From positions 1 to 63,673 of the forward strand of contig JAGXOG010000001.1 of NCBI GenBank assembly GCA_023660015.1: a DNA stretch of 63,673 bases, written 5' to 3'. The notes beneath the pieces are model-generated. The model made no database searches and was not told where the DNA came from. It worked only from the letters and a program-made list of their open reading frames with translations. Shown here one piece after another: positions 1 through 63,673 of this stretch. The position numbers and the translations under genes are program-made. Source of the DNA: Elusimicrobia bacterium LH_S2. GTDB taxonomy: Bacteria > CG03 > SLGR01 > JAGXOG01. Every line of letters begins with the position of its first letter. Positions within the stretch are counted from its first letter, which is position 1.

Positions 1-3000
1 AAATCTTATTCAGCTACTACTTCAATTACTATTTGGTCACATGATTTTGAAAGTTATGGCGGATATAGTATAAGTACACCGGCTTTTACTGATGGTGAGT
101 GGGATTACTGGGGGCATATGGATAACAACGGGGGGAATCCTGATATATATGATGTTGACGGTAATTTAGTGGGAGACGTTGATGGGGTGACAAATTTAAC
201 TAATATTTTAGGAAATTATTATTTTGGCGGTAACGACATTGATGCTGAAGGAGCTACTCTTCCACTTACACTAACTTTTGACGATGTTGATATTTCCGGA
301 TATGAAAGTTTGGTTTTTAAAGTTTATCTGGCTGATGATGATCCCGCAAATTGGGAGACTGATGATTATGTTCATTTTGATTATGATATTGATAATACAG
401 GAACTTTTTCAGATATGCTTCATCTTGAAGCGGATGGATCGTCATACGCGGCTATAGATACTGATTTTGACGGTACAGGAGATGGGACTGAAGTTACCTC
501 AACATTTGCTCAATCTTCGGCAACAATAAGTGACACCGGCGGATTGATAGATATTAAAATCACATTTGATTTAGATAATGGTGACGATCAAATATATATT
601 GATAGTGTAACTATTGTAGGGCCTCCTGTAACGGATCTCTATCTTCCCGGTGAACACAGTAGTTGGGACCTTGACAGTGTCAATGAGTTTACTGATGATA
701 ATATGCCTGCCGGCTTTATAAAGCATACCTCAACTCCAACCGACCCTCAGGAGTTTAAGATTGTAAAAACGTCCTGGGCTGATACCAATGAATACTCAGC
801 AGGTTACTGGATTGATAAATACGACGAGGTCTGGGATATCCCGAGGAATGACCAGGGGGATACTGGCAATGCTGTATGGAAGGGGGCGGTGCCTCCGCCA
901 AAGTGTGTTACTGTTGTCGCAAAGTCATCAGAGACGCTGACCGGGACAACAGAGAGTTTCGGTTTTATGGGAACGTCTACGGACCCGATATCTATTGCAG
1001 ATGTTTCTGGTGGAACAACTACTGTTGACCCCGACACTTCAGTTGATATTGATATAACACTTTCAGCAGCAAAATGTGCTGAAGAGTATGTTATTGTAAG
1101 GTATACTGCAGATGGTGGGAATAGCTGGGATTTTGTTACAGCAACAGGCACCGCGCTTGATTATACTGCAACAGTTCCCGGACAGTCCGAAGGAGTAACT
1201 GTTCAATGGTATGCGATGACATCCTCGTCTGAGGTGCCGGTGAGTCCTGATTTAATGACTCTTTCCTGTGAGAATAATAACGGAAGCAATTACAGTTATG
1301 ATGTATACAATTTAGGTGATTCCTGGCATGTTCCCGATAATACTGAGCCGGATTCGGTAACAATGCGTAATCCCAAAATCGAAATCTATAACGGGGAGAC
1401 AGTTTATATTTATAACGGCACAAGATTTCAGAATGGCGATAATGATTCTGACCAATCAGGAGGCACTCTTTATTACAAAAAATCAACAGAAGAGACATGG
1501 ATTACATCTGAAATGGACTATGATTCTACCGATGGAGATGTAAAATACTGGAAGACTTCATTTGTAAATAACTATGTTGGCGGTGATGTGGTAGAGTATT
1601 GTCTACGAATTATTTATAGTGACCACGACACAACTTTTCTTTACGGAGATGATGCGAATTCGTATAGAACTGCCTCCACTTCAACAGCACAGGGTTCGCC
1701 ATATACATTTACTGTTAAGAATTCCACTCCGACAGTTCCTGGGCTGACAGCACCGGATGGCGGGGAAATCTGGTATGTCGATAATACTTATTCAATAACC
1801 TGGTCAAGTTCAACGGATGCTGATGGCGAGGATATATCTTATGATATTGATTATTCTTCAAATAATGGTTCAGCTTGGGATGATATAACCACAGTAAATA
1901 TCAGTACTGCAACTTCATATAGCTGGGTAATTCCAAATACAACATCTACTCTTTGTCTTGTCCGAATAAGGGCGTTTGATGTAAATAATAATTATTCTGC
2001 TTTTGACCAGTCCGCTACAACATTTACAATTACAGAGAATGATGCTCCTTCAGTTACTATAGACAGTATTGATGGGACTGCAGATGCGTCACTTACGGGA
2101 ACTTGGCATTCTTCAAATACCACTGTGGGATATACACTTACGGATACAGAATCTGATGATATTTCAATTACTGTTGAATATTCACAGGATGATGTGAGTT
2201 GGTCTTCTGCAACTGAAGGTGTTGGGAGTGACGGCACAGCAGGACTTACATCATCTTCCGGCGGGACAGCACACACTTATGTATGGGCTTCGACAACTGA
2301 CCTTGCCGGGGTAGCGGACTCTACTGTCTATATAAAAATAACCCCGAGCGACGCACAGACAGGAACGTCGGATACTTCATCTGATTTTGGTATTGATAAT
2401 GAGATTCCACCAACTCCGGCGGTTCCGGATGACGGTGTAGTAGCTGAAAGCGGCAATGACTGGACAAACAACAATAATGTTACAATGTACTGGGACGGTA
2501 CAAACAGCTCTACTAAGGCAGCAGATGGAAGTGGCTCGGGAATTCAAAATTATGATTTCTACTGGGATGACGAAACACCGGTTACAGGAACGCAGACATC
2601 ATCAGGACCTGTTGTGATGCCCGATGGCGTTCATACTTTTTATGTAATCACCAGAGACAGTGTGTCAAATATAACATCTGCTCAGTCCCATACTGTTCAG
2701 GTTGATGTGACTGCGCCTGATGCCATAAGTGATTTAACAGCTGATGATGCATCTGATTCACTTGCCGTGAATCTTGACTGGTCTCAACCATCATATTCTG
2801 ATGCCGGAATTGACCACTATAATATATACAGGGATACCAACCCAATATCAACTAATGCTGATAGGGATGTTTTAACACCTATTGATACAGCTGATTTAAC
2901 TTCATATACAGATTCTTCTGTTACAGCCGGCACAACTTATTATTATGTAGTATGTGCGGCTGATTATGCAACAAATCAAGCAGATGTTTCAAATAATCCT

Positions 3001-6000
3001 TCAGTTGTTCCAACTGCGCCTGAGCCTGTATTTTTAGCTACCGGCTACCATTTTGAGGTTTTATTTACAACAGGAAACGATGTTGGATATGAGTCACAGT
3101 TCAATAACCGTTTAATTGACTTGATAAGAAGTGCTCAAAGTTCAATTGATGTTTGTGCTTATGGTATAAATGATGATGATGGAACTGATTCAGTTGATAC
3201 GGCATTGATAGACCAGCACGATGCAGGAATAACAGTTAGAGTTATTGTTGATGATGATCATTCTGACCCAACTGATGGTACCGGCTCACTTGCAGATGCC
3301 GGAATAACAGTAAAACAGGATGCAGATTCAGATGAGATGCACAATAAGTTTGTAATTGTTGATAACCAGTATCTATGGACCGGTTCTGCAAATTTTAATG
3401 ACCCTAATTTTTCTGATTATGATAATAATGCATTTATAATATCAAATTCTTCTATTGCAGCAAACTATAAGGCAGAGTTTGATGAGATGTGGGATGGAAC
3501 ATTTCATGGAGGGACTTCAACAGAAAGTCAATATACAATAGATGGGTGGACCGTTGAAAATTATTATGGTGTTGAGGATGAGCCGGTTGAAGATACTGAT
3601 TCCTATGGCATGAGATACCAGGTTCAAAATGCTCAAGAAAGTGTTTTGTTCGGTATATATACATTTAGTGGAGATTTGGACGATGCATATACAACGCTTG
3701 CCGATGATATGTCTAATGCATGGAACAATGGAAACGGAAAAGTTGTTCAGGGTGTTTTGGATGATTATATAAATTCCGGTTCTGACCCATATTCTGATTT
3801 TGATTCAGATGGGATGAATGTCCGCTTATGGCAGAAAGATGCTTATGATTACATGCACAATAAATATATGATAATTGACCAGGAGAAATTTATTACGGGC
3901 TCAGCAAATTTTACTCATTCGGCAGATGACTACAATGATGAAAACATTATAATTATTCATTCACCTATATTTGCAAGGCAGTTTGTAAGATACCACAATC
4001 ACCTCCACTCACTTACTACAGATGAAGACACAGCAGAGTCGCCGGCACCTGATACTGAAAAGCCCGAGGCAATAACAGGAGTTTCTGCTGCCGGAGGCGG
4101 GCCGGGTACCCTTACGGTTTCCTGGACAGAAGCATCTGGTAAAGATATTGCCGGTGGTGCTGAAACCTTTTCAAGATATTATCTATTCTGCGCAACTACA
4201 TCTTTTGATACTATAGGGCTTTCCGATGGAATTGATAATGATGGTGACGGATGTGCCGATGAAGAGCGTTTAGACGAGACAGATAATGACGGCGATGGTT
4301 CTACGGATGAGGATATAAACATTCTTGCCGCCGATGTTATAACTTCAAGCAGCACCACTGAAGTAGATATCACAGAGGACTCATATAATCAGTCCTTAAA
4401 TGATGATAAAAATTATTATATAGCAGTTGTTATGTCAGATGAATGGGGCAATGAATCAAACATGCAGAGTTATTCTTATTACGGCCCGGTTTCGCCCGGC
4501 GGTGATGCCCAGGATGTAGATGTTACTTCTGTATCAGATGGGACAAATTCGGCTACAATTTTGGATGGTTCCGAGTATTTAAGAGACCTTGATTCAACAG
4601 TAGATTTTACTCTTAATCAGGACCCGGGAGCAAATACACCGGAACTTTATTACGATGATGACGCTGACCCGACGGACGGAACTTCAGATACTGCATCGGG
4701 AAGCGGAACTTCGTGGGAGGCAACAATTTCTGCTGCCGATGCAAATGTAACCGATACCGCCCATATACGTCTGGTAATAAAAATTGGAACAACCTGGTAT
4801 TATAAAACTGGCACCACCCCATGGTCTTATGTAGTTGATGAAGCATCGCCAACAAATGTCGGTTGTTATACTCCGGCTGATAATGCTACCAATCTGGCAA
4901 CTTCTACTGATACTGTTGCCCTTACTGCTTCAGATGCCGGTGCTGGAGGCATTGAGTATTATATACAAATTGCCACTAACATTGGTTTTACTTCAGATCT
5001 TCAATCTTCCGGATGGCAGACTTCAAAAACTTTTTCACCTTCACTTGATACAAATACAACTTATTATTGGCATGTTAAAGCAAGAGATTCGCTGGGTAAT
5101 GAATCAATTTACTGCGGTGATGCAGATTTTGCCGGGTATCACCAGTTCCTTACAGAATTTAACTATACACCGGAACCCGGCGATGTGGTTATAAATGAAG
5201 TTGCATGGGCAGGAACTAATGGAGGCGGTTACAGTGATGAATGGATAGAACTTTACAATAATACTTCTTACGATATCGATCTTGCCGGGTGGGATATACT
5301 TAATAGCAGTTTAGATGCCGACAACCTTGTGAGTAGTATTCCTGCAGAGGGCTATTATCTAATTGAGAATGACGAAGCTGTTGTCGATGATATAACCGGG
5401 GACCTTTTAGATGCTTCCTTAGACCTTGATGATGCTGGGCTGGATTTACAATTGAGAGATGCTTCTGATACTATTATAGATGAGGTTGACAGTTCTTCAG
5501 AATGGTTTGCAGGAGATACCTCAACTCCAACTGCAAGTATGGAAAGGATAAGTCCTCAGGATGATGGTTCTGTCTCCACAAATTGGGATGATGTAGTAAA
5601 TAGCACCCCATTGTGGAATGGACATGATACTGACGGAGGACTGATCTGTGGTACTCCAAAGAATCAGAACACTCAGTACTCGCCTAATAATCCTCCAAAT
5701 GCTCCGACTTTAACTTCGCCGGCAGATGATAGCTGGATAAATGATTTAACCCCAACTTTTGAGTGGAGTTTTTCCGACCCGGATGGAGGTGATTCCCAAT
5801 CGGCTTATAGGATTCAAATAGATAATGATATAAGTTTTGGCAGTGTAGATGAAGATTCTGGTAAGGTCTCTTTATCTTCAGAATCATATACATCTTCAGG
5901 TTTAGATGAGGATTGCTGGTACTGGAAAGTAAAGACATGGGATTCTTATGATGCCGATTCTGTTTATTCTTCAACCTATTCCATAAAGATTGATACCGTA

Positions 6001-9000
6001 CCACCGACAAATGCTTCCGGATTTTCCGGCTCACCTTCTACTAATACATGGAGTGGCTCTTCAAATTTAAATGTAAAATGGATTGCCGGTTCTGATGAGT
6101 TATCAGGACTTTCAGGATATTCTGTAAAATGGGATACTCAGACAGCAACCACTCCTGACGATGCTGTGGATACCACTGATTCAGATACTTCCGATTCAAC
6201 TAAAGATACTTTTACAAGCGACAACTGGTATTTTCATATTGTAGCGGTAGATAATGCCGGGAATGTAAGTGGTGCGGAACATTACGGTCCTTACTGGCTC
6301 GATTATATTAATCCTTCAACTGCAACTTTGACAGCATCGGACGGAACGGGCAACGATGTTGATTTAAGCTGGACTTTTGCCAGTGATACAGATTCGGGGG
6401 TAAGTAAATACAGGTTATACCGGGCTACAAAGACAATAACGGAAAGCAACAAGGATGCTTCCTATGTTACCGAACTTTCTACATTTTCAATCGCAGAGAG
6501 TTCTCATACGGATACAACTACGGTTTCAGGGACAGATTATTATTACTGTTTGGAAATTATAGACAAAGTTGACAATACAAATCTTTCAAATAATGAAAAT
6601 ATACAAGCGGGCTATAATGTTTTGGATGTTTGGCATAAGCCCACTACGCAAGTTCCGGCAAAATCGGTAGATTACAGAAATCCATCGTCGCCGGAGGATA
6701 CAGATTGGGTAGAAATTTGGATAGGAGCAGCCAGCCGGTATGAATTAAGCTATGCTACATTATATTATACCACAAACGATAAAGAACCTGACGAGGATTC
6801 ATCTTCCCGGAATCTTTCCTGGGACCATGATGACAGCGGAAAGTCATTTTTTGTTACTGATTCCAGTATTCCTGCCCAGTCAGACGGCATAACTGTAAAA
6901 TATATGATAAAGTGCGGTACAACTTCGACCACTATGGATGACACATATATCTATTCGGACGGTTCCGGCGGATATGAAAAATACGGTGATATGTCGGGCA
7001 TCCCGTTTTCCTATATCATAGGATGGGGAGTTTCAATAGTAGGGCAATACGACACGGGTGGGACTGAAATTGCTTACGAATCTTGGACAAATTGTACGCG
7101 GCCTGTACTAAAGATTGACCAGACCCCTCCTTCAGTCGGTGTTAATATGTGCTTCCGACTCCAGATTGATGATACCGACAATACTTTTGCCACTCCCGAG
7201 ATGGATATAAAAACGGGATATATAGAAGCCGGAACCGTAACCTATACCGTCGGCCAGGACGCAGATGTTGCGTATCCGACGGCTACCTATAAATCCGGAC
7301 ACGAGGGTATGACCCTTGGAGAAGACGACAGCTATTACTGGCGGGTAATATCTTCCGAAGCGTCTTCGGGTAATTCTTCGCCATGGGTCAAGGCAAACGG
7401 CGGGGACATAGCATTTAAGATAGATATTAATAATCCTTCTAAGCCCACGAATGTAAGTGCGCTTCAAGCTTCAAATAGCTCAGCAGATGTTGACTTAACC
7501 TGGTCAGCAGCAACCGATTCTCAAAGCGGAGTTGCCGGTTATATCATTTATCGTTCAACTTATAGTTTTTCAAATGAAGCAAATGCAACAGAAATAGCAA
7601 GCGATATAACAGGAACTTCATATACTGATTCATCAACTGATCATGATGCCCATTATTACTATTCTGTTAAAGCATATGATAATGCCGGAAATTATGGGTT
7701 ATTATCTACAAATGCCGAGGTTGATACTTCAAAGAAACTGATTGATGGAGATAAAGGCGACTGGACAGGTACTCCATCTGATAAAGTTAATTCTGCTGTT
7801 ATATCAAACGGAGAGTGGATATGGACAGATAAACGGTGGGAAAGGCGAGAGGATTCCCCTGAGAATGACGATGTGGATATTAAGGAACTTAGAATAGATG
7901 CAGATGCTGATAATTTATATTTTTTAGTTGAGTTTGAAAATATTACTGACACTCTCTATCCTAATCTTGCTATAAGTATAGATACAAGCAGAGATGGAAG
8001 TGGGATGGACTGGCTTGGCGATGATTCAGGAGTAACTCTGGGCGATGATTATTATGGATTTCTTGCTAATGGCGAAAGAAATATAGTAGTTCACCACACA
8101 AACGATACACCTGCATGGCAGATAGAATTATATGCTGATGATGGGTCATCATGGTATGCTCCACCTACACTTGGAGCAGGGCGTATAAATTGCAATATAG
8201 TAAATTTTGTTGAGTTTAAAATTACAAAAAGTGATTTGAATATTCCATCGGGAGAGACAACATTCAGAATTACCGCAACCTCTTTTTATCAGGACCAGGA
8301 TGATACCGACGGCAGTGGAGATGGAGACAACAACTGGTGGGCAAATGATGATGATTTAACAGATGATTTAACAGATGATACCACATACGATGCTCTTGAT
8401 TCTATGTCGGTTATTCCGATTTCTACGGGCTCCGGGGCCGGTCAGTATTACAATGACAAAGACCTTACTATGAGTTCCTGGGATGAGGATATCTCCGACG
8501 GGAATATAGATTTCTGGGCGGATATTTACATATCACCTCTATTTGAAATTGAAAACGAACTTCCGGAAGAGGTCGATACCCCCTATCCTCCGGATAAGGG
8601 AGAGGTTAGTAAACCTGCGCCGACTTTAACTTTTGTCTCTAACGGAGACCTTGACGACGAAGTCGGTGACGCCATTACTTCGTACCTGCTTGAGCTTTCT
8701 ACATTTTCAGATGATTTATCAGGTGATGTAACTTACAGGGTCAATCTTGATACCACAAGCTGGCCGGTTCCCGATGATCTTAAACTGGGGGTAAATAATT
8801 ACTGGAGGGTAAGCGCCCGGGACAAAAGGGGAGCTCTGAGCTCTGCTTCCACATGGACTTTTAAGTGCACCGCTGCAAATGATTCGCCCTATGGGCCCGC
8901 AACGGTAGATTTATACGGCTGGGCAACAAGTGATTTTACCGATTCTACCCCTGAAAGTGCGGATGATCTCCAGGCACAGGTTTCGCTGTCCGACCCTGCG

Positions 9001-12000
9001 GATCCTAACAGTGACGACATAAACCGGTATGAATATAAATGGTTTTATAAACCTTCGGGGACAAGCGACTGGCAGTTATTTAAATCGTTCGTTTCATTTG
9101 TTGATACTAATACAATAGATTCTTCTAATACTTCAGAATATGATGAATGGAAAGTATTTGCCAGGGTTGAGGATTCTAACGGCGCATGGGGCAGTTGGAC
9201 TAAATCGGTTGTGCGTACTATAAGACATGTTAACGAAGCGCCGTATGATGTGGGTAGCCTTAAAAATCAGACCGGCTCTCCGACCCCCAGAGATATGAAT
9301 ATTGTAGTTGCGGCTACAAATTTTGACGAGGATAACGACGGTTCCGGCCCCATTGACCCGGACGATGATGGCAGCGCTTCTGATCCTGACGGCACAGTAA
9401 ATTCAGATAATTACTCGGTTAATTTCTATTGGTATAAGAAATCTGAATACAGCGGCACACTTACTCACTATAAGACAGATACTAAACAAATACCGGATTC
9501 TGACCCCGGGGCGGTAGTAACTTCAACTATAACCGCTTCCGAAACTTCACACGGCCAGTACTGGAAAGTGGCGGTCAGGACGGTGGATGAAGACGGTGCT
9601 CAGAGCTCCAGCCCGAATGACGCCGGCCCTTATTATATAAGAACCAGAAATCCTAAAAAGACAAACCGGTCTGATGTAGTAATAAATGAATTATTGTGGA
9701 TGGGAACAACAGATTATGCCGGTCAGGAATCCGTCGATAACCCAACAGACCAGTTTATTGAATTACGGAACCTGGCTGATTTTGATATAGATATAACTAA
9801 CTGGAAAATTAAAAATGGCGCCGGCGCAAGTTCAAACATAGTTATTTCTTCGGGGACCGAGGAGTTTACAATTTCCGCCAACAGTTATTTTCTTATATCA
9901 ACCTACAAAGAAAACGAGTCGAATATTTCGGTAATTCCGGATTATATTACTCCCGTAGATACTGACCACGACAGTGCAATAAGCCTCAATGAATACTATC
10001 ATACTACTGCCGGTTCTACATCTACTGTAAAAGTAGACGGAGCTACGAAATCCAGCAGTAGTGGTGACGAGGTCAATAAGTATTCTCAGGAGAGAGTGAA
10101 ATATTCTACAACTGCTACGGATATATCTTACGATTATTCCGGAGAAGACCCTGACGCTTGGGATATTGCGGTTAATTCGGTGAATTTTGATGACCAAATT
10201 CATGAGAAGGGCACGCCAAAATTTGAAAATTCAGTTTCATCCACTGCTTTCTGGCACGACCCGAATGCGAAAGAACCCTATAGCGACGAATGGATGAGAA
10301 TAGGTAAATCCACTGAGGGTTACTATGCCAATACCAACGACCCGAGAAAAGACGACCTGGTATATTTTTATGTGGGCGGCGACCCGGCAGGGGTCTCAGG
10401 CGGTAAAGATCTATATTATATGGCAAAAAATGAGACCGCGGGTGTATCCTGGTCTGCGCAGGCCTGGATATGGCAGAATAATGAGTTTACTTTCGGCGGT
10501 CATGACTACTTTACAAGAACATCGCAAGCGGGCCTGAGCCACAGTGCAACAGATATTGGAACGGCTGCCGTAAAAGGCAATACAATAGAATACTTCTTTA
10601 AAATAGAAGGGCCGAGCACGACAACTTATTTAGGGGCTACCGGCAGCGTCGTCCCCTCAACTCCGACGGCTAATCCGTTCTCTTATAAAGTGTATAATTC
10701 ACCGCCTGTCGCACCGAATAATCCGATATTCCCATTAAACGGTCAGGTAAACGTATCGACCGGGCCACGGACTCTTCAGGTATACAGAAGCACCGGCTCG
10801 TTATATGAACATTTCATTGACCCGGATGACGGTGATTCCGTCGAGGAAGTTCAGTACCAGCTCTCGTTAGCGTGGGATTTCTCAACTTTTGTAACAAGCG
10901 GCACAATGAGCAATAACGGCAATATATCCGAAGCGGTAGATGTTCCGCTTGAGGCCGGAAATCAGTATTTCTGGCGGGTAAGAGGGCGGAACTCGGTCAG
11001 CGACCCGAATAGTATAAATGATGACGGTTGGGGGCCGTGGTGTAACGGTAATTCTTACTGGACTTTCTCTACTCCCGGCGGCCCGCGGATAGACAATATT
11101 GTATATGATAAAAGACCTACTACCGGAGGCGGTTGGAGCAATATCTCTACGGGCTCTATTGTACTTAATAATGAGCAGGTGAGAGTAAAGGCCTGGGTAT
11201 ATCTGGGCGAAACCGGCGCCGGCGCCGGTAAAACTGCCCTCAGGGCTTATTATACAATCGACGGCTCAAATCCAAATACAAACTATGAAGCCGGCAAAGA
11301 TAACTATTATTTCACGGGTGAGTGGCAAGAAAACGATAACGATGCCTACGGGGTTAGATACTCGTCGTATGTATTGATAATACCCGAAGATGTGCATCCG
11401 GTAGAGTCAGATATAAATATACAGCTTTCTGCTTTTGATGTAGACGGAGATACGATTCCCTCGGCTGTCGTATTTACCTACACTATAGAAAATAAGGAAG
11501 ATAATATACTCTGGAGACCATTAAAACACGACAACACTTATGCCACTAACTCCACCTCAACTGTTAACGGAGCTTCGCATCTGATAAGAGCAATTTATAA
11601 AGACGAGAGCGGTGACAGCGCTTATCTCTATCTTCTGGATGAAAACGGAAAGAATACAGATAACTGGGGAATAAACCCTGCCAATTATCTTATGAACGAC
11701 TCTGATGAGCGCGTGGATGTCTTTGCCGGGGACAGCCCCATACTTTATGTAAGGACGGGATACAAAGATGTTGATAAGGTAGAACTTTACTATAATGACC
11801 AGGACCCGTCGGGGGTCGTCTGGCGCTCTGAAGTTATGATATCTGTAACGGGTTCTTCTGACCCCAGTGATACCGATCTTACCTCTGCAGGTTTTAATAT
11901 CGGCGGTGTGGATGTTGCCGACCCGTATAATACCGATTTTAGTGCTTCCGGCGAGAACCAGGAATACAGGCGATTTAAATTCTATGTGACACCAACACCA

Positions 12001-13314
12001 CCCCCCGACTGGAATAATGGTAAAGCCGCGGATACCGGCAAGATGCTTTATTATTTTAAGATAACAGACGGAGACGACGAAACATATCTCTGTAACGCTC
12101 CGAACAATGACCCGCCGGATGTCGTTAATTCAGAAAGTCGGGCGAGCAATAACCCGTATTCTTACAGAGTGCTTCAGGATGATTATTCAAGACCTTATTT
12201 TTATTATGACGGGAGTCAATACAGCGAGGCCGGCTGGAAACCTGCAAATGCCTGGGCATCTGTTTTGGATAGAGTAACTTATAACGGTTATAAAGAGCGC
12301 CCGGCTGAACCGGACAAGAAAGGCGGCAGTCATTCCATAAGGTCAAATTACAGCGTTTCAGCGCGTATATATGATGATATTGAGGCGTTAAAGACCCATG
12401 AGCAGGGCCAGGAACCGTGGGAGTTTTTAAATGCCGGCAAGAAAGGAGAAGACAGCGGAATATATAAAAACGTCGATGGCTGGACATCTGGGGATTGGGG
12501 AAATACCAAACAAGACGGAAGAAGTAATTCCGGTGTTCACGACACCAGGATATATTTTATCATCTCTACTAAGGCAGCGTCTAATTATACCAAATATAAT
12601 TCTACTATCGCTTATTTTAATCCTCCTGTGAGCAATGTCTGGGACGATATGGATGACGATAGAAAGGATGTGTATATACCCAACGAAGCGACTTTCGATA
12701 AGACAGATTATTGGTATGACGGCTTTGCGGGCTCCAATCCCAAGATATTCGATAAATATGATAAAAAAAGAGACGGCTGGGGATATGTGCCTGTTGACAG
12801 TGTCCCCGCCGGCAGCGGAGGAAACGCTTCATTTACTATACAAAAAGACGCAGGCAGTCCCATAGACGAGGCATATATGAATGAAATTAATAATCTGGCG
12901 GTTGATGATTCTACAAGTCCGTGGAGTAGAAAATATGTCTATTACCGCATATACAGCTGTAATGACGACAGTGACCCGATAAAATATCCTGCTACTTCTT
13001 TAAATTTCGGACTCTTTGTCGGCGATGCGGACGACGGTAGTGATACTAATATTAAAAACCAGCACGGCTCGCCGACGAATCCGCTTTCTGAACCGTTTTC
13101 TGATACTTCAAGGGATATTGACAGAGACCACGGCTGGATGATGAATACCCGCTACGGCGGACTTCTTATGAGACCGCCTATGGTTAAAATTACCGCAACA
13201 GTTACTATAAGCGGAATAACAAAGTCAGTCATAACTTATCTTAAGGTTGACCCATCAACCGGGGAGATAGGCGATGTTATATCCACACATATCGGTCCGG
13301 AGGTCGCCGAATAA
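1..13314 (+). CDS. Giant extracellular/cell-surface mosaic protein, 5'-partial (FN3/Ig-like repeats, double-HKD PLD module, two LTD modules, Asp-rich Ca-binding repeats)
   Basis: Frame 1 has no stop from nt 1 to the TAA at 13312-13314, so the first ATG at 118 is probably internal and the gene runs off the 5' edge. The translation shows repeated FN3-like signatures (..TTYYYVVCAADYATNQ.., ..HYYYSVKAYDNAGNYG..) and Ig-like modules of the P.F.W....Q.AYRIQI type. It also has two HKD motifs, two VVINE..W.ELYN/ELRN LTD signatures and DNDGDG..DNDGDGSTDED repeats. Composition is Thr/Ser/Asp/Asn-rich. Confidence 0.85.
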   Translation, partial: KSYSATTSITIWSHDFESYGGYSISTPAFTDGEWDYWGHMDNNGGNPDIYDVDGNLVGDVDGVTNLTNILGNYYFGGNDIDAEGATLPLTLTFDDVDISGYESLVFKVYLADDDPANWETDDYVHFDYDIDNTGTFSDMLHLEADGSSYAAIDTDFDGTGDGTEVTSTFAQSSATISDTGGLIDIKITFDLDNGDDQIYIDSVTIVGPPVTDLYLPGEHSSWDLDSVNEFTDDNMPAGFIKHTSTPTDPQEFKIVKTSWADTNEYSAGYWIDKYDEVWDIPRNDQGDTGNAVWKGAVPPPKCVTVVAKSSETLTGTTESFGFMGTSTDPISIADVSGGTTTVDPDTSVDIDITLSAAKCAEEYVIVRYTADGGNSWDFVTATGTALDYTATVPGQSEGVTVQWYAMTSSSEVPVSPDLMTLSCENNNGSNYSYDVYNLGDSWHVPDNTEPDSVTMRNPKIEIYNGETVYIYNGTRFQNGDNDSDQSGGTLYYKKSTEETWITSEMDYDSTDGDVKYWKTSFVNNYVGGDVVEYCLRIIYSDHDTTFLYGDDANSYRTASTSTAQGSPYTFTVKNSTPTVPGLTAPDGGEIWYVDNTYSITWSSSTDADGEDISYDIDYSSNNGSAWDDITTVNISTATSYSWVIPNTTSTLCLVRIRAFDVNNNYSAFDQSATTFTITENDAPSVTIDSIDGTADASLTGTWHSSNTTVGYTLTDTESDDISITVEYSQDDVSWSSATEGVGSDGTAGLTSSSGGTAHTYVWASTTDLAGVADSTVYIKITPSDAQTGTSDTSSDFGIDNEIPPTPAVPDDGVVAESGNDWTNNNNVTMYWDGTNSSTKAADGSGSGIQNYDFYWDDETPVTGTQTSSGPVVMPDGVHTFYVITRDSVSNITSAQSHTVQVDVTAPDAISDLTADDASDSLAVNLDWSQPSYSDAGIDHYNIYRDTNPISTNADRDVLTPIDTADLTSYTDSSVTAGTTYYYVVCAADYATNQADVSNNPSVVPTAPEPVFLATGYHFEVLFTTGNDVGYESQFNNRLIDLIRSAQSSIDVCAYGINDDDGTDSVDTALIDQHDAGITVRVIVDDDHSDPTDGTGSLADAGITVKQDADSDEMHNKFVIVDNQYLWTGSANFNDPNFSDYDNNAFIISNSSIAANYKAEFDEMWDGTFHGGTSTESQYTIDGWTVENYYGVEDEPVEDTDSYGMRYQVQNAQESVLFGIYTFSGDLDDAYTTLADDMSNAWNNGNGKVVQGVLDDYINSGSDPYSDFDSDGMNVRLWQKDAYDYMHNKYMIIDQEKFITGSANFTHSADDYNDENIIIIHSPIFARQFVRYHNHLHSLTTDEDTAESPAPDTEKPEAITGVSAAGGGPGTLTVSWTEASGKDIAGGAETFSRYYLFCATTSFDTIGLSDGIDNDGDGCADEERLDETDNDGDGSTDEDINILAADVITSSSTTEVDITEDSYNQSLNDDKNYYIAVVMSDEWGNESNMQSYSYYGPVSPGGDAQDVDVTSVSDGTNSATILDGSEYLRDLDSTVDFTLNQDPGANTPELYYDDDADPTDGTSDTASGSGTSWEATISAADANVTDTAHIRLVIKIGTTWYYKTGTTPWSYVVDEASPTNVGCYTPADNATNLATSTDTVALTASDAGAGGIEYYIQIATNIGFTSDLQSSGWQTSKTFSPSLDTNTTYYWHVKARDSLGNESIYCGDADFAGYHQFLTEFNYTPEPGDVVINEVAWAGTNGGGYSDEWIELYNNTSYDIDLAGWDILNSSLDADNLVSSIPAEGYYLIENDEAVVDDITGDLLDASLDLDDAGLDLQLRDASDTIIDEVDSSSEWFAGDTSTPTASMERISPQDDGSVSTNWDDVVNSTPLWNGHDTDGGLICGTPKNQNTQYSPNNPPNAPTLTSPADDSWINDLTPTFEWSFSDPDGGDSQSAYRIQIDNDISFGSVDEDSGKVSLSSESYTSSGLDEDCWYWKVKTWDSYDADSVYSSTYSIKIDTVPPTNASGFSGSPSTNTWSGSSNLNVKWIAGSDELSGLSGYSVKWDTQTATTPDDAVDTTDSDTSDSTKDTFTSDNWYFHIVAVDNAGNVSGAEHYGPYWLDYINPSTATLTASDGTGNDVDLSWTFASDTDSGVSKYRLYRATKTITESNKDASYVTELSTFSIAESSHTDTTTVSGTDYYYCLEIIDKVDNTNLSNNENIQAGYNVLDVWHKPTTQVPAKSVDYRNPSSPEDTDWVEIWIGAASRYELSYATLYYTTNDKEPDEDSSSRNLSWDHDDSGKSFFVTDSSIPAQSDGITVKYMIKCGTTSTTMDDTYIYSDGSGGYEKYGDMSGIPFSYIIGWGVSIVGQYDTGGTEIAYESWTNCTRPVLKIDQTPPSVGVNMCFRLQIDDTDNTFATPEMDIKTGYIEAGTVTYTVGQDADVAYPTATYKSGHEGMTLGEDDSYYWRVISSEASSGNSSPWVKANGGDIAFKIDINNPSKPTNVSALQASNSSADVDLTWSAATDSQSGVAGYIIYRSTYSFSNEANATEIASDITGTSYTDSSTDHDAHYYYSVKAYDNAGNYGLLSTNAEVDTSKKLIDGDKGDWTGTPSDKVNSAVISNGEWIWTDKRWERREDSPENDDVDIKELRIDADADNLYFLVEFENITDTLYPNLAISIDTSRDGSGMDWLGDDSGVTLGDDYYGFLANGERNIVVHHTNDTPAWQIELYADDGSSWYAPPTLGAGRINCNIVNFVEFKITKSDLNIPSGETTFRITATSFYQDQDDTDGSGDGDNNWWANDDDLTDDLTDDTTYDALDSMSVIPISTGSGAGQYYNDKDLTMSSWDEDISDGNIDFWADIYISPLFEIENELPEEVDTPYPPDKGEVSKPAPTLTFVSNGDLDDEVGDAITSYLLELSTFSDDLSGDVTYRVNLDTTSWPVPDDLKLGVNNYWRVSARDKRGALSSASTWTFKCTAANDSPYGPATVDLYGWATSDFTDSTPESADDLQAQVSLSDPADPNSDDINRYEYKWFYKPSGTSDWQLFKSFVSFVDTNTIDSSNTSEYDEWKVFARVEDSNGAWGSWTKSVVRTIRHVNEAPYDVGSLKNQTGSPTPRDMNIVVAATNFDEDNDGSGPIDPDDDGSASDPDGTVNSDNYSVNFYWYKKSEYSGTLTHYKTDTKQIPDSDPGAVVTSTITASETSHGQYWKVAVRTVDEDGAQSSSPNDAGPYYIRTRNPKKTNRSDVVINELLWMGTTDYAGQESVDNPTDQFIELRNLADFDIDITNWKIKNGAGASSNIVISSGTEEFTISANSYFLISTYKENESNISVIPDYITPVDTDHDSAISLNEYYHTTAGSTSTVKVDGATKSSSSGDEVNKYSQERVKYSTTATDISYDYSGEDPDAWDIAVNSVNFDDQIHEKGTPKFENSVSSTAFWHDPNAKEPYSDEWMRIGKSTEGYYANTNDPRKDDLVYFYVGGDPAGVSGGKDLYYMAKNETAGVSWSAQAWIWQNNEFTFGGHDYFTRTSQAGLSHSATDIGTAAVKGNTIEYFFKIEGPSTTTYLGATGSVVPSTPTANPFSYKVYNSPPVAPNNPIFPLNGQVNVSTGPRTLQVYRSTGSLYEHFIDPDDGDSVEEVQYQLSLAWDFSTFVTSGTMSNNGNISEAVDVPLEAGNQYFWRVRGRNSVSDPNSINDDGWGPWCNGNSYWTFSTPGGPRIDNIVYDKRPTTGGGWSNISTGSIVLNNEQVRVKAWVYLGETGAGAGKTALRAYYTIDGSNPNTNYEAGKDNYYFTGEWQENDNDAYGVRYSSYVLIIPEDVHPVESDINIQLSAFDVDGDTIPSAVVFTYTIENKEDNILWRPLKHDNTYATNSTSTVNGASHLIRAIYKDESGDSAYLYLLDENGKNTDNWGINPANYLMNDSDERVDVFAGDSPILYVRTGYKDVDKVELYYNDQDPSGVVWRSEVMISVTGSSDPSDTDLTSAGFNIGGVDVADPYNTDFSASGENQEYRRFKFYVTPTPPPDWNNGKAADTGKMLYYFKITDGDDETYLCNAPNNDPPDVVNSESRASNNPYSYRVLQDDYSRPYFYYDGSQYSEAGWKPANAWASVLDRVTYNGYKERPAEPDKKGGSHSIRSNYSVSARIYDDIEALKTHEQGQEPWEFLNAGKKGEDSGIYKNVDGWTSGDWGNTKQDGRSNSGVHDTRIYFIISTKAASNYTKYNSTIAYFNPPVSNVWDDMDDDRKDVYIPNEATFDKTDYWYDGFAGSNPKIFDKYDKKRDGWGYVPVDSVPAGSGGNASFTIQKDAGSPIDEAYMNEINNLAVDDSTSPWSRKYVYYRIYSCNDDSDPIKYPATSLNFGLFVGDADDGSDTNIKNQHGSPTNPLSEPFSDTSRDIDRDHGWMMNTRYGGLLMRPPMVKITATVTISGITKSVITYLKVDPSTGEIGDVISTHIGPEVAE
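3043..4010 (+). other. Embedded PLD-superfamily (double HKD) catalytic-type module within the giant protein
   Basis: There are two HxK(x4)D(x6)G[ST]xN motifs. HNKFVIVDNQYLWTGSANFN has its His codon at 3340-3342 and HNKYMIIDQEKFITGSANFT at 3856-3858. Their spacing is typical of a bilobed PLD fold. Confidence 0.75.
5179..5600 (+). other. Lamin-tail-domain (LTD)-like module 1 within the giant protein
   Basis: GDVVINEVAWAGTNGGGYSDEWIELYNNTSYDIDLAGWDI...ASMERISPQ matches the canonical LTD pattern (INE..., EWIELYN, L.GW, ..ER). Confidence 0.65.
9670..10110 (+). other. Lamin-tail-domain (LTD)-like module 2 within the giant protein
   Basis: SDVVINELLWMGTTDYAG...DQFIELRNLADFDIDITNWKI...YSQERVKY shows the same LTD pattern as module 1, with a longer insert. 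Confidence 0.6.
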
Positions 13315-13435
13315 ATGCCGGCTGAGAGATATTTTTTACATTTGCGTTTTGATTTTATATAATTGCTTATATGAGAAAATATCTTCTTCTTTTAATTACA
13401 GCGGTTATGCTTTCTTGGTTAATATTTGAGCGGGT

Positions 13436-13864
13436 ATGTTTGATATAGACCGGGGGAAAGTTAAATCCGGTATCAGGATTAACGGCAATGAGAGAGTGCT
13501 TATAGCCATGACCGACAGCGCGGACACTTATAGTACAAAATACAATGATATAAGCGTGGTATCTTATGCTAACCGTAAAAAGCAGAATGTTAATATCATA
13601 GGTTATGGATACGTCGATGGTGAGATATTGCAGTATATAGCTGACAATACCTTTAACGCAGACGGCAATATAGGGAAATATGAGTATACTTCCACAGGGG
13701 ACGAGCTTTATGTGGCGTACCAAAAGATGGTTCCGGAACCTGATACGGATTATATCAAGATAAGATTCAGAAGTTTAAATGAGAAAGCATCTAAAGCTAC
13801 TGTATATCTTTCCTACGGCAATCTCACCTCTTCTTTTTCCGCAGAATATCCGGATACGGAATGA
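13436..13864 (+). CDS. Hypothetical beta-rich protein (142 aa), possibly the body of a secreted protein whose signal peptide lies in another frame
   Basis: ORF from the track with no recognisable family. A 25-codon signal-peptide-like mini-ORF at 13371-13448 overlaps its start in a different frame (see findings). Confidence 0.45.
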   Translation: MFDIDRGKVKSGIRINGNERVLIAMTDSADTYSTKYNDISVVSYANRKKQNVNIIGYGYVDGEILQYIADNTFNADGNIGKYEYTSTGDELYVAYQKMVPEPDTDYIKIRFRSLNEKASKATVYLSYGNLTSSFSAEYPDTE

Positions 13865-13894
13865 CCTTATAATAATTAGTTACAGTCCTACAGT

Positions 13895-13923
13895 TTGAAA
13901 TAACGGATTCCAATGGTTATAAT
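13895..13923 (+). promoter_or_regulatory. Candidate sigma70-type promoter (TTGAAA-17 nt-TATAAT) upstream of the sucrose-phosphate-synthase-like gene
   Basis: TTGAAA lies at 13895-13900 and TATAAT at 13918-13923, with an exact 17-nt spacer. An AAGGAAG Shine-Dalgarno precedes the ATG at 13980. Confidence 0.45.
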
Positions 13924-13979
13924 ATCTATGAAATTTATTATCAATTCTGCAAACAAATTATAAAAGGAAGTAAATAGAT

Positions 13980-15494
13980 ATGATTAAGAAAGATAGCATG
14001 CGGGTTGGTCTGCTCAACCCTCAGGGGCATCTCCGGTGGAATAATTTACAGATTGCCGTTCATCCAGATACCGGGGGACAGACCGTATACATAATTGAAC
14101 TTGCCAAAGAGTTGGAAAAATTGGGTTTGAAGATTGATATTTTTACCCGTTACTTTAAAGACCCGAACTGGCCGGGCTATGACAAAGAAATAGAAGAATA
14201 CTCTGATAATTTAAGGATTGTGCGTATAAAATGCGGCCCGGAAGATAAATTTGTAAGAAAAGAAGACCTTTGGCCGTTTATGAAAGAATATACGGCCGGC
14301 ATTAAAAATTATTATGACAGAGAGGGCGTCTCGCCGGATATTTTTACTTCCCATTATGCAGACGGAGGCCTTGCTGGGGCAATCTTAAAAAAGAGTATGG
14401 GTATTCCCTATACCCATACCGGACATTCCCTCGGCGGGGAGAAGATGGATAAACTTAACTTATCCAGATCAAACTTTGAGTTGATAAACAAAAACTTTAA
14501 TTTTCATTTCAGGATATCCGCCGAAAGAGTTGCTTTTAGGAACGCCGCGGCAATAATATCATCTACCGGTGAAGAAATTTCAAAACAGTACGGTCATCAT
14601 GTCTATAAGGATGCCATAAAGGATAAATCCAAATTTAATATCATCCCCCCCGGCATCGGTCCCGATCAGTTTTTCTCTTATCATAAGGATGAAGAAGAAA
14701 AAAAAATTTATGATAAAGCCGTTAAAAAAGTAAAAAGGGAGATTGCAAAATATATAGATAAAGACAGGAGAGAGCTGCCCTCTGTTTTTTCGGCCGCCCG
14801 GTTTGACGCCAAAAAGAACCCCACAGGCCTGCTTAGGGCATACGCCTCAAGCGAAAGTTTGCAGGAAAACGTCAATGTTATGATAGTAGCCGGGAATATC
14901 GAGGACCCTTTAAATCCTGATAAGAGAGATGAGTTCAAAGAACATGAAAAATTTATTATTGAGGACCTCTCCGATATAGTTAGAAACTGGAATTTAAAAG
15001 GAAGAGTATGTTTTTCCCCGGGATTTGATTATATGGACGAAATGCCCTATGTTTACAGATACGCTGCGCGCAATAAATGGATATTTGTTAATCCCGCTCT
15101 CCAGGAGCCCTTTGGGCTTACCATAATTGAGGCCATGGCGTCGGGGCTGCCTGTAGCAGCCACCCAAAACGGTGGCCCTTCCGAAATACTTGAAGGGGGA
15201 AAACACGGAGTCCTGGTAGAACCGACATTGCCTCATTCTGTGCGAAAAGGGCTGGAAAAACTTCTAATAGCCGGACAGTGGAAGAAGTTTTCAAATGCAG
15301 GGATGGATAGGGTAAAAGAAAAGTTTACATGGGAAACGGCATCAAAAGGTTACCGGGATCTCTTTAAAGAGTTGATAAAAGAGGGGGCTGACAAGTCAGG
15401 AGATTTTAAAATCCCTAAATATTTCACAAAACCGGAAGACAGAAACGATTCAAAGTTGAGAAAAGAACTCAGGCATCTTTATTTTAAAGTATAA
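13980..15494 (+). CDS. Sucrose-phosphate synthase-like glycosyltransferase (GT4), no fused phosphatase domain
   Basis: The N-terminus LLNPQGH...HPDTGGQTVYIIELAKEL and the C-terminus NPALQEPFGLTIIEAMASGLPVAATQNGGPSEIL are hallmark SPS/sucrose-synthase-type motifs. The length of about 500 aa matches stand-alone bacterial SPS. Confidence 0.8.
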   Translation: MIKKDSMRVGLLNPQGHLRWNNLQIAVHPDTGGQTVYIIELAKELEKLGLKIDIFTRYFKDPNWPGYDKEIEEYSDNLRIVRIKCGPEDKFVRKEDLWPFMKEYTAGIKNYYDREGVSPDIFTSHYADGGLAGAILKKSMGIPYTHTGHSLGGEKMDKLNLSRSNFELINKNFNFHFRISAERVAFRNAAAIISSTGEEISKQYGHHVYKDAIKDKSKFNIIPPGIGPDQFFSYHKDEEEKKIYDKAVKKVKREIAKYIDKDRRELPSVFSAARFDAKKNPTGLLRAYASSESLQENVNVMIVAGNIEDPLNPDKRDEFKEHEKFIIEDLSDIVRNWNLKGRVCFSPGFDYMDEMPYVYRYAARNKWIFVNPALQEPFGLTIIEAMASGLPVAATQNGGPSEILEGGKHGVLVEPTLPHSVRKGLEKLLIAGQWKKFSNAGMDRVKEKFTWETASKGYRDLFKELIKEGADKSGDFKIPKYFTKPEDRNDSKLRKELRHLYFKV

Positions 15495-15512
15495 ATTAAG
15501 GAGATAAGTCTT

Positions 15513-16157
15513 ATGTTAGGAGATAAAATAGTAGTTAAACCGCATCATACAAAAGCTGCCGAGAGTGTTTTTAAAAAGATAAAAGACAGAATCCTTAATT
15601 CGTCTGATAGAAAGCGTTTTGCAATTACCGTATCCGGAGAATCCGGCTGCGGCAAATCAGAGATAGGGTCTGAGATATTAAGGTTATTTAAGGAAAACGG
15701 AGCCCGCGGACTTATCTTTCACCAGGATGACTATTTTATATACCCACCCCGGACAAATGATAAAAAAAGAGAAGAAGATATAAATAATGTAGGTATGCGG
15801 GAAGTCAGGATAGACCGGTTTGACGCTGATATAAAAAAAGCAAAAGAAGGCAGAGATAATATTGAAAAACCTCTTATTGATTACAATAAAAATATTATCA
15901 TAACCGAAGAGTATGATGCTTCGGATATAAAAGTTATCGTTGCAGAAGGGACATATACAGCGGCGCTTAAAAACGCTGATATAAAAGTATTTATAGACCG
16001 GGATTACCGGGATACATTAGAGCACCGCCGCGAACGCGGGCGTGATCACTTAAATAACTACACAAAAAAAATACTCCGGATAGAGCATAAAATAATTTCC
16101 GGGCATAAAAAAGACGCAAATATTATAATAAATAAAGATTATAGCGTTGGTAAATAA
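15513..16157 (+). CDS. Uridine kinase / phosphoribulokinase-family P-loop kinase
   Basis: Walker A is VSGESGCGKSEIG. The segment ..HQDDYF.., ..VIVAEGTY.., ..KVFIDRDYRDTLEHRRERGRD matches the Udk/PRK family layout. Confidence 0.65.
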   Translation: MLGDKIVVKPHHTKAAESVFKKIKDRILNSSDRKRFAITVSGESGCGKSEIGSEILRLFKENGARGLIFHQDDYFIYPPRTNDKKREEDINNVGMREVRIDRFDADIKKAKEGRDNIEKPLIDYNKNIIITEEYDASDIKVIVAEGTYTAALKNADIKVFIDRDYRDTLEHRRERGRDHLNNYTKKILRIEHKIISGHKKDANIIINKDYSVGK

Positions 16158-16220
16158 ATTTGACAATAAGTAAGGACTGTATTATTACTTATAAATAGTA
16201 TAGGAAAAGAAGGAGCAAAA

Positions 16221-17054
16221 ATGGATAAAAAATTTAAGTATTATTTTTTAGGATTAGCAGCAGCATTATTATATATTGTTTCGGCGCCGGGATTTAGTTA
16301 TGCGCAGGAAACTGCGGCTGAAAATAGCGCAGATGAAATTAGAGCTTCAAAATCCGTAGATGAGCTTCCCCCCGAACCTGAGGAAACTTCTCAGCCGGCT
16401 GCGCCAAAAACCCCTCCTGTGGTTAAACAAAATATCAAAGAATTAAAAGTGCCGGAAGGCAAAGAGGTTATGCTGGATGTCTATACGGTTAAAAAAGGCG
16501 ATTATCTAAGAAAACTTGCCCGGAAGGAATACGGCGACCATGAACTCTGGGAAGTAATATACGGTTACAATAAATATATTAAAGATCCCCACTGGATATT
16601 TCCGGGGGACAAGATTATCTTTCCCAGGATAGTTGATAAACTTCCCGAAGTTCCTGAAGCCGAAGTTTCTGAAGGAAAACCGGAAGAGGAAAAAGAAGAA
16701 CCGGTAGAGGAGGTCGACGGGCGAGATTATGAAGATTTCCTGGCTCCCGAAGATTTTATGTTTGACGCTACTGTGACGGGATTCAAGGATGCAAATCTCT
16801 TGCAGGCTCAGGGTGATTATCTCTTTATAGATATAGGCAAAAATGACGGTTTAAAAGAAAATAAACGGCTCTATATCTACCGCAAGAGAAGAAGAATAAG
16901 CCACCCATATACAGGCGCTCTCCTGGGGCAGGTTGTGGAAAAAATAGGAGTTGTGCAGGTAACTGCAGATATTGAAACTAAGACTGCAACGGCGCGTATA
17001 ATTTATTCCGATTTTGATGTTAAGAAGGGAGATATGCTCCTTCTAGCTAAATAA
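16221..17054 (+). CDS. Secreted LysM domain protein
   Basis: An N-terminal signal peptide (YYFLGLAAALLYIVSAPGFSYA) is followed by the LysM motif YTVKKGDYLRKLARKEYGDHELWEVIYGYN...IFPGDKIIFP. Confidence 0.75.
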   Translation: MDKKFKYYFLGLAAALLYIVSAPGFSYAQETAAENSADEIRASKSVDELPPEPEETSQPAAPKTPPVVKQNIKELKVPEGKEVMLDVYTVKKGDYLRKLARKEYGDHELWEVIYGYNKYIKDPHWIFPGDKIIFPRIVDKLPEVPEAEVSEGKPEEEKEEPVEEVDGRDYEDFLAPEDFMFDATVTGFKDANLLQAQGDYLFIDIGKNDGLKENKRLYIYRKRRRISHPYTGALLGQVVEKIGVVQVTADIETKTATARIIYSDFDVKKGDMLLLAK

Positions 17055-17079
17055 CCTCTATTTTTTACGCTAAGGGCTG

Positions 17080-17466
17080 ATGTTTAAGAAATTCTTTATA
17101 TTTTGTCTTATAATCGGTGCCGCTATATATTTTACATATAATTTTATTGACAGCGGAAAGTGCAGGGACTTTATAACAGAAAATGCCGATAAAAATTGGG
17201 CGCCGGCGGCAATCTATTATCTGGGTAATTATTTTATTATAGTTCAACAGCAAGATAGGGCAGAAAAGATATACAAAGATGTAATTGAAATATTCCCCGG
17301 AGAGAAATACTATGAAAGGTCGCTTTATAAATATTTTTATTTTGGGGCCGAGCGGAGATCCAAAAAAGAAGCAATAAAAAGGGGCGAGACCTACCTGGAG
17401 GAGTTCCCGGATACCGATAATGCTCAACTGGTGCGAAAACGCATAGAAACCATGAAAAAGTTTTGA
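17080..17466 (+). CDS. Membrane-anchored hypothetical protein (TPR-like helical repeat)
   Basis: N-terminal TM helix FFIFCLIIGAAIYFTY, then a helical repeat-like sequence. The stop overlaps the next start. Confidence 0.5.
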   Translation: MFKKFFIFCLIIGAAIYFTYNFIDSGKCRDFITENADKNWAPAAIYYLGNYFIIVQQQDRAEKIYKDVIEIFPGEKYYERSLYKYFYFGAERRSKKEAIKRGETYLEEFPDTDNAQLVRKRIETMKKF

Positions 17467-18011
17467 AAATTCAAGTTAAGAATAAATTAGTTTTTTTAAT
17501 ATCATTTTTTATATTCTTTTCTTTCTGCTTAAAATTAACGGCAGGAACCATAGAGTCCGGTTCCGTTAAAAATGATTATTACGGGGAGCCGTCAAAGCTG
17601 CAAAATAGCGGTGCTTCTCAAAAAAAAATCTTAAAATTAATTGACAACGCCATAGAGTATTTGGGAACTGCTTATATATACGGGGAAGCTACGGCAAAAG
17701 TCGGATTGGACTGCTCTGGGCTGGTGATGGCGGCATTTAGCGCGGCAGATGTTAAATTACCGCGGACCAGCCGGGGTCAGAAAACAATCGGAAAGAAGAT
17801 AAATTTTGAGGATATACGTCCCGGAGACCTTATTTTTTTTTACGGCCGTGGTTTTGATTCCCGGCGTATTAATCATGTTGGAATCTATCTGGGGAAAGGA
17901 GATTTTATTCATGCCTCCCAGTCCGAAGGTAAAGTGGCTATAGATAATTTAGAGCAAAACAGGTATTACGGCCAAAAAGTTGCCGAAATCCGAAGGATAA
18001 TTAATGAGTAA
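17463..18011 (+). CDS. NlpC/P60 family cell-wall peptidase
   Basis: The catalytic Cys motif GLDCSGLVMAAF and the His motif INHVGIYLG are present. It has a signal/anchor segment and a TTG start overlapping the upstream stop. Confidence 0.8.
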   Translation: MKIQVKNKLVFLISFFIFFSFCLKLTAGTIESGSVKNDYYGEPSKLQNSGASQKKILKLIDNAIEYLGTAYIYGEATAKVGLDCSGLVMAAFSAADVKLPRTSRGQKTIGKKINFEDIRPGDLIFFYGRGFDSRRINHVGIYLGKGDFIHASQSEGKVAIDNLEQNRYYGQKVAEIRRIINE

Positions 18012-18396
18012 GCATTTTAACAGTGAAGTAAAAAAAGGTTTAACAGATATCGGGATGAGCATGAGAGAACTTGCCCGTAAATCCGGTTTGGATATTTCTT
18101 TTCTTTCAAAAATTCTAAGCGGTAAAAGAAACCCTCCCAGCAAGGAAAAAGATATCCGCAACATAGCTTCGGCGCTCGGTATAAAAGAGGAAAAATTAAT
18201 CTTTGCCGCAGGTAGGATACCCCGGAAGCTTATCCCGGCATTTAAAGACCCTGAAATTATCGACCTCCTTTTATCGGGAAATTTCAAAGATAAAATAGCA
18301 AAAAAGAAAAAAAAGAAGAAGAAAACAAAAATTCCAAAAAAAGATAATCAAAAACCTTTATTTTCCGGCAGAGAAATAGACGACACAATACTTTAG
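18004..18396 (+). CDS. XRE-type helix-turn-helix protein with poly-lysine tail
   Basis: The HTH-like segment is MSMRELARKSGLDISFLSKILSGKRNP. A C-terminal KKKKKKKKTKIPKK tail is encoded by an A/G-rich tract. Confidence 0.6.
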   Translation: MSKHFNSEVKKGLTDIGMSMRELARKSGLDISFLSKILSGKRNPPSKEKDIRNIASALGIKEEKLIFAAGRIPRKLIPAFKDPEIIDLLLSGNFKDKIAKKKKKKKKTKIPKKDNQKPLFSGREIDDTIL

Positions 18397-18420
18397 TTTT
18401 TCTTATATTAGTTAATTAAA

Positions 18421-19530
18421 ATGCCCGGCGCACTCTATTTAATGAAATTAAAAGATATAGACGGTATTGCAGAAGCTACCGTTAAAAAAGTCGTTGGTAA
18501 AGTCAGTTCATTCGCCAAACTTAAAAAGTTAAGTGCCGTTAATTTAAGCCGCCGCACCGAAATTAATTTAAAGCAAGCCCAAAAGGTCAAAGATGCAAAT
18601 TTGGCTGATATTGAAAAACAAGAGAAAGAATTAAATCACCTAAAATCTATGGGATATAATATTTACTGCCTTGGAAATGATGATTATCCCGAGCTTTTAA
18701 GCGAAATTTATGATCCGCCGCCGGTTATTTTCAGCGCGGGTAAAATCACTGCCGAAGATTATAATGCCGTAACGGTTGTAGGAACCCGGAGGGCAACAGG
18801 GTATGGTCGGGCAGCTGCAAAAAAGATTTCCGGAGGTCTTGCTGAGTTAGGGATAACCGTAATATCCGGTGCGGCTACCGGTATTGACCGTGAAGCTCAT
18901 CTGGGAGCCATTAACTCAAAAGGTAGAACTATCGGGGTATTGGGTGGCGGGCTTGACAGAAGGTATCCCAGAAGCAATTATAAACTTATGGATGATATTT
19001 CTAAAAGGGGTGCTCTTATCAGTGAGTTTCCGTGCAAAAGTTCGCCCAGACCATATAATTTTCCAAAAAGAAACAGGATAATAAGTGGCCTGTCGCTGGG
19101 GGTAGTTGTAGTTGAGGCTCCGGCCCGAAGCGGTGCTTTAATTACCGCTTACCAGGCAATGGAACAGAACCGGAGTGTTTATGCAGTACCAGGCAGCATA
19201 TTTTCTTCAAAAAGTGCCGGCTGCGCTAAACTTATAAAAGAAGGTGCTATTCCCGTTACATCAGTAGAAGATATTATAGAAGATATTAAACCTCAGATAA
19301 GGCCGGAAGAAATAAAGTCCCGTCGGCTTGACCGTCAGAAAAATTGTCTAAGTAAGGACGCAAAAAAAATAATAAAAGTTTTAAAAAATGAGCCGTTAAA
19401 TGTTGACAAGATACACGCACAAACTAAAATAGGAATAAATATTATCATCAGCGAGCTGACAATATTAGAAATGGCAGGAGAAATAGAAGAAATAGAAGGT
19501 AAGAGATATATAAAAACAGATGAGTTATGA
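18421..19530 (+). CDS. dprA: DNA processing protein DprA (Smf)
   Basis: GTRRATGYGR...SGAATGIDREAH...FPKRNRIISGLSLGVVVVEAPARSGALITA is the canonical DprA Rossmann core. A C-terminal winged-helix-like tail follows. Confidence 0.9.
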   Translation: MPGALYLMKLKDIDGIAEATVKKVVGKVSSFAKLKKLSAVNLSRRTEINLKQAQKVKDANLADIEKQEKELNHLKSMGYNIYCLGNDDYPELLSEIYDPPPVIFSAGKITAEDYNAVTVVGTRRATGYGRAAAKKISGGLAELGITVISGAATGIDREAHLGAINSKGRTIGVLGGGLDRRYPRSNYKLMDDISKRGALISEFPCKSSPRPYNFPKRNRIISGLSLGVVVVEAPARSGALITAYQAMEQNRSVYAVPGSIFSSKSAGCAKLIKEGAIPVTSVEDIIEDIKPQIRPEEIKSRRLDRQKNCLSKDAKKIIKVLKNEPLNVDKIHAQTKIGINIIISELTILEMAGEIEEIEGKRYIKTDEL

Positions 19531-21661
19531 ATTAGTAATAGTAGAATCCCCGACCAAGGCGAGAATAATAAATAAATTTCTGGGGGAAGATTATAAGGTT
19601 GAATCCAGTATGGGGCATGTGCGGGATCTGCCCCCGAAAGAACTGGGAATAGATATTAAAAATGATTTTGAGCCTACCTATCAGTTGTCAAAAGATAAGA
19701 AAAAAGTAGTCAGTAAAATAAAGAAACTTGTAAAGGATTCTTCAAAAATATATATAGCCATGGATGAAGACCGGGAAGGTGAAGCCATAGGGTGGCATAT
19801 ACTCCAAGCTCTGGGGATGAATGACCCGGACAAAAAGGTAGACAGGATAGCATTTCATGAGATTACCGAAGAGGCTATCCGGGAAGCTTTACAGTCCCCC
19901 CGCCGAATATCGATGGATCTGGTTAATGCCCAACAAGCCCGTAGAATTTTGGACCGGATTGTAGGGTATAAAGTTTCTCCGCTGCTTCATAGAAAAATAG
20001 CTAAAAAGCTCTCTGCCGGGCGGGTCCAGTCGGTGGGTCTCATGCTTATAGTAGACAGGGAAAAGGAAGTAAAAAAGTTTAAACCTGTTAAATACTATAC
20101 AATAGAAGGAATGTTCAAAGCCGGGAAAAAAGCCGCCGAAAGCAAAGTAGACGCTAAACTCTGGGGAGAGGCCGGCAAAAAGTATAAAAAACTTGAGATT
20201 AGTTCCGCTGATACAGCAAAGAATATAATAAAAGAATGTAGGAACGATTCCGTTAAAATAAGGGATATAAACAGAAAAAAAAATAATGTTTTCCCGAAAC
20301 CGCCGTTTATAACTTCAACTCTGCAAAGATCCGCATATAACCGGCTGCGGTTTACCCCGGCCAAAACCATGCGCGTTGCCCAGCAGCTTTATGAGGGCAT
20401 AGAGCTTTCAGACGGAACTTCAACGGGGCTTATAACATATATGAGAACGGATTCTTTCCAGATAGCTAAATCTGCTCTTTCTGCTTCCCGGAAATATATA
20501 AAAGAAAAATTTGCCAGTAAATACCTGCCCGCGAAAGCAAATTATTATAAATCCAAAAAGAGCGCCCAGGAAGCTCATGAATCTATCCGTCCGACGAATA
20601 TATTTAAATACCCGGACGAATTAAAAGGTGATATAAATAAAGACCAGCGTAAACTCTACACTTTGATATGGGAAAAGTTTATATCGAGTCAGATGACTCC
20701 CCTTAAAGAAGAAAAGGTGAGGGTGAAAATTGACTGTGGGAAATATGAGTTCCGGGCAAAAGGGAGACAGCTGCTTTTTGACGGATTTACTAAAGTATTA
20801 AAGAGGCACTATAAAGAAAATATTATACCTAAATTAGAAAAAGGGGAGGAGTATAAGTGGGAAGAACTTTTAGATGTAGAACATGAGACAAAGCCTCCTC
20901 CGAGATACACTCAGGCTACGCTGGTAAAAGAACTTGAGAGAAACGGAATCGGCCGGCCGTCAACTTATGCTTCTATTATACGTACTCTCTTTAAGAGAAA
21001 GTATGTAAATTCAAAGAAAGGAACTTTAATTCCTTCTGAAATAGCCGAGATTGTAGTAGATGCGCTAAAAGAACATTTTCCTAATATCATGGATAAGAAA
21101 TTTACGGCTTATATGGAGGATAAACTCGACGAAGTAGCTAAGGGCGAAAAGGACTGGAAAGATATGCTTTCTGAATTTTATAAGAAATTCAAACAGAATT
21201 ATGACCGTGCCGTTAAGAATATGGAAAAATTAACCGTAAAAACAGGAAAGAAATGTCCTGAATGCGGTGAAGAACTGATAATAAAGTGGAGCAAATTCGG
21301 AAAATTTATGGCTTGTTCGGGGTTTCCTGACTGCAAAAAAACTTTTGATATAGATAAAGACAATAATATAATTAAGGAAGAAAAAACAAAATATAAATGT
21401 CCGGAGTGTTCGTCCGATATGGTGATTAAAAATGGAAGATACGGTAAATTTCTGGCTTGTTCGGCGTACCCGAACTGTAAGAAGATTATTACTTTAGATA
21501 AAGACGGCGAGATTGTTAAAATTCCTTTGGGATGGGAAAAATGCCCCCAATGTGGAAAGGATACGCTTATAAAGAAAGGTTACAGGGGGCTTTTTCTGGC
21601 ATGTTCAGGGTATCCTAAATGTAAGTTTACCATGAGTTATGAGGAAGCCGAGAAAAGATAA
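19520..21661 (+). CDS. topA: DNA topoisomerase I with three C-terminal C4 zinc fingers
   Basis: The TOPRIM start is LVIVESPTKA and the region around the active-site Tyr is GLITYMRTDS. Three CPECG/CPECS/CPQCG...AC..(Y/F)P.CK zinc-finger repeats follow. Confidence 0.95.
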   Translation: MSYELVIVESPTKARIINKFLGEDYKVESSMGHVRDLPPKELGIDIKNDFEPTYQLSKDKKKVVSKIKKLVKDSSKIYIAMDEDREGEAIGWHILQALGMNDPDKKVDRIAFHEITEEAIREALQSPRRISMDLVNAQQARRILDRIVGYKVSPLLHRKIAKKLSAGRVQSVGLMLIVDREKEVKKFKPVKYYTIEGMFKAGKKAAESKVDAKLWGEAGKKYKKLEISSADTAKNIIKECRNDSVKIRDINRKKNNVFPKPPFITSTLQRSAYNRLRFTPAKTMRVAQQLYEGIELSDGTSTGLITYMRTDSFQIAKSALSASRKYIKEKFASKYLPAKANYYKSKKSAQEAHESIRPTNIFKYPDELKGDINKDQRKLYTLIWEKFISSQMTPLKEEKVRVKIDCGKYEFRAKGRQLLFDGFTKVLKRHYKENIIPKLEKGEEYKWEELLDVEHETKPPPRYTQATLVKELERNGIGRPSTYASIIRTLFKRKYVNSKKGTLIPSEIAEIVVDALKEHFPNIMDKKFTAYMEDKLDEVAKGEKDWKDMLSEFYKKFKQNYDRAVKNMEKLTVKTGKKCPECGEELIIKWSKFGKFMACSGFPDCKKTFDIDKDNNIIKEEKTKYKCPECSSDMVIKNGRYGKFLACSAYPNCKKIITLDKDGEIVKIPLGWEKCPQCGKDTLIKKGYRGLFLACSGYPKCKFTMSYEEAEKR

Positions 21662-22559
21662 AATTTCAAAAATCTTAAGAGAAGATATATTAAGGTATAT
21701 CCAATATCTTGAAAAAGAAAAGATGTATAGTCCCAATACCGTCAGAGCTTACCGGAACGACCTGGAAGATTTCGCCCGTTATTTAACTGAAAATAACTTT
21801 ACGGATTTTGCGGGCACAGGGCACATAAAAATAAGAGAATACCTTACAAATATTAAAAAAACGCTTTCCCGGTCTACTATGAACCGTAAACTTTCTGCTA
21901 TCAGAGGTATATTCAGGTTTTTGAAAAACGCAGGTGTTATTGAAAAAGACCCCACAAAAAAAGTAACTTCAGGGAAAAGAATAAAAAAATATCCCAATCT
22001 ATTGACCGTTAAAGAAGTTGAAGATATTATAAATTCCATAAAAGGAGAGGATAAACTCACTATAAGAAACCGGGTTTTAATTGAATTTTTGTATTCAACG
22101 GGTTGCCGGGTTTCGGAAGTATCTACTTTAAATATAGATCATGTTGACTTTATAAGTGAAACTGCCGGAGTAATCGGGAAGGGGGGTGTGGAGAGGATAG
22201 TGCCCGTAGGGCGTGGTGCCGTCGTCCGGCTGCATAAATATTTAACAGTCAGGGAAAACACCGGCTGGGGTAAAGATAATAATGCGGTCTTTGTAACGGT
22301 TTCGGGTAAAAGGCTTTCGGCAAGAAACATAAGGCGTATTGTAAAACGTGCAGCGCTGGGGTGTAACGTAAACAAAAATATAGCTCCCCACACTTTCAGG
22401 CATAGCTTTGCCACCCATATGCTCGAAGCCGGCTGCAATTTAAGAACGGTCCAGGAGATGCTGGGTCATAAACGGCTTCAGACGACTGAACGCTATACTC
22501 ATTTATCGAGAAACGCTTTAAAGGAAGCTTACTTACAATTTCATCCAAAAAAGATATAA
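21639..22559 (+). CDS. xerC: Tyrosine recombinase XerC/XerD
   Basis: The SAM-like N-domain carries YSPNTVRAYRNDLEDF. The catalytic residues are ..GCRVSEV.., HTFRHSFATHMLEAG.., LGHKRLQTTERYTH. The dprA-topA-xerC synteny is common for the housekeeping enzyme. Confidence 0.9.
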   Translation: MRKPRKDKISKILREDILRYIQYLEKEKMYSPNTVRAYRNDLEDFARYLTENNFTDFAGTGHIKIREYLTNIKKTLSRSTMNRKLSAIRGIFRFLKNAGVIEKDPTKKVTSGKRIKKYPNLLTVKEVEDIINSIKGEDKLTIRNRVLIEFLYSTGCRVSEVSTLNIDHVDFISETAGVIGKGGVERIVPVGRGAVVRLHKYLTVRENTGWGKDNNAVFVTVSGKRLSARNIRRIVKRAALGCNVNKNIAPHTFRHSFATHMLEAGCNLRTVQEMLGHKRLQTTERYTHLSRNALKEAYLQFHPKKI

Positions 22560-22759
22560 CTAATACTGATATAGATATACTTATAGAAGAAACAGGTTGC
22601 AGTAAAGACGAGGCCAAAGAAGGCATTCTTAAGGCCTCGGGCAATATTGCCCTGGCTATAAAAAACATCTCCGGCGAGGTAAAACCTATAAAGGTTATAA
22701 AAGGAAGATTTAAAGCCGACTGGATAAACATATACGGGCTTATATTTATTATATGCAAT

Positions 22760-23569
22760 ATGCGCAACCAAAGAATTCTGAGGTTTGCTTCGGTCGCAGG
22801 TTGTAACCCAACCATTTATGAAACGGAGCCTTCAAAACAGTGGTTTGATTTTGAAAAAGAGCTTTACTCGCAGAGACTCAAAGACGGCAGTTTAAGGGTT
22901 ATAACTCAGAATATAGAGCATTCGGTCCTCTTGGATATACAGGAAGAAGAGCAGGACGAGTTTTATGAAAGCTGTCGGGCGGATAGTATAGATAGAATAA
23001 AAGAGACCATAAAAAAAAGAATAGTAGGGGTTATAAAGTACGATACAGGTAAGGATTATAAAGTATGGTGCGAGACGGAAACCCAGAGAATAAACCTGCG
23101 GCAGTTCAGGTATTTGACCGATACAGATAAGATTAACGGGGAATTTAAATTGCACATGGATGAAGAGAAGAACTACAGTTCCCTTATAGCTCTTGACATG
23201 ATTCTTGAAAAGTCGGGTAAAAGTCCTGTTGTCAGGGCTGATAATATTGAAGTCGGTTATATGGTAAATACAAGGATAAACGATGAAAGAGATATAGGGC
23301 TATATCTGGCAAATCTTCTGGGGGGCAGGAAGGAGGGGAAAGCCATTCCTCTATCGGCTACAGTAGAAGACATAAAAGATACTCCGGAAGGAATAGACAT
23401 AATAGTTCGTTACGGCCCCGGTATAGTAGGACATACAGTAATATCTTCCAGGGCAAAAGTTGATATTATTCAAAGCCCCACAATCTGGTATAATAATATA
23501 AAATTATATATATTTATTCTATTCTTATTTGTCTTAATATTAATTTTTATTAAACTTATTGTAATTTAA
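22760..23569 (+). CDS. Hypothetical protein with C-terminal TM anchor; true start probably upstream (UBA-like N-terminal segment, see findings)
   Basis: ORF from the track. The C-terminus IKLYIFILFLFVLILIFIKLIVI is a TM helix. The same frame is open back to 22490 and encodes a UBA-like helix bundle. Confidence 0.55.
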   Translation: MRNQRILRFASVAGCNPTIYETEPSKQWFDFEKELYSQRLKDGSLRVITQNIEHSVLLDIQEEEQDEFYESCRADSIDRIKETIKKRIVGVIKYDTGKDYKVWCETETQRINLRQFRYLTDTDKINGEFKLHMDEEKNYSSLIALDMILEKSGKSPVVRADNIEVGYMVNTRINDERDIGLYLANLLGGRKEGKAIPLSATVEDIKDTPEGIDIIVRYGPGIVGHTVISSRAKVDIIQSPTIWYNNIKLYIFILFLFVLILIFIKLIVI

Positions 23570-23573
23570 TACT

Positions 23574-23628
23574 ATGTGTTGTCCCAAAAGTAATGAGTAT
23601 ATGAGAAATAGTTTTGCAAAGAGTCCCC
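23574..23628 (+). repeat. Left-arm fragment of the MITE-like repeat family (type A arm)
   Basis: GTCCCAAAAGTAATGAGTATATGAGAAATAGTTTTGCAAAGAG aligns with the left arms at 40957 and 50981. The sequence then diverges. Confidence 0.6.
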
Positions 23629-23696
23629 TTGTTAAAAAAGAAGTGATACAAATCAGAGGAAAAAGGAGAAGTGTAGAGTATTTAACTAAATGAGAA

Positions 23697-23753
23697 TTAC
23701 ACGATTAGTATTAAAATTACACGATTAATTACACGATTTGTCTCTACACGATT
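23697..23753 (+). repeat. Cluster of four direct (T/C)TACACGATT repeats (iteron-like / protein-binding-site-like)
   Basis: TTACACGATT occurs at 23697, 23717 and 23729, and CTACACGATT at 23744. A degenerate TACATGATT and two AATGTCA(T/C)GA(G/A)AAT repeats lie just downstream. Confidence 0.6.
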
Positions 23754-23871
23754 AGCGAGATTTTTACATAATTAGTACATGATTTTCAATGTCATGAGAA
23801 TACTAAAATGTCACGAAATAAAGAATCACCCAAGAGCGTAAGTTTAAAATTGAATTTATTCAGTAGCACTT

Positions 23872-24103
23872 TGATCTTCCCCGCTAAAAGTGGACATAAC
23901 AAAGAGTAAATGGTAGGATAGTCATAAGCTCAAAAGAGGTGTCCGATGGAAAGAGGGAAGATGAAGCGGTTTAACAAGGGATTTAAGGTCTTAACGGTAA
24001 AAATAGTTACCCAAGGGGGCATAGCGCAACTGAGGTAGCAAATAGATTAGGGATAGACCGCAGATTGGTATATAACTGGATATCGACAATATTATCGCTG
24101 TAA
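23872..24103 (+). pseudogene. IS3-family insertion sequence remnant: left inverted repeat plus frameshifted, truncated orfA (HTH) fragment
   Basis: TGATCTTCCCCGCTAAAAGTGGACA at 23872 resembles IS3-type terminal IRs. The ATG at 23946 encodes MERGKMKRFNKGFKVLTVKIVTQGG and stops at 24036. After a shift at the G5 run (24015-24019) the next frame reads HSATEVANRLGIDRRLVYNWI, a typical IS3 OrfA HTH. No transposase catalytic part follows. Confidence 0.6.
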
Positions 24104-24116
24104 GTAATTTAATTTT

Positions 24117-24277
24117 AGGAATTGTCCCGGATTTGTTGGATATGATAAATGATTTTGTAAAGAGCATATTCTTTGTCTGAAGGTTCTTCTTTTGCCCGTA
24201 GGGCTCACAAAAGCCATGCTTAAAACTCAAAATGCTTTCTTTACATTAGTTTATCCATTTCTTTTGGGCCAATGTCG
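24117..24277 (+). mobile_element. MITE-like repeat, type B, internally deleted copy; flanked by AATTTT on both sides
   Basis: The left arm AGGAATTGTCCCGGATTTGTTGGATATGATAAATGATTTTGTAAAGAGCA and the right end CATTTCTTTTGGGCCAATGTCG match the copies at 30731 and 43071. The central hairpin region is missing. AATTTT lies at 24111-24116 and 24278-24283. Confidence 0.7.
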
Positions 24278-24323
24278 AATTTTAATATAGATTAATAGGA
24301 ATAAAAGGGAAAATAAAAATTAA

Positions 24324-25340
24324 GTGAAAAGATTAAATATTAATAAGAAACAAGTTGTAAAATCCGGAGCTATAATTATAATGGCAGTAATTTTGATAGC
24401 TGTAGTTCTTACCGGGACAATAAATATTCTTATGGGGAAAATAGTTCACAGCAATAAAGAGGTTATAGTCCCGGATATAACCGGTACGACATTAAACAAG
24501 GCGCTCGATATACTGGCAAAAAAAAATCTTTCTCTGGTTAAAGTAGCCCAGCAGTATAATACCCAGATACCTGCCGGCAGTATTATATCCCAGACGCCTG
24601 CTCCGGGATTAACAGTGAGAGAGGGAAGGTCTATAGATACAGTTATATCATCCGGGGGAAAAGTTGTTTTTGTCCCGGATATAGAAGGTAAGTCTCTGCG
24701 GCAGGCAGAGCTCATGCTCAGGCAGGCCGGACTGGTTATTGGTGAACAGTCAAGGACTTATTCAGACAGCGTGCAGAGTGATTTTATTGTTTCTCAAAGT
24801 CCCTCGGCGGGAGAAGTGGCTGAGAAAAATTCATATATAAATATCGTTGTAAGCCGGGGCCCGGCCGAACAGAAGAAAATCAAGAAAATGCCGAATTTAC
24901 TGGGCATAGATATTAAAGCTGCCGGAGAGAAAATCCGGGAACTGGGCCTGAAAATTCAAAAAGTAAAATATGAGATCGCCCCCGAGATAAACGAAGGTAT
25001 AGTTATAGATCAGTCGCCAAAGCAAGGGGAAGTTATAACAAAAAATACTTCCGTAGATTTAAAAGTCTCTCGTAATGAGCAAAGTGAAAAAGAAGTTCGC
25101 GACGAGGTAATTTATTATGAAGTTACCCAAAGCGGCGAGAAAAGAGAAATTGAAGTAAAGGTAAACGACAAGCTGGGGACAAGAACGGTATTTAAAGAAA
25201 AAAAAGAAGGAGGCAGTAAAATTAATATTCCGGTTAAAGTTATGGGGACCGCCACCGCTGAAATCTTTATAGACGGAATTCTTACCGAGACAAAAGAAAT
25301 ATCTCTATCCGGAGATTCTAAAGAGGATAATGAGGAATAA
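24324..25340 (+). CDS. Membrane-anchored protein with three PASTA domains (no kinase or PBP domain)
   Basis: GTG start and one N-terminal TM helix. Three PASTA-like repeats begin VPDITGTTLNKALDIL, VPDIEGKSLRQAELML and MPNLLGIDIKAAGEKI. The C-terminal domain is about 90 aa. Confidence 0.75.
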   Translation: MKRLNINKKQVVKSGAIIIMAVILIAVVLTGTINILMGKIVHSNKEVIVPDITGTTLNKALDILAKKNLSLVKVAQQYNTQIPAGSIISQTPAPGLTVREGRSIDTVISSGGKVVFVPDIEGKSLRQAELMLRQAGLVIGEQSRTYSDSVQSDFIVSQSPSAGEVAEKNSYINIVVSRGPAEQKKIKKMPNLLGIDIKAAGEKIRELGLKIQKVKYEIAPEINEGIVIDQSPKQGEVITKNTSVDLKVSRNEQSEKEVRDEVIYYEVTQSGEKREIEVKVNDKLGTRTVFKEKKEGGSKINIPVKVMGTATAEIFIDGILTETKEISLSGDSKEDNEE

Positions 25341-25986
25341 GAAAATGGAGATCTCGGTTTCCGTTCTTGATATGGATTTCGGCCATCTGGAGGACTCAAT
25401 AAAGCTGTTGGAGACGGCGGATATAGATTCGCTTCATATGGATATTATGGATGGTCGGTTTGTAGACAATATATCTTTCGGTCCCGCAATCGTGCGTACT
25501 ATTGCTCAAATAACTAAGCTTCCCATATACAGTCATCTTATGATATCCCGTCCGGAAAAGTATGTAAAGAATTTTTTTGAGTCCGGCTCCCGAGGGGTTA
25601 CCGTGCATCTGGAAACAATAAACGAAGACAATGAATATATATTAGAAACGGATAATATGGGGCTTTCCCTGAATCCGGATATTGAACTTGCCGGGCTTGA
25701 CCCTTATTTAAATAAAGTCAGTGAGGTTCTTATTATGAGCGTTTATGCTGGTTTCGGAGGCCAAAAATTTATTCAGTCCAGTTTAGACCGTATAAGGGAG
25801 CTTAGAAAAAAAAGAGAGAGATTAGGGCTTAATTACAAGATTTCTGTTGACGGCGGAATTAATCCTGAAATTGTTCCCCTCTGCGTTGAATCCGGCGCAG
25901 ATGAAATTATTGCAGGCTCTTATGTATCAGCTTCCCGCGACCCGGTAAAAGCAGTTTCGGCTTTAAGAGAAGCGGCGCAGGTTTGA
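25330..25986 (+). CDS. rpe: Ribulose-phosphate 3-epimerase
   Basis: SVLDMDFGHL....LHMDIMDGRFVDNISFGP, ..YSHLMIS.. and ..ISVDGGI.. are characteristic. The ATG at 25345, preceded by GAGGA, is the more likely start; the track start is 25330. Confidence 0.85.
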   Translation: MRNKKMEISVSVLDMDFGHLEDSIKLLETADIDSLHMDIMDGRFVDNISFGPAIVRTIAQITKLPIYSHLMISRPEKYVKNFFESGSRGVTVHLETINEDNEYILETDNMGLSLNPDIELAGLDPYLNKVSEVLIMSVYAGFGGQKFIQSSLDRIRELRKKRERLGLNYKISVDGGINPEIVPLCVESGADEIIAGSYVSASRDPVKAVSALREAAQV

Positions 25987-26105
25987 CTTAATACTTTAAA
26001 AGATTAGAATAAATAAGCAAGGTATTATATAAGTAGTTTTGGCTGTTTTTTAAGCGGTCGAATAATTTTATAATAACCTGAAACTTTTCAAATCAGATTT
26101 TCCAA

Positions 26106-27020
26106 ATGATAGAATTAAGAAACATAACAAAAAAATTCGGTGATTTAACAGCTGTTGATAATATAAGTTTTAACGGCCGGGGCGGTACAGTTATTGGCTT
26201 TCTGGGCCCCAACGGGGCGGGTAAATCAACAACTATGCGCATGATAACCGGCTACATGCCTCCTACGGCAGGTGAAATATATATAGACGGCGTAAATGTA
26301 AATACAGACCCTATGGGCTGTAAAAGCCGTATAGGTTATCTTCCGGAAGATAATCCTCTTTACGGGAATATGAACTCCCTTGAATATCTTGAATTTTGCG
26401 GCAGGGTAAGAAATATGGAGCGGGAGCAATTAAAGAAAAGAATAAAAGAAGTCGTTGATATATGTGCAATAAAGACAGTAGCGGTAAAACCGATAAACAT
26501 GCTTTCTAAAGGTTTTCGCCAGAGGGTAGGGCTTGCTCAGGCAATTCTTCACGCCCCCCCCATACTTATTCTTGACGAGCCGACTTCGGGCTTGGACCCT
26601 AACCAGATACAGGAAATAAGAAATCTTATATCAAAATTAAAAGAGAAAAAATTAATAATATTATCTACCCATATAATGCAGGAGGCGCAAGCCAATTGCA
26701 GACGGGTTATTATCATAAATAAGGGGTGTATAGTGGCCGACGGTGGGCAACAGGAGTTAACCGCAGTATCCGAAAATAAAATATATGATTTCCAGTTTGA
26801 CGGCCCGCCGGCCGATATAATAAAAAAACTCCAGGAAGTCGAGGGAGTCGCCGGTGCAGACCGTGACGGGGACTTAATCAGAGTGGAATCTTTACCCGAA
26901 ATTGATCCCAGAAAGGAAATTTTTAATATGGCTGCTGAAAAGAACTGGCCCATAATGATGCTAAACAAGCACAGCAGGAATCTGGAAGAAGTATTTAGAA
27001 GCCTGACTAAAGAAGAATGA
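26106..27020 (+). CDS. ABC transporter ATP-binding protein (ABC-2/GldA-like)
   Basis: Walker A is GPNGAGKST, the signature is LSKGFRQRV and Walker B is ILILDEPTSGLD. Confidence 0.9.
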   Translation: MIELRNITKKFGDLTAVDNISFNGRGGTVIGFLGPNGAGKSTTMRMITGYMPPTAGEIYIDGVNVNTDPMGCKSRIGYLPEDNPLYGNMNSLEYLEFCGRVRNMEREQLKKRIKEVVDICAIKTVAVKPINMLSKGFRQRVGLAQAILHAPPILILDEPTSGLDPNQIQEIRNLISKLKEKKLIILSTHIMQEAQANCRRVIIINKGCIVADGGQQELTAVSENKIYDFQFDGPPADIIKKLQEVEGVAGADRDGDLIRVESLPEIDPRKEIFNMAAEKNWPIMMLNKHSRNLEEVFRSLTKEE

Positions 27021-29191
27021 AGAATTTTTATTTAATATTTAAAAAAGAATTAAAAGAATATTTTAATTCACCGCTGGCATATATAATAATGATAGTTTTT
27101 TTAATTATCAGCGGTTGGCTTTTTGCTTCGACGATATTTTTAATTAACCGGGTAACTATAGAAAATTTTACCTATAACGTTCCAATTCTGCTTATGTTTT
27201 TTGCCCCGGCGCTGGCAATGCAACTTATGTCTAAGGAATTTTATTCTGGCACACTGGAAATATTGGGAACCCTACCTTTAAAAGACGAGCAGATAGTATT
27301 GGGGAAAGTATTTGCCGCCTCTACTCTTTTGGCCGCTTCGATATTGCTTACTCTTATATTTCCGGTAAGTATATCTTCTTTCGGAAATGTGGACTGGGGT
27401 CAGCTCATCGGCGCCTACATAGGTATGATATTAATCGGGGGGCTTTTCCTGTCGGCGGGAATATTTGCTTCGTCGCTTACAAATAACCAGGTAGTTTCTT
27501 TTATAATCGGTTTTGCCCTCTCTTTTGTTTTCTTTATTTCCGGTAAACTTACCGGCGTAATTCCGGGTTTTGGCGGAGAGATTTTCAGTTACCTGGGTAT
27601 AGATTCTCACTGGGAAAGTATATCCCGGGGGGTTATAGACCTGCGCGATATATTTTATTTTTTAAGCGTTTCGGGGTTTTTTATATATGCCTCTCTGGTT
27701 ATATTTAAAAAGAGGGTAAGACTGGGGGTCTATTCGCTCAGCTCTGTAATCCTGACGGCCGGTATAATTATTGTAATAAATATATTGTTGTCCGGGTTTG
27801 TAATCAGGATGGATTTAACCGAGAATAATATTTATTCTCTGTCTGCAGCGTCAAAGAATATGGTTAAAGAACTTGACGACCCGGTCCTGATAAAAGCTTT
27901 TTTTTCTGAAAACCTGCCTGACAAGTACGCAAAAAACGAGAAATATTTAAAAGATATTTTACATGAGTACAGGGCGTATTCGGATTCTAAAATAAAATTT
28001 GAGTTTCTCCGTCCTTCTGGGCAGTCAGAGGTAGCCCGCCAGGCCGCGGGATATGGAATCCCTCCCCTGAAGTTTACTGAAACCGGCAGGGAAAAATTTG
28101 AAGTTAAACAGGGTTATATGGGGCTTGCATTAATTTATGCTGACAGCACGGAATCCATACCCATAGTTCAGAAGTTAGACAGTCTTGAATATGATTTAAC
28201 AACAAAAATAAGGAAAATAACTTCGAAAAATTTAAAAAGGATAGGGACTGTAGGAAGCCTTGGAATATCAGATGAGATGAGAAGGAATATTACCGAAAGA
28301 TATGAGCTGGCACCGGCGACTGCTCCGTCCGCGGTTAAAAATTTTAATTCTTTAGTGGCCCGAGCTGATGATAATTTTACATCTATGCACCTTGATATTT
28401 TAAAGAAAGCCGTTGAAGAGAAGATACCTCTGGCGGTATATGCCGATAAGTATAAAGTAGATATGAAAGAATTCTCCGCGACTTCCCTTGATACCAGAAT
28501 AAATGAAATATTATCACCACTGGGAGTTACAATTAAGCCGGGCTTGATTTTGGATAATCAAAACCAGAGAATAAGCGTTACAACCCGGCAGGGGTTTTTT
28601 ACGGTACAGAATTATGTAGATTATCCTTATTTCCCCCGGATTACGAAACTTAATTCCAAACATCCGGCGGTAAAAGATCTGGGGGCAGTATCTGTGCCCT
28701 ATGTTTCACCGTTAAAAGTAAGCAGTAAAGCAGGGTACCTTATAGAAACGTTGGCTTCAACCTCGAAAAATTCCTGGCTGAATACTAAACCTAAATATAT
28801 GTCTCCCATGAGAGAGTACAGCTCTCCCGGAGGGGCCCAGAGCGGCCCGTTTACGGTGGGGGTAAGCATAAGGAAAGAAGATTCTCCTATGCGGGTAGTG
28901 GTATATTCAAACTCTCGTTTCTTTGACGAGGAATACATGGTAACCCCGGCAAACCGCGCGCTTTTTTTAAATACCCTTGATTACATAACCCAGGACGAGG
29001 CGTTAATCAGTATACGGTCTAAATCAATTTCGGCACGACCTTTAAAAGAATCCTCCGCTGCCACCAGAAAGCTGGTGAAAGCAGTAGATATATTTCTGAT
29101 GCCTCTTATTGTCCTTTCTGCGGGAATATACCGTTGGAAAAGAAAAGAATACATGAATTTAAAGAAAAGAAAAGAGTATCTCAGTGAATAA
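27017..29191 (+). CDS. Fused ABC-2 permease (GldF-like) and GldG-like auxiliary domain protein
   Basis: The N-terminal 230 aa or so are multi-TM ABC-2 type. A large periplasmic domain and a C-terminal TM follow. The start overlaps the ATPase stop (ATGA). Confidence 0.75.
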   Translation: MKNFYLIFKKELKEYFNSPLAYIIMIVFLIISGWLFASTIFLINRVTIENFTYNVPILLMFFAPALAMQLMSKEFYSGTLEILGTLPLKDEQIVLGKVFAASTLLAASILLTLIFPVSISSFGNVDWGQLIGAYIGMILIGGLFLSAGIFASSLTNNQVVSFIIGFALSFVFFISGKLTGVIPGFGGEIFSYLGIDSHWESISRGVIDLRDIFYFLSVSGFFIYASLVIFKKRVRLGVYSLSSVILTAGIIIVINILLSGFVIRMDLTENNIYSLSAASKNMVKELDDPVLIKAFFSENLPDKYAKNEKYLKDILHEYRAYSDSKIKFEFLRPSGQSEVARQAAGYGIPPLKFTETGREKFEVKQGYMGLALIYADSTESIPIVQKLDSLEYDLTTKIRKITSKNLKRIGTVGSLGISDEMRRNITERYELAPATAPSAVKNFNSLVARADDNFTSMHLDILKKAVEEKIPLAVYADKYKVDMKEFSATSLDTRINEILSPLGVTIKPGLILDNQNQRISVTTRQGFFTVQNYVDYPYFPRITKLNSKHPAVKDLGAVSVPYVSPLKVSSKAGYLIETLASTSKNSWLNTKPKYMSPMREYSSPGGAQSGPFTVGVSIRKEDSPMRVVVYSNSRFFDEEYMVTPANRALFLNTLDYITQDEALISIRSKSISARPLKESSAATRKLVKAVDIFLMPLIVLSAGIYRWKRKEYMNLKKRKEYLSE

Positions 29192-30023
29192 AAAAACTAC
29201 TTTAATTCTTCTTGCCGTTTTTTTAGCTCTCGTAGTTGTAGTCTTTTTAAAAGAGAGAGTGAATTTTGCCGGCGGCTATCAACCGTTTAAAGGGATGGAT
29301 ATTAAATCTATAACAATAAAAGATGCCCAAAGTAAAACGATAACCCTTCAAAAGAAAGGCACGGGATGGTTTTTAAAGAGCGGATGGCCGGCAAAAGAAG
29401 ATTTATGTAAGAAGATGACAGAAGAGTTAAGGGTACTTAAATTAAAAGATATTATTTCTACGAATCCGGAGAGGTTTAAGGAATTTATGGTTACTCCCCG
29501 GGGAGCCGTAGCTGTTACGGTCAATACCCGGGATGAAAATAATATAACTTTTTATCCGGGCAAACCCGGCCCTTCCCGCACAAGTATTTATTTTCGCTTA
29601 GAAAGAAGCTCGACTGTTTATCTCGTTCGCCGAATAAGCCGTTACCTCTATGTTAAGCCGGATAAGAATTTCTGGCGCGATTCTTATTTCTTTAAGAAAG
29701 GATTAAAGAAAGCAGAGAAAATAGAAATTGAGACTATAAATGATTCTTATTCCGTTAGCCGGTCTTCCGGAATATTTGAAAAATTATCTAAAAAGCTTGC
29801 TTCTTTTAAGATAACCGGGATAGAAAAAGCCCCGGGAATATCTAAAGATAAACCTTATATGGTTATTAAATATATATATCCGGACAGGGATAATGAAATT
29901 TACAGAATTTTTACGAGCGGGGATAAGTATCTGGTAAGTAAAGAAGGTATCGGTGAGTTTTATATTATAGACAGCGCTCCGGTTGCAGCTATAAAGGCCG
30001 AGGCATTTGACTCTTCTAATTAA
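29184..30023 (+). CDS. DUF4340-like periplasmic protein accompanying GldG-type ABC systems
   Basis: Signal anchor TLILLAVFLALVVVVFL. It overlaps the upstream gene, and its position is typical of the DUF4340 partner. Confidence 0.55.
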   Translation: MNKKTTLILLAVFLALVVVVFLKERVNFAGGYQPFKGMDIKSITIKDAQSKTITLQKKGTGWFLKSGWPAKEDLCKKMTEELRVLKLKDIISTNPERFKEFMVTPRGAVAVTVNTRDENNITFYPGKPGPSRTSIYFRLERSSTVYLVRRISRYLYVKPDKNFWRDSYFFKKGLKKAEKIEIETINDSYSVSRSSGIFEKLSKKLASFKITGIEKAPGISKDKPYMVIKYIYPDRDNEIYRIFTSGDKYLVSKEGIGEFYIIDSAPVAAIKAEAFDSSN

Positions 30024-30158
30024 TATAGACGGGAAATTTTTTTATGAATGGCACAACTCTTTTTCTTATGCTGTGCTTTTGGAGCATACTCGCAATAAGC
30101 GGGGCCGGGCGCTCTCTGATGACAGTCGCAAAAGATACCTCGCTGGAGGGGAATTTAT

Positions 30159-30608
30159 TTGAAGATGACTGTATCTAAAAACCGCAAGGCATATTATCAG
30201 TACGATATAATTGAAGAGATAGAGGCCGGAATAAAACTTACCGGCGCAGAGGTTAAATCCATAAGAGACCACAGAGTGGACATAAAACACAGTTACGCTC
30301 GAATTATTGACGGCGAAGCTTATCTTATAAATACTCATATTAATCCGTATAAAGAGTCTTCTGACGAGTATTACAATCCCAAAAGAGACCGCAAGCTTCT
30401 TTTAAAAAAGAAAGAGTTAAAGTCATTAAAGAAAAAAATAGAAAGCAAAGGGGTTACGCTCGTTCCACTTAAGATATATTTTAAAAGGGGTTGGGCAAAA
30501 GTCCGGCTCGGCGTAGCCCGGGGAAAGACAAAAAAAGATAAGAGAGACACCCTTAAAAGAAAAGTAACGGAGAGGGAAATGGACAGGGAACGCAAGAAAT
30601 ATATTTGA
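30159..30608 (+). CDS. smpB: SsrA-binding protein SmpB
   Basis: KNRKAYYQYDIIEEIEAGIKLTGAEVKSIR....LLLKKKELKSL...GVTLVPLKIYFKRGWAKVRLGVARGK is the canonical SmpB sequence. Confidence 0.9.
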   Translation: MKMTVSKNRKAYYQYDIIEEIEAGIKLTGAEVKSIRDHRVDIKHSYARIIDGEAYLINTHINPYKESSDEYYNPKRDRKLLLKKKELKSLKKKIESKGVTLVPLKIYFKRGWAKVRLGVARGKTKKDKRDTLKRKVTEREMDRERKKYI

Positions 30609-30730
30609 CACCGGCATATTTTAATTGTAGAATCATTGTATCATTTCCAAAAGTATAAAAATCTAAAAAACCGTTAATCACTCTTAAACAAATGCTCCGC
30701 AGGAAAAATATTTCGTGATTACTTAATTTT

Positions 30731-31229
30731 AGGAATTATCCCGAAGTTGTTGGATATGATAAATAATTTGGTTTTTTCGTAAATATAGTGCAGTTATCGT
30801 TTGAAAGTTGTTTTAAGTTGCAAAAAGTATTTATTCGTTACAATAGTCCTTTTGCCTTTGGCAGACAAAAGTCAGTCCTAAATCTCAAAAACTCACCTGA
30901 CTTATCGTCAGGTTCAAACAGTTTGAGCTTTTTTTAAAGAACCGAACTGCCTTTTAATAGGAAGACTAAGTCACTAAAATATTTTTGCAACATAAATACG
31001 AAAGAACCAATAATTTTGTAAAGAGCACATTCTTCGTCTATAGGTTCTCCTTTTGCCCGTAGGGCTCACAAAAGTCATGCTTAAAACTCAAAAACTACTC
31101 GTCATAGTGACGAGTTCAGACAAATTGGGGTTTTTCCTCTTAAGGAATCGGCATACCTTTTGATAGAAGGACAAAGTCGCTAAAATGACTTTTTATATCA
31201 GTTTACCCATTACTTTTGGGATAATGTCT
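30731..31229 (+). mobile_element. MITE-like repeat, type B, full-length copy interrupted by a nested related element; flanked by AATTTT
   Basis: The termini are AGGAATTATCCC...GGGATAATGTCT (inverted repeat). AATTTT lies at 30725-30730 and 31230-31235. The left arm is split after 30768 by the element at 30769-31009. Confidence 0.75.
30769..31009 (+). mobile_element. Nested MITE-like element (third subtype: related core, different termini TGGTT...AACCA) with 6-bp target duplication ATAATT
   Basis: The intact copy at 43071 reads GATAAATAATTTTGTAAAG. Here it is GATAA-ATAATT-[TGGTTTTTTCG...CGAAAGAACCA]-ATAATT-TTGTAAAG, with the duplication at 30763-30768 and 31010-31015. Confidence 0.75.
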
Positions 31230-31283
31230 AATTTTATATACCGCAATAAAATAACTAAACAATTATATTGATTAATTTTAAAA

Positions 31284-33929
31284 ATGACTAAGAAAAAAAT
31301 TATATTAGTGGACGGCAATTCCTATATGCATAGAGCCTATCACGCATTACCGCGACTTACCGACGGCGAGGGCAATCTTGTTAATGCGGTATTTGGTTTT
31401 ATGAAAATGCTGCGTAAGGTAATAAATGAGGAGCGTCCGGAATATATCTTTGTAGCTTTTGACCATAAGGGTCCGACTTTTCGGCATAACGAATATAAGG
31501 AATATAAATCTCACAGGAAAAAAACCGACAGCGAACTTATAGAACAGTTCCCAAAAGTAAACAACCTGCTGGACGCTTTAGATATCAGTCATTTGGCTTT
31601 TGAAGGATATGAAGCCGACGATACAATCGCTACGCTGACCGGAGAAGCTTCAAAACGGGACATAAAAACAGTAATAATTACCGGTGATAAGGATGCGCTT
31701 CAGCTGGTGGATGAGAATGTATCTGTTCGTAACGGCATGAAAGATATAAAATATGATGTAAAAACCGTTAAAGAAAAGTATAAGTTAACTCCTGAACAGA
31801 TAGTTGACTATCTTGCCCTTATAGGTGATAAATCTGATAACCTGCCTGGGGTAAGGGGTATCGGGCCGGTAACGGCGAAAAAACTTCTCAAGGAATACGG
31901 GTCAATTGATAGAATCTATAAGAATATCGACAGCATAAAATCAAAGATAAAAGAAAAGCTTGTAGCTCACAAAGAAGAATGTTTACTGACAAAAAGGCTT
32001 GTAAATTTAGTAGAAAACATAGATCTCCCTACTGATATTAATCAATGCCTGTGGAAAGGGCCGGACACGGCAGAGCTTAAAAAAGAACTGAAAAAATTAA
32101 ATTTTATGAGTCTTATCGCTGACTGGATAGAAACAGATAATTTTAAAAACAATTTAAAATATGAAATTATAAAAGAGAGAAGCCGACTGGAAGAATACCT
32201 GGACTTTGCGCTTGAAAAAGGCTCTATGAAAATTGAGATTGTTTTCGAAAATTCCGGTGAGGATTCTCAGAACATTCTTGTGGGGATGGGATTTTACTGC
32301 TCGGGTGAGAAAAGTATATATCTGCCGGTCGGGCACAGATATTTGGGTGCCTCTGGTCAGTTAAGCCGGTCTGAATTGCAGGAAATGTTTAAAGAGCGTA
32401 AATACAGCAAAGATATTAAGTTGGGAGGATATGATTTAAAACGGAGCTATCGTTTTTTAAAGGGGGTGGGGATAAGTTTTAATAAACTTGAGTTTGACAT
32501 TATAACTGCCGATTATATTTTAACTTCAAAAACAGGCATAAAGAGTCTTAAGGATATAAGCTCGCGTCATTTAGGGTGGGCGCCCGGCAGCCTGCCGGAC
32601 GATGCAGGCCAAAAAGAAATAACCGATATTGCAGAAATAATCTCCGCCCGCCTGGCGGCGGCCGAAAGTTTAAAGAAAACAATGATTTCAAAGATGAAAA
32701 ACCGCAGACAGTATGAACTTTTTAAGGAGACAGAGATGCCGCTGGTTAAGATTCTGGCAGAAATGGAACTTGCCGGCATAATGATTGATATAGATGAATT
32801 AAAAGATTCGGAAGCTGTATTTAACCAAAAATTAAGCAATTTGAGCAAAGAGATATTTAAATCAGCTGGCCGGCAGTTTAATATAGATTCACCTAAACAG
32901 CTTTCTGAAATTTTATTTTCTAAACTGGGACTGGAACCGGTTAAAAAAATCAAGACAGGTTATTCAACTTCTGCTGCGGTACTTAAAAAATTGTCAACGG
33001 AGCACCCCCTTCCGGCAAAAGTTATTGAGTACAGAAAGTTAAGAAAACTGGTTTCTACTTATATAGAACCTATAAAAGAGTTAACCGACCCAAAGACATT
33101 GCGGCTGCACACAACTTTTAATATTACCGGAACCCAGACCGGCCGTCTTTCTTCCAGCGATCCTAACTTACAGAATATCCCGGTAAAATCAGAGGAAGGG
33201 ACTTTAATAAGAAAGGCTTTTGTCGCTTCCGGCGGAAAAGTATTTATAAGCGCTGATTACTCGCAGATCGATTTAAGAGCATTAGCACATATATCCGGTG
33301 ATGAAAATTTAATAGCAAGCTTTAAAAACAAAGAAGATATCCATAGACAGACAGCTGCAAAGATATACGGTATAAAAAAGGAGGAGGTTACACCGAACTT
33401 AAGAAAGAATTCCAAAGCAATAAACTTCGGGATAGTTTACGGAATGTCATCATGGGGGTTATCTAAAAGAATAGATATGAGTAAGGAAGATGCCGAGGAG
33501 TTTATAGACAAGTATTTCAAACAGTTCCCGGGGGTAAAAGAATACATGGACAATATAGTTGAGGAAGCAAAAAAAAGCGGCTATGTTAAAACCATATTTA
33601 ACCGTAAGAGGTATTTGCCGGAGATTAATTCCTCAAATTACATGCGCCGTTCAATGTCGGAAAGGATGGCTATAAATACTCCCATACAGGGGAGTTCTGC
33701 TGATATTATAAAGATAGCTATGGTAAAATTAGATGAGATTTACAATTTCAACGAGATAGATATAAAACTGCTTTTGCAGATACATGATGAGCTTATATTT
33801 GAAGTGCCTGAAAATAAATTAGAAGAGGTTAAACTAAAAATTAAAGACCAAATGGAAAATTCAGTAAAGTTAAAAGTGCCGGTTACCGTGGATTTTAAAT
33901 CCGGTAAAAATTTAATGGAGCTGGATTAG
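31284..33929 (+). CDS. polA: DNA polymerase I
   Basis: The 5'-nuclease N-terminus is ILVDGNSYMHRAYHA. Polymerase motifs are DYSQIDLRALAH, ..RKNSKAINFGIVYGMS.. and ..LLQIHDELIFE. Confidence 0.95.
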   Translation: MTKKKIILVDGNSYMHRAYHALPRLTDGEGNLVNAVFGFMKMLRKVINEERPEYIFVAFDHKGPTFRHNEYKEYKSHRKKTDSELIEQFPKVNNLLDALDISHLAFEGYEADDTIATLTGEASKRDIKTVIITGDKDALQLVDENVSVRNGMKDIKYDVKTVKEKYKLTPEQIVDYLALIGDKSDNLPGVRGIGPVTAKKLLKEYGSIDRIYKNIDSIKSKIKEKLVAHKEECLLTKRLVNLVENIDLPTDINQCLWKGPDTAELKKELKKLNFMSLIADWIETDNFKNNLKYEIIKERSRLEEYLDFALEKGSMKIEIVFENSGEDSQNILVGMGFYCSGEKSIYLPVGHRYLGASGQLSRSELQEMFKERKYSKDIKLGGYDLKRSYRFLKGVGISFNKLEFDIITADYILTSKTGIKSLKDISSRHLGWAPGSLPDDAGQKEITDIAEIISARLAAAESLKKTMISKMKNRRQYELFKETEMPLVKILAEMELAGIMIDIDELKDSEAVFNQKLSNLSKEIFKSAGRQFNIDSPKQLSEILFSKLGLEPVKKIKTGYSTSAAVLKKLSTEHPLPAKVIEYRKLRKLVSTYIEPIKELTDPKTLRLHTTFNITGTQTGRLSSSDPNLQNIPVKSEEGTLIRKAFVASGGKVFISADYSQIDLRALAHISGDENLIASFKNKEDIHRQTAAKIYGIKKEEVTPNLRKNSKAINFGIVYGMSSWGLSKRIDMSKEDAEEFIDKYFKQFPGVKEYMDNIVEEAKKSGYVKTIFNRKRYLPEINSSNYMRRSMSERMAINTPIQGSSADIIKIAMVKLDEIYNFNEIDIKLLLQIHDELIFEVPENKLEEVKLKIKDQMENSVKLKVPVTVDFKSGKNLMELD

Positions 33930-33932
33930 ATT

Positions 33933-34547
33933 ATGTTTAAGATAGGTATAACCGGCAGCATAGCTTCGGGGAAAAGCAGAGTTTCTAAAATATTTAAGGA
34001 TAACGGGATACCGGTAGTTTCCAGTGATGATATAGTAAGTAGTCTGCGCGCCCCGGGGAATGTTATATGGCAGGAGATAAGAACCCGGTGGCCCGGTAAA
34101 TACATAGGAAAGGACCGTAAAATAGATACGGACGGTTTAAGAAATAAGATACTTAAAGATTTAGATTTTAAAAAAAAGATAGAAAGTATTATCCATCCTT
34201 TAGTAAGAGCAGAGATAGAAAAAATTTTTTTGGTCTGGCAGAAAGAAAGACTGTCTGTGGCGGCAGCGGAAGTGCCACTTCTTTTTGAAGTTGGATGGGA
34301 GGATATCTTTGACATTATTATTACAACTTATGCTCCCCGGGATTTAATTATAGAGAGAATAATAAAAAAACTTAATAGTGACAGAAAGAAAGCCCGTAAG
34401 TGGCTCTCTATGCAGATGGACCAGGAGGAAAAAAAGGAGAGAGCGGATTATACGGTAGATACGAGCAAAGACATTAAAAAGACAGAAAAGGATATAAAAA
34501 AAATAATAAAAAGAATAAAAGGAGAAAAAAAGCATGAGAATTTCTGA
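33933..34547 (+). CDS. coaE: Dephospho-CoA kinase
   Basis: [13 protein letters not shown]-loop with the ..IIHPLVRAE.. layout. Length is about 200 aa. Confidence 0.85.
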
Positions 34548-35808
34548 ACTTGAAGAAAAAACGGTTAAAAAGTTAAAGTCAATGGCCAAAAAGTACGGTG
34601 TGGAAAATTATAATGAACTTAAAAAAGAAGAACTCGTTGAAGCGGTGCAGAAAGGGTATCACCGTAAGGAGTGCTCTGATAAAAAATATATGGAGGGGGT
34701 GTTGGAAACCCTTCCGGACGGTTTTGGGTTTTTAAGAGCAAGCACTAACAATTATATAACCGGGCCGGATGATATTTATATATCACCGTCTCAGATTACA
34801 AAGTTTCTGCTGCGCAACGGGGATCGGGTTTACGGGGAGGTAAGGACGCCTAAAGAAGGCGAAAGATACCATGCTCTTTTAAAAGTAGAAGCAGTAAACG
34901 GTGACGATCCTTCAACTATAAGGGGAAGAACAAAATTTGACGTTCTAACTCCTCTTTACCCCGAGGAAAGATTAAAAATTGAAACCTCTAAGGATGAAAT
35001 AGAGATGAGGATAATGGACCTGCTTACTCCCATAGGCAAGGGGCAAAGAGGGCTCATAGTTTCTCCTCCCCGCGCCGGGAAGACCATAATACTTCAGAAA
35101 ATAGCTAATGCGATTACTACTTCTCATCCTGAGGTCTCTTTGATGGTTTTGCTTGTGGGGGAAAGGCCCGAAGAGGTTACGGACATGGTAAGATCTGTAA
35201 AGGGGGAGGTAGTAAGCTCTACTTTTGACGAGCCGGCCCGCAGGCATATTAAAGTGGCGGAGATGGTTATTGAAAAAGCTAAAAGACTTGTAGAGCATAA
35301 AAAAGACGTAGTGATACTTATGGATTCGATTACCCGTCTGGCCCGGGCTTATAATTCTGTCGCTCCTTCTTCGGGCAGGGTGTTGACAGGAGGCGTGGAT
35401 TCAAATGCTCTTCAGAAACCTAAACGGTTTTTTGGTACTGCAAGAAATGTTGAGCAGGGAGGCAGCCTTACGATTATGGCTACGGCGCTTATAGAGACCG
35501 GTAGCCGTATGGACGATGTTATATTTGAAGAGTTTAAAGGTACCGGGAATATGGAAGTTAATCTTGACCGGAAGCTTGTTGATAAAAGAGTCTTTCCGGC
35601 AATTGATTTATTCCGTTCGGGCACCCGTAAAGAAGAGCTACTTCTTACAAAAGACGAGATTACCAAGGTATGGATACTCAGGAAGATATTAAACCCCCTG
35701 GGTATGGTTGAGGCAATGGAGCTCATAGTCCAGAAAATGAGAACAACTAAATCCAACGAGGAATTTCTTAAGCTTATGGAAGCAAATGATGTAAGTAAAT
35801 TTCAGTAA
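34534..35808 (+). CDS. rho: Transcription termination factor Rho
   Basis: The N-terminus is [20 protein letters not shown]. The RNA-binding segment is [14 protein letters not shown]. Walker A is PPRAGKT, followed by ...[23 protein letters not shown]. Confidence 0.95.
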
Positions 35809-35826
35809 ATTTTATCCGGTAAATTT

Positions 35827-35855
35827 TTGACAATACTTAAGCAGTAAAATATAAT
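35827..35855 (+). promoter_or_regulatory. Consensus sigma70-type promoter (TTGACA-17 nt-TATAAT) upstream of the 5'-nucleotidase gene
   Basis: TTGACA lies at 35827-35832 and TATAAT at 35850-35855, with an exact 17-nt spacer. It sits 20 nt upstream of the ATG at 35876. Confidence 0.55.
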
Positions 35856-35875
35856 ATAGAACAAAAGTTTGAGAT

Positions 35876-37429
35876 ATGAAATATTTTAAAAGATTACTTT
35901 TATTGCTTGGAATTATAGGGATAGCCGCAGGCTCCTATTTATATTACTTTAATAGGAATGTAAGCAGGGTGGATATAATCTATACTTCCGACGGGAATGG
36001 GAATGTTCTGCCTTCTATTGATTACAATAAAGAGGGACACCCTAAGATAGGTGGTCTGGCGGTTCTGGGTGGGTATCTTTCAGAAATCCAGGTTCCTTAT
36101 ATACTTACCGATTCCGGAGATATTTTTCAGGGAACCCCTGAAGGGATTTTAAGTAAAGGAGAGCTACTAATAGATATTATGAATGTTCTGGGTTATAGTG
36201 CAGCGGTAGCCGGGAATCACGATTTCGACCTCGGACAGGAGACTTTAAAAAATTTAGCCGGAAGCGCTAATTTCCCCATATTAGGGGCAAATATATTAAA
36301 AACGGAAACCGGGCTGGTACCCGGATATCTAAATTCCCATGCAACATATAATTTATATAACCTCACTATCGGGCTCATCGGTGTAACTACTGAAAATATG
36401 AAACAGATTTCTTTAAAAGAAAATATTGACGGCCTTGAATTTCCCCCACCGGCTCAGGTAATAGTAAATAGTGTTGAGCAGCTTAAAAATACGGCCGATA
36501 TCATTGTTCTGCTGTCCCACCGCGGGTTAGAAGAAGATAAAGAACTGGCCTCTCGAATTAATGGGGTCGACCTTATACTGGGCGGGCATTCCCATATTCC
36601 TGTCCGGAAGGCAATAATTAAAAATAATATTTTAATTTCCCAGCCGGGCTGCCATTTTAAATATGCTGGTAGGATAGCCCTCTACTACAGCTGGTCGGAA
36701 GATAAAGTCCTGACTTATCGTGAGAGCATGACTCCGCTTTATGTACAGGATTTTAAATCTGATTCTCGGATTAAGAATATTATTAAAACCGGCATGGAAG
36801 ATATCGGTGAAGAGATGACTAAAGTGATAGGTCGTTCAGAGCGTCGGATTTCAAAGAACCTTTCCGGTGAAGAAAGGAAACACGGCGAACTTCCTCTGGG
36901 GAACTGGCAGACTGACTTGATGAGAAAAGAAACTAAAAGTGATTTTGCCTTTCAGAATTCCGGAGGGATAAGGGCCGATATTCCAAAAGGGGATATTACC
37001 GTGCGGAATATATGGAAACTATCCCCTTTTGGAAATACGCTGGTCACCATGAAACTTACCGGCAGGCAGGTAAAAGAGCTTCTTGAGCAGAGTGCAGCAC
37101 ATGATTATTCACGACTTCAGGTTTCAGGCCTTAAAATGATATATAACGATTCAATGCCGAAAGGAAAAAGAGTTCTGAATATAATTATAAAAGATAAAGA
37201 AGGCGAAAAACAGGAGATAGACCCGGAAGAAGAATATAAAGTAGTTACAAATTCTTTCCTTTCCGCTGCAGGCGACGGATATACTCTATTTAATGAAGGC
37301 AGCGATGTAAAAGACAGCTCTCTTCTTTTAAGGGACCTGGAGATTGAATATATAAAAAAGAACTCTCCGATTTCCGCCAAGGGTGAAGGCAGGTTAATTA
37401 ACGTATCCATGGATAAGGAGAATAATTAA
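35876..37429 (+). CDS. Membrane-anchored bifunctional metallophosphatase / 5'-nucleotidase (UshA-like)
   Basis: N-terminal TM helix. Metallophosphatase motifs are DSGDIFQGTPEG, GNHDFDLG and GGHSH. A C-terminal 5'-nucleotidase substrate-binding domain follows. Confidence 0.85.
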   Translation: MKYFKRLLLLLGIIGIAAGSYLYYFNRNVSRVDIIYTSDGNGNVLPSIDYNKEGHPKIGGLAVLGGYLSEIQVPYILTDSGDIFQGTPEGILSKGELLIDIMNVLGYSAAVAGNHDFDLGQETLKNLAGSANFPILGANILKTETGLVPGYLNSHATYNLYNLTIGLIGVTTENMKQISLKENIDGLEFPPPAQVIVNSVEQLKNTADIIVLLSHRGLEEDKELASRINGVDLILGGHSHIPVRKAIIKNNILISQPGCHFKYAGRIALYYSWSEDKVLTYRESMTPLYVQDFKSDSRIKNIIKTGMEDIGEEMTKVIGRSERRISKNLSGEERKHGELPLGNWQTDLMRKETKSDFAFQNSGGIRADIPKGDITVRNIWKLSPFGNTLVTMKLTGRQVKELLEQSAAHDYSRLQVSGLKMIYNDSMPKGKRVLNIIIKDKEGEKQEIDPEEEYKVVTNSFLSAAGDGYTLFNEGSDVKDSSLLLRDLEIEYIKKNSPISAKGEGRLINVSMDKENN

Positions 37430-37461
37430 TTGTATCGGAATTTTAATAATTACGATACAAT

Positions 37462-37780
37462 GATTAGGGATAAAGCGAGTGTGCTACGCCTGTGAAACAA
37501 CCATTTAGGTTGTTTCTCCGAGCTGCTTCGCAAGGGAAAGAATCTGCTTTCCCTTATGGGGTGACAGTGGAAGAATTGCCTAAATGGCATTTCTGGAACG
37601 CCAGAGGGATGAGGTCGTGAACGCTGGCATAGGCCAGGAGGTGTGAGCGACCGAATAAAAAACAATGTATGCTCGGGCTGAAAAACATCCATTTAGGATA
37701 TTTTTCCGGGCGCCCTCGCCCCTATGGAAGTTACGCACCAAAGGTGCGCTAACTTATATCCGGAATATTTTTTCAGTATG
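37462..37780 (+). promoter_or_regulatory. Candidate structured cis-regulatory leader RNA (riboswitch-like, class not identified) upstream of the nucleoside transporter
   Basis: The 376-nt non-coding gap is conspicuously more GC-rich than its surroundings. It has at least six hairpins: 37494-37516, 37532-37555, 37569-37594, 37613-37652 (enclosing 37624-37637), 37680-37706 and 37729-37754. A long-range helix CCGAGC/GCUCGG pairs 37518-37523 with 37671-37676. A U-run at 37766-37773 lies close to the RBS. Confidence 0.55.
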
Positions 37781-37806
37781 AAGTTTAAAAAAAGGAGTTA
37801 AATAAT

Positions 37807-39645
37807 ATGGGAATTGAATTTTATTGTGGTCTATTGGGACTTTTTGCTATACCTTTTATCGCCTGGCTCATCTCATCTAACCGTTCACGAGTAATGTGGA
37901 AAGTAGTTGTCGGGGGCTTGGTACTCCAGCTTATTTTGGGTGTTTTGGTTCTTCTTACCCGGCCCGGGCAGCTGTTTTTTAAAGGAATGAATGATATAGT
38001 CCTGGGATTACTCAAATTTTCCGATAAAGGAGCACAATTTCTTTTCGGTGATCTAATAAATCATGAATTTGCTGCAGCCAACTTTGCTTTTTCCGTGCTT
38101 CCTACAATAATTTTCTTTTCTGCACTTATGTCTATTTTATATTATACCGGATTTATGCAGAAACTTGTTGAATTTGTCGCCTGGCTAATCATGAAAGTCC
38201 TGGGGACCAGCGGAGCAGAAACACTTTCGGTTAGCGCTAATATATTTGTTGGCCAGACAGAAGCGCCCCTGGTTATAAGGCCTTTTGTAAAAGATATGAC
38301 AATGTCGGAATTAAATACGGTAATGACCGGAGGTTTTGCTACCGTAGCAGGGGGAGTTATGGCTGCTTATGTCGGTATGCTTCATTCTTATTTTCCGGCA
38401 ATAGCTGGTCATCTTATTACCGCCAGTATAATGTCTGCGCCGGCCGCTATTGTAATGTCAAAACTTTCTTTTCCCGAGGAGGATGAGCCTGCTACCCGGG
38501 GAACAGTCGAGGTCAATGTAGAAGAGCGAGATCAGAATTTAATAGGAGCTGCCTCCAGCGGAGCGGCCGCCGGACTTAAACTTGCTCTTAACGTCGGCGC
38601 TATGTTGCTTGCATTCATCGCTATAGTTTATATGGCAAATTTTGCTATAAGCTGGGGCGGTCAACAGTTATACAGCCTTATTACAGAAAGAACGGGCTGG
38701 AGCGCATTTTTAAGCGGTGCCATATTAGGCGCGGCCGTGCTTGCTTTTTATATCGCCCGCTGGGGCTGGAAAGGGAGACGGACAAAGTATTGGATAACAG
38801 CGCTTTTATTGGTAATTTTTCTTCCTGTAGCGGCTTATTATATTCTCCCCGACCTTATGGCTGTACGTTTCGGGCTGGGGAGTCCTTCGGTCTGGGCAGC
38901 CGTAGGAATTGCCGGAGGAATTGTATTGGGAGTAGGCGGTATTTTCCGGTGGTTCAGAAAACTTAAAGCACTCTGGCTTCAGTCCCTCGGAGTTTTACTG
39001 CTTGGAGGAGCGGCTGTAGGAATCTTAACCTTTCTTCTCGGCGGAAGCGGATCAGACAGCGGGGCTGCTTTTTTGCTTTTTGGCGTCTTCGGACTTATAG
39101 TCGCCACAGCGGTATATTGGGTCAATCCTTCCCGGGCTACTGTAATTAAGTCCCTAATAATTGTATTTATAGTTGCCGCCGTCGGTGCGTTAATAACAGC
39201 TCTTTTTAATTTAAATATGCTTGTTGCACTGGAGAACCTCACTCTTCAGAAACTTCTGGGGTTTATATTTTCCGGGCTTGCCCTGCTGATAGGAATACCC
39301 TGGCCGGATTTAATTAATGTAGGGCAGCTTATAGGCGAAAAAGTTGCTGTAAATGAATTTGTGGCATTCTTAACTTTCAAGAATATGGCTTCACAGGGTT
39401 TGCTTAGCGCCCGTAGCCTGGTTATTGTTAGTTATGCTTTATGTGGTTTTTCTAATTTCAGCTCAATTGCAATCCAGATAGGCGGTATAGGTGGAATAGC
39501 TCCCAGCCGTTCCGGAGATTTGGCAAAACTGGGTTTGCGTGCGATGACTGCGGGGGTTCTGGCCTCTGCTCAGACGGCGGCGGTCGCCGGTGTAATGTTC
39601 GCTATAGCCGAGAAAATTGGAATACAACTGGTAACCCTGGGATGA
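37807..39645 (+). CDS. nupC: NupC/CNT-family concentrative nucleoside transporter with a large internal multi-TM insertion
   Basis: N-terminal and Gate regions are present, with GQTEAPL.. and ..LNTVMTGGFATVAGGVMAAYVGML. The C-terminal part has NEFVAF.., YALCGFSNFSSIAIQIGGIGGIAPSR. At 612 aa it is much longer than the roughly 400 aa typical of the family. Confidence 0.85.
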   Translation: MGIEFYCGLLGLFAIPFIAWLISSNRSRVMWKVVVGGLVLQLILGVLVLLTRPGQLFFKGMNDIVLGLLKFSDKGAQFLFGDLINHEFAAANFAFSVLPTIIFFSALMSILYYTGFMQKLVEFVAWLIMKVLGTSGAETLSVSANIFVGQTEAPLVIRPFVKDMTMSELNTVMTGGFATVAGGVMAAYVGMLHSYFPAIAGHLITASIMSAPAAIVMSKLSFPEEDEPATRGTVEVNVEERDQNLIGAASSGAAAGLKLALNVGAMLLAFIAIVYMANFAISWGGQQLYSLITERTGWSAFLSGAILGAAVLAFYIARWGWKGRRTKYWITALLLVIFLPVAAYYILPDLMAVRFGLGSPSVWAAVGIAGGIVLGVGGIFRWFRKLKALWLQSLGVLLLGGAAVGILTFLLGGSGSDSGAAFLLFGVFGLIVATAVYWVNPSRATVIKSLIIVFIVAAVGALITALFNLNMLVALENLTLQKLLGFIFSGLALLIGIPWPDLINVGQLIGEKVAVNEFVAFLTFKNMASQGLLSARSLVIVSYALCGFSNFSSIAIQIGGIGGIAPSRSGDLAKLGLRAMTAGVLASAQTAAVAGVMFAIAEKIGIQLVTLG

Positions 39646-39727
39646 TATTGAATTCAATAGTTGAAAATGGCTGAAAGAGATAAAACAATTAATTCCATTT
39701 TCTGTATAATAAAGGTGTGTTTTTGAT

Positions 39728-40822
39728 ATGATAAGGGAAACAGTTCTTATAATAGCTTTTATAGTACTGGGGGCTGGGTATTTATTTTTTAATCATATAA
39801 AAAGATTGAAAAATCAGAAAAAAAAGCTCCAGTCCGCTATAGATGACTTAAAGCTGCTACAGGGTGTGAGCAAAGAAGTATCTTCAAAGCTGGAGATGTC
39901 TCAGCTTTTGCCTTCTATTATGGAGGCTTTTGTCCGTGCCGGAAATGTTAAAAAAGGTTCTATAATGCTTTATGACAGGGAAAAGGATCTCCTTGAAATA
40001 AAGACCGCTAAAGGGCTTAGCCAGCGGGCTATAGATAATGTGAAACTTCACCTGGGGGAAGGTATAGGTGGGCGGGTAGCTGAAACCGGAGAATCTATTC
40101 TTATAAACGACACTACAAAAAACAGTGTTTATAAGGATTTTTTTTCCGGAGATATGAAAGGCCGTCCCCGGGAGACCCTTCTATGTCTTCCTTTAATGTT
40201 TAAGGGTGAAATCCTGGGGGTGGTTACCCTTGATTCTAAAATATCCGGACAGCAGTTTATAAGAAATGATGAACGCCTGTTGTCTATTCTTGCTTCCCAG
40301 TCCGCGATATCTATCAATAATGCTAGAACGTATGAGTTGGCTATAACCGACGGGCTGACAAAATTATATATAAGGCGTTACTTCTTTAACCGTCTTAATG
40401 AGGAAATTGAAAAATCCAGTAGATACAGACATCCGTTCTCGCTTCTTTTTCTGGATATTGACCATTTTAAAGAGTTTAACGACACCTATGGCCATCAGAT
40501 GGGCGATAAAGCGCTTATACATTTAAGTAAAATTATGATTGATAAAACCAGGACCGTTGATATATGCGCTCGTTACGGAGGAGAAGAATTTATTATCATA
40601 TTGCCGGAAACTCAGAAAGATTCCGGCTTGATTCTTGCCGAAAGATTAAGGAAGAGTATTGAGGTGAGTTCGTTTGTGGGACTGGGGCATGAATATAAAA
40701 TAAGAGTTAGTATAGGCCTGGCAGAATATAGACAAGATATGACTTCAAAAGAACTCATTAAAGAAGCAGACAAAAATCTTTACAAAGCAAAAGAGACCGG
40801 TCGTAACAAGGTCATATCTTGA
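39728..40822 (+). CDS. Membrane-anchored GAF-GGDEF diguanylate cyclase
   Basis: N-terminal TM helix and a GAF-like region. The GGDEF domain carries RYGGEEFIIILP and ..DHFKEFNDTYGHQMGD. Confidence 0.85.
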   Translation: MIRETVLIIAFIVLGAGYLFFNHIKRLKNQKKKLQSAIDDLKLLQGVSKEVSSKLEMSQLLPSIMEAFVRAGNVKKGSIMLYDREKDLLEIKTAKGLSQRAIDNVKLHLGEGIGGRVAETGESILINDTTKNSVYKDFFSGDMKGRPRETLLCLPLMFKGEILGVVTLDSKISGQQFIRNDERLLSILASQSAISINNARTYELAITDGLTKLYIRRYFFNRLNEEIEKSSRYRHPFSLLFLDIDHFKEFNDTYGHQMGDKALIHLSKIMIDKTRTVDICARYGGEEFIIILPETQKDSGLILAERLRKSIEVSSFVGLGHEYKIRVSIGLAEYRQDMTSKELIKEADKNLYKAKETGRNKVIS

Positions 40823-40956
40823 TATAATATTAAACTCTCATTATGATATACGTAAATAGCAGTAAATATTTTCTTTTTCAAAGAAGTAAGCGCATCCTGA
40901 AAAGCAGAAAGAGTTTCTTGCTCAAAAAAATCAGTGGCAAAGGAAGAATAAAATTT

Positions 40957-41210
40957 AGGCATCGTCTCAAAAGTAATGGATATATGAGAAATAGTTTTGC
41001 AAAGAGTTCCTTTTTCTGCTCCGGTTGTTTTTTTGCTTTCAGCACGCAGAAGTCACGCTTGAAACTCAAAAACTCACTCGTCATATTGACGAGTTCAGAG
41101 AGTTTGAGTTCCTTCCTAACGGAACCAGCATGACTTTTGACAGGAGAACAAAGTCGTTCAAAAGAGATTCTTTACATAAAAGCCAATCCATTAACTTTGG
41201 GATAACGTCT
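40957..41210 (+). mobile_element. MITE-like repeat, type A, full-length copy
   Basis: Near-palindromic 254-bp element with termini AGGCATCGTCTC...GGGATAACGTCT and a central hairpin ACTCGTCA-TAT-TGACGAGT. It differs from the copy at 50981-51234 only by scattered substitutions. Confidence 0.8.
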
Positions 41211-41250
41211 AAGAGTTCTTGACTGTAATTATAAATATTGTTATAAATAG

Positions 41251-42153
41251 ATGAGAATAATTAAATATGATGACATAATGTCAGCAAAGAATCAGGGTAG
41301 AAAAAAGGTTGTGGCACATTCCGCAAGTTTAGTATCACCGTATGCGCGGGAAACTGCCCTGAGATTTGGAATAGAGATAGTTGAAAATTTAAGTATTAAA
41401 AGAGAGGAAAATAATATGAGAAAACCTTTTATTGCCGGCAACTGGAAGATGAATAAAACCAACAGAGAGACCGTAAAACTTTTAAATAATTTAAAGCCAT
41501 TGGTTAGTGACGCGGGCGACGTAGATATAATGGTGGCCCCCCCGTATACTTCACTAACCCTGGCCGCTGAGATATTAACAGATAACAATATAATGCTCGG
41601 TGCTCAGAATATGCACCAGGAAGAAAGTAGCGCATATACAGGAGAGATAACAGCTGATATGCTCATTGAGGCCGGCTGTAGTTGGGTCATACTCGGACAT
41701 TCCGAGCGCAGAAAATATTTTGGGTGTAGTGATGAGCTGGTTAATAAAAAATTAAAAAAAGCTCTCAGTAAAGGCCTTAATCCCATAGTCTGCGTCGGCG
41801 AGCAACTGGAGGAGCGTGAGGCCGGAAATACTTTTGAAATCCTCCGCCGGCAGGTTACAGAAGGGCTAAAAGAGATAAATGACCCGGTTACCATAGCTTA
41901 TGAACCTGTATGGGCCATAGGAACAGGGAAGACCGCTTCTCCCGAACAGGCCGATGACGCCCATAAATTTATAAGGGAGATGTTGGCTGATATTTACAAC
42001 CCTGAAATAGCGGAGGATATAAGAATACTCTACGGTGGAAGTGTTAAACCCACAAATATATCCGAGCTTATGGCAAAAAAGAATATTGATGGAGGGCTTA
42101 TAGGCGGGGCAAGCCTAAATGCAGAGAGTTTCTCTCAGATAGTGAAGTTCTAA
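41251..42153 (+). CDS. tpiA: Triosephosphate isomerase with a 55-aa N-terminal extension (alternative internal start at 41416)
   Basis: From residue 56 the sequence is RKPFIAGNWKMN...GHSERR...AYEPVWAIGTG...GGASL, a canonical TPI. An SD-like GAGAGGA lies 7 nt upstream of the internal ATG at 41416. Confidence 0.9.
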   Translation: MRIIKYDDIMSAKNQGRKKVVAHSASLVSPYARETALRFGIEIVENLSIKREENNMRKPFIAGNWKMNKTNRETVKLLNNLKPLVSDAGDVDIMVAPPYTSLTLAAEILTDNNIMLGAQNMHQEESSAYTGEITADMLIEAGCSWVILGHSERRKYFGCSDELVNKKLKKALSKGLNPIVCVGEQLEEREAGNTFEILRRQVTEGLKEINDPVTIAYEPVWAIGTGKTASPEQADDAHKFIREMLADIYNPEIAEDIRILYGGSVKPTNISELMAKKNIDGGLIGGASLNAESFSQIVKF

Positions 42154-42166
42154 GGAAAATACTGAA

Positions 42167-42787
42167 TTGACAGATACCTCACAAATAGCAGGAGAAATAT
42201 TAATAAGGCTCGAGCGTTCATCGAGGCCTATTATATGTAATGTCTCCAACCGGCATATTCATATATCAAAAGATATACTCGAAAAACTTTTTGGTGAAGG
42301 ATATAGTTTAAAAAAAGCCAAGGAGCTTATGCAGCCCGGACAGTATGCATCGACGGCAAAAATTACTCTTAAAGGTCCCAAGGGAACTTTAACCGGAGTA
42401 AGGATTTTAGGCCCGGTAAGAGAAAATACGCAGATTGAGATATCCAGAACTGACTGTTATACACTGGGAATTAATGCTCCGCTGCGAAGTTCCGGAGATT
42501 TGCAGGGAAGTCCCGGAGCAAGGATTATAGGTTCGTCCGGGTCGGCGCAGTTGTCGGAAGGCATAATAGTGGCCCAGAGACATATACATATGACCCCTGC
42601 GGACGCTTCTTTTTTCAAAGTTAAAAATAAGCAGAAAGTAAGGGTAAGAACGAGGCCCCCTCGCTCGGTTGTTTTTGAAGATATGCTGATAAGGGTCAGT
42701 GAAAATTATTGTCTGGAGTGCCATATAGATACCGATGAAGCCAACAGCTGTGATTTTAAAAGTTCAGATGAAGTATTTTTAAGCTGA
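42167..42787 (+). CDS. pduL: Phosphate acyltransferase PduL (BMC-associated phosphotransacylase)
   Basis: It has a duplicated PduL half-domain: NVSNRHIHIS...ILGP.R..TQIEISRTD and AQRHIHMTP...CHIDTDEAN. TTG start. Confidence 0.9.
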   Translation: MTDTSQIAGEILIRLERSSRPIICNVSNRHIHISKDILEKLFGEGYSLKKAKELMQPGQYASTAKITLKGPKGTLTGVRILGPVRENTQIEISRTDCYTLGINAPLRSSGDLQGSPGARIIGSSGSAQLSEGIIVAQRHIHMTPADASFFKVKNKQKVRVRTRPPRSVVFEDMLIRVSENYCLECHIDTDEANSCDFKSSDEVFLS

Positions 42788-42788
42788 T

Positions 42789-43106
42789 ATGTCCTCGATC
42801 GGAATGATAGAAACAAAAGGAATGATTGCGATGGTCGAAGCGGCTGATGCAATGGTGAAATCCGCCGATGTAAAGATTATGGGACAAATAAAAAGATACG
42901 GGGGAGGGTTGGTGACTGTAATTGTGGCCGGAGAGGTTGCCGCCTGCCGGGCCGCCTGTGAAGTAGGCAGTGTCGCTGCCCAAAAAGTCGGAGAGCTTGT
43001 AGCAGTCCATGTTATACCCCGGCCGCATGATGAATTAAGTTCAAAATTATCAGTATTAGAAAAAAATTTTAGGAATTATTCCGGATCTGTCAGATATGAT
43101 AAATAA
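42789..43106 (+). CDS. BMC-H shell protein (Pfam00936 type) with repeat-derived C-terminal tail
   Basis: SIGMIETKGMIAMVEAADAMVKSADVKI...[13 protein letters not shown] is canonical BMC-H. The last 12 or so codons and the stop lie inside the MITE-like element that starts at 43071. Confidence 0.85.
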   Translation: MSSIGMIETKGMIAMVEAADAMVKSADVKIMGQIKRYGGGLVTVIVAGEVAACRAACEVGSVAAQKVGELVAVHVIPRPHDELSSKLSVLEKNFRNYSGSVRYDK

Positions 43107-43303
43107 TTTTGTAAAGAGCAGATTCTTTATCTATAGGTTCTCCTTTTGCCCGCAGGGCTCACAAAAGCTATGCTTAAAACTAAAAATTACTCGTCATAGA
43201 AACGAGTTCAGACAATTTAAATTTTTTCTTCTTAAAGAACCGGCATACTTTTGACAGAAGGACAAAGTTACTCAAAATGCACTCTTTACATGGAACAATG
43301 TTA
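43071..43303 (+). mobile_element. MITE-like repeat, type B copy with partly deleted right arm; flanked by AATTTT
   Basis: It aligns with 30731-31229 minus the nested element. AATTTT lies at 43065-43070 and 43304-43309. It sits between two BMC-H genes. Confidence 0.75.
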
Positions 43304-43329
43304 AATTTTAAGAAAGGAAACAATAACTT

Positions 43330-43596
43330 ATGGAAGCACTCGGACTTATAGAAACCAGAGGCCTTGTCGGGGTAATAGAGGCAGCGGATGTAATGGTAAA
43401 GACCGCGTCTGTAAAGATAGTTGGTTTTGAAAAATCGGGCGATGGTATAGTAACCGTAAAAATCAGGGGCCCGGTGGCAGATTGCCGGGTAGCGGTAGAT
43501 GCGGCTGTATCGGCAGCCGGGAAAGTGTCGGAACTTTTATCAGCGCATCTTATACCATTGCCGTTTCCTGATTTAGAAGAGAACTTAAATATATAA
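43330..43596 (+). CDS. BMC-H shell protein
   Basis: EALGLIETRGLVGVIEAADVMVKTASVKIVG...SAHLIP is a canonical single Pfam00936 domain. Confidence 0.9.
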   Translation: MEALGLIETRGLVGVIEAADVMVKTASVKIVGFEKSGDGIVTVKIRGPVADCRVAVDAAVSAAGKVSELLSAHLIPLPFPDLEENLNI

Positions 43597-43623
43597 AGAG
43601 ACAAAAAAAAGAGGTAATATAAT

Positions 43624-43929
43624 ATGCAATTTGGAATTATAACGGGGAATGTTGTTTGCACCACAAAAGATGAAAAAATAGAAGGAAGAAAATTACTGCT
43701 GGTTCAGCCAGTAAATGATGAGTTTAAACCGGAAGGAACCGGGCTGGTGGGTATAGACTCGGTAGGTGCCGGGGAGGGTGAACTCGTACTTTATGTGACC
43801 GGTTCTTCTTCAAGGATGACCGATATTACCGATAACCGTCCTGTAGACTGCACTATAATGGCTATTGTGGATTATGTCAGCAAGAACGATAAGATAATAT
43901 TTGAAAAGTTTAAAGAAGGTCGGGAGTAA
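43624..43929 (+). CDS. BMC-P pentameric vertex protein (EutN/CcmL family)
   Basis: MQFGIITGNVVCTTKDEKIEGRKLLLVQPV....GIDSVGAGEGELVLYVTGSS is the EutN/CcmL pattern. Confidence 0.9.
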   Translation: MQFGIITGNVVCTTKDEKIEGRKLLLVQPVNDEFKPEGTGLVGIDSVGAGEGELVLYVTGSSSRMTDITDNRPVDCTIMAIVDYVSKNDKIIFEKFKEGRE

Positions 43930-43965
43930 AATAAAAATTTTTAAAACCATAATCGGAGGTATTAA

Positions 43966-45381
43966 ATGGATATAAACAAAGAAGAAGTTTCAAAGATAGT
44001 GCGTGAAGTTGTTTCAAGGCTTGAACAAGACGGGCCTGTCTCTTCGCCGTCCGCCGGTGGGTCGGTATTATATGAAACTATGCCTGAGGCAATTGCGGCG
44101 GCAAAATCTGCTCAGGAAAAATTTAAGGGTATGGGGTTGGAATTACGGCGGAAAGTCATAGAAGCTATGCGGGTAGCAGCAAGGGAGCAGGCCGAGACCC
44201 TGGCTAAATCAGCCGCCGCTGAAACAGGAATGGGCAGGTGGGAAGATAAAATAAAGAAAAATCTTTTGGCTGCCGATAAGACTCCCGGTGTAGAAGACCT
44301 TCAGCCGGTAGCTTATACCGGAGATCGGGGGCTAACACTGATAGAGAATGCTCCTTTCGGAGTTATAGGAGCGGTTGCCCCGTCCACAAATCCAACCTCT
44401 ACTGTTATAAATAATGCAATAAGCATAATTGCGGCGGGAAACGCTGTAGTATTTGCTCCGCATCCGGCGGCGAAAAAATCTTCCCAGGAAGCCATGAAAT
44501 GTCTCTCCGGTGCAATAAAATCAGCCGGCGCTCCAGCAGACCTTATAACCGCTATGAGTGACCCCAGCCTGGAAGGCGCACAGATTTTATTTACAGATGA
44601 AGATATAAAAGTACTTCTGGTTACCGGAGGCCCTGCCGTAGTAGCGGCAGCCATGAAAAGCGATAAAAAGATTATCGCCGCAGGCCCGGGAAATCCTCCT
44701 GTGGTAGTTGATGAAACTGCGAATATTAAAAATACCGTAGATTCAGTTATAGATGGAGCAAGTTTTGATAACGGGGCGCTTTGCACCGCAGAAAAAGAAG
44801 TTCTTCTTACAGACGATGCATATGAAGGGGTGATTACAGAAATGCGGGGAAGAAGCGATGTCTACGAGCTTACTTCCGGACAGATGGATAAACTGGCCGA
44901 TATGGTTATTGCCAAATCGGGCAAGGGGGGGGAAGGTTTGATGAACAAAGACTATGTCGGAAAAGACGCTGTTTTTATTGCCAAAGCAATAGGTTTAAAT
45001 ATCCCCCCGGAGGCACGGCTCTTATGGGGCATTGTAGATAAAGAAAATGATTTTATGTGGACCGAACAGCTTATGCCCGTTCTTCCTTTTGCAAAGACAG
45101 GCACTATAGATGATACGATAGAGCTTGCCGTCCGGATGGAAGGGGGAAACGGCCATACGGCTATTATGCATTCATTAAATGTAGAACATCTTACAACTAT
45201 GGCCAGAAAAGGGGCCTGCTCTATTTTTGTTAAAAACGGGCCGTCTTTTATGGGCCTGGGGATGGGTGAAGGCTACGGCGCTCTCTCTATTGCTACTCCT
45301 ACTGGTGACGGCCTTGTAAAAGCGAGTAATTTTACACGGCCTTTAAGGTGCGTGCTGGTAGATTATTTCAGGATAGCTTAG
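43966..45381 (+). CDS. CoA-acylating aldehyde dehydrogenase (EutE/PduP-like) with N-terminal encapsulation-peptide-like helix
   Basis: The region around the catalytic Cys is FDNGALCTAEKE, on an ALDH fold. The N-terminus EEVSKIVREVVSRLEQ is an amphipathic helix followed by a linker. Confidence 0.9.
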   Translation: MDINKEEVSKIVREVVSRLEQDGPVSSPSAGGSVLYETMPEAIAAAKSAQEKFKGMGLELRRKVIEAMRVAAREQAETLAKSAAAETGMGRWEDKIKKNLLAADKTPGVEDLQPVAYTGDRGLTLIENAPFGVIGAVAPSTNPTSTVINNAISIIAAGNAVVFAPHPAAKKSSQEAMKCLSGAIKSAGAPADLITAMSDPSLEGAQILFTDEDIKVLLVTGGPAVVAAAMKSDKKIIAAGPGNPPVVVDETANIKNTVDSVIDGASFDNGALCTAEKEVLLTDDAYEGVITEMRGRSDVYELTSGQMDKLADMVIAKSGKGGEGLMNKDYVGKDAVFIAKAIGLNIPPEARLLWGIVDKENDFMWTEQLMPVLPFAKTGTIDDTIELAVRMEGGNGHTAIMHSLNVEHLTTMARKGACSIFVKNGPSFMGLGMGEGYGALSIATPTGDGLVKASNFTRPLRCVLVDYFRIA

Positions 45382-46706
45382 TGAACAGGGAAGAGATATT
45401 AAATAAAATAATGGATGCCGGGATAGTCGGTGCCGGCGGAGCGGGTTTTCCGTCACATCTTAAAGTATCGGCTGACGTGGATACAGTAATTGCTAACGGC
45501 GCAGAATGCGAACCTCTGCTTTCTACGGACAAGTACCTTATGGAGACAAAAGCCCGCGAAATAGCCGAAGGGTTAAGGCTGATAAAACAGACTACCGGCG
45601 CGAAAAATCTTTATATTGCATTAAAGAAAAAATATAAAAAAGCTGTAGATGCTTTTAATTCTGTTCTCGGTTCGTCTTCGGATATAGAACTCATACTTCT
45701 TGAAAATTATTATCCGGCCGGCGATGAATTTGAGTTGGTATATGATATTACCGAGAGGCTCATCCCGGAAGGCGGTATTCCCCTTAATGTGGGGGTTGTG
45801 GTCACCAATGTCAATACAATATTAAATATATACTTGGCGGTAACTAAACAGCAACCGGGGACTACCCGCTGGGTTACGGTCGCCGGCAACCTGAAAGAGC
45901 CGTATCTTACCGAAGTCCCGGTTGGAATAAAAATCGGGGAGCTGATAAATAAAGCAAAACCAATTGCCGAAGATTATAAAATAGTAGCCGGGGGCCCGAT
46001 GACCGGAGAGATAGTTGATGAAAATTTCAGGGTGACAAAACTTGACGGCGGGGTGCTTGTCCTTCCTGAAGATAACCCGGTCATAGCTAAAAAGATGAGG
46101 ACTTTGCGGTCCTGGGAAAAGATAGGAAAATCTACCTGTGACCAGTGTTTTGATTGTTCAATTGTCTGCCCCCGGAATCTTTTAGGCCATGACCTGGAGC
46201 CGCACAAGATGATGAGGAATCTTTTTATAGATCCTGAAAATTCGCCGGTAGAGATAACAAATTCATATCTCTGCAGCAACTGCGGCCTCTGTGACATGTT
46301 TGCCTGTCCTTTAGGTCTTTCTCCCCGGGCGCTGCTTCAGCAGGCAGCGGCCGAACTTACACAGGATGGGATAAATTCGCCCCATAACCGGACAGAATTA
46401 GAGCCCCATCCGGAAAGAGATTTCAGAAGGGTAAGCACAGACAGGCTCACTGCCCGGCTGGATATAGAAAAGTATGAGATAAACGGAGATTACAGAATTA
46501 AAAAGATAAAAACTTCCAAAGTTATGATACCTTTAAAACAGCATATAGGAGCGCCGGCCGCCGCTGTAGTTAAAAAAGGAGATAAAGTTAAAAAGGGGGA
46601 TCTTATAGCTTCTGTACCTGAAAAAGAAATAGGGGCAAACATACATGCAAGTATTGACGGAACAGTAGCCGGGATAAGAAATGAAAATATTGAAATTAAA
46701 GGATAG
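45381..46706 (+). CDS. PduS/RnfC-like flavo-iron-sulfur protein (two 4Fe-4S motifs, C-terminal RnfC-type barrel-sandwich domain)
   Basis: It contains GIVGAGGAGFPSHLKV, CDQCFDCSIVCP and CSNCGLCDMFACP. A GTG at 45381 overlaps the upstream TAG (TAGTG) with AGGA 7 nt upstream; the track ORF opens at 45348. Confidence 0.8.
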   Translation: MNREEILNKIMDAGIVGAGGAGFPSHLKVSADVDTVIANGAECEPLLSTDKYLMETKAREIAEGLRLIKQTTGAKNLYIALKKKYKKAVDAFNSVLGSSSDIELILLENYYPAGDEFELVYDITERLIPEGGIPLNVGVVVTNVNTILNIYLAVTKQQPGTTRWVTVAGNLKEPYLTEVPVGIKIGELINKAKPIAEDYKIVAGGPMTGEIVDENFRVTKLDGGVLVLPEDNPVIAKKMRTLRSWEKIGKSTCDQCFDCSIVCPRNLLGHDLEPHKMMRNLFIDPENSPVEITNSYLCSNCGLCDMFACPLGLSPRALLQQAAAELTQDGINSPHNRTELEPHPERDFRRVSTDRLTARLDIEKYEINGDYRIKKIKTSKVMIPLKQHIGAPAAAVVKKGDKVKKGDLIASVPEKEIGANIHASIDGTVAGIRNENIEIKG

Positions 46707-46715
46707 GTGATATAG

Positions 46716-47267
46716 ATGAAAAATGCAATTGGTTTAATTGAGTTAAACAGCATAGCCAAAGGTTTTGAAATCACGGATGCTCTTTTAAAGACAGCCGAAA
46801 GCCGGTTGGTGGAAGCTCATTCGGTCTGCCCGGGTAAATTTATCGTTCTTATTACCGGGACTACGGCCGATGTGCAAAGTTCGCTGCAGTCCGGGTTGGA
46901 TATTGCCGCCGATGCTTTTATTGATAAACTTATGATACCTAATATTCACCAGGATTTGGTATCGGCATTAAGAGGGATTACGGCAGTTTCCGAACTGGAA
47001 GCCCTGGGCATTATAGAAACATTTTCTGCGGCTTCGGCCATAATCGCAGCCGACGCGGCGGCAAAAAAAGCTATGGTTAAACTTATTGATATACGGCTGG
47101 CTAATGCTTTGGGAGGCAAAGCTTATCTTACCTTGACCGGGGAAGTAGGAGCAGTTCGCTCGGCGGTAAATGCAGGCAGCAACGCGGTAAAAGTTGCCGA
47201 AGGTATATTAATACGGCGAATTGTTATACCGCGCCCTCACAAGGATTTAAGAAAGAGCGTACTTTAG
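46716..47267 (+). CDS. BMC-T tandem-domain shell protein, PduT-like (Cys38 conserved)
   Basis: There are two Pfam00936-like halves (AIGLIELNSIAKG... and ALGIIETFSAASA...) in 183 aa. A Cys at residue 38 (HSVCPGKF, codon 46827-46829) occupies the position of the PduT 4Fe-4S ligand. Confidence 0.8.
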   Translation: MKNAIGLIELNSIAKGFEITDALLKTAESRLVEAHSVCPGKFIVLITGTTADVQSSLQSGLDIAADAFIDKLMIPNIHQDLVSALRGITAVSELEALGIIETFSAASAIIAADAAAKKAMVKLIDIRLANALGGKAYLTLTGEVGAVRSAVNAGSNAVKVAEGILIRRIVIPRPHKDLRKSVL

Positions 47268-47278
47268 GGAGAAAGATT

Positions 47279-47728
47279 ATGGATATTGTAATTGGTTCAG
47301 ATCACGGCGGCTTTAAATTAAAAGAAGAGATAAAAATATATCTTCAGGATAGAGGGTATAACATTGTTGATTTCGGCACTTATGAGGAAGAATCCTGCGA
47401 TTATCCCGATTATGCGCTTTTAGTAGCCCAAGCTATATTGGACGGGGAATATAAAAAAGGTATTTTATTTGACGGTACCGGGGGAGGAGTATGTCTTACT
47501 GCTAATAAAGTTAAGGGGGTGCGGGCGGTAACTGCTTACAACCGCTTGACCGGAAGCTATGCCTCCGAGCATGATGACTGTAATGTCTTATGTCTGGGAG
47601 GAAAGATGCTCGGGGAACTTGTCGCCAGGGATATAGTCGATGCCTGGTTGGATACTCCGTTCGGCGAGGGGCGCCACCAGAGAAGATTAAATAAGGTGGA
47701 GGATGTGGAAGAGAAATATTTTAAGTAA
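47279..47728 (+). CDS. RpiB/LacA/LacB-family sugar-phosphate isomerase, variant with Asp at the catalytic Cys position
   Basis: IGSDHGGFKLK...GILFDGTGGGVCLTANKVKGVRAV...GEGRHQRRL. The codon at 47471-47473 is GAC, where RpiB normally has the Cys of the ICGTG motif. Confidence 0.8.
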   Translation: MDIVIGSDHGGFKLKEEIKIYLQDRGYNIVDFGTYEEESCDYPDYALLVAQAILDGEYKKGILFDGTGGGVCLTANKVKGVRAVTAYNRLTGSYASEHDDCNVLCLGGKMLGELVARDIVDAWLDTPFGEGRHQRRLNKVEDVEEKYFK

Positions 47729-47789
47729 ACAACGATGAATAGAACTACAGTACCGGCGACATTATTATCTTAGTCTGCTTGTTATGAGG

Positions 47790-47810
47790 TGCCGGCATTT
47801 CCTGCCGGCA
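47790..47810 (+). other. Perfect 8-bp stem hairpin (TGCCGGCA-TTTCC-TGCCGGCA) in the spacer between the two rpiB paralogs
   Basis: It is read directly from the sequence. The stem is GC-rich, sits in an AT-rich 130-nt spacer and has no following U-run. Confidence 0.5.
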
Positions 47811-47858
47811 AATCTGAGAATAAATATTGTCAGTACTGTTTCTACGGAGAATTTTTAG

Positions 47859-48302
47859 ATGAAAATTGCAATTGGGTCAGATCACAGAGGATTTCAATTA
47901 AAAAGAGGACTTAAAAATTTGCTCAATAAGATAGGGCATGAGACAGAAGATATGGGGCCGGATACGGAGGATTCCGTAGATTATCCCATATATGCTAAAA
48001 AAGTCGCCGACAGCGTCTCGTCGGGAAAAACCGTCAAAGGGATAGTTATATGCGGAAGCGGTATCGGGGCATCTATAGCTTCAAATAAAGTTAAAGGTAT
48101 AAGGGCAACTCTTTCCCGCTCTATAAATGATGCTCAAATGGGAGTAAGGCATAATAATGCAAATATTCTTTGCCTGGGAGCGGATGTAACTTCCGGAAAA
48201 AAAGCCGCAAAGATAGTAAGAGAATTTTTAAAAGCAGAATTTGAAGGCGGTAGGCATCAAAGGAGAGTAGATATTATTACTAAAATAGAGGAAGGAAGAT
48301 GA
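47859..48302 (+). CDS. rpiB: Ribose-5-phosphate isomerase B (canonical Cys-type RpiB)
   Basis: IGSDHRGFQLK...GIVICGSGIGASIASNKVKGIRA...EGGRHQRRV. Confidence 0.85.
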   Translation: MKIAIGSDHRGFQLKRGLKNLLNKIGHETEDMGPDTEDSVDYPIYAKKVADSVSSGKTVKGIVICGSGIGASIASNKVKGIRATLSRSINDAQMGVRHNNANILCLGADVTSGKKAAKIVREFLKAEFEGGRHQRRVDIITKIEEGR

Positions 48303-48604
48303 AAGCGGCAAAAGTAGTCGGACGGGTTACGGCCACAACAAAGTATAAAACAATGGAAGGTAAAAAAATCCTTCTTTTAAGACCTCTATCTTGGAGAGAA
48401 GCCGCTCAGGCCTTCCGTTTAAAAGGTAAAGACCTTGCGCCGGAACCCAAAAAATCAATTATCGCTCTTGACTCGGTAGGGGCGGGAGCTTCGGAATATA
48501 TTTTTTATGTTTCTTCAAAAGAAGCTTGCCAGGCTTTTGACAATGACGCTATATGTAATTATGCTGTAATCGGGATACTTGACGGGGTGGATATAAAAGA
48601 GTGA
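48299..48604 (+). CDS. BMC-P pentameric vertex protein (EutN/CcmL family), paralog 2
   Basis: MKAAKVVGRVTATTKYKTMEGKKILLLRPL...ALDSVGAGASEYIFYVSS. The start overlaps the rpiB stop (ATGA). Confidence 0.85.
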   Translation: MKAAKVVGRVTATTKYKTMEGKKILLLRPLSWREAAQAFRLKGKDLAPEPKKSIIALDSVGAGASEYIFYVSSKEACQAFDNDAICNYAVIGILDGVDIKE

Positions 48605-48748
48605 GATAACCATGAATTATTACCAGCAGAAAAGAATTAAAATTAAATCTGTCGGCAGCATTTGTTTTCTCATTCTCGCTACGCTCCGAGGTCGCAAACA
48701 GCTGAATCCGGAGATGAATACCGTCGGTATATTTGGGAGCATTTGTAG

Positions 48749-49042
48749 ATGAAAGTTGCAAAAGTCATAGGTAATGCCTGGGCTACCAGAAAACATCCGA
48801 TTTTAGAGTCAAAAAAACTTTTAATAGTTGAGCCGGTAGACGAAACTACCGCCGTGCCCAACGGGGAACCCTTATTGGCCATTGATTCGGCCGGTGCAGG
48901 TGTGGGGGATACCGTACTGGTGCTGGACGAAGGGACCTCGTGCAGGCAGATAGTGGGTGTGGACCATGCTCCGACCCGGACTATAATAATCGGGATTGTA
49001 GATGAAACTTATAAAAAAGGCAAAAAGAGAAGTTATCATTAA
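48749..49042 (+). CDS. BMC-P pentameric vertex protein (EutN/CcmL family), paralog 3
   Basis: [30 protein letters not shown]...[19 protein letters not shown]. Confidence 0.85.
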
Positions 49043-49065
49043 TTAATAAAAATAAGGAGGAAAAA

Positions 49066-50472
49066 GTGCAGGAGAGTTATATAAAAAAAATTACTGCAGA
49101 AACAATGAACCGTCTGGAGAGTAAAAGAGGGGGTAAACGGGAACTCCTTTTGATATTTATGGGTGGAGACCGCGAAGTTGACGAATCGCTAAACCAGGTA
49201 AAATGTTTAAACGAAATGGGAATAAAATTTTCTGCTTACCTGACCGGTTCCGCTGACCGTATAATCGGCCGCAGCAGAGTTATGGCTGCCGGGGTAGAGA
49301 GAGTAATTGATGAAAGCGAAATATGGGACCGGGGGATACTTGACAAGTATGAAGCCATTATAATTCCGGTTTTGACCTTAAACGGAACGTCTAAGATAGC
49401 CAATATGGTAGCCGATAATCCTGCAAGTAACATAATCCTGCTTGCTTTAAGGCACGAGAAAAAGGTAATTATAGCCCGGGACTCGGTTATAAGCGGCGGA
49501 GGACCACAGCCGCCGGCTACCTCCGCGTTTATGAGAAATGTCAATGAGATGATAAATAAGATTAAAAATTTAGGAGCGACGGTAACAGTGGCTAAAAATT
49601 TAGCCCGACGGATTACGGAAGTATTAAATATATCTGCCCGGCCGGTTTCCGGAAACGCGGTCTCTGTAAACTCTTCGCCTCCTGCAGAAATGCCATGCGG
49701 GGGGGATGTATCTGCATGTGTTGAATGCGGTTTATGTGTGGTAAACCGCACTGAAGATGTTAAGAATATAGTTAATGCCGGGGCAAGTCGAGTATCTGCA
49801 AAGCAGGTAACGGAGGATATAGGAAATGATTTGGCCAAATATATAGATCATACGGATCTTAAGGCTGAGACTACCACAGAAGCTATAGGAAAACTTTGCG
49901 AAGAGGCAAAAGAATATCACTTTGCAACTGTCTGTGTAAATCCGGTTAACGTAAAGACCGCGGCCCAGCTTTTAAAAGGCAGCGGTGTCAGGGTCACTAC
50001 TGTTATAGGTTTCCCGCTGGGGGCCACTACTCCCACGGTAAAAGCATTGGAGGCAAGAGATGCAATAGCCAACGGTGCTGATGAGATAGATATGGTAATA
50101 AATGTCGGAGCCTTAAAAGGCGGAAATTACCGCCTGGTCGAGGACGATATAAAAGCCGTTCGGGAAGCTACAAGGGGTAAAGTCCTTAAAGTAATTTTAG
50201 AGACCTCTCTTTTAGATAACGACCAGATAGTGAAGGATTGTCAGATTTCAAAATCCGCAGGTGCTGATTTTGTTAAAACTTCTACGGGATTCGGTCCCGG
50301 TGGTGCAACCGAAGAAGATGTAAGCTTAATGAGAAAAACAGTAGGTCCGTCCATGGGGGTTAAAGCGGCGGGAGGCATACATTCGGAAGAAGAGGCCGAA
50401 GGCATGGTTAAGGCCGGGGCTTCCCGCATAGGCGCGTCGGCTTCGGTAGCCATAGTTACCGGCGGCGAATAG
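49066..50472 (+). CDS. deoC: Fusion protein: encapsulation-peptide-like helix + flavoprotein-like domain + CxxCxxC motif + deoxyribose-phosphate aldolase (DERA/DeoC)
   Basis: The C-terminal 230 aa or so read DHTDLK...ATVCVNP...IGFPLG...IDMVINVG...LKVILET...[10 protein letters not shown]...VKAAGGI, which is canonical DeoC. The N-terminus has [21 protein letters not shown] (flavoprotein-family-like) and [16 protein letters not shown]. Confidence 0.85.
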
Positions 50473-50550
50473 GAGAGCAATTATTAATAGGTATTTTTAG
50501 TTTATCGGAAATTTGGTAAAGATTGTAAAGAAGTATAAGGAGGAATAAAA

Positions 50551-50838
50551 ATGGCAGAAGCTAAACAAGCTTTAGGTATGATTGAAACTATAGGTCTTGT
50601 AGGTATGATTGAAGCCTCGGATGCTATGGTTAAGGCAGCAAAGGTTGACCTGGCCGGTTATGAGAAAATAGGCCAGGGTTATGTAACGACGATGGTTAGA
50701 GGTGAAGTAGGGGCAGTTAGGGCCGCGGTCGAGGCGGGTTCTACCGCAGCGCAAAAAGTCGGCGAATTAGTCAGCGTTCACGTGATTCCCAGGCCTCACG
50801 AAGATATAGAAAGTATTCTCCCTCAGGGTAACAAATAA
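50551..50838 (+). CDS. BMC-H shell protein (strong AAGGAGG RBS; likely the major shell hexamer)
   Basis: [28 protein letters not shown]...[14 protein letters not shown]. An AAGGAGG lies 7 nt upstream of the ATG. Confidence 0.9.
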
Positions 50839-50882
50839 AGAGATATATAAAACGGTTAAGATATAAAAATAGCGAGGTTTAA

Positions 50883-50919
50883 GTAATCCTCCGATAAAGA
50901 GGGTTACCCGCGTTTTTTT
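50883..50919 (+). terminator. Candidate Rho-independent terminator closing the BMC locus
   Basis: A 9-bp stem GTAATCCTC/GAGGGTTAC (one G-U pair) has the loop CGATAAA. It is followed by CCGCG and a T7 run at 50913-50919. Confidence 0.5.
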
Positions 50920-50980
50920 ATATCTATGCGTTAATTTATTGATAAGATTCCAATACTGTGTTATTTATTAATTGATAGTT

Positions 50981-51234
50981 TGGTATCGTACCAAAAATAA
51001 TGGATATATGAAAAATAGTTTTGCAAAGAGTCCCTTTTTTTACTCCGGTTGTTCTTTTGCTTTCAGCACGCAGAAGTCACGCTTGAAACTCAAAAACTTA
51101 CTCGTCATATTAACGAGCTCAAAGAATTTGAGTTCCTTCATAGCGGAACCAGCATGACTTTTGACAGGAGAACAAAGTTGTTCAAAAGAAACTCTTTGCA
51201 TAAAAGCCAGCCTATTAACTTTGGGACAACGTCA
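50981..51234 (+). mobile_element. MITE-like repeat, type A, full-length copy flanked by 6-bp direct repeat ATAGTT
   Basis: It aligns end to end with 40957-41210. ATAGTT lies at 50975-50980 and 51235-51240. Confidence 0.8.
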
Positions 51235-51250
51235 ATAGTTAAAAAGGTTT

Positions 51251-51550
51251 ATGTTAAATAAGGGTATTTTAAAGTTAACAGCCGATACTTTTGTGGATAT
51301 TATCAGCGAAAGAAATATTTCGCCGAAAATTTTGGATAATAAAAGTTATAAATCCGGTTTTTTTCTGCAAAAACCGTTTTCAGTAAACCGCACAACATTA
51401 AAAAACCGCAAAAAACTTATAACCGAAAGATATTTGTTAGACCTTATTGCCGAGGGAAGAAAAAGGGTAAGTTTTAATACCGATGTAATAATTACTCCGG
51501 CGGCAAGGTTAATTATTGAGGAAGGAAAAATAAAGATAGATGAACAATAG
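51251..51550 (+). CDS. Small hypothetical protein; C-terminal motif shared with the TPI N-terminal extension
   Basis: ORF from the track. RKRVSFNTDVIITPAARLIIEEGKIKIDE resembles RKKVVAHSASLVSPYARETALRFGIEIVE in the tpiA extension. It overlaps the next gene by 11 nt. Confidence 0.5.
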   Translation: MLNKGILKLTADTFVDIISERNISPKILDNKSYKSGFFLQKPFSVNRTTLKNRKKLITERYLLDLIAEGRKRVSFNTDVIITPAARLIIEEGKIKIDEQ

Positions 51551-52139
51551 CAATGATATAACTTTAAAGGACTATATAGACAAAGTCGCATCCTCGGCCG
51601 GCACACCCGGCGGCGGGAATGTTATATCTACGGTAAATTCCCTTGCTGCTTCCCTGATGCTTATGTCATTAAGAATAGTAATATTAAAAAAAAATAGCGC
51701 TTCCAAATCCGGCCTTGAGCTTGAAAAAGAACTCATAGTTATTAAAGAGGAATCTCTCGAACTTGCCGAAGCCGACAGCCGGGAATTTAAAGAGGTAATG
51801 AAAAACTGGTCGGGAGGCGGTCATCGCCTGGAAGAATCGCTAAAAGGCGCTGCGATGGTTTCGCTGGAAATTGCCCGAAAAGCTGTTGGCCTTATAGAGC
51901 TCATAGAGGCCCAGGATTTAGACGTTTATAAAAATATTATTACAGATGTAACCATATCTTTCCGGCTTGCCGAATCAGCTTTTCACGGAGGTATTGCCAA
52001 TTGTATTATAAACGCCGGGGCCTTAAGTAAAGAAAAAAATAAAGCAGAAATACTTAAATTGCAAAACGATATTGAAAAAAGGTATGCCCGAATAGCGAAT
52101 AGACTTACCGGTAAGCTTGATTTAATAATTAAAAGATGA
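51540..52139 (+). CDS. Cyclodeaminase/cyclohydrolase-family protein (FTCD C-terminal-domain-like)
   Basis: YIDKVASSAGTPGGGNVISTVNSLAASLMLM is the hallmark ..PtPGGGs.aa..gal.aaL..MV motif of the FTCD_C family. The protein is all-helical and about 200 aa. Confidence 0.7.
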   Translation: MNNSNDITLKDYIDKVASSAGTPGGGNVISTVNSLAASLMLMSLRIVILKKNSASKSGLELEKELIVIKEESLELAEADSREFKEVMKNWSGGGHRLEESLKGAAMVSLEIARKAVGLIELIEAQDLDVYKNIITDVTISFRLAESAFHGGIANCIINAGALSKEKNKAEILKLQNDIEKRYARIANRLTGKLDLIIKR

Positions 52140-53191
52140 CTATAAATAAATGGCAGGTTGTTAATGACCCTTCCCCGAAGTGGGCAAAAAGAATCCGGGC
52201 CGATGTAGTTGCCGACTCCAAAGAGGAAATCTTGGAGGCAATGGAGAACTACCAATATCCGTTTGGGACGGTTTTAAAATCTAAAAATAAAGATTATAAT
52301 TACAGTTTCTTTATCTATGAAGGAGATGACGAAGGCGGAAAAGAGTTAAAACAGGTTTTATCCGGCAAAAAACCTGAAGTTTCGCCGGTTTCTGAGGAAA
52401 CAGAAGATGAATCTGAACCCGGCCACGAAGGAATAAAGCCTGTAGAAGAAACAAAATCTGGATCTGAATCGGTATCCGAAGAGCTTGAATCTGAAGAAAA
52501 ATCAAAGCCTGAGGTTTCCCCGGCGCCCGAAGAAATAAAACCTGAAATTGCTTCTCCCACAGAAGAAGAAAAAATTAAAAATGAAAGATTTGAGCAAGAA
52601 GCGGATATAGTAGAAAAGCCCGGCGATAAAGCTTCCGCAAATAAAGAAGAGCTTCCGGATAAGGGGGAGGATGGATCTGTAATCAAAACCCCGGCACCTG
52701 CCGAAGAAAGAAAGACTCATCAAGTTAAAGAAAAGGATGAAAAATCACCTGAAGATAATAAAGAACCCCGACCCGATGAAGTCGGTAAAAAGGTTTCCCG
52801 GGTTATAAAATTGGGAGTTATCTATTCGCTTCTTTATGAAGACGTAAAAATATCTACAAAACAGCAGCCCGAAGGCGAAGAACCCTTAACAGAAAAGGTC
52901 TATGATATATTTATAAATAATTTAAACGAGATGGTTGCTAAACAGAATATTAAAGTTCTTTTTAAACTTTCTTATCAGATAGGTTATGACGGCCTTCCTG
53001 ACAAAGAAAAGGTAATGGAAGAACAAAAAGAAGCTGATGTATTAGTTATAATTGACGAAAAAGAGGGGACTGAAAAGCTTGAAAATGTTTTTACCCCGGC
53101 GAATATTGCAGTTTATAGTATGCCGGTTAAAGATATCAATAAGGATTACGAATACCTGAATCTTGCTGCGGATATGGCTTTAAGGATTTAA
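52136..53191 (+). CDS. Acidic, low-complexity-linker protein sharing N- and C-terminal modules with the downstream DnaA-like protein
   Basis: ATGA overlap with the upstream gene. A central E/K/P/S-rich stretch of about 170 aa separates the ends. The end modules align with those of the 53193 protein (see findings). Confidence 0.65.
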   Translation: MTINKWQVVNDPSPKWAKRIRADVVADSKEEILEAMENYQYPFGTVLKSKNKDYNYSFFIYEGDDEGGKELKQVLSGKKPEVSPVSEETEDESEPGHEGIKPVEETKSGSESVSEELESEEKSKPEVSPAPEEIKPEIASPTEEEKIKNERFEQEADIVEKPGDKASANKEELPDKGEDGSVIKTPAPAEERKTHQVKEKDEKSPEDNKEPRPDEVGKKVSRVIKLGVIYSLLYEDVKISTKQQPEGEEPLTEKVYDIFINNLNEMVAKQNIKVLFKLSYQIGYDGLPDKEKVMEEQKEADVLVIIDEKEGTEKLENVFTPANIAVYSMPVKDINKDYEYLNLAADMALRI

Positions 53192-53192
53192 T

Positions 53193-55199
53193 ATGGCTTT
53201 AAAAAATTATGCTATAGAGCCGGCTCCCAGTCCAAAAGACAAGAACCGGTATAAGTTAAGCATAGCCGGTTCCGAAAAAGATGTAAATAAGCTGGTTAAA
53301 CAGTTAAGCAGTATAAGCAGCCGGCCTTTTCCTTCTCCGGACGATAAATACGGATGGTCTCTTTTTTTGTATAACTTAAAAGAAAGTGCTAAAAATAAAA
53401 TAACCAGCGAACTTGACAAGGTTATAAAAAATAAAAAAAATATCCCAGCCGAAAAACAGAAAAAATCGCGGGATGTTAAAAGTAAATCTACCTCCTCCGG
53501 TAATAATATTTTGTACAGGAGCGAGTTAAAAAAGGATTATACCTTTGATAAATTTATAGTGGGAGCCAATACGCGATTTACTTATGCGGCCTGTAAGGCC
53601 GTCGCAAACAAACCGGGCAAAAACTATAACCCGCTCTTTATATACGGCGGTGTAGGCCTTGGAAAAACCCATCTTATACAGGCGATAGGTCACCATGTAA
53701 AAGAAAATTTTTCGGAGATGAAAATAGAATATATTGCTTGCAGCAAATTTATAAATGAAGTAGTGGCGGCCATTGAAAAAGGAACTATAAATCTATTAAG
53801 AAATAAATTTAAAAATGTAGATTTACTCCTTATAGATGACATAGAGTTTCTTGAACAGTCAGAGTCAACCCAGGAAGAATTTTTTAACATATTTAATGAA
53901 ATGCACGAGGTAGAAAAGCAGATAGTCATTACATCGGATAAACCCCCCAAGAAACTGGTTACCCTTGAGGACCGGTTGAAATCCAGGTTTGAATGGGGGC
54001 TGACGACCGATGTGAAATCCCCCAATTTTGAAACCAGAAAGGCAATACTTAAGAAGAAAGCCGCGGAAGCTAACTTGGAGCTATCGGACCAGATTAATGA
54101 TTTTATTGCCGAAAGGCTGACTTCCAATATCAGAGAGCTAGAAGGAATAATAAACAGGATAGTCGCATACCAGGAACTTTCCGAAGACAATATACAGATA
54201 AATATAAGTATTGTTAAAAATATAATGCGAAATATCCTTCCTGAAGAAGAGAAGGAAGAAGAAAGCCGCCCGGAAAAAGAAAATTCAACAACCGGAGCCC
54301 GCCAGGGGGAAGGCCGAAAGGCGGCCCAATATCCCGGTTACAACCCGCCACCGCCGGTTCCCGGATACCAGCAACAGCAGTACGGAAATAACTGTCCCCG
54401 GTGCAGAAGTCCACTGCGATATATTCCCCAGTTTAAGAGGTGGTATTGCGATAACTGCGGCGTCTATACAGACCCGGCGCCCGGCGCGCCGCTTCCGCCG
54501 GGAAATTATACCGGAGATTATCCGCAGCCGTCTCCATCCCCGCCGCCCCCGCCTCCGTCAAAGTCTCAAACCGCTGCTTCAAGGCCGTGTCCCAACTGTA
54601 GCGCGGAGCTTAAATATATAGATGAATATGACCAGTATTACTGTCCAAACTGTAAAAAATACGAGCAGGAGTTACTCGAAGAAAATGACACTCCGCGAAA
54701 AACTAAGAGTAAAGAAAAGGCGCCGGAGCCGAAGAAGCCTTCTTCAAAGGATTCAAAAGACAAAGAAGAAAATATTGAAGATATTATAATAGGAGAGAAA
54801 AAAGAAGACACCAGGGTTATTAAGGCCGGTTATTTTATCGCCGAAGGAGACCAGAAATTAGCAATAGATATAGCAAACAGGTTAAGTAAGATTGCCCGGC
54901 GCAAAAATATAAAGTTCTATCTGAAAACTCATTTTGCTCATTTTTATCCTAAAAAAGCAAAGTTAAATTATGCGAAGTTTGCCCATATAACTAAAAATAA
55001 CAATGCAGACATTGTTTTATGTCTTGAACCGCCTTCTAATGGTAAGACTGCCCCCGAGGAGTTTAAAGAAGAATTAAGCGCCGCTCTGGATAAAGAAAAC
55101 CTTCCCTATGCCTTTTTGCCCCAGAAGAAGATGAAGGACAGCGATGCGTTAAATTTAATGCTGGATATAGCTATATGCGCAAAGAAAAGAACTAAATAA
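53193..55199 (+). CDS. DnaA-derived AAA+ ATPase lacking DnaA domains I and IV; Pro-rich region with two zinc ribbons and a novel C-terminal module
   Basis: The full DnaA domain III signature is present: YTFDKFIVGANTRFTYAA, NPLFIYGGVGLGKTHL (Walker A), LLLIDDIEFL (Walker B), QIVITSDKPP, RLKSRFEWGL and SNIRELEG. No ..PRQ.AMYL...GGRDHTTV domain IV is present. Instead it has CPRCRSPLRYIPQFKRWYCDNCGVY and CPNCSAELKYIDEYDQYYCPNCKKY. Confidence 0.8.
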   Translation: MALKNYAIEPAPSPKDKNRYKLSIAGSEKDVNKLVKQLSSISSRPFPSPDDKYGWSLFLYNLKESAKNKITSELDKVIKNKKNIPAEKQKKSRDVKSKSTSSGNNILYRSELKKDYTFDKFIVGANTRFTYAACKAVANKPGKNYNPLFIYGGVGLGKTHLIQAIGHHVKENFSEMKIEYIACSKFINEVVAAIEKGTINLLRNKFKNVDLLLIDDIEFLEQSESTQEEFFNIFNEMHEVEKQIVITSDKPPKKLVTLEDRLKSRFEWGLTTDVKSPNFETRKAILKKKAAEANLELSDQINDFIAERLTSNIRELEGIINRIVAYQELSEDNIQINISIVKNIMRNILPEEEKEEESRPEKENSTTGARQGEGRKAAQYPGYNPPPPVPGYQQQQYGNNCPRCRSPLRYIPQFKRWYCDNCGVYTDPAPGAPLPPGNYTGDYPQPSPSPPPPPPSKSQTAASRPCPNCSAELKYIDEYDQYYCPNCKKYEQELLEENDTPRKTKSKEKAPEPKKPSSKDSKDKEENIEDIIIGEKKEDTRVIKAGYFIAEGDQKLAIDIANRLSKIARRKNIKFYLKTHFAHFYPKKAKLNYAKFAHITKNNNADIVLCLEPPSNGKTAPEEFKEELSAALDKENLPYAFLPQKKMKDSDALNLMLDIAICAKKRTK

Positions 55200-55203
55200 A
55201 ATT

Positions 55204-57117
55204 ATGTTTTTAAGTTTTGGATATATCATCATTTTAACAGTTTCTCTGTTGCTGGCGCTAACCTCCAACGGAACTGCGATTTCAGCTGGGCTCTATCTTA
55301 TAGCGCTTATTACAGTAGTTTTGTTTATAAAAAGGCTGGTAATAAAAAGAGAAATTTATTTTACGCATCTGTGGCAGAATATATATAAGTCGGCATCTAC
55401 AAATATTAATTATTCTTCTGATTTCGGACTGAAGAGAAATTTAGGTCATATATTAAATGATTTATGCGAACTTACCTCTATAACCGGGGCCTGGGTTATA
55501 ATGAAAAATATAGATGGAAATTACAGAATTGAAGTTCAGCGGGGAAGAATTAATCTGTCATATAACCTTGGGATTAAGGATCTATCCGAGTATATTGAAG
55601 GTAATATTAAGGAGTTTGAAAAACCGCTTATCAAAGATCATTTGCCTCCGATGATTAACAGCAAAAAAAAAGGACTATGCCTTCATATACCGATAAGCCG
55701 GGGTAAACTTATACGGGGCGCAGTGACAGTAACTACAACTTCAAAGAGATATTTTAAAAAGCACAGAGTTAATAATTTTGTCAATATAGCAAAATTAATA
55801 GAGCAGCTCTACGAAAATGCCGACCGGAATAATCAACTTCAGAAAGTAGTCAGAAAAGTTAATGAGAAAGTCGATGTGGCCACCGATGAACTTACAAAAA
55901 CAAATATTAGGCTTATAGACAGGGTTAAAGAATTTAAATCTTTGTATGATATATCATTAAGGGTTATAAATGCCGAAACTACCGCCGAGGCGGTGAAGGT
56001 TATATTTAAAAAGATAAAAGTTATTCTGGGAGCTGAAAAGAGTATGTTTTTCGAAAATAGAGACGGAGAGTTCATCCTCAGATATGTAAGTGATGAAAAC
56101 TCTGAGAAAACTTTAAAAGAAAAAACTTTGCCTTTCTCGATCTTGCCCAAAAAAAAGGGAATAATATTAAACGACACTACAAAAGATAAAGATTTAAATC
56201 ATATAACCAAGCAGTATAATTTAAACTATATAATGATTGCTCCGGTAAGAGCCGGGGAAACAATAAAGGGGGTAATTATTACAGGTGTTAAAGAGGGAGG
56301 GGAATTTTCCGGGAGGGATGTTGAACTGCTGGAGATCTATTCAAACCAGTTAGGTGAATATATTGACAGGAAAGGTCTCATGGACAAGGTCATCAGGGAT
56401 AATAAAAGATTAAAAGAGCTAAATGAGGTTAAAGATAAATTTATATCCTTGATATCCCATGAGCTTAGAACACCGCTTACCAATATCAAGGGGTTTGGAG
56501 AACTGCTTTTAGGTGGCGATGTCGGTCAAGTTAATTCTGACCAGGAAAATTTTTTAAAGACGATTTTAAGGTCAACTTTCAAATTGGAAACTACAATTAA
56601 TAACATAATAGAAGTTACTGATTTTAAAAAACACGAAGTAAAGTTAGAAAAAGAAAGTGTAAAATGGGAAGAATTTATAAAAAGCAGTGTTGAAGAGTTT
56701 AGAGAAATTTTGGAGAAGAAGGAAATTAATTGTACAATAAAAGTTGATAGTTCAATAGGGATGTTATATGTTGACCGCAAGCGAGTAAAGAAAGTATTTG
56801 ATAACTTAATAAGCAATGCCGTAAAGTTTATGGGGAAGAAGGGGGATATAACCATAACTTCCGAGAAACAAGGGGAAAAAGTAAAGACGGTTATAAAGGA
56901 TACCGGCATAGGAATTAAAGAATCAATGAAAGATAAAGTCTTTGAGGGTTTTACCCGGGCTGATGAAACCCTAACCAGGAATTCCGACGGGCTGGGGCTG
57001 GGATTAACTTTAGTTAAATATATTATTGGAAACCATGGGGGCAATATTGATATAAAATCAACCCAAGGTAAAGGTACTGAGGTGATTTTTAGTTTACCGG
57101 CAGGGAGGTCAGCTTAA
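55204..57117 (+). CDS. Membrane sensor histidine kinase with GAF-like domains
   Basis: Two N-terminal TM helices. The H-box is ISLISHELRTPLTNIKG. N/G boxes are ..DNLISNAVKF.., DTGIGI and GLGLGLTLVKYII..HGG. Confidence 0.85.
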   Translation: MFLSFGYIIILTVSLLLALTSNGTAISAGLYLIALITVVLFIKRLVIKREIYFTHLWQNIYKSASTNINYSSDFGLKRNLGHILNDLCELTSITGAWVIMKNIDGNYRIEVQRGRINLSYNLGIKDLSEYIEGNIKEFEKPLIKDHLPPMINSKKKGLCLHIPISRGKLIRGAVTVTTTSKRYFKKHRVNNFVNIAKLIEQLYENADRNNQLQKVVRKVNEKVDVATDELTKTNIRLIDRVKEFKSLYDISLRVINAETTAEAVKVIFKKIKVILGAEKSMFFENRDGEFILRYVSDENSEKTLKEKTLPFSILPKKKGIILNDTTKDKDLNHITKQYNLNYIMIAPVRAGETIKGVIITGVKEGGEFSGRDVELLEIYSNQLGEYIDRKGLMDKVIRDNKRLKELNEVKDKFISLISHELRTPLTNIKGFGELLLGGDVGQVNSDQENFLKTILRSTFKLETTINNIIEVTDFKKHEVKLEKESVKWEEFIKSSVEEFREILEKKEINCTIKVDSSIGMLYVDRKRVKKVFDNLISNAVKFMGKKGDITITSEKQGEKVKTVIKDTGIGIKESMKDKVFEGFTRADETLTRNSDGLGLGLTLVKYIIGNHGGNIDIKSTQGKGTEVIFSLPAGRSA

Positions 57118-57590
57118 TGGCAGACAAACAGTATCGCCAAGATGCAAAGAAAAAGCGTCCGCCGCTTCTGCTTCTAATAGACCCGGACAGGGAGGAAGTC
57201 AAGCTAATAAAGAATTATTTTAAAAAGGAAAGTTTCCGGTGCGTAATAGCATATGATGGAATAAGGGGGATTGTGCATGCTCTTAACGATAAACCTGATC
57301 TTATAATTACCGAACTCGTAGTTCCCAGGTTAAGCGGATATGATATAATAAAAAGGCTGCAGATGGTTTCAACCCGGACAAAAAACATTCCGATTGTAAT
57401 ATTAACCGGAAAGACTATGGATGCGAAGTCAAAAAAAAGGCTGACTGATTTAGAAGAGAATGTCGTTGAATTTATGCCTAAACCGATAACCCGGGGGTCA
57501 TTTATGGTTAAGATACATAAGATATTGAAGACCGGAAAAACAGAGAGAAAAATACTTGACAGACATGAAAAGGAGAGGCGAAATGAATAA
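57117..57590 (+). CDS. Receiver-domain protein with Glu in place of the phospho-acceptor Asp (pseudo-receiver)
   Basis: It has the CheY-like layout LLLIDPD...PDLIITELVVPRLSGYD...IVILTGK...MPKPI. The acceptor position is E66 (GAA at 57312-57314). The start overlaps the kinase stop. Confidence 0.7.
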   Translation: MADKQYRQDAKKKRPPLLLLIDPDREEVKLIKNYFKKESFRCVIAYDGIRGIVHALNDKPDLIITELVVPRLSGYDIIKRLQMVSTRTKNIPIVILTGKTMDAKSKKRLTDLEENVVEFMPKPITRGSFMVKIHKILKTGKTERKILDRHEKERRNE

Positions 57591-57948
57591 AATAATGATA
57601 GTCGAAGATGACAACACTACCATAAAGCTTTTAAAATATTTACTGGGAAAAAACAACTATGAAGTAGCAGTATGTGAAAACGGAAAAATTGCCGTAGATT
57701 CAATTATGGACGAAGATCCCGATTTAATATTAATGGATATTATGATGCCGGAGATGGACGGACTTGAGGCGACAGAAAAAATAAGGGATATAAATAAATT
57801 TTCAGATACGCCTATAATAATGCTTTCCGCGCTGGGGCAGGAAATAGAAGTTGCTAAAGGATTAAAGGCCGGTGCAGACGGTTATGTAGTTAAACCTTTT
57901 GATACCCAATCCCTTGTAAGACAGATCAAAGAAAAGCTCTCTTCTTGA
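57583..57948 (+). CDS. Single-domain CheY-like response regulator
   Basis: KIMIVEDDNTTIKLL...DLILMDIMMPEMDGLEA...PIIMLSALG...GADGYVVKPF. An AAAGGAGAGG SD lies upstream of the ATG at 57583; the track ORF opens at 57556. Confidence 0.85.
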   Translation: MNKIMIVEDDNTTIKLLKYLLGKNNYEVAVCENGKIAVDSIMDEDPDLILMDIMMPEMDGLEATEKIRDINKFSDTPIIMLSALGQEIEVAKGLKAGADGYVVKPFDTQSLVRQIKEKLSS

Positions 57949-58035
57949 ATAATACTGCTAAATTTGCTATATTATTAAGCTAAAAATAAAAGAGTCAAAG
58001 ATAAAGTTAAGGTTTAAATAGACAGGAGAAAGAAT

Positions 58036-60072
58036 ATGGCTATTTTAAATTCCACAGATAATAGCGTAGTCAAAGACTATTCTACAGATGAGTTAATTCA
58101 AAAAGCAAAAGAGATGAGATCCTATAGCATGATATCGATTCATGCTGCCGGGTCGGGGCACCCGGGCGGCACTCTCTCCATTATGGATATTGCTGCGGCC
58201 CTATATTTGAAAGTTGCCTGCCATGACCCCAAAAACCCGGATTGGGAAGGGAGAGACCGTATATTCTGGTCTGCCGGGCATAAGGCGCCCGCCATTTATG
58301 CTGCGCTTGCCGCTTCCGGGTATTTTCCATTTGAAGAGACGGTAAAATTAAGAAAATTGGGGTCGGGTTTTGAGGGCCATCCGAACAGGCTAAGACTTCA
58401 GGGTATAGAGCTTTCCAGTGGTTCCCTGGGGCAGGGGCTGGGGGTGGCAGTAGGTTCGGCTCTGGACGCTAAACTAGAAAAAAGAAAGAATCGCGTATAT
58501 TGCATTCTGGGGGATGGGGAACATAACGAAGGGTCCGTCTGGGAATCGATAATGAGCGCGGCCAACTATAATCTTAATAATCTTATAGCCATAGTTGATT
58601 TAAACGGGCTCCAGATAGACGGACCTACTGATGATGTTATGTGCCTTGGTTCGCTTAAGGAAAAATATGAATCTTTCGGATGGGAAGTGCTGGAGATAGA
58701 CGGGCATGATATGGAAGCCATAGTAGAGGCCTTCAGTAAAGCTTCTGAAATTAAGGATAAACCGACAGCAATTATCGCCCACACCGTTAAGGGCAAGGGA
58801 GTATCCTATGCAGAGAACGTTGTCGGTTATCACGGCGCGCCGCCTAAAGACGGGCGCAGCGGAGAGGAATCTCTGGATAAAGCATTGGATGATATAGGTG
58901 ACCCTCAGTTTACGAAAGAAAAAGTTGACAGCCTTCTTAAAATTGCCTCGGATTACCAGAAAATCGTTGACAAAAAAATGGTGGAAAAACTTCCCAAATT
59001 TTCGAAATCATACTGGTGGAACGACAGTGAAGATATGAAAGTTGATATGGTTCCCACCCGGAACGGGTTTGGCGATGCTCTGGCGGAAATAGGCTCGGAT
59101 AAAAATATAGTTGCACACGGCGCGGATATAACCAGTTCAATAAGAATGAATAAATTTTATGCGGATTTTCCTGAAAGGAAAAACCGTTTTTTCAGTATCG
59201 GTATCGCAGAAGCTAATATGACTTTAATAGCTTCGGGTTTTGCCCGGGAAGGCAAATCCGCTTTTGTCGGTTCTTACGGGGTATTTGCCACCGGCAGGGC
59301 ATGGGATCAGTTAAGAACCACGGCCTGCTATAATAAGTTCAATATAAATATAGCTGATGCTCACGGGGGTATTTCAGTTGGTCCCGACGGAGCAACCCAT
59401 CAAGCGCTGGAGGAAATCGCGGTAATAAATTATCTGCCCAATATAGTGCTTACCGTCCCCTGTGACAGCAATGAAACATATAAGTCCACAAAAGCGATTA
59501 CTTATGAGGAAGGCCCTTCGGTTGTCCGTTACGCCCGGACAGCGACTCCGATAGTTACGGATAAAGAGACCCCGTATGAATTCGGGATTACTAATATAAT
59601 ACGATTTAGGGGGAGAAAGGCAAAATTTCCCGATGCATTCGAGTGGAAACTGGGGACAGAATACGAGAGTGAAGGCGAAGCTGTTTCTTTAATTGCCTGC
59701 GGCCCGATGCTTCCCGAAGCAATGCGCGCGGCATGGATATTAAAAGAAGAGTACGGTATAGAAAGCCGCATACTGGACGTGCATACGGTCAAGCCTTTAG
59801 ATATGGAAACAATAAATAAGGCCGCTGCTGATACCAATGCGGTAATAACCTGTGAAGAGCACCAGGTAGGCGGTTTTGGCAATATTGTCGCCGGAGCAAT
59901 AAATACTTCTAAAAATATTACTTCTCCTTTGGTCATGGACATGGTGGGAGTACAGGACATATTCGGCGAGAGCGGAGCTCCCTGGGAATTGATGATTGAT
60001 TTTAAGCTGGTTGCTGAAAATATAGTTGAAAAAGCTAAAAAATTGTTCGATAAAAAAAGCCAGATGCTTTAA
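58036..60072 (+). CDS. tkt: Transketolase (fused N- and C-terminal halves)
   Basis: The TPP-binding segments are GSGHPGGTLSIMDI, GSLGQGLGVAVG and GDGEHNEGSVWE. Pyrimidine-binding and C-terminal domains are present. Confidence 0.85.
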   Translation: MAILNSTDNSVVKDYSTDELIQKAKEMRSYSMISIHAAGSGHPGGTLSIMDIAAALYLKVACHDPKNPDWEGRDRIFWSAGHKAPAIYAALAASGYFPFEETVKLRKLGSGFEGHPNRLRLQGIELSSGSLGQGLGVAVGSALDAKLEKRKNRVYCILGDGEHNEGSVWESIMSAANYNLNNLIAIVDLNGLQIDGPTDDVMCLGSLKEKYESFGWEVLEIDGHDMEAIVEAFSKASEIKDKPTAIIAHTVKGKGVSYAENVVGYHGAPPKDGRSGEESLDKALDDIGDPQFTKEKVDSLLKIASDYQKIVDKKMVEKLPKFSKSYWWNDSEDMKVDMVPTRNGFGDALAEIGSDKNIVAHGADITSSIRMNKFYADFPERKNRFFSIGIAEANMTLIASGFAREGKSAFVGSYGVFATGRAWDQLRTTACYNKFNINIADAHGGISVGPDGATHQALEEIAVINYLPNIVLTVPCDSNETYKSTKAITYEEGPSVVRYARTATPIVTDKETPYEFGITNIIRFRGRKAKFPDAFEWKLGTEYESEGEAVSLIACGPMLPEAMRAAWILKEEYGIESRILDVHTVKPLDMETINKAAADTNAVITCEEHQVGGFGNIVAGAINTSKNITSPLVMDMVGVQDIFGESGAPWELMIDFKLVAENIVEKAKKLFDKKSQML

Positions 60073-61775
60073 TGCTTGATGATTTCATAAAAGTTTCTTC
60101 CGGTAAAAAACCGGCCGATCTGTTGTTAAAAGGCGGTAGGATGGTAAATGTCCTGTCCGGAGAAATTATAAAGACCGATGTTGCCGTATATAAAGGGAAG
60201 ATATGCGGCTTCGGAAAATATAAGTCAAAAGAGAGCATCGATATAAAAAACAGGTATATCCTTCCCGGATATATTGACGGGCATATACATATAGAAAGTT
60301 CTCTTCTTACCGTCTCTGAATTTGCCAACGCAGTAGTTCCCCTGGGGACTACATCTGTTGTCGCCGAACCCCACGAGATAGTAAATGTTCTCGGCCTGGC
60401 GGGAATAAAGTATATGTTGGAGTCTGCAAAATACCAGCCGTTGGAAGTCTATTTTATGATGCCTTCCTGCGTTCCGGCAACTAACTTGGAAACTTCGGGG
60501 GCAGTTATAACCGCAGGAGATATCTTGCCGTATCTTTCCGAAAAATGGGTGGTCGGCTTGGGGGAGATGATGAATTTTACCGGTGTTATAAACGGTAACA
60601 AAGAAGTACTCGATAAGATAAAGATGGTATCAACAAAAAAAATAGACGGCCATGCTCCCGGGCTTTCGGGTAAGGCATTGTCGGCTTATATAAGCGCCGG
60701 AATAAGCAGCGATCATGAATCAACTACTTATGAAGAAGCGGCTGAAAAATTAAGGAAAGGCATGCATATTATGATAAGAGAAGGCACGGCGACAAAAAAT
60801 CTCGATGCTATTGTTGATCTTGTTACTCCGGCAAATTCATCTAATTTTTCTTTTGTAAGCGATGACCGATCTCCGGAAGACCTCATAAATCAGGGACATA
60901 TAAATTATATAGTAAAAAGGGCGGTCAAATCCGGGCTTGACCCGGTAATAGCCATTAAGTTAGCTACTTTAAATACCGCTCGTTACTTTAACCTGAAAGG
61001 CAAAGGAGCCATAGCTCCGGGTTATGATGCAGATTTGCAGGTATTGAAGTCATTCCGCTCACCGGCTCCGGTTATGGTCTTTAAAAAAGGAAAAATAGTT
61101 GCCGAAAACGGTAAATTAAAGAAACGTCGGGTAAAACCAAAAGATATATATATCCGGGGGTCGGTAAATGTTAAATGGCTGGTTGAAGATGATTTTAAAA
61201 TTAAGGCTAGGGGGAGCAAAGTTAAGACTATTAAGCTTGTTCCCTCCCAGATAATTACGGAGTATAAAAAGTATAAGACACCGGTATCCGGCGGGATGCT
61301 GGTAAGCGACACTTCCCGGGATATGTTAAAAATATGCGTAGTAGAAAGACATCGGGCCAGCGGCGATATAGGTATTGGAATGCTTAAGGGGATGGGACTT
61401 AAGTCCGGCGCCATAGCAACTTCTGTTGCCCATGATTCCCATAACATAGTATCAACCGGCGTAAATGACAAAGATATAATGGCGGCGGTTATAGAGGTCG
61501 TTAAAATGGGAGGGGGGCTGGCGGTAGTTAAAGATGAAAAAGTTATGGAAAGCCTTGATTTGCCCATAGCCGGGCTTATGAGCGAATTGCCCATAGAGCA
61601 AGTTAAGGAAAAACTTATAAAACTTAAAAAGGCCGCAAAAGATCTCGGGGCAATTCCCGATGACCCTTTCTTTACTCTTTCTTTTCTCTGTTTGCCTGTA
61701 ATTCCACAGTTGAAGATTACCAATAAAGGCCTGGTGGATGTAGATAAATTTAAGATTGTGGGGTTATTTAACTGA
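60072..61775 (+). CDS. ade: Adenine deaminase
   Basis: ILPGYIDGHIHIESS...AEPHEI...IDGHAPG...SDHES are the amidohydrolase motifs of the Ade family. Length is about 570 aa. Confidence 0.85.
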   Translation: MLDDFIKVSSGKKPADLLLKGGRMVNVLSGEIIKTDVAVYKGKICGFGKYKSKESIDIKNRYILPGYIDGHIHIESSLLTVSEFANAVVPLGTTSVVAEPHEIVNVLGLAGIKYMLESAKYQPLEVYFMMPSCVPATNLETSGAVITAGDILPYLSEKWVVGLGEMMNFTGVINGNKEVLDKIKMVSTKKIDGHAPGLSGKALSAYISAGISSDHESTTYEEAAEKLRKGMHIMIREGTATKNLDAIVDLVTPANSSNFSFVSDDRSPEDLINQGHINYIVKRAVKSGLDPVIAIKLATLNTARYFNLKGKGAIAPGYDADLQVLKSFRSPAPVMVFKKGKIVAENGKLKKRRVKPKDIYIRGSVNVKWLVEDDFKIKARGSKVKTIKLVPSQIITEYKKYKTPVSGGMLVSDTSRDMLKICVVERHRASGDIGIGMLKGMGLKSGAIATSVAHDSHNIVSTGVNDKDIMAAVIEVVKMGGGLAVVKDEKVMESLDLPIAGLMSELPIEQVKEKLIKLKKAAKDLGAIPDDPFFTLSFLCLPVIPQLKITNKGLVDVDKFKIVGLFN

Positions 61776-62950
61776 TGGCAAAGAAGGTAATACTTATTGT
61801 TTTAGATAGTGTCGGCGTCGGAGAACTACCCGACGCAGGCGATTTCGGTGACGAAGGGGCAGATACACTTTCACATATCTCTGAAAGAATTGAAAATTTC
61901 CGGCTTCCTAATCTATGTTCAATGGGATTAGGTAAAATATCCGATATAGGCTGTAAGGAAGATAAAATATCCGGTGCTTTCGGAAAGATGGCCGAGGCAT
62001 CCCCCAGTAAGGATACCACTACCGGGCACTGGGAAATCTGCGGCCGGCCCCTCGAGTTTAGTTTTCCCACATATCCTGATGGTTTCCCGGAAAGAATAAT
62101 AAAAAAATTTGAAGAAAAGATAGGAAGGAAAACAATTGGCAATTATCCCATGTCGGGTACGGAAATCCTTAAGCAGCTGGGACAAAAACATCTTGAAACG
62201 GGCAATCCTATAGTATATACTTCTGCGGATTCGGTATTTCAGGTGGCTGCTCACCAGGATATTATATCTCTTGATGAGTTGTACAAAATGTGCCTTAAGG
62301 CCAGGGAGATACTTAGAGGTAAAGATAATGTATCCAGAGTTATTGCCCGTCCGTTTAAGGGAAGTTCCGGAAAATTCAAGAGAAACGAGCCGGGCCGCAA
62401 GGACTTTTCTCTGGAGCCTCCAGGTGAGACTTTGCTGGATAAGCTTAAAGAGACAGGCATGGCGGTAGTGGGAATAGGAAAGATTGGCGATATTTTTGCC
62501 CACCGGGGTCTTACTGAAGAAATAAAGACCGATAATAATTTTGACGGCATCGATAAAATAATTAAAGCAATTAAGGAGTATAACCAAAAAACCGGCCTTA
62601 TATTTGTAAACCTGGTCGAGTTTGACTCTGTTTTCGGACATAGAAGAAATGTAGAAGGTTACGCTTCGGCTCTTGTTGAATTCGACAGTCGTCTCAACGA
62701 GATAAAAGAAGCGATGGAGACCGAAGATATTCTAATAATTACGGCTGACCACGGCTGTGATCCGACATTTGAACGTCACACAGATCACACCCGGGAATAT
62801 GTTTCGCTGTTAGTGGGTGGTAACCAGGTAAAAGAAGAAGTGGATCTCGGCATACGGAAAACTTTTGCGGACTGCGGTCAGACAATCGCGGATATATTAG
62901 GTATAGAAAAACTCCGGGCCGGAGTTAGCTTTATAAAAGAGATACTATAA
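61775..62950 (+). CDS. deoB: Phosphopentomutase
   Basis: VILIVLDSVGVGELPDA..FGDEGADTL..., ..TTGHWE.., ..ITADHGCDPT.. are canonical DeoB metal-site and active-site motifs. Confidence 0.9.
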   Translation: MAKKVILIVLDSVGVGELPDAGDFGDEGADTLSHISERIENFRLPNLCSMGLGKISDIGCKEDKISGAFGKMAEASPSKDTTTGHWEICGRPLEFSFPTYPDGFPERIIKKFEEKIGRKTIGNYPMSGTEILKQLGQKHLETGNPIVYTSADSVFQVAAHQDIISLDELYKMCLKAREILRGKDNVSRVIARPFKGSSGKFKRNEPGRKDFSLEPPGETLLDKLKETGMAVVGIGKIGDIFAHRGLTEEIKTDNNFDGIDKIIKAIKEYNQKTGLIFVNLVEFDSVFGHRRNVEGYASALVEFDSRLNEIKEAMETEDILIITADHGCDPTFERHTDHTREYVSLLVGGNQVKEEVDLGIRKTFADCGQTIADILGIEKLRAGVSFIKEIL

Positions 62951-62977
62951 GTACGTATTTAAAGAGAGAGAAATGAT

Positions 62978-63673
62978 ATGACTACTGACAGCAGATTAAA
63001 AACAGCGTCCGATAAAGTATCAGAAATTATAGAAGAACAACCCGAAATAGGTTTAATATTCGGAAGCGGCCTCGGTTCGCTTGCCGACGAATTTGAAAAT
63101 CTAAAGAAAAAAAGTTTTAAGGATATACCTGATTTCCCCGAATCTACCGTTGAAGGCCACAAAGGGGAATATGTTTTCGGCAAGTTAAACGGAGTCAACG
63201 TTCTGGCTCTTTCGGGGCGGATACATTATTACGAAGGCCATACTATACAGGAGGTCTGTTTTCCTCTAAAAGTTATGGCCGAATGCGGAATTAAAAAACT
63301 CATAGTCAGCAACGCCGGAGGCGGCGTAAATGAAAAATTTACCCCTGGAGATATCGTTATAATAAAAGATCACATAAATTTTATGGGTAACAATCCACTC
63401 ATAGGCGCAGCGGATTTTATAGATATGACCGACGCTTACAACAGCGAGCTCAGAAAGATTGCTGCTGCTGTGGGAAAAAAGCAGAGTATAGATTTAAAAA
63501 GAGGGGTCTATATGGCAAACAGCGGCCCTTCGTATGAGACCCCGGCAGAAATAAGAATGGCCAGAACTATAGGGGCCGATATAGTGGGCATGTCCACTGT
63601 CCCGGAAGTTATTATGGCCAATAAATACGGTATTAAAGTCCTTGGGTTTTCCATGATTACAAATATGGCCGCA
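62978..63673 (+). CDS. punA: Purine nucleoside phosphorylase (PunA/PNP-MTAP family), 3'-truncated by the window edge
   Basis: This ORF is not in the ORF track because no stop is reached. From the ATG at 62978 it reads MTTDSRLKTASDKVSEIIEEQPEIGLIFGSGLGSLAD...EGHKGEYVFGKLNGVNVLALSGRIHYYEGH...SNAGGGVN...GPSYETPAE...GADIVGMSTVPE. Confidence 0.85.
   Translation, partial: MTTDSRLKTASDKVSEIIEEQPEIGLIFGSGLGSLADEFENLKKKSFKDIPDFPESTVEGHKGEYVFGKLNGVNVLALSGRIHYYEGHTIQEVCFPLKVMAECGIKKLIVSNAGGGVNEKFTPGDIVIIKDHINFMGNNPLIGAADFIDMTDAYNSELRKIAAAVGKKQSIDLKRGVYMANSGPSYETPAEIRMARTIGADIVGMSTVPEVIMANKYGIKVLGFSMITNMAA

Follow-up and report, generated by a model that had tools for sequence, protein, structure and literature searches.

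The first 13,314 nt of the window, by which we mean the whole 63,673-nt stretch of DNA from an uncultured Elusimicrobia bacterium analysed here (G000:C42:1-63673), encode a giant, acidic secreted protein that, judged by its sequence, belongs to a rare new family set by a conserved C-terminal module. The large members of this family carry, in addition, a tandem HKD module, lamin tail domains (LTD) and FN3/Ig spacers. We propose that the protein is a Sec-exported fibre which is docked to, or exported by, a type IV pilus machine and which presents an HKD phosphodiesterase with nuclease relatives, a reading for which we consider the case to be evenly balanced. The family may represent a new kind of pilus-associated protein.

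An intact reading frame cut by the contig end

A single frame (+1) on the forward strand runs without interruption through 4,437 codons and ends with the stop codon at positions 13312-13314. Base composition predicts about 277 stops for a stretch of this length (log10 P of none, -124), and the other five frames of the same region contain 184-516 stops each and stay open for 58-190 codons at most. With a net charge of about -492 (D+E 16.4%, K+R 5.3%), the product is very acidic. As the window begins with the contig, the 5' end of the ORF is cut by the contig end. The first ATG, at nt 118, is not the true start because, on inspection, it lies inside a domain and is not followed by a hydrophobic segment. 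Neither tRNA nor Rfam features were found in the window.

The initial annotation had described a giant, 5'-truncated ORF and had cautioned against frameshifts, stops and chimeric assembly. The description is borne out, and none of these defects was seen. In the Logan assembly of run SRR14170927, a contig begins 1 nt from the window start and is identical to the window in all 14,464 bases compared. This contig was the sole match when a neighbouring gene was looked up, and it breaks at the same place; a look-up of the exact ORF product gave no match. The ORF contains no direct DNA repeats of 30 nt or longer, and internal repeat collapse is therefore unlikely.

Further evidence comes from a second species of the same genus. 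Its genome (G001) encodes a collinear, stop-free orthologue, spread over three contigs, which is 57-71% identical to the window protein across residues 629-1027 and 1365-4437; the comparison leaves out the PLD segment, which is absent from the G001 assembly. The orthologue starts with an ATG, after which comes a signal/TM-like segment, and it begins only about 780 aa ahead of the collinear part. The region corresponding to residues 1-440 of the window protein has no counterpart in the orthologue, and for the N-terminal region of the latter and the 70-aa ORF upstream of it no counterpart was found in G000. That we are dealing with a pseudogene or a chimeric assembly is hardly conceivable. In favour of it are the truncation at a contig end, a break shared to the base by two assemblies and the fragmented state of the MAG (130 contigs, about 1.0 Mb, 67% completeness), but this is countered by the complete absence of stops over 13.3 kb, the lack of internal repeats, the identity of the second assembly and the orthologue in another species. 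The ORF is a real gene that lacks its start, and the full-length protein probably comprises about 4,500-5,000 aa.

The missing 5' part was sought throughout the genome. No contig end overlaps the window start, the first 20-mer of the window is found nowhere else in G000, and neither the first 400 nt (blastn) nor the first 210 aa (tblastn) gave a significant match elsewhere in the genome. Contigs C40, C57 and C70 carry open-ended FN3 arrays, in the case of C40 together with an N-terminal TM segment. These arrays resemble one another and not the window ORF or C11. A single gene of about 10,000 aa was considered and dropped, because no link was found and because of the position of the G001 start so shortly before the collinear part.

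A mosaic stalk of beta-sandwich modules

A homology search with the whole protein returned only three weak matches, each at the level of a single domain. The features that were identified with Pfam and with profiles built for this study are collected in Table 1. By its sequence, the variable N-terminal part of the protein is a long stalk of beta-sandwich modules. Many FN3/Ig modules had been noticed initially, and our own profiles detect at least ten of them in the ORF; FN3 is also recovered by a weak Pfam match and by matches in the PDB, and the Ig_Rha78A_N match reaches 44 bits. The repeated module of about 150 aa bears a faint Fn3_assoc/CHB_HEX_C motif. Residues 211-722 are similar to pieces encoded in G023, G021 and G024, and the block that ends at residue 2956 is common to a giant protein on contig C97, where it occurs in two copies, and to G001, G023, G016 and locus L044. 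In G023:C121 the same blocks appear in a different order. Module order thus varies among relatives, in keeping with the extracellular-type mosaic that had been suggested. Several more giant surface proteins are encoded in G000; their C-terminal tails are different, and some are T9SS-like.

Two LTDs (PF00932) score 60.4 bits over the whole protein against a cut-off of 34.3, as had been anticipated, although the second copy is borderline when taken alone. The Asp-rich motifs placed near nt 4225-4315 by the initial annotation were likewise found, as DNDGDGCADEE and DNDGDGSTDED at residues 1412-1439. Going by this pattern, Ca2+ is probably bound at the DxDxDG sites.

One earlier assignment found no support. 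The stretch GDKGDWTG...NLYFLVEF does occur where it had been located, but the evidence does not bear out a glucodextranase-C-like module: Glucodextran_C (PF09985) has no match to the ORF at E<=1 in a search that did detect a genuine member, with 90.8 bits, on contig C64 of G000. BLASTP of the module against this genuine member returned nothing. A family profile of the module matched only FN3 domains in the PDB, and its structural model, of moderate quality (pTM 0.67), led Foldseek to generic FN3/cohesin sandwiches, with no glucodextranase among the top 50. These results lend no support to a Glucodextran_C identity.

Table 1 Features of the giant reading frame, with positions in the window (all on the forward strand) and in the encoded protein.
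Feature	Position (nt)	Residues	Basis and remarks
Variable N-terminal region	1..1320 (+)	1-440	Acidic, beta-rich; weak CBM_56 match only, E 0.029
Repeated module of ~150 aa, copy 1 (W-H.P ... YY.T.DG ... PFSY.V)	1318..1767 (+)		Self-built profile
Two FN3 modules directly 5' of the PLD module	2437..3009 (+)	813-1003	Pfam search, self-built profiles
Two-lobed PLD-superfamily (HKD) module	3082..4050 (+)	1028-1350	PLDc_2 x2
FN3 module with Asp-rich insert	4072..4485 (+)		Two DNDGDGxxDEx motifs (nt 4234-4317)
Lamin tail domain 1	5164..5505 (+)	~1722-1835	LTD, 42.9 bits; net charge -28
Three FN3/Ig modules, the first of Ig_Rha78A_N type	5677..6606 (+)	1893-2202	Pfam search, self-built profiles
Further copies of the ~150-aa repeated module	6625-7047, 10246-10746, 11128-11616		Self-built profile
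FN3, conserved beta-sandwich module of ~275 aa, FN3	7426..8868 (+)	FN3: 2476-2575 and 2850-2956	
Lamin tail domain 2	9652..9990 (+)	~3218-3330	LTD, 33.8 bits alone, just below the 34.3 cut-off
Family-defining C-terminal module	12139..13311 (+)	4047-4437 (~390 aa)	Profile built here

The HKD module and its putative substrate

The PLD insert reported initially is clearly present. PLDc_2 (PF13091) matches two stretches with 133.4 bits (cut-off 27), and both HKD motifs are intact, with HNKFVIVD...GSANF at residue 1114 (nt 3340-3363) and HNKYMIID...GSANF at residue 1286 (nt 3856-3879). The best PDB match for either lobe is Zucchini/MitoPLD (4ggj; 8.6e-12 for lobe 1, 3.1e-6 for lobe 2), followed by the Nuc endonuclease (1byr; 1.4e-7 for lobe 1), and the ranking is the same for lobe 2. 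Among the NCBIfam models, DrmC and NucT reach about 58-60 bits, compared with 25-31 bits for cardiolipin and PS synthases, and PADLOC calls the module DrmC. By these scores, the nearest relatives of the HKD module are nucleases (Zucchini, Nuc, NucT and DrmC). These enzymes are single-HKD proteins that work as homodimers. The module studied here shares their HxKxxxxD...GSxN signature but differs in that two lobes are fused within a giant extracellular protein and in its net charge of -47, which counts against a basic substrate groove, whereas neighbouring proteins carry a net positive charge.

Given these nuclease relatives, nucleic acid would be the likeliest class of substrate; a phospholipid or another phosphodiester is also possible. 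The charge of the whole protein argues against simple DNA binding, and so does that of the PLD module and the first LTD, which would fit polyanionic DNA poorly unless cations bridge them. Products of cleavage could feed a 5'-nucleotidase, a CNT nucleoside transporter and enzymes of nucleoside catabolism, the genes for which reside on the same contig (C42), 22 kb off and not adjacent.

For Zucchini/MitoPLD, lipid hydrolysis has been reported as well. This bears on a very unlikely alternative, in which the HKD module acts as a phospholipase or another lytic phosphodiesterase that is brought by a fibre or pilus into contact with neighbouring cells and damages their membranes. An attack on other cells had been mentioned in the initial annotation. 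Such a weapon would be in line with the presence of phospholipases in the HKD superfamily, with an extreme negative charge that disfavours DNA binding and with the small size of the genome, and it has a precedent in what has been proposed for giant genes of Omnitrophota (10.1101/2023.11.21.568195). However, the top-scoring relatives are nucleases (Nuc, NucT, DrmC and the PLD3 exonuclease), the flanking genes include neither an immunity gene nor one related to lysis, and there is no sign of episymbiosis, the contig carrying ordinary housekeeping genes along with the nucleoside-catabolism set.

An LTD is also found in the 871-aa protein ExeM from Shewanella, where it accompanies an EEP nuclease domain and OB folds and its role is unresolved (PMC6085458). 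The window protein resembles ExeM/NucH in being a secreted protein that pairs an LTD with a catalytic domain of the phosphoesterase/nuclease type. It uses an HKD module instead, is at least five times longer and has no Pfam or NCBIfam match to an EEP or NucH model.

A C-terminal module that defines a rare family

The C-terminal module has no match by sequence in Pfam, NCBIfam or the PDB, and a PDB search with its profile gave a match at chance level only. It is marked by the motifs Y.VLQDDY[ST]RP, H.T..Y, YLYYRIWACNGD.DPQ, RD.D[YH]GW and V.ITA...KVD, and by the further order Y.VLQDDY[ST]RP ... YYR[IM][WY]..N.D.D ... D.D[YH]GW at the extreme C-terminus. Twenty columns are invariant over 13 sequences including the window protein, which has all 20. 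An AlphaFold model of the module is of very low confidence (pLDDT 36); it places beta strands at the end of the module. In an exhaustive hmmsearch of 1.84 billion proteins, the module was detected in only 28 cluster representatives, all with E<=1e-10. The match ends no more than seven residues from the C-terminus in 27 of these and ends 16 residues short of it in the remaining one (P0022). Across the family the module measures about 350-400 aa. Complete homologues have 1,430-3,634 aa and a type I-like signal peptide at the N-terminus, and their cargo differs: PLD plus LTD, a beta-helix, a single LTD or nothing annotated. Nine of the 26 genomes of the phylum encode the module, each in a single copy. 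The initial annotation had called the function unknown; this statement can now be refined insofar as the protein falls into a rare family in which genes with this C-terminal module tend to accompany clusters of type IV pilus genes.

Gene neighbourhoods and the link to type IV pili

At 12 of the 16 informative loci, the family gene has prepilin minor-pilin genes as neighbours and/or pilMNOPQ directly downstream of it, and two different gene arrangements occur among these 12. At L043/L060, L044, L045 and L059, genes for N_methyl minor pilins are followed by TPR/YfiO, the giant gene and pilM-N-O-(P)-Q, with pilQ encoding an AMIN-domain secretin. In the beta-helix subfamily (L047, L048, L061-L063) the gene takes the same position. 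In G015, G017 and G021 (f8, belonging to the phylum of the window), the giant gene is directly followed by two N_methyl prepilin genes. The homologue clusters comprise a PilT/PilB-type ATPase, PilM/N/O and the AMIN-domain PilQ. Co-occurrence with PilM as such carries no information, since every one of the 26 genomes of the phylum encodes PilM.

In G000 and G001, no pilus genes appear on the visible flanks, and none adjoin the family gene in G016 and G023. The window gene is followed by a vWA-remnant ORF and by genes for a GT4 glycosyltransferase, a PRK-family kinase, LysM, NlpC/P60, DprA and TopA; its G001 orthologue has a small ORF upstream and genes for an OMP-like protein and a vWA lipoprotein downstream. 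In G000, pilMNOQ is located on C44 and prepilin genes on C1, C109 and C112, the pilin-gene contigs being 1.4-1.7 kb in size. In the genus of the window, the homology of the C-terminal module would be the only link to pili.

Such flanks are also what would be expected of a free-standing surface fibre or adhesin that acts independently of pili in this genus. Here, the C-terminal module would serve as an anchor to the cell wall or outer membrane, and the pilus genes found next to it in other lineages would reflect no more than shared 'envelope' synteny. The beta strands predicted for the end of the module, the presence of several other giants with other C-terminal tails in the genome and the acidic composition rich in DxDxDG, FN3 and Ig elements, which is typical of adhesins, are all consistent with this explanation, which we nevertheless consider somewhat unlikely. 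Chance synteny is a poor fit to 12 of 16 loci with two gene orders and with any cargo, occurrence as a single copy per genome is unlike a general anchor, and no known anchor such as Por_Secre_tail or autotransporter was matched in Pfam or NCBIfam. Classical giant adhesins (RTX/T1SS proteins like LapA or SiiE; T9SS cargo) share with the window protein an Ig/FN3-like stalk, acidic Ca-binding motifs and an extracellular location. The window protein, however, ends in another, uncatalogued module, and neither RTX repeats nor a T1SS signal was matched in it by Pfam or NCBIfam.

The same synteny speaks equally for a released exoenzyme. In this case, the pilus-like machine would act as a T2SS that reads the C-terminal module as a recognition signal, and the product would end up free in the medium or the biofilm matrix rather than at a pilus tip. 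PilY1 has been likened to a T2SS substrate (PMC7541494), and giant proteins of Omnitrophota are encoded beside T2SS/T4P-like loci (10.1101/2023.11.21.568195). This explanation is unlikely in our view: PilM/N/O, the AMIN-domain PilQ and the PilT/PilB-type ATPase are markers of type IVa pili and not of GspC/L/M systems, and a conserved, folded module of this length would be unusual as a T2SS signal.

Comparison with PilY1 and with other giant proteins

Few bacterial surface machines are as widespread as type IV pili, the tips of which are regarded as determining their binding targets. To our knowledge, PilY1/PilC is the only well-studied non-pilin tip protein. PilY1 has a type I signal peptide, a variable N-terminal region and a conserved C-terminal domain, and its gene lies among those for minor pilins (PMC7541494). 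The family described here resembles PilY1/PilC (PF05567) in its type I signal peptide, variable N-terminal part and conserved C-terminal module, in the single copy per genome and, at the homologue loci, in a gene position amid minor pilins beside pilMNOPQ. It differs in that its members are 1.3 to more than 4 times longer, in that an HKD enzyme and LTDs replace the vWA domain of PilY1 and in that pilus genes do not adjoin the gene in G000 and G001. Residues 3961-4437 have no Pfam match to the PilY1 beta-propeller (PF05567) at E<=1; a search of the 26 genomes with PF05567 gave no match, but is uninformative given that the control genomes were equally silent. No literature linking PilY1-like proteins with PLD cargo was found.

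The giant genes of Omnitrophota encode very large secreted mosaics in the small genomes of uncultivated bacteria and lie beside type II/IV filament loci (10.1101/2023.11.21.568195). The window protein is likened to them as a giant secreted mosaic; phylum, sizes and domain sets differ, and the text of that paper mentions no nuclease or lamin domains (10.1101/2023.11.21.568195).

Proposed function and implications

In the pilus-linked reading that we favour, the conserved C-terminal module would connect the protein with the type IV pilus machinery. By analogy with PilY1, it might dock on the minor-pilin tip complex; alternatively, it might mark the protein as a substrate to be pushed through the PilQ secretin. 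A stalk of beta-sandwich modules, thousands of residues long and probably stiffened by Ca2+ at its DxDxDG sites, bears the predicted HKD phosphodiesterase, in which both catalytic motifs are intact. We put forward with considerably more reserve, as a tentative and rather doubtful extension, that the C-terminal module acts as a new type of docking domain, not homologous to PilY1, which mounts very large enzyme-bearing fibres on type IV pilus tips and so forms a 'harpoon' of up to about 4,500 aa.

Should the pilus link fail, the protein would be a surface mosaic that is ordinary in all but its great size. If the extended reading is correct, a 'harpoon' armed with an HKD enzyme would be extended and retracted by Elusimicrobia and their allies, with which they forage for extracellular nucleic acids or damage their neighbours, a function that would be new for pilus tip proteins. 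A second, unrelated family of tip proteins would widen the roles of pili from adhesion, motility and DNA uptake to the presentation of an enzyme at a distance, and a concrete role would thereby be given to one class among the 'giant genes' that uncultivated bacteria with small genomes possess and that are mostly annotated as being of unknown function.

A giant reading frame truncated at the contig end

The open frame at the head of the window runs for 4,437 codons before its stop; about 277 stops would be expected in it from base composition. The other five frames of the same stretch contain 184-516 stops, and their longest open stretch does not exceed 190 codons. In the Logan assembly of SRR14170927, a contig begins 1 base from the window start and is identical to the window across all 14,464 bases compared, and direct DNA repeats of ≥30 nt were not found within the ORF. 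The single uninterrupted frame over 13.3 kb described in the initial annotation is thus confirmed, and a pseudogene or a chimeric assembly is very unlikely. The window corresponds to G000:C42:1-63673, where G000 denotes the MAG (1.04 Mb, 130 contigs, completeness 66.6%). It begins at the contig end, so that the 5' end of the gene is cut off. The first ATG, at nt 118, lies within a domain and is not followed by a hydrophobic segment. The head of the window occurs once in G000, and no contig ends of this genome overlap it.

A stop-free, collinear orthologue, split over three short contigs, is present in the same-genus genome G001 (JAQICQ01, Elusimicrobia bacterium GH52; Table). Its true start, ATG followed by MNRIIKKVGKLIIPVPILVCKAAKPLLFGIVLSLILIMAFSQKVKA, lies on C55 about 780 aa ahead of the collinear part, which puts full length near 4,550 aa. 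Residues 1-628 of the giant ORF have no counterpart in G001, and the N-terminal region therefore differs between the species. Upstream of the G001 orthologue lies a ~70-aa ORF (MKKGKYATVKCSSFKEMERASV...); its end and the orthologue's start codon overlap in ATGA, an arrangement that points to translational coupling. Counterparts of this ORF or of the G001 N-terminal region were not found in G000. Downstream of the giant ORF comes a mini-ORF resembling a signal peptide (MRKYLLLLITAVMLSW...) and then, in another frame, an ORF of 142 aa. The latter aligns to the C-terminal half of an intact 311-aa vWA lipoprotein downstream of the G001 orthologue and looks like a truncated, frameshifted remnant without the vWA part.

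Coordinates of the giant ORF and of related or neighbouring features (G, genomes of the phylum; C, their contigs; L, loci of homologues)
Feature	Position	Strand	Size or match
Giant ORF	window 1-13314	+	4,437 codons
Mini-ORF and 142-aa ORF	window 13371-13864
5'-nucleotidase	window 35876-37429
CNT nucleoside transporter	window 37807-39645
G001 orthologue, part	G001:C55		aa 629-1027, 66-71% identity
G001 orthologue, part	G001:C230		aa 1365-2351, 69% identity
G001 orthologue, part	G001:C215		aa 2351-4437, 57-61% identity
~70-aa ORF	L018 (G001:C55) 91-303
Other giant surface protein	G000:C43 1899-12188	-	3,430 aa
Other giant surface protein	G000:C97 29731-39972	+	3,414 aa
Other giant surface protein	G000:C75 34037-40444	+	2,136 aa
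Other giant surface protein	G000:C11 3-4466	+	>1,488 aa
FN3-array frame running off contig	G000:C40 13778-20245	-	2,156 aa, N-terminus with TM segment
FN3-array frame running off contig	G000:C57, whole		1,967 aa
FN3-array frame running off contig	G000:C70, whole		1,413 aa
Glucodextran_C protein	G000:C64 32796-33404	-	477 aa
Non-coding, AT-rich stretch upstream of pilM	G000:C44 1-792
PLD-like segment	G004:C25 ~48343-49335		33% identity to PLD module
Reordered frame	G023:C121 (L021), whole, 4.5 kb		1,508 aa, open at both ends
~1,035-aa protein	L061 3826-6930
~1,035-aa protein	L062 3834-6944
~1,035-aa protein	L063 3835-6933

Domain architecture and the HKD module

The FN3/Ig modules, phospholipase D (PLD) insert, two lamin tail domains (LTDs) and Asp-rich motifs noted initially were all borne out. 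Pfam returned two PLDc_2 (133 bits), two LTD (60 bits) and an Ig_Rha78A_N match (44 bits); its fn3 match was weak, and PDB sequence searches added further FN3 matches. Profiles built from the ORF's own copies, which match the sequences used in building by construction, resolved at least ten FN3/Ig modules of ~95 aa and a ~150-aa module, marked by a YY.T.DG-type motif, that is present four times. Two DNDGDGxxDEx motifs lie in an insert of one FN3 module (aa 1412-1439), and four more DxDxDG sites occur elsewhere; the pattern of these motifs suggests Ca binding. With D+E at 16.4%, K+R at 5.3% and a net charge of about -492, the protein is extremely acidic, while its pooled neighbours carry net positive charge.

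A different outcome was obtained for the block at aa ~2576-2850, which had been called glucodextranase-C-like. The block is real and conserved, being common to the C97 giant, which has two copies, and to G001, G023, G016 and locus L044. Pfam Glucodextran_C did not match it at E≤1, whereas the same model matches another G000 gene on C64 at 90.8 bits. BLASTP of the block against this genuine PF09985 member, which is unrelated to the giant ORF, came back empty. A family profile of the block retrieved only titin-type FN3 from the PDB, in its last ~90 residues, and Foldseek with a moderate predicted model (pLDDT 59, pTM 0.67) gave generic FN3/cohesin sandwiches at a TM of about 0.2. None of these tests identified the block as Glucodextran_C.

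In the PLD module, both HxKxxxxD...GSxN motifs are intact (aa 1114 and aa 1286). Each lobe alone best matched Zucchini/MitoPLD (4ggj) and next the Salmonella Nuc endonuclease (1byr); PLD3 exonuclease, plant PLD and PS synthase were far weaker. In NCBIfam, DrmC and NucT scored ~58-60 bits, whereas cardiolipin and PS synthases reached 25-31 bits, and PADLOC called DrmC. Taken together, these matches make the module look like a fused pseudo-dimer of the Nuc-type HKD unit. By sequence, the enzyme belongs to the PLD superfamily and is closest to Nuc-type nucleases, a branch of metal-independent nucleases. The net charges of the PLD module (-47) and the first LTD (-28) count against a nuclease. Nucleic acid is nevertheless the leading candidate for the substrate class, a call that we regard as evenly balanced. 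The genes for a 5'-nucleotidase and a CNT nucleoside transporter, 22 kb from the giant ORF, provide weak context that fits eDNA foraging.

Other giant genes

G000 encodes four other giant surface proteins, and three of them close with a T9SS/FlgD-like tail (...GVYLYLV...). The one on C97 contains two copies of a ~290-aa beta-sandwich plus FN3 block found in the giant ORF. The FN3 arrays on C40, C57 and C70, all of them open-ended, were considered as the missing N-terminus and rejected, as they resemble one another and not the giant ORF, to which no link was found. The last 700 aa of C57 and the first 700 aa of C70 are 54% identical, and the three frames may be parts of one further gene with a length of at least 5,500 aa. 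In the same-order genome G004, the PLD-like segment lies inside a 13,409-aa open frame. The C-terminal module had no match in that genome, so that this frame is a different, much larger giant gene with a related HKD domain. Blocks of the giant ORF are reordered in G023:C121 (aa 222-722-like, the aa 2488-2954 block, then FN3 and PLD). The first is 57% identical to the giant ORF, though G023 belongs to a different family, which suggests module shuffling or transfer between giant genes.

A C-terminal module defines a protein family

Giant ORFs from families f8 and f9 of the window's phylum show conservation of the final ~120 aa and, less strongly, of the final ~390 aa. Over 13 sequences, 20 positions are invariant, all of them present in the giant ORF; characteristic motifs are Y.VLQDDY[ST]RP, H.T..Y, YLYYRIWACNGD.DPQ, RD.D[YH]GW and V.ITA...KVD. 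Pfam and NCBIfam hold no model for this module, a profile search of the PDB gave only a chance-level match, and the 13 sequences yielded no usable structure model (pLDDT 36). Word-based searches yielded 7 and 8 relatives, for which NCBI has no name beyond 'lamin tail domain-containing', 'beta-helix repeat-containing' or 'hypothetical'. An exhaustive hmmsearch of 1.84 billion representatives yielded only 28 proteins, each at E≤1e-10. In 27 of these the match stops no more than 7 residues from the C-terminus; in P0022 it stops 16 residues short. Where checked, each genome has one copy. Complete members comprise 1,430-3,634 aa and start with a type I-like signal peptide (e.g. MKFSKRFWLLIFLTHLLTYSLTHLLHSA in L045). 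In large members, the PLD pair directly follows the signal peptide and precedes fn3, two to three LTDs, Ig_Rha78A_N and the module; shorter ones (1,300-1,600 aa) bear a beta-helix, one LTD or nothing annotated.

Association with type IV pilus genes

Of 16 informative loci, 12 have the module gene next to type IV pilus genes, in two gene orders. In L043/L060, L044, L045 and L059, three to four N_methyl prepilin genes, YfiO/TPR genes and two small ORFs precede the giant gene, which is followed by pilM, pilN, pilO, an unassigned ORF at the pilP position and an AMIN-domain pilQ secretin. L047 and L048 carry the module gene in the same position. In G015, G017 and G021, from the window's phylum, the arrangement differs: two N_methyl prepilin genes come directly after the giant gene, genes for TPR proteins follow them, and a PilT/PilB-type ATPase is encoded nearby. 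It was predicted that association with the pilus cluster goes with the module and not with the cargo. In agreement, L061-L063, three more short members, occupy the position seen in L047 and L048, with a prepilin peptidase nearby in L062 and a T2SSG-type pilin in L061 and L063. In these clusters of the short, beta-helix subfamily, a gene for a ~1,035-aa Big_7/AF_1625_C/Por_Secre_tail-like protein always lies directly upstream of the module gene.

The exceptions are G000, G001, G016 and G023. In G000, pilMNOQ are on C44 and the prepilin genes on contigs of only 1.4-1.7 kb, where linkage to the giant ORF would not be visible. Since PilM occurs in 26/26 genomes of the phylum, its co-occurrence with the module is uninformative. 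In five fragmented MAGs (G000:C44, G001:C13, G017:C74, G020:C55, G004:C56), pilM starts 20-830 nt from the contig start; the stretch upstream seems systematically hard to assemble.

At the tip of the pilus, PilY1 is seated on the complex of minor pilins, and its gene usually clusters with minor-pilin genes (PMC7541494). The family described here follows the same organisational logic as PilY1/PilC without detectable homology: the giant protein would work like these proteins but is not a member of their family, as Pfam gave no match to the defining domain of PilY1 in aa 3961-4437 at E≤1. An LTD is paired with a phosphoesterase in ExeM (PMC6085458), as it is here, and giant Omnitrophota proteins beside T2SS/T4P-like loci provide a loose parallel. 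Our literature search turned up no pilus-cluster protein reported to carry HKD cargo.

The pilus link is weakest in the window's own genus, where module conservation is the one feature that suggests coupling, while the genomic pattern across the family is striking. From the PilY1-like organisation we infer a role of the C-terminal module in linking these proteins to the machinery of the type IV pilus, either as tip-docked proteins or as substrates of the secretin. [quoted passage not shown]

Follow-up and report, generated by a model that had tools for sequence, protein, structure and literature searches.

A MITE family with uniformly oriented copies in an uncultured Elusimicrobiota bacterium and in a second, unrelated host

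Results

Genes and repeat elements of the window

The window, meaning the whole stretch of DNA that was analysed, is an entire NCBI contig of 63,673 bp from an uncultured Elusimicrobiota bacterium. The genome is 93% coding, and the intergenic DNA of the window amounts to 4.6 kb in total. Every long ORF is located on the plus strand, and the GC skew is positive throughout (+0.05 to +0.25). A single ORF of 4398 aa (118-13314) takes up a fifth of the window. The region 41251-50838 is a sugar-phosphate-type microcompartment locus, syntenic in at least four Elusimicrobiota MAGs, with genes for TIM, a PduL-like PTAC, five BMC-domain and three EutN proteins, an aldehyde dehydrogenase, an RnfC/Nuo51-like flavoprotein, two RpiB paralogues and a DeoC-family aldolase fused to a flavoprotein domain. 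At 53193-55199, a 668-aa protein with a DnaA-type ATPase domain is encoded, which is far longer than DnaA; in relatives, a protein of 697-710 aa is found at the same position.

A segment of about 330 nt at 37455-37790, between a 5'-nucleotidase-like gene and a nucleoside transporter, is GC-richer than its surroundings; the corresponding gap in syntenic relatives is 54-92 nt long. Its predicted fold is stable on the plus strand (-120 kcal/mol, z -5.5) and on the minus strand (-110 kcal/mol, z -5.4), and it contains three small hairpins with a common CC-AUUUA-GG loop motif. No Rfam match was found for it at E <= 5. The segment could be an unfamiliar structured RNA or a different mobile element.

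A repeat search of the window returned a 255-nt pair, A1 and A2, with 90% identity, and five more repeat families. Seven related pieces were identified and assigned to subfamily A (two copies and a fragment), subfamily B (three copies) and subfamily C (one copy, inside a B copy):

40957-41210, plus strand: A1, MITE of 254 bp, with a GGDEF gene on one side and the TIM-PTAC-BMC operon on the other
50981-51234, plus strand: A2, MITE of 254 bp, with ATAGTT at both flanks
23574 to about 23633, plus strand: A fragment, an A-type left arm alone
30731-31229, plus strand: B1, MITE with about 252 bp of its own sequence, split by C, in the smpB-polA spacer
43071-43303, plus strand: B2, MITE of 233 bp, right arm partly missing
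24117-24277, plus strand: B3, MITE of 161 bp, flanked by AATTTT, truncating an IS3-family remnant
30769-31009, plus strand: C, MITE of 241 bp, nested in the left arm of B1

An initial annotation, made from the sequence alone, had described seven such pieces, and the repeat search, the reading of the sequence and an nhmmer profile agree with it on both number and coordinates. The profile, built from the five full copies, retrieved just these seven pieces in the window, with E-values between 1.7e-79 and 4.8e-6, and placed all of them on the plus strand. Since A1 scores 262 bits on the plus strand and 25 bits on the minus strand, the orientation of the elements is well defined. Their lengths range from 161 to 254 bp, and the flanks of different copies are unrelated to one another. 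The window has six intergenic gaps of more than 250 nt, and elements occupy five of them.

The ORFs of the elements do not exceed 70 aa, A1 and A2 each contain one of 65-70 aa, and no Pfam family was matched in any of them, which agrees with the earlier statement that the copies lack a transposase. An autonomous element with the ends of the family was not found in the window either. The DNA between the A fragment and B3 (23634-24116) is a junkyard of mobile DNA in which the motif TACACGATT occurs four times (23699-23763) and an IS3-family left end, TGATCTTCCCCGC..., starts at 23872. A frameshifted orfA remnant at 23946-24100 (PF01527, 28 bits), truncated by B3, is the sole transposase trace in the window. 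The IS3 remnant was rejected as the parent element because its end is unlike the MITE ends (p > 0.07).

Structure of the elements

The terminal inverted repeats are about 27 nt long and imperfect: the arms of A1 have 27 nt and are 74% complementary, those of C have 25 nt and are 80% complementary. A and B share the end consensus TTAGRNRTTRTCCCAAARGTAATGG, and the same ends are carried by the D and E copies of the second host described below. C has different, unrelated termini, written TGGTTYTTTCGTA... or TGGTTYTTTCGTAWATAT..., and the two end types of the family can be written as GGNATYRTCCCAAARGTAATGG and GGTTYTTTCGTAWATAT. The common terminal inverted repeats proposed in the initial annotation are therefore real and alike in A and B, but they do not extend to C. 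About 140 nt in the middle of C are homologous to A and B; its arms are unrelated to theirs (40-56% identity). The simplest origin of C would be a nested insertion followed by an internal deletion.

Comparison across the copies bore out the proposed shared core and the three subtypes. The core has a length of about 55 nt and is the best-conserved segment across the subfamilies, with identities of 77-81% between A and B and of 66-73% between A/B and C:

41059-41111: core of A1, with an A-run, an 8-bp hairpin (41076-41094) and TTTGAG
51100-51118: equivalent core hairpin of A2
31097-31115: equivalent core hairpin of B1
43189-43207: equivalent core hairpin of B2
30895-30913: equivalent core hairpin of C

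In B3, an internal deletion has taken away the core hairpin as well as the inner portion of the right side. Three of the eight stem pairs of C differ from those of A and B, each in a compensatory manner; the core hairpin is borne by two unrelated pairs of ends and has been kept through these changes.

As a whole, A1 folds as a long hairpin either way, with -72 kcal/mol (z -4.1) and -75.6 kcal/mol (z -4.6). Rfam gave no match in the window at gathering thresholds and none over A1 at E <= 1, and no sequence relatives of the elements were matched in plasmids, phages or viral contigs. A Rho/rut composition asymmetry was ruled out because the base composition of the elements is strand-symmetric.

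Target duplications

The flanking 6-bp direct repeats that had been reported (ATAGTT, ATAATT and, three times, AATTTT) are present as described and are exact in A2, B1, B2, B3 and C. The duplications vary among the copies and agree within each copy. Of nine copies, seven have an identical 6-bp core of the duplication, and 13 of the 16 outer positions agree, where the rate expected by chance is 0.26 (P = 7e-6). Because the outer positions match as well, the target duplication has a length of 8 bp rather than 6 bp. In this reading, five copies match at all eight positions and two at seven of eight, and the element ends become GG...(T/C)C. B1 is flanked by TAATTTTA at 30724-30731 and 31229-31236, C by AATAATTT (8/8) and B2 by AAATTTTA (8/8). 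AATTTT belongs to the host target and not to the element, as it occurs a single time in the relative L009, where the B2 site is empty.

Two other readings of the junctions were rejected. At the C site, the inserted length is 247 nt, and symmetric ends are obtained only with a duplication of 4, 6 or 8 bp; a TA duplication of the Correia/IS630 type gives asymmetric ends. A 6-bp duplication with the A/T belonging to the ends was discarded in favour of the 8-bp reading.

No intact target duplication was found for A1 (3/6). To the left of this copy, about 130 nt (40823-40954) have no counterpart in the 53-76-nt GGDEF-TIM spacer of the relatives. The extra DNA and the missing duplication suggest a rearrangement or a second, unrecognised insert.

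Empty sites and assembly checks

The nested copy provides an empty site within the window. AATAATTT occurs singly in B2 and B3, which read GATAAATAATTTTGTAAAG, and B1 has C and a second AATAATTT at this point. Since B2 and B3 run straight through the C site, its empty state has been kept in paralogous copies. The host sites were compared with those of syntenic Elusimicrobiota relatives (GCA_964476445.1, GCA_027858455.1, GCA_051745145.1 and JGI 3300051636), which have about 68% nucleotide and 70-88% protein identity to the window:

GGDEF-TIM gap: 53-76 nt in the relatives, 428 nt in the window
BMC-BMC gap: 2-5 nt or overlapping genes in the relatives, 259 nt in the window
last BMC gene to next gene: 87-89 nt in the relatives, 412 nt in the window
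smpB-polA gap: 154-155 nt in the relatives, 675 nt in the window

This comparison, which the initial annotation had suggested, found all four host sites empty in the relatives, in addition to the C site that is empty in B2 and B3. The empty B1 site in L013 reads TATTTTTA, and nhmmer detected no family members in 64 kb of the syntenic relatives.

The earlier concern that the repeats might be assembly artefacts did not hold. Across the left B1/C junction and across B2, Logan contigs of SRR14170927 reproduce the sequence of the window exactly; the independent assemblies agree at every base, and two of them run across B2. B2 is also found, at the identical position, in a second strain represented by the independent MAG GCA_023659635.1 (98.0% identity over 7.7 kb). 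Short-read contigs end inside A1, A2 and C. One of them, the Logan contig L001, ends at 30808, 40 nt into C, and the window holds no second copy of this sequence, which hints at more C-type copies, or at polymorphism, elsewhere in the sample.

No filled/empty difference was seen between the window strain and GCA_023659635.1, and B2 is fixed in both. Whereas the two strains differ by 2%, divergence within the subfamilies is 10-17%; the insertions observed are accordingly old, with no sign of recent activity.

Transcriptional context

Several copies adjoin or interrupt features of host gene expression:

30605-30633, plus strand: promoter-like TTGACA-17-TAGAAT at the end of smpB, conserved in L013, L014 and L015
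41219-41248, plus strand: TTGACT-17-TATAAAT directly to the right of A1, conserved in L009, L011 and L012
42789-43106: gene for a BMC shell protein whose C-terminal tail consists of 11 B2-encoded residues, RNYSGSVRYDK

As the first of these promoters lies upstream of B1 and C, the polA-coaE-rho transcript must cross about 500 nt of element. The second is likely the promoter of the BMC operon, and the right end of A1 is located 8 nt upstream of the conserved -35 box. A2 lies between a terminator-like site that closes the BMC operon and the RBS of the gene at 51251, 10 nt upstream of the following start codon. B2 is inserted within the BMC operon, in the final codons of the shell gene starting at 42789, and the RBS of the next gene is intact. 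Native tails of this shell protein in relatives read ...EYFNLRKKG and ...REFFKDK, and the chimera with the MITE-encoded tail is also found in GCA_023659635.1, with one residue different. The placement of three copies in or beside the BMC locus, as initially proposed, is thus correct.

The initial annotation had further proposed that the copies are co-transcribed as long RNA hairpins. From their positions, co-transcription with host genes can fairly be assumed for four copies (B1, C, B2 and A2). The second part of the proposal fared less well, since no selection on the hairpin was seen: 24 arm mismatches are of the type that gives G.U on the plus strand and 25 of the type that gives G.U on the minus strand. 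With G.U-type mismatches balanced between the strands, RNA-level selection on the arm structure is not supported, and the palindromy seems to be a property of the DNA itself.

A second host

A profile of the 65-70-aa ORF of A1 and A2 was searched against 1.84 billion representative proteins and returned two short "proteins" that are translated element copies. They are encoded on contigs from the JGI metagenomes 3300033153 and 3300033148, which belong to an unrelated metagenomic bacterium and have no genes in common with the window. Three copies were identified there, D1, D2 and E1 (nhmmer E-values of 2e-47, 2e-40 and 4e-35), one of which was recovered by the DNA profile alone. They have 68-73% identity to A and 82-89% among themselves, and their 8-bp duplications are AATTATTA (8/8), TAAAAATA (8/8) and AAGTATTT/AAATATTT (7/8). 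The presence of D1, D2 and E1 in an unrelated bacterium means that the family is not confined to one species. Its density is seven pieces per 63.7 kb in the window and three more per 19.6 kb in the other organism.

Other searches returned no further members. The left-arm pattern gave two chance matches in 185,579 species genomes, a set evidently without GCA_023659635.1, whose B2 carries the pattern. The hairpin pattern gave two chance matches of 24 nt in the JGI metagenomes and none in the viral collection, and a chimeric six-frame "protein" of all elements had no match among 5.8 billion proteins.

Two observations concern the surroundings of D2. Directly downstream of it (L017, 8274-8420), the motif CTGCGGGTTTACACCCGCAG and its relative GGCTTACGCCCGCAG recur and may represent another small repeat. 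The gene call of 174 aa on the minus strand that overlaps D2 is probably spurious.

Orientation of the elements

The claimed co-orientation of the copies with the genes was confirmed by nhmmer for all seven pieces of the window. D1, D2 and E1 are likewise all co-oriented with their flanking genes, which brings the count to 10 of 10 in the two hosts, and the orientation bias is real. In the second host, the co-oriented strand is G-rich as well (GC skew +0.12 and +0.10). Because the genes and the leading strand coincide, transcription and replication are indistinguishable as the cause of the orientation. The best guess is that purifying selection acts against the opposite orientation in transcribed spacers. 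A coupling of target and element orientation was considered and is broken by the D2 duplication AAAAAT.

Discussion

The elements of the window are a new MITE family of a known kind. They are non-coding and small, well below the size limit of about 600 bp for MITEs, have inverted ends, are flanked by duplications that vary from copy to copy, and are dispersed among unrelated flanks at sites that are empty in orthologous positions; one copy is nested in another, and none has a transposase. The non-autonomous, MITE-like nature ascribed to them in the initial annotation is thereby confirmed. The 8-bp duplication and the GG ends would point to an enzyme of the ISL3, IS6, IS256 or IS1595 type. According to the ISfinder family table, these insertion-sequence families duplicate 8 bp and have ends that begin with GG; AT-rich targets are a further feature in common with the present family. 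This assignment is a lead.

A DDE-type transposase encoded elsewhere and acting in trans would bind both ends of an element. Cuts staggered by 8 bp would be made in AT-rich targets such as TAATTTTA, AAATTTTA, AATAATTT, AATTATTA and TAAAAATA, the element would be joined in, and gap repair would produce the 8-bp direct repeats. In a genome that is 93% coding, insertions persist almost only in the few spacers. Two have struck mobile DNA of another kind (B1, hit by C, and the IS3 remnant, hit by B3), and B2 has entered dispensable last codons of the shell-protein gene. Most copies would be passengers that are read through by host transcription. The overall account, in which the MITEs would be mobilised in trans and transcribed as passengers, with their orientation kept by purifying selection, is assigned a probability of about 0.75.

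The alternatives mainly concern the orientation. It is conceivable, though unlikely, that the elements are MITEs whose orientation is set at insertion by the replication fork or by one template strand, with transcription being irrelevant. Replication-fork- or strand-coupled insertion is exemplified by Tn7 with TnsE and by IS200/IS605-type elements. In both hosts the co-oriented strand is G-rich and presumably the leading strand, all ten copies follow it, and no orientation-sensitive transcriptional feature was confirmed, all of which speaks for this explanation. However, two similar inverted ends combined with a symmetric 8-bp duplication typically go with DDE enzymes, most of which insert their elements either way round. 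Moreover, all neighbouring genes lie on the same strand in both hosts, so replication is not favoured over transcription as the cause.

Selection by the host for the core of about 55 nt, be it as an antisense-strand terminator or insulator, a structured RNA or a protein-binding site, is rather improbable, although such a module, moved about by the inverted repeats, would account for the conservation of the core and the orientation alike and several features fit it. The core is the most conserved segment across the subfamilies, in contrast to the divergent arms of C, and the changed pairs of the C stem are all compensatory. On the minus strand, 5-6 T follow the hairpin in 8/8 copies, and the 53-nt core is more stable as minus-strand RNA in 7/8 copies. 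This strand difference fades against shuffled sequences, where the z-score is lower on the minus strand in five copies and on the plus strand in two, with one tie, and D2 and E1 have a weak hairpin (z -0.05 to -2.0). A permissive terminator scan reports the core hairpin with T5 on the minus strand in all five full copies, but it operates near background, with 23 hits per 20 kb compared with 15-20 in shuffles. By a d'Aubenton-Carafa-type score, 8/8 copies come out negative whichever strand is taken, with C scoring better on the plus strand, whereas the terminator-like site at the end of the BMC operon reaches +6.5. B and C have T-runs after the outer stem on the plus strand too, and Rfam is without a match even at the relaxed E-value applied to A1. 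Finally, a shared core with different ends also fits a nested insertion with subsequent deletion, and nesting is directly seen. Background rates, d-scores and z-scores together weaken an antisense terminator as the cause of the orientation.

An active basis of the orientation in a wider sense has a small chance of being correct, comparable to that of an orientation set at insertion: it would be either a fork-strand-specific transposase or a mobile functional core that blocks antisense transcription in one-way genomes. Fork-specific insertion, if true, would be out of the ordinary, given the inverted ends and the duplication of 8 bp.

That the co-orientation is a sampling accident among a few randomly oriented MITEs is very improbable. 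The window has just seven pieces, the pattern was spotted post hoc, and the two-sided p for 7/7 is 0.016; yet the three copies of the second host agree, and for 10/10 the two-sided p falls to about 0.002. That the repeats are no transposons at all, but assembly artefacts, recombination-spread repeats or single-strand elements of the PATE (IS200/IS605-derived) or REP/BIME type, can practically be dismissed: short-read contigs do break within A1, A2 and C, but independent assemblies agree to the base and span B2 twice, the copies have unrelated flanks, their duplications vary from one copy to the next and match within each, and PATE and REP elements, characterised by subterminal hairpins or by palindromic units of 20-40 nt, lack inverted ends and leave no duplication behind.

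With purifying selection on trans-mobilised passengers as the preferred account, the family can be set beside known systems. Bacterial MITEs, as reviewed in PMC10969869, are likewise small and non-coding, with inverted repeats and duplications, intergenic positions, nesting and long hairpins, but the orientation bias of the present family is unusually complete, and no sequence relationship to a described family emerged from the collections searched. The Correia elements of Neisseria are also near-palindromic and intergenic, are often co-transcribed with their neighbours and can adjoin promoters; they measure 100-155 bp and duplicate TA, in contrast to the 210-255 bp and the 8-bp duplication found here. 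ERIC/IRU elements of Enterobacteria and Yersinia are imperfect palindromes in transcribed spacers too, for which orientation-dependent mRNA effects have been described (summarised in PMC3049150). They are about 127 bp long and differ in hosts and sequence, and for the present family no orientation-dependent feature has been demonstrated.

The pneumococcal repeats BOX, RUP and SPRITE (PMC3049150) resemble the situation in the window in that several small families cluster in spacers and insert into one another. BOX is modular, SPRITE has a terminator-like module, and the orientation of these repeats mirrors the coding strand (PMC3049150). About 60-63% of them follow the coding bias, compared with 10 of 10 copies here, and in contrast to the SPRITE module the present core is sub-threshold under the stricter score. 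Correia, ERIC, BIME, BOX, RUP and SPRITE are the analogues for functional side-effects (PMC3049150, PMC10969869).

Conclusions

MITEs are the least catalogued mobile elements of uncultured phyla. The family described here accounts for most of the non-coding DNA of a compact Elusimicrobiota contig and explains the break points of the short-read assemblies of this lineage. It has altered host genes, as the shell protein received a new C-terminal tail, the polA-coaE-rho leader was extended by about 500 nt, and A1 was placed against the likely promoter of the microcompartment operon. Apart from its co-orientation, the family is an ordinary bacterial repeat. The complete co-orientation in two hosts makes it a small, clean test case, in which it could be seen if transcription or, instead, replication controls how palindromic repeats are oriented under extreme gene-strand bias.

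Follow-up and report, generated by a model that had tools for sequence, protein, structure and literature searches.

A SPU1-type microcompartment locus that likely handles the aldehyde at the core of nucleoside scavenging in an uncultured Elusimicrobiota bacterium

The gene cluster at positions 41251–50838 of the 63,673-nucleotide stretch of DNA analyzed here (the window) raises the question of whether its Elusimicrobiota host encodes a genuine bacterial organelle, to which class such an organelle would belong, and what it would act upon. All 14 genes listed in the initial annotation were recovered on the + strand (Table 1). The proposed shell set of three BMC-H, one tandem BMC-T and three BMC-P proteins was matched by the Pfam BMC and EutN_CcmL families, and the enzyme set (DERA fusion, AldDH, PduL, PduS, two RpiB, TPI) combined strong family scores with intact catalytic motifs. 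With E-values of 1e-17 to 1e-97, chance matches are excluded. The genes are co-oriented and separated by 0–40 nt, except for three gaps of 130–223 nt, one of which harbors a copy of a repeat element; as originally claimed, neither a B12-dependent nor a glycyl-radical enzyme was found within the locus. Judged by its sequence, the operon is genuine and intact, and predicted to code for a protein-shelled organelle.

Table 1. Features in and around the microcompartment locus.
Feature	Position	Strand	Evidence
5'-nucleotidase	35876..37429	+	Pfam 5_nucleotid_C 143 bits, Metallophos
Concentrative nucleoside transporter (CNT family)	37807..39645	+	Pfam Nucleos_tra2_C 224 bits, Nucleos_tra2_N, Gate
GAF-GGDEF protein, putative diguanylate cyclase	39728..40822	+	Pfam GGDEF 158 bits, GAF_2
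255-nt MITE-like repeat, upstream of BMC core	40955..41209		90% identical to 50979-51233
Triosephosphate isomerase (TPI)	41251..42153	+	Pfam TIM 323 bits, residues 59-299
PduL-type phosphotransacylase	42167..42787	+	Pfam PTAC 248 bits; PRK15070 257 bits (NCBIfam cut-off 209)
BMC-H 1	42789..43106	+	Pfam BMC 82 bits; interface motifs KSAD / IPRPH
BMC-H 2	43330..43596	+	Pfam BMC 84 bits; unusual interface motifs KTAS / IPLPF
BMC-P 1 (pentamer/vertex protein)	43624..43929	+	Pfam EutN_CcmL 94 bits
Acylating AldDH	43966..45381	+	Pfam Aldedh; PRK15398 576 bits (NCBIfam cut-off 403)
PduS homologue (MNdh, metabolosome NADH dehydrogenase)	45348..46706	+	Complex1_51K 147 bits, Fer4_17, C-terminal RnfC_N
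BMC-T, tandem-domain, PduT / BMC-T(SE) type	46716..47267	+	183 aa; two BMC domains, 140 bits
RpiB1, SPU-type RPI	47279..47728	+	LacAB_rpiB 175 bits
RpiB2, canonical, catalytic Cys (GIVICGSG)	47859..48302	+	LacAB_rpiB 180 bits
BMC-P 2	48299..48604	+	Pfam EutN_CcmL 62 bits
BMC-P 3	48749..49042	+	Pfam EutN_CcmL 89 bits
DERA fusion, 468 aa	49066..50472	+	TIGR00126 (deoC) 284 bits (cut-off 117); Pfam DeoC, Flavoprotein
BMC-H 3	50551..50838	+	Pfam BMC 99.5 bits; canonical KAAK / IPRPH
255-nt MITE-like repeat, second copy, downstream of BMC core	50979..51233
99-aa protein	51251..51550	+	no Pfam match
Transketolase	58036..60072	+	Transketolase_N, Transket_pyr, Transketolase_C
Adenine deaminase	60072..61775	+	Adenine_deam_C 219 bits, Amidohydro_1
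Phosphopentomutase (DeoB-like), 391 aa	61775..62950	+	Metalloenzyme 136 bits over whole length
Nucleoside phosphorylase (PNP/UDP family), cut by window end	62978..63673	+	PNP_UDP_1 164 bits

SPU metabolosomes are defined by shell genes, a DeoC-type DERA, an acylating AldDH, an RpiB-type RPI and a BMC-P triplet (PMC8217296, PMC11585597), all of which the locus contains, and no characterized rival class fits it. The SPU assignment made at the outset thus holds, and gene content, gene order and nearest relatives support placement in SPU1, a subtype of Elusimicrobia; the locus adds a new example to an organelle type that has been catalogued before. Among the shell proteins, BMC-H 3 is the best conserved (88–98% identity to orthologues in relatives). 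BMC-P 2 and BMC-P 3 form a neighboring pair with a 144-nt gap that adjoins RPI and DERA. A satellite gene outside the main locus encodes a triple-BMC-domain protein. The genome holds eight BMC domains, as do three others from the same family, including one that is 100% complete.

The aldolase is a fusion in which a predicted N-terminal helix (residues 3–21, only moderately amphipathic by hydrophobic moment), an HFCD/flavoprotein-fold domain (25–186), a linker and a four-Cys motif (C211-x6-C218-x2-C221-x2-C224) precede the DERA TIM barrel (256–466). The extension matched PF02441 at 27–29 bits, above the cut-off of that family, and AlphaFold modeled both domains with pLDDT > 90; Foldseek related the HFCD domain to EpiD/UbiX/DmrB (E about 2e-8) and the barrel to S. 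suis DERA (TM 0.96, rmsd 1.1 A; 66% identical to the solved structure). The catalytic lysines, whose possible loss had been raised as a concern, are in place: D342, K375, K404 (the Schiff-base Lys) and K433 are invariant in 50 homologues, in which the four extension Cys are at least 90% conserved, and K433 aligns with K184 of BH1352, a residue changed to Leu in 6MSW. The initial annotation had further taken the chemistry of SPU systems to be undemonstrated. This is no longer fully up to date: for an SPU6 DERA, cleavage of dR5P was measured and a DERA-RPI complex shown (Dwyer et al. 2024, PMC11585597), and PduS/PduT was shown in 2024 to be an NADH dehydrogenase plus electron-conduit module that recycles NAD+ (Sutter et al., PMC11626177).

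Downstream of the aldolase reaction, AldDH carries its catalytic Cys within GALCTAEK and an N-terminal helix, EVSKIVREVVSRLEQ, whose hydrophobic moment ranks among the highest 0.4% of windows; PduL has two RHIH motifs and an amphipathic N-terminal helix (top 1% of windows), a candidate encapsulation peptide. The PduS homologue, which displays GAGGAGFP and two CxxCxxCx3-4CP motifs, probably starts near 45381 rather than 45348 (one orthologue measures 441 aa). Its gene lies directly upstream of the BMC-T gene, whose product bears the pore motif CPGK at residues 38–41, in agreement with the CP(G/S)K rule for BMC-T(SE) (PMC11626177); this adjacency is what an MNdh module requires. For Clostridium botulinum, MNdh/BMC-T electron transfer has been shown in vitro (PMC11626177). 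No Fe-ADH was found in the draft genome, and no alcohol dehydrogenase in the locus, which fits NAD+ recycling by MNdh, although absences from this genome are weak evidence because it is only 67% complete. Acetate kinase is encoded elsewhere in the genome (C53).

Comparison with shell-less relatives reveals which genes belong to the organelle. Related genomes fall into two groups: one combines shell, AldDH, PduS, Asp-type RpiB, long DERA and TPI extension, and the other has none of them but retains TPI, Cys-type RpiB and a short DERA. As the latter group runs DERA with no AldDH encoded in the operon, the pathway does not strictly depend on encapsulation. The claim of two RpiB genes and a TPI gene stands as to their presence, but the three are not equivalent parts, only RpiB1 tracking the shell. 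RpiB1 has no N-terminal extension and carries Asp in place of the catalytic Cys (GILFDGTG), a replacement at the Cys66 position shared with 12 other SPU loci and, among the relatives, confined to those bearing a shell; most likely, it is a non-catalytic DERA partner with a part in assembling the cargo core. RpiB2 is of the type retained as a single Cys-type copy beside TPI in the shell-less relatives inspected. Across 26 related genomes, no RpiA was found and all Cys-type RpiB genes inspected lie inside this operon, and RpiB2 is probably the cell's sole ribose-5-phosphate isomerase.

TPI likewise appears to be the only one of its kind: 25 of the 26 related genomes gave a single match, and in these relatives, as here, the operon copy was the only one found. 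It retains the K/H/E catalytic motifs behind a 55-aa N-terminal extension with the motif SPYARETALRFGIEI. The internal start at 41416 is preceded by the Shine-Dalgarno sequence AGAGAGGA, whereas none precedes 41251; the extension is kept in BMC-bearing relatives and missing in shell-less ones. The 99-aa protein encoded behind the locus shares the motif IITPAARxxIEEG, at its C-terminus, with the TPI extension, and matches that extension in one relative (blastp, E = 4e-4). Orthologues were found in seven shell-bearing loci (L081-L083, L085, L086, L092, L093) but in none of the shell-less L087-L090. Two other flanking ORFs, 40843-41133 (96 aa) and 51049-51261 (70 aa), are probably spurious, as they lie inside copies of the 255-nt repeat and have no family match. 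Further repeat copies occur at 43094-43291, 31009-31231 and 24140-24233.

The locus is embedded in a nucleoside-catabolism island whose genes share its strand in the window: exported 5'-nucleotidase, CNT transporter, PNP, phosphopentomutase, adenine deaminase and transketolase. A perfect TTGACA-17-TATAAT promoter match lies at 35827-35855, and the gene that follows it first encodes the 5'-nucleotidase, which has a signal/anchor peptide at its N-terminus (MKYFKRLLLLLGIIGIAAGS). The name phosphopentomutase draws on family, size and context, which point to a DeoB-like conversion of (deoxy)ribose-1-P to (deoxy)ribose-5-P. Parts of this arrangement recur elsewhere: the CNT transporter at the same position in G002 (74% identity), the GAF-GGDEF gene directly upstream of the BMC genes in L082, L085 and L088, transketolase at the same position in L082, L085, L087 and L089, and the phosphopentomutase gene order in L082. 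The nucleoside context as such recurs in five relatives with 52–87% identical DERA (L081, L082, L085, L093, L094).

We thus consider it likely that a nucleoside-scavenging operon has this SPU1-type metabolosome at its core to handle the aldehyde, although for this organism we infer substrate, direction and shell-interior proteins from the genes. External nucleotides would be dephosphorylated by the exported 5'-nucleotidase and the nucleosides imported by the CNT transporter; nucleoside phosphorylase and phosphopentomutase would then yield deoxyribose-5-P, with adenine deaminase salvaging the base. [quoted passage not shown] Tagged PduL would regenerate CoA and release acetyl-phosphate, from which acetate kinase could make ATP, while PduS would re-oxidize NADH, the electrons exiting via an Fe-S cluster at the CPGK pore. 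In the cytosol, RpiB2 and transketolase would process the ribose-5-P that comes from ribonucleosides. The organelle should thereby split deoxyribose-phosphate from scavenged nucleosides and trap toxic acetaldehyde.

The RpiB pair invites a different view of the substrate. It is not obvious what RPI would contribute to dR5P chemistry, and the Asp/Cys tandem pair is conserved in BMC-bearing relatives; LacA and LacB carry Asp and Cys, respectively, at the corresponding site, as PMC11585597 points out, and RpiB enzymes are promiscuous (PMC4207490). The two proteins might therefore form a LacA/LacB-like hetero-oligomer that isomerizes a rare sugar phosphate in the shell, with the DeoC-type aldolase cleaving the product and deoxyribose-5-P being a side substrate. 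We regard this as unlikely, since retention of Cys-type RpiB by shell-less relatives, together with the lack of RpiA in 26 related genomes, explains the Cys copy by a housekeeping need, and the second RpiB copy of G019 has Gly instead of Cys. Moreover, the aldolase is a deoC equivalog well above cut-off with a complete catalytic set, and the surrounding genes serve nucleosides rather than other sugars.

Both DERA and acylating AldDH catalyze reversible reactions. The organelle could accordingly run backwards as a sink for NADH and aldehyde, AldDH reducing acetyl-CoA to acetaldehyde in the shell and DERA (with RPI) condensing it with glyceraldehyde-3-P to a sugar phosphate for storage. Such a direction was proposed for SPU loci of Atribacteria (Nobu et al. 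2016, cited in PMC6281690) and would be in line with the finding of no alcohol dehydrogenase in the locus or the draft genome. Here it seems very improbable: the flanking genes supply deoxyribose-5-P instead of consuming it, PduS/MNdh oxidizes NADH (PMC11626177), the opposite of what a reductive AldDH needs, and PduL with acetate kinase fits ATP gain from acetyl-CoA. Hardly any weight falls on a decaying, non-assembling remnant with its enzymes now free in the cytosol. Shells have been lost in relatives, with a BMC remnant of 23 residues and a shortened DERA extension left in G007, and repeat elements are inserted between the locus genes; against this, none of the 14 reading frames is disrupted, catalytic and interface motifs are present, the eight BMC domains recur in the three other family genomes and BMC-H 3 is highly conserved.

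Among known systems, the closest is SPU1, represented by 62 loci of Elusimicrobia in the catalogue of Sutter et al. 2021 (PMC8217296, Supplementary Data 2). Shared features are the host phylum, the BMC-P triplet with two of its genes adjoining DERA and RPI, the presence of AldDH, PTAC and TPI, the absence of BMC-T(dp), the PduT-type BMC-T with pore Cys beside PduS, EPs (candidates here) on AldDH and PTAC, and a DERA N-terminal extension "that does not resemble an EP"; HGW-Elusimicrobia-1, typed SPU1 there, has the same DERA fusion (52% identity over full length). Differences are the single BMC-T of the main locus versus two in the catalogue, with the satellite triple-BMC-domain protein instead, BMC-H interface motifs that match the catalogue description only in part, and the second, Cys-type RpiB. 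In the present locus, the DERA extension can be broken down into a helix, an HFCD fold and a four-Cys motif, and TPI has a conserved extension, whereas Dwyer et al. (PMC11585597) report one for SPU4 only. Biochemical data are available for a single SPU system, the SPU6 BMC of Chloroflexi bacterium GWB2_54_36 (Dwyer, Sutter and Kerfeld 2024, PMC11585597), which shares the Asp/Lys/Lys set and N-terminal extension of DERA, AldDH as second core enzyme, the BMC-P triplet and the replacement of RPI Cys66 by Asp. It lacks PduS/PduT, PTAC and TPI, however, and has BMC-T(dp); its DERA extension comprises about 70 aa versus about 255 aa here, and its RPI is equipped with a separate EP and a 75-aa linker, whereas only 12 nt lie between RpiB1 and the preceding gene.

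With the MNdh/BMC-T(SE) module (PMC11626177), the locus shares a PduS homologue with FMN/NADH motif, two 4Fe-4S motifs and C-terminal RnfC_N barrel, encoded immediately before a CPGK-bearing tandem BMC-T, as well as AldDH in the absence of alcohol dehydrogenase; it differs by the extra flavoprotein-fold domain and four-Cys motif on the signature aldolase. The cytosolic deo operon of E. coli and Bacillus (deoC, deoA/deoD, deoB) has the nucleoside phosphorylase, phosphopentomutase and DERA steps in common with the locus, and the shell-less relatives G005, G011 and G012 use what is in essence this uncompartmented pathway. In the present operon, by contrast, the acetaldehyde branch (AldDH, PduL, NADH dehydrogenase) would be enclosed by a shell, and the only TPI found and a Cys-type RpiB are encoded alongside.

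The 14 co-oriented reading frames across 41251–50838 match exactly, in content and coordinates, the inventory of a bacterial microcompartment (BMC) of the sugar-phosphate utilisation (SPU) type claimed in the initial annotation, with Pfam and NCBIfam in agreement. By Pfam, the order is TPI, a PduL-type phosphotransacylase, two BMC-H, a BMC-P, an aldehyde dehydrogenase (AldDH) and a PduS-like protein, followed by a tandem-domain BMC-T, two RpiB-family isomerases, two BMC-P, a 468-aa DeoC protein and a third BMC-H. Shell genes of both folds (PF00936, PF03319) are clustered within 9.6 kb (three BMC-H, one tandem BMC-T, three BMC-P), two of the BMC-P genes being neighbours and the other standing apart, a number and layout that match the SPU triplet. 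The deoC equivalog model TIGR00126 scored 284 bits (cut-off 117), the EutE-like AldDH model PRK15398 576 bits and the PduL model PRK15070 257 bits (all NCBIfam). Catalytic motifs are intact in TPI (Lys, His, Glu) and in PduL (RHIH, twice), and AldDH carries its catalytic Cys within GALCTAEK. Profile score and Cys motif make AldDH a CoA-acylating aldehyde dehydrogenase, and its N-terminal amphipathic helix, among the top 0.4% of windows by hydrophobic moment, is a candidate encapsulation peptide (EP). Profile scores and motifs for shell, DERA, AldDH and RPI thus support the assignment to the SPU class.

The PduS-like protein combines Complex1_51K, a 4Fe-4S dicluster and a C-terminal RnfC_N domain (Pfam), with the FMN/NADH motif GAGGAGFP and two ferredoxin-type Fe-S motifs. 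Its gene lies 9 nt from that of BMC-T, whose product bears CPGK at residues 38–41, the pore position. PduS and adjacent PduT form an NADH dehydrogenase (metabolosome NADH dehydrogenase, MNdh) that passes electrons via three Fe-S clusters to the outside (Sutter et al. 2024, PMC11626177), and CP(G/S)K is universal in BMC-T proteins of MNdh modules (PMC11626177). The present arrangement, a PduS homologue adjoining a BMC-T(s) with CP(G/S)K, is that of the MNdh/BMC-T(SE) module. Further along, unique intergenic inserts, neither with a repeat match within the window, separate RpiB1 from RpiB2 and BMC-P2 from BMC-P3; the same two gene pairs overlap by 4 nt in L081, the locus of the closest relative.

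Positions of the features discussed, in the window unless another locus or contig is named
Feature	Position	Strand	Description
4398-aa ORF	118-13314	+	two PLD-like domains (PLDc_2, 133 bits), lamin-tail domains, Ig domain
MITE-like repeats, ~255 nt	23581-23633; 24140-24233; 31009-31231; 40955-41209; 43094-43291; 50979-51233		fill intergenic gaps
ORFs within repeats	40843-41133; 51049-51261		no family match
BMC locus	41251-50838	+	14 reading frames
TPI, start of open frame	41251	+	
TPI, internal ATG	41416	+	
BMC-H1	42789-43106	+	interface motifs KSAD/PRPH
BMC-H2	43330-43596	+	interface motifs KTAS/PLPF
BMC-P1	43624-43929	+	
RpiB1	47279-47728	+	Asp type
Insert RpiB1/RpiB2	47729-47858		130 nt
RpiB2	47859-48302	+	Cys type
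BMC-P2	48299-48604	+	
Insert BMC-P2/BMC-P3	48605-48748		144 nt
BMC-P3	48749-49042	+	
DERA fusion	49066-50472	+	468 aa
BMC-H3	50551-50838	+	interface motifs KAAK/PRPH
Conserved post-BMC block	51540-57948		
Satellite shell gene	L084 (own genome, contig C51), 679-1617	+	312 aa, three tandem PF00936 domains, 183 bits in three stretches
Locus with apparent organelle decay	L089 (G007:C68), 4788-5926	-	truncated DERA extension, degenerate TPI extension
Second RpiB of G019	L086 (G019:C8), 9286-9762	+	Gly at catalytic Cys position (GIVIGGSGNG); first RpiB with Asp

The DeoC protein is a fusion, with DeoC at residues 257–457 and a weak Flavoprotein match at 41–137 (Pfam). Careful alignment found the catalytic Lys residues of its DERA domain, on which the initial annotation had made its reading depend, to be present: D342, K375, K404 and K433 are invariant among 50 full-length homologues, K404 sits in the VKTSTG Schiff-base motif, and K433 falls on K184 of B. 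halodurans BH1352 and its K184L mutant 6MSW. The modelled barrel resembles S. suis DERA (5DBU) with a TM score of 0.96, an rmsd of 1.1 Å and 66% identity. By sequence, the enzyme is predicted to be a competent deoxyribose-phosphate aldolase. Ahead of the barrel it carries an extension of ~255 aa that free DERAs are without, and AlphaFold models of the full protein and of residues 1–235 place in it, with high confidence, a helix at 3–21 and an alpha/beta domain at 25–186. A disordered linker then leads to C211-x6-C218-x2-C221-x2-C224, each Cys being present in at least 90% of the 50 homologues. Foldseek with the whole DERA model gave DERAs only; the fold match came from the separate model of residues 1–235, where the N-terminal domain matched the homo-oligomeric flavoproteins EpiD, UbiX, TvaF and DmrB (E ~2e-8, TM 0.6–0.7). 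PF02441 scored 28.6 bits for this domain (cut-off 22.7). As a phmmer search of the domain against the PDB found nothing significant (best real family match dipicolinate synthase B, E = 0.17), the assignment to the HFCD (flavoprotein) fold rests on Pfam and Foldseek. By eye, the domain has GGDR and ARDS where the usual FMN-binding motifs, Gly-Ser-Ile-Ala and PAMN, would stand. We claim the HFCD fold for the modelled domain, and neither HFCD family membership nor flavin binding. MNdh loci can also contain free-standing PF02441 proteins, which might act as electron acceptors (PMC11626177); the main text of Dwyer et al. (PMC11585597) makes no mention of the flavoprotein domain and Cys motif.

The 15 shell-bearing relatives with intact frames have DERAs of 353–485 aa, and two shell-less ones DERAs of 231–250 aa that lack any extension. 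Among the former, those in the same order as the present genome encode 457–485 aa including the whole module, and those of family f8 encode 353–365 aa with an EP-like helix, linker and 4-Cys motif, the flavoprotein domain being absent. This comparison of the extensions indicates that helix and 4-Cys motif track the shell, the flavoprotein fold being a lineage-specific insert.

An extension was also found on TPI. Our phylum survey covered 26 Elusimicrobiota genomes, 21 of them at ≥85% completeness, so that any pattern of presence and absence rests on few, related genomes. Of these 26 genomes, 14 of which are of high quality, 25 gave exactly one TPI match, so that the TPI of the locus is very probably the cell's only copy; in shell-bearing genomes its gene immediately precedes the BMC genes on a shared contig. 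The TPI frame is open for 55 codons ahead of the canonical Met, and the additional stretch (YDDIMSA...VSPYARETALRFGIEI) is conserved at the protein level in the shell-bearing G002, G010, G017, G019, L082 and L002, missing in the shell-less G005, G011, G012 and G014, and degenerate in G007. A 99-aa protein encoded after BMC-H3 and restricted to shell-bearing loci ends with the same motif, IITP(L/A)AR...EG, and blastp joins the two in L093, a locus of the same gene order (E = 4e-4). Pfam at E up to 1 had no match for either, leaving the motif without a model. A good Shine-Dalgarno sequence precedes the internal ATG but not the first one; with the frame open upstream, a short cytosolic and a long organelle-directed TPI are both plausible.

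RpiB1 reads GILFDGTG, with Asp for the catalytic Cys66, as in 12 other SPU loci. RpiA was found in 0/26 Elusimicrobiota genomes. The shell-bearing genomes searched mostly have exactly two RpiB genes, in tandem in the locus (none was found in two incomplete ones), and five shell-less genomes exactly one, which lies beside TPI and DERA in the same operon in 4/4 inspected. The tandem pair consists of an Asp-type and a Cys-type copy, except for Asp plus Gly in G019, and the single shell-less copy is always of the Cys type. RpiB2 is probably the cell's only ribose-5-phosphate isomerase, and RpiB1 is the SPU-specific paralogue. With its Asp/Gly pair and no RpiA found, G019 (93% complete) shows no canonical ribose-5-phosphate isomerase.

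The shell-less relatives are revealing in further respects. G011 and G012 keep 5'-nucleotidase, TPI, RpiB(Cys), a short DERA, FTCD_C, the DnaA-like protein, kinase, receiver and transketolase, and are without shell, AldDH, PduS, PduL and Asp-RpiB; G005 has the same gene set plus a retained PduL. PduL is also kept in G007 (97% complete), where a 23-residue BMC-H fragment follows DERA exactly at the place of BMC-H3 and of the DERA extension only the Cys motif and the final helix of the N-terminal domain are left. Because the absences are scattered within shell-bearing families and a remnant is visible, repeated loss of the shell would be the simplest reading, drawn from few and related genomes. 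The FTCD_C and DnaA-like genes remain with the operon even in the shell-less loci L087–L090.

MITE-like repeats fill intergenic gaps of the window; two copies, 90% identical, bracket the BMC core, and a partial copy lies between BMC-H1 and BMC-H2. We dismissed the idea that the flanking copies delimit a recently mobilised cassette, as repeat-free relatives keep the BMC genes between the GGDEF and 99-aa genes and the repeat family occupies other intergenic gaps as well. Two ORFs inside repeats were likewise discarded as genes.

The locus is part of a longer block, with further genes on the same strand to either side. Upstream, a perfect match to a sigma-70-type promoter precedes genes for a 5'-nucleotidase with signal/anchor peptide, a nucleoside transporter of the CNT family and a GAF-GGDEF protein. 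Immediately downstream follow the 99-aa protein, an FTCD_C protein, an acidic 351-aa protein and a DnaA-ATPase-like protein, and farther on a histidine kinase, two receiver proteins, transketolase, adenine deaminase, phosphopentomutase and nucleoside phosphorylase. Within this conserved post-BMC stretch, the DnaA-ATPase-like protein (668 aa) is without the DnaA C-terminal domain and the histidine kinase has a GAF domain. The same gene order recurs in five related loci (L081, L082, L085, L093, L094; DERA 52–87% identical), L082 having an ABC-type permease pair in place of the CNT transporter. As predicted from its genes, the block would supply every step from external nucleotide to deoxyribose-5-phosphate (dR5P), and this neighbourhood is the strongest contextual support for the published catabolic, DNA-debris reading. 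An acetate kinase gene lies elsewhere in the genome; a search of the draft, which is 67% complete, gave no iron-type alcohol dehydrogenase. The giant 4398-aa ORF of the window could encode a nuclease or phospholipase of the PLD family, either secreted or exposed at the surface; a nuclease would feed the nucleotide-scavenging route.

Taken together, we regard an oxidative catabolic route as the best reading and a probable one. Operation in reverse as an "aldehyde sink", as put forward for Atribacteria, fits poorly, as the surrounding genes supply dR5P and an NADH-oxidising module is present. The two isomerases might also form a hetero-isomerase of LacA/LacB type with a different sugar phosphate as substrate, but housekeeping need already accounts for the Cys-type copy, which weakens this reading. 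Decay, apparent in L089, is unlikely for the present locus in view of its intact frames and tight conservation. For the oxidative catabolic route, a complete path from nucleoside to acetyl-phosphate on one strand supports the proposed use of DNA/RNA debris.

Beyond its seven main-locus shell genes, the genome contains one other BMC-domain gene, the satellite gene, whose three domains carry PRPH, KTAD/PQPH (domain 2) and KTAN/ARPH. Orthologues of 290–328 aa fall into ~35 sequence clusters, mostly named Elusimicrobia, and occur in 9/25 relatives; G002 (100% complete, same family) has eight BMC-domain matches, the same count as the present genome. Two chains would provide six domains and could form a dimeric pseudohexamer. 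The three-domain form is not among the catalogue's six shell classes, and a limited literature search found no description of such a protein.

The shell-bearing and shell-less relatives offer a natural comparison. It sorts TPI, Cys-type RpiB and the DERA barrel with the pathway or housekeeping parts, and the shell, AldDH, MNdh, Asp-type RPI, the 99-aa protein and the extensions of DERA and TPI with the parts specific to the organelle. A more far-reaching scenario, to which we give little credence at present, is that in this lineage the cell's sole tpiA-rpiB-deoC operon acquired the organelle (since lost by some relatives) together with two undescribed targeting/redox elements. Combined with a dimer-forming triple-domain tile, this would set the SPU1 organelle of this order apart in mechanism from the published SPU scheme. 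If true, the ~40-aa IITPLAR..GIEI module on the sole TPI and a small shell-linked protein would be a targeting element, and, with both TPI start codons in use, the organelle would take up a share of a central glycolytic enzyme. The HFCD fold and 4-Cys centre on a cofactor-free aldolase could then bind flavin or Fe-S, and could couple the MNdh/BMC-T electron conduit to DERA activity or to the assembly of cargo. The modules on DERA and TPI, conserved and unannotated, may represent new elements for cargo loading or redox functions, of relevance to BMC engineering.

SPU loci are among the most widespread metabolosome types. To our knowledge, no native SPU organelle and no SPU1 protein has been studied so far; the initial annotation's view of the chemistry as undemonstrated is nevertheless partly outdated, given published assays of SPU6 DERA and RPI and of MNdh. 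SPU6 DERA without its extension was purified, its dR5P cleavage measured and a DERA–RPI complex seen, and SPU6 RPI, with Asp for Cys66, showed negligible R5P isomerase activity (Dwyer et al. 2024, PMC11585597). The published statement that all SPU RPIs have exchanged Cys66 for Asp does not cover the additional Cys-type copy found here.

SPU loci were first defined by Axen et al. 2014 and widened to seven subtypes by Sutter et al. 2021 (PMC8217296). For SPU1, the catalogue describes Elusimicrobia as the only hosts, DERA and RPI beside two BMC-P, AldDH, PTAC and TPI, EPs on AldDH and part of the PTACs, DERA N-terminal extensions that are not EP-like, and a PduT-type BMC-T with pore cysteine beside PduS (PMC8217296), which is a near-complete likeness to our locus. 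The closest DERA-fusion and shell homologues bear Elusimicrobia/Elusimicrobiota MAG names (L082 stems from GCA_016934855.1), pointing to a host in Elusimicrobia. PTAC and TPI mark SPU1, SPU4 and SPU7, subtypes without BMC-T(dp) (Dwyer et al. 2024, PMC11585597); the locus has PTAC, TPI and PduS/PduT, and BMC-T(dp) is absent. The tree files of the catalogue give the label SPU1 to the main locus of HGW-Elusimicrobia-1, a genome that carries the same DERA fusion. The SPU1 assignment rests on content, motifs, taxonomy and this catalogue-labelled relative. The likeness is incomplete in the shell: the catalogue lists a second BMC-T(s) without pore cysteine, whereas the locus has a single two-domain BMC-T, and a second one was found neither in the 67%-complete genome nor in same-family relatives, the triple-domain protein being present instead. 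The catalogued BMC-H pair, KAAK/PRPH and KAA(N/D)/PQPH, is matched only partly. The locus is thus a new example of the catalogued SPU1 type and changes nothing about that type; new are the comparative split and three undescribed conserved modules, namely the 4-Cys/HFCD extension of DERA, the ITPLAR motif and the triple-domain tile.
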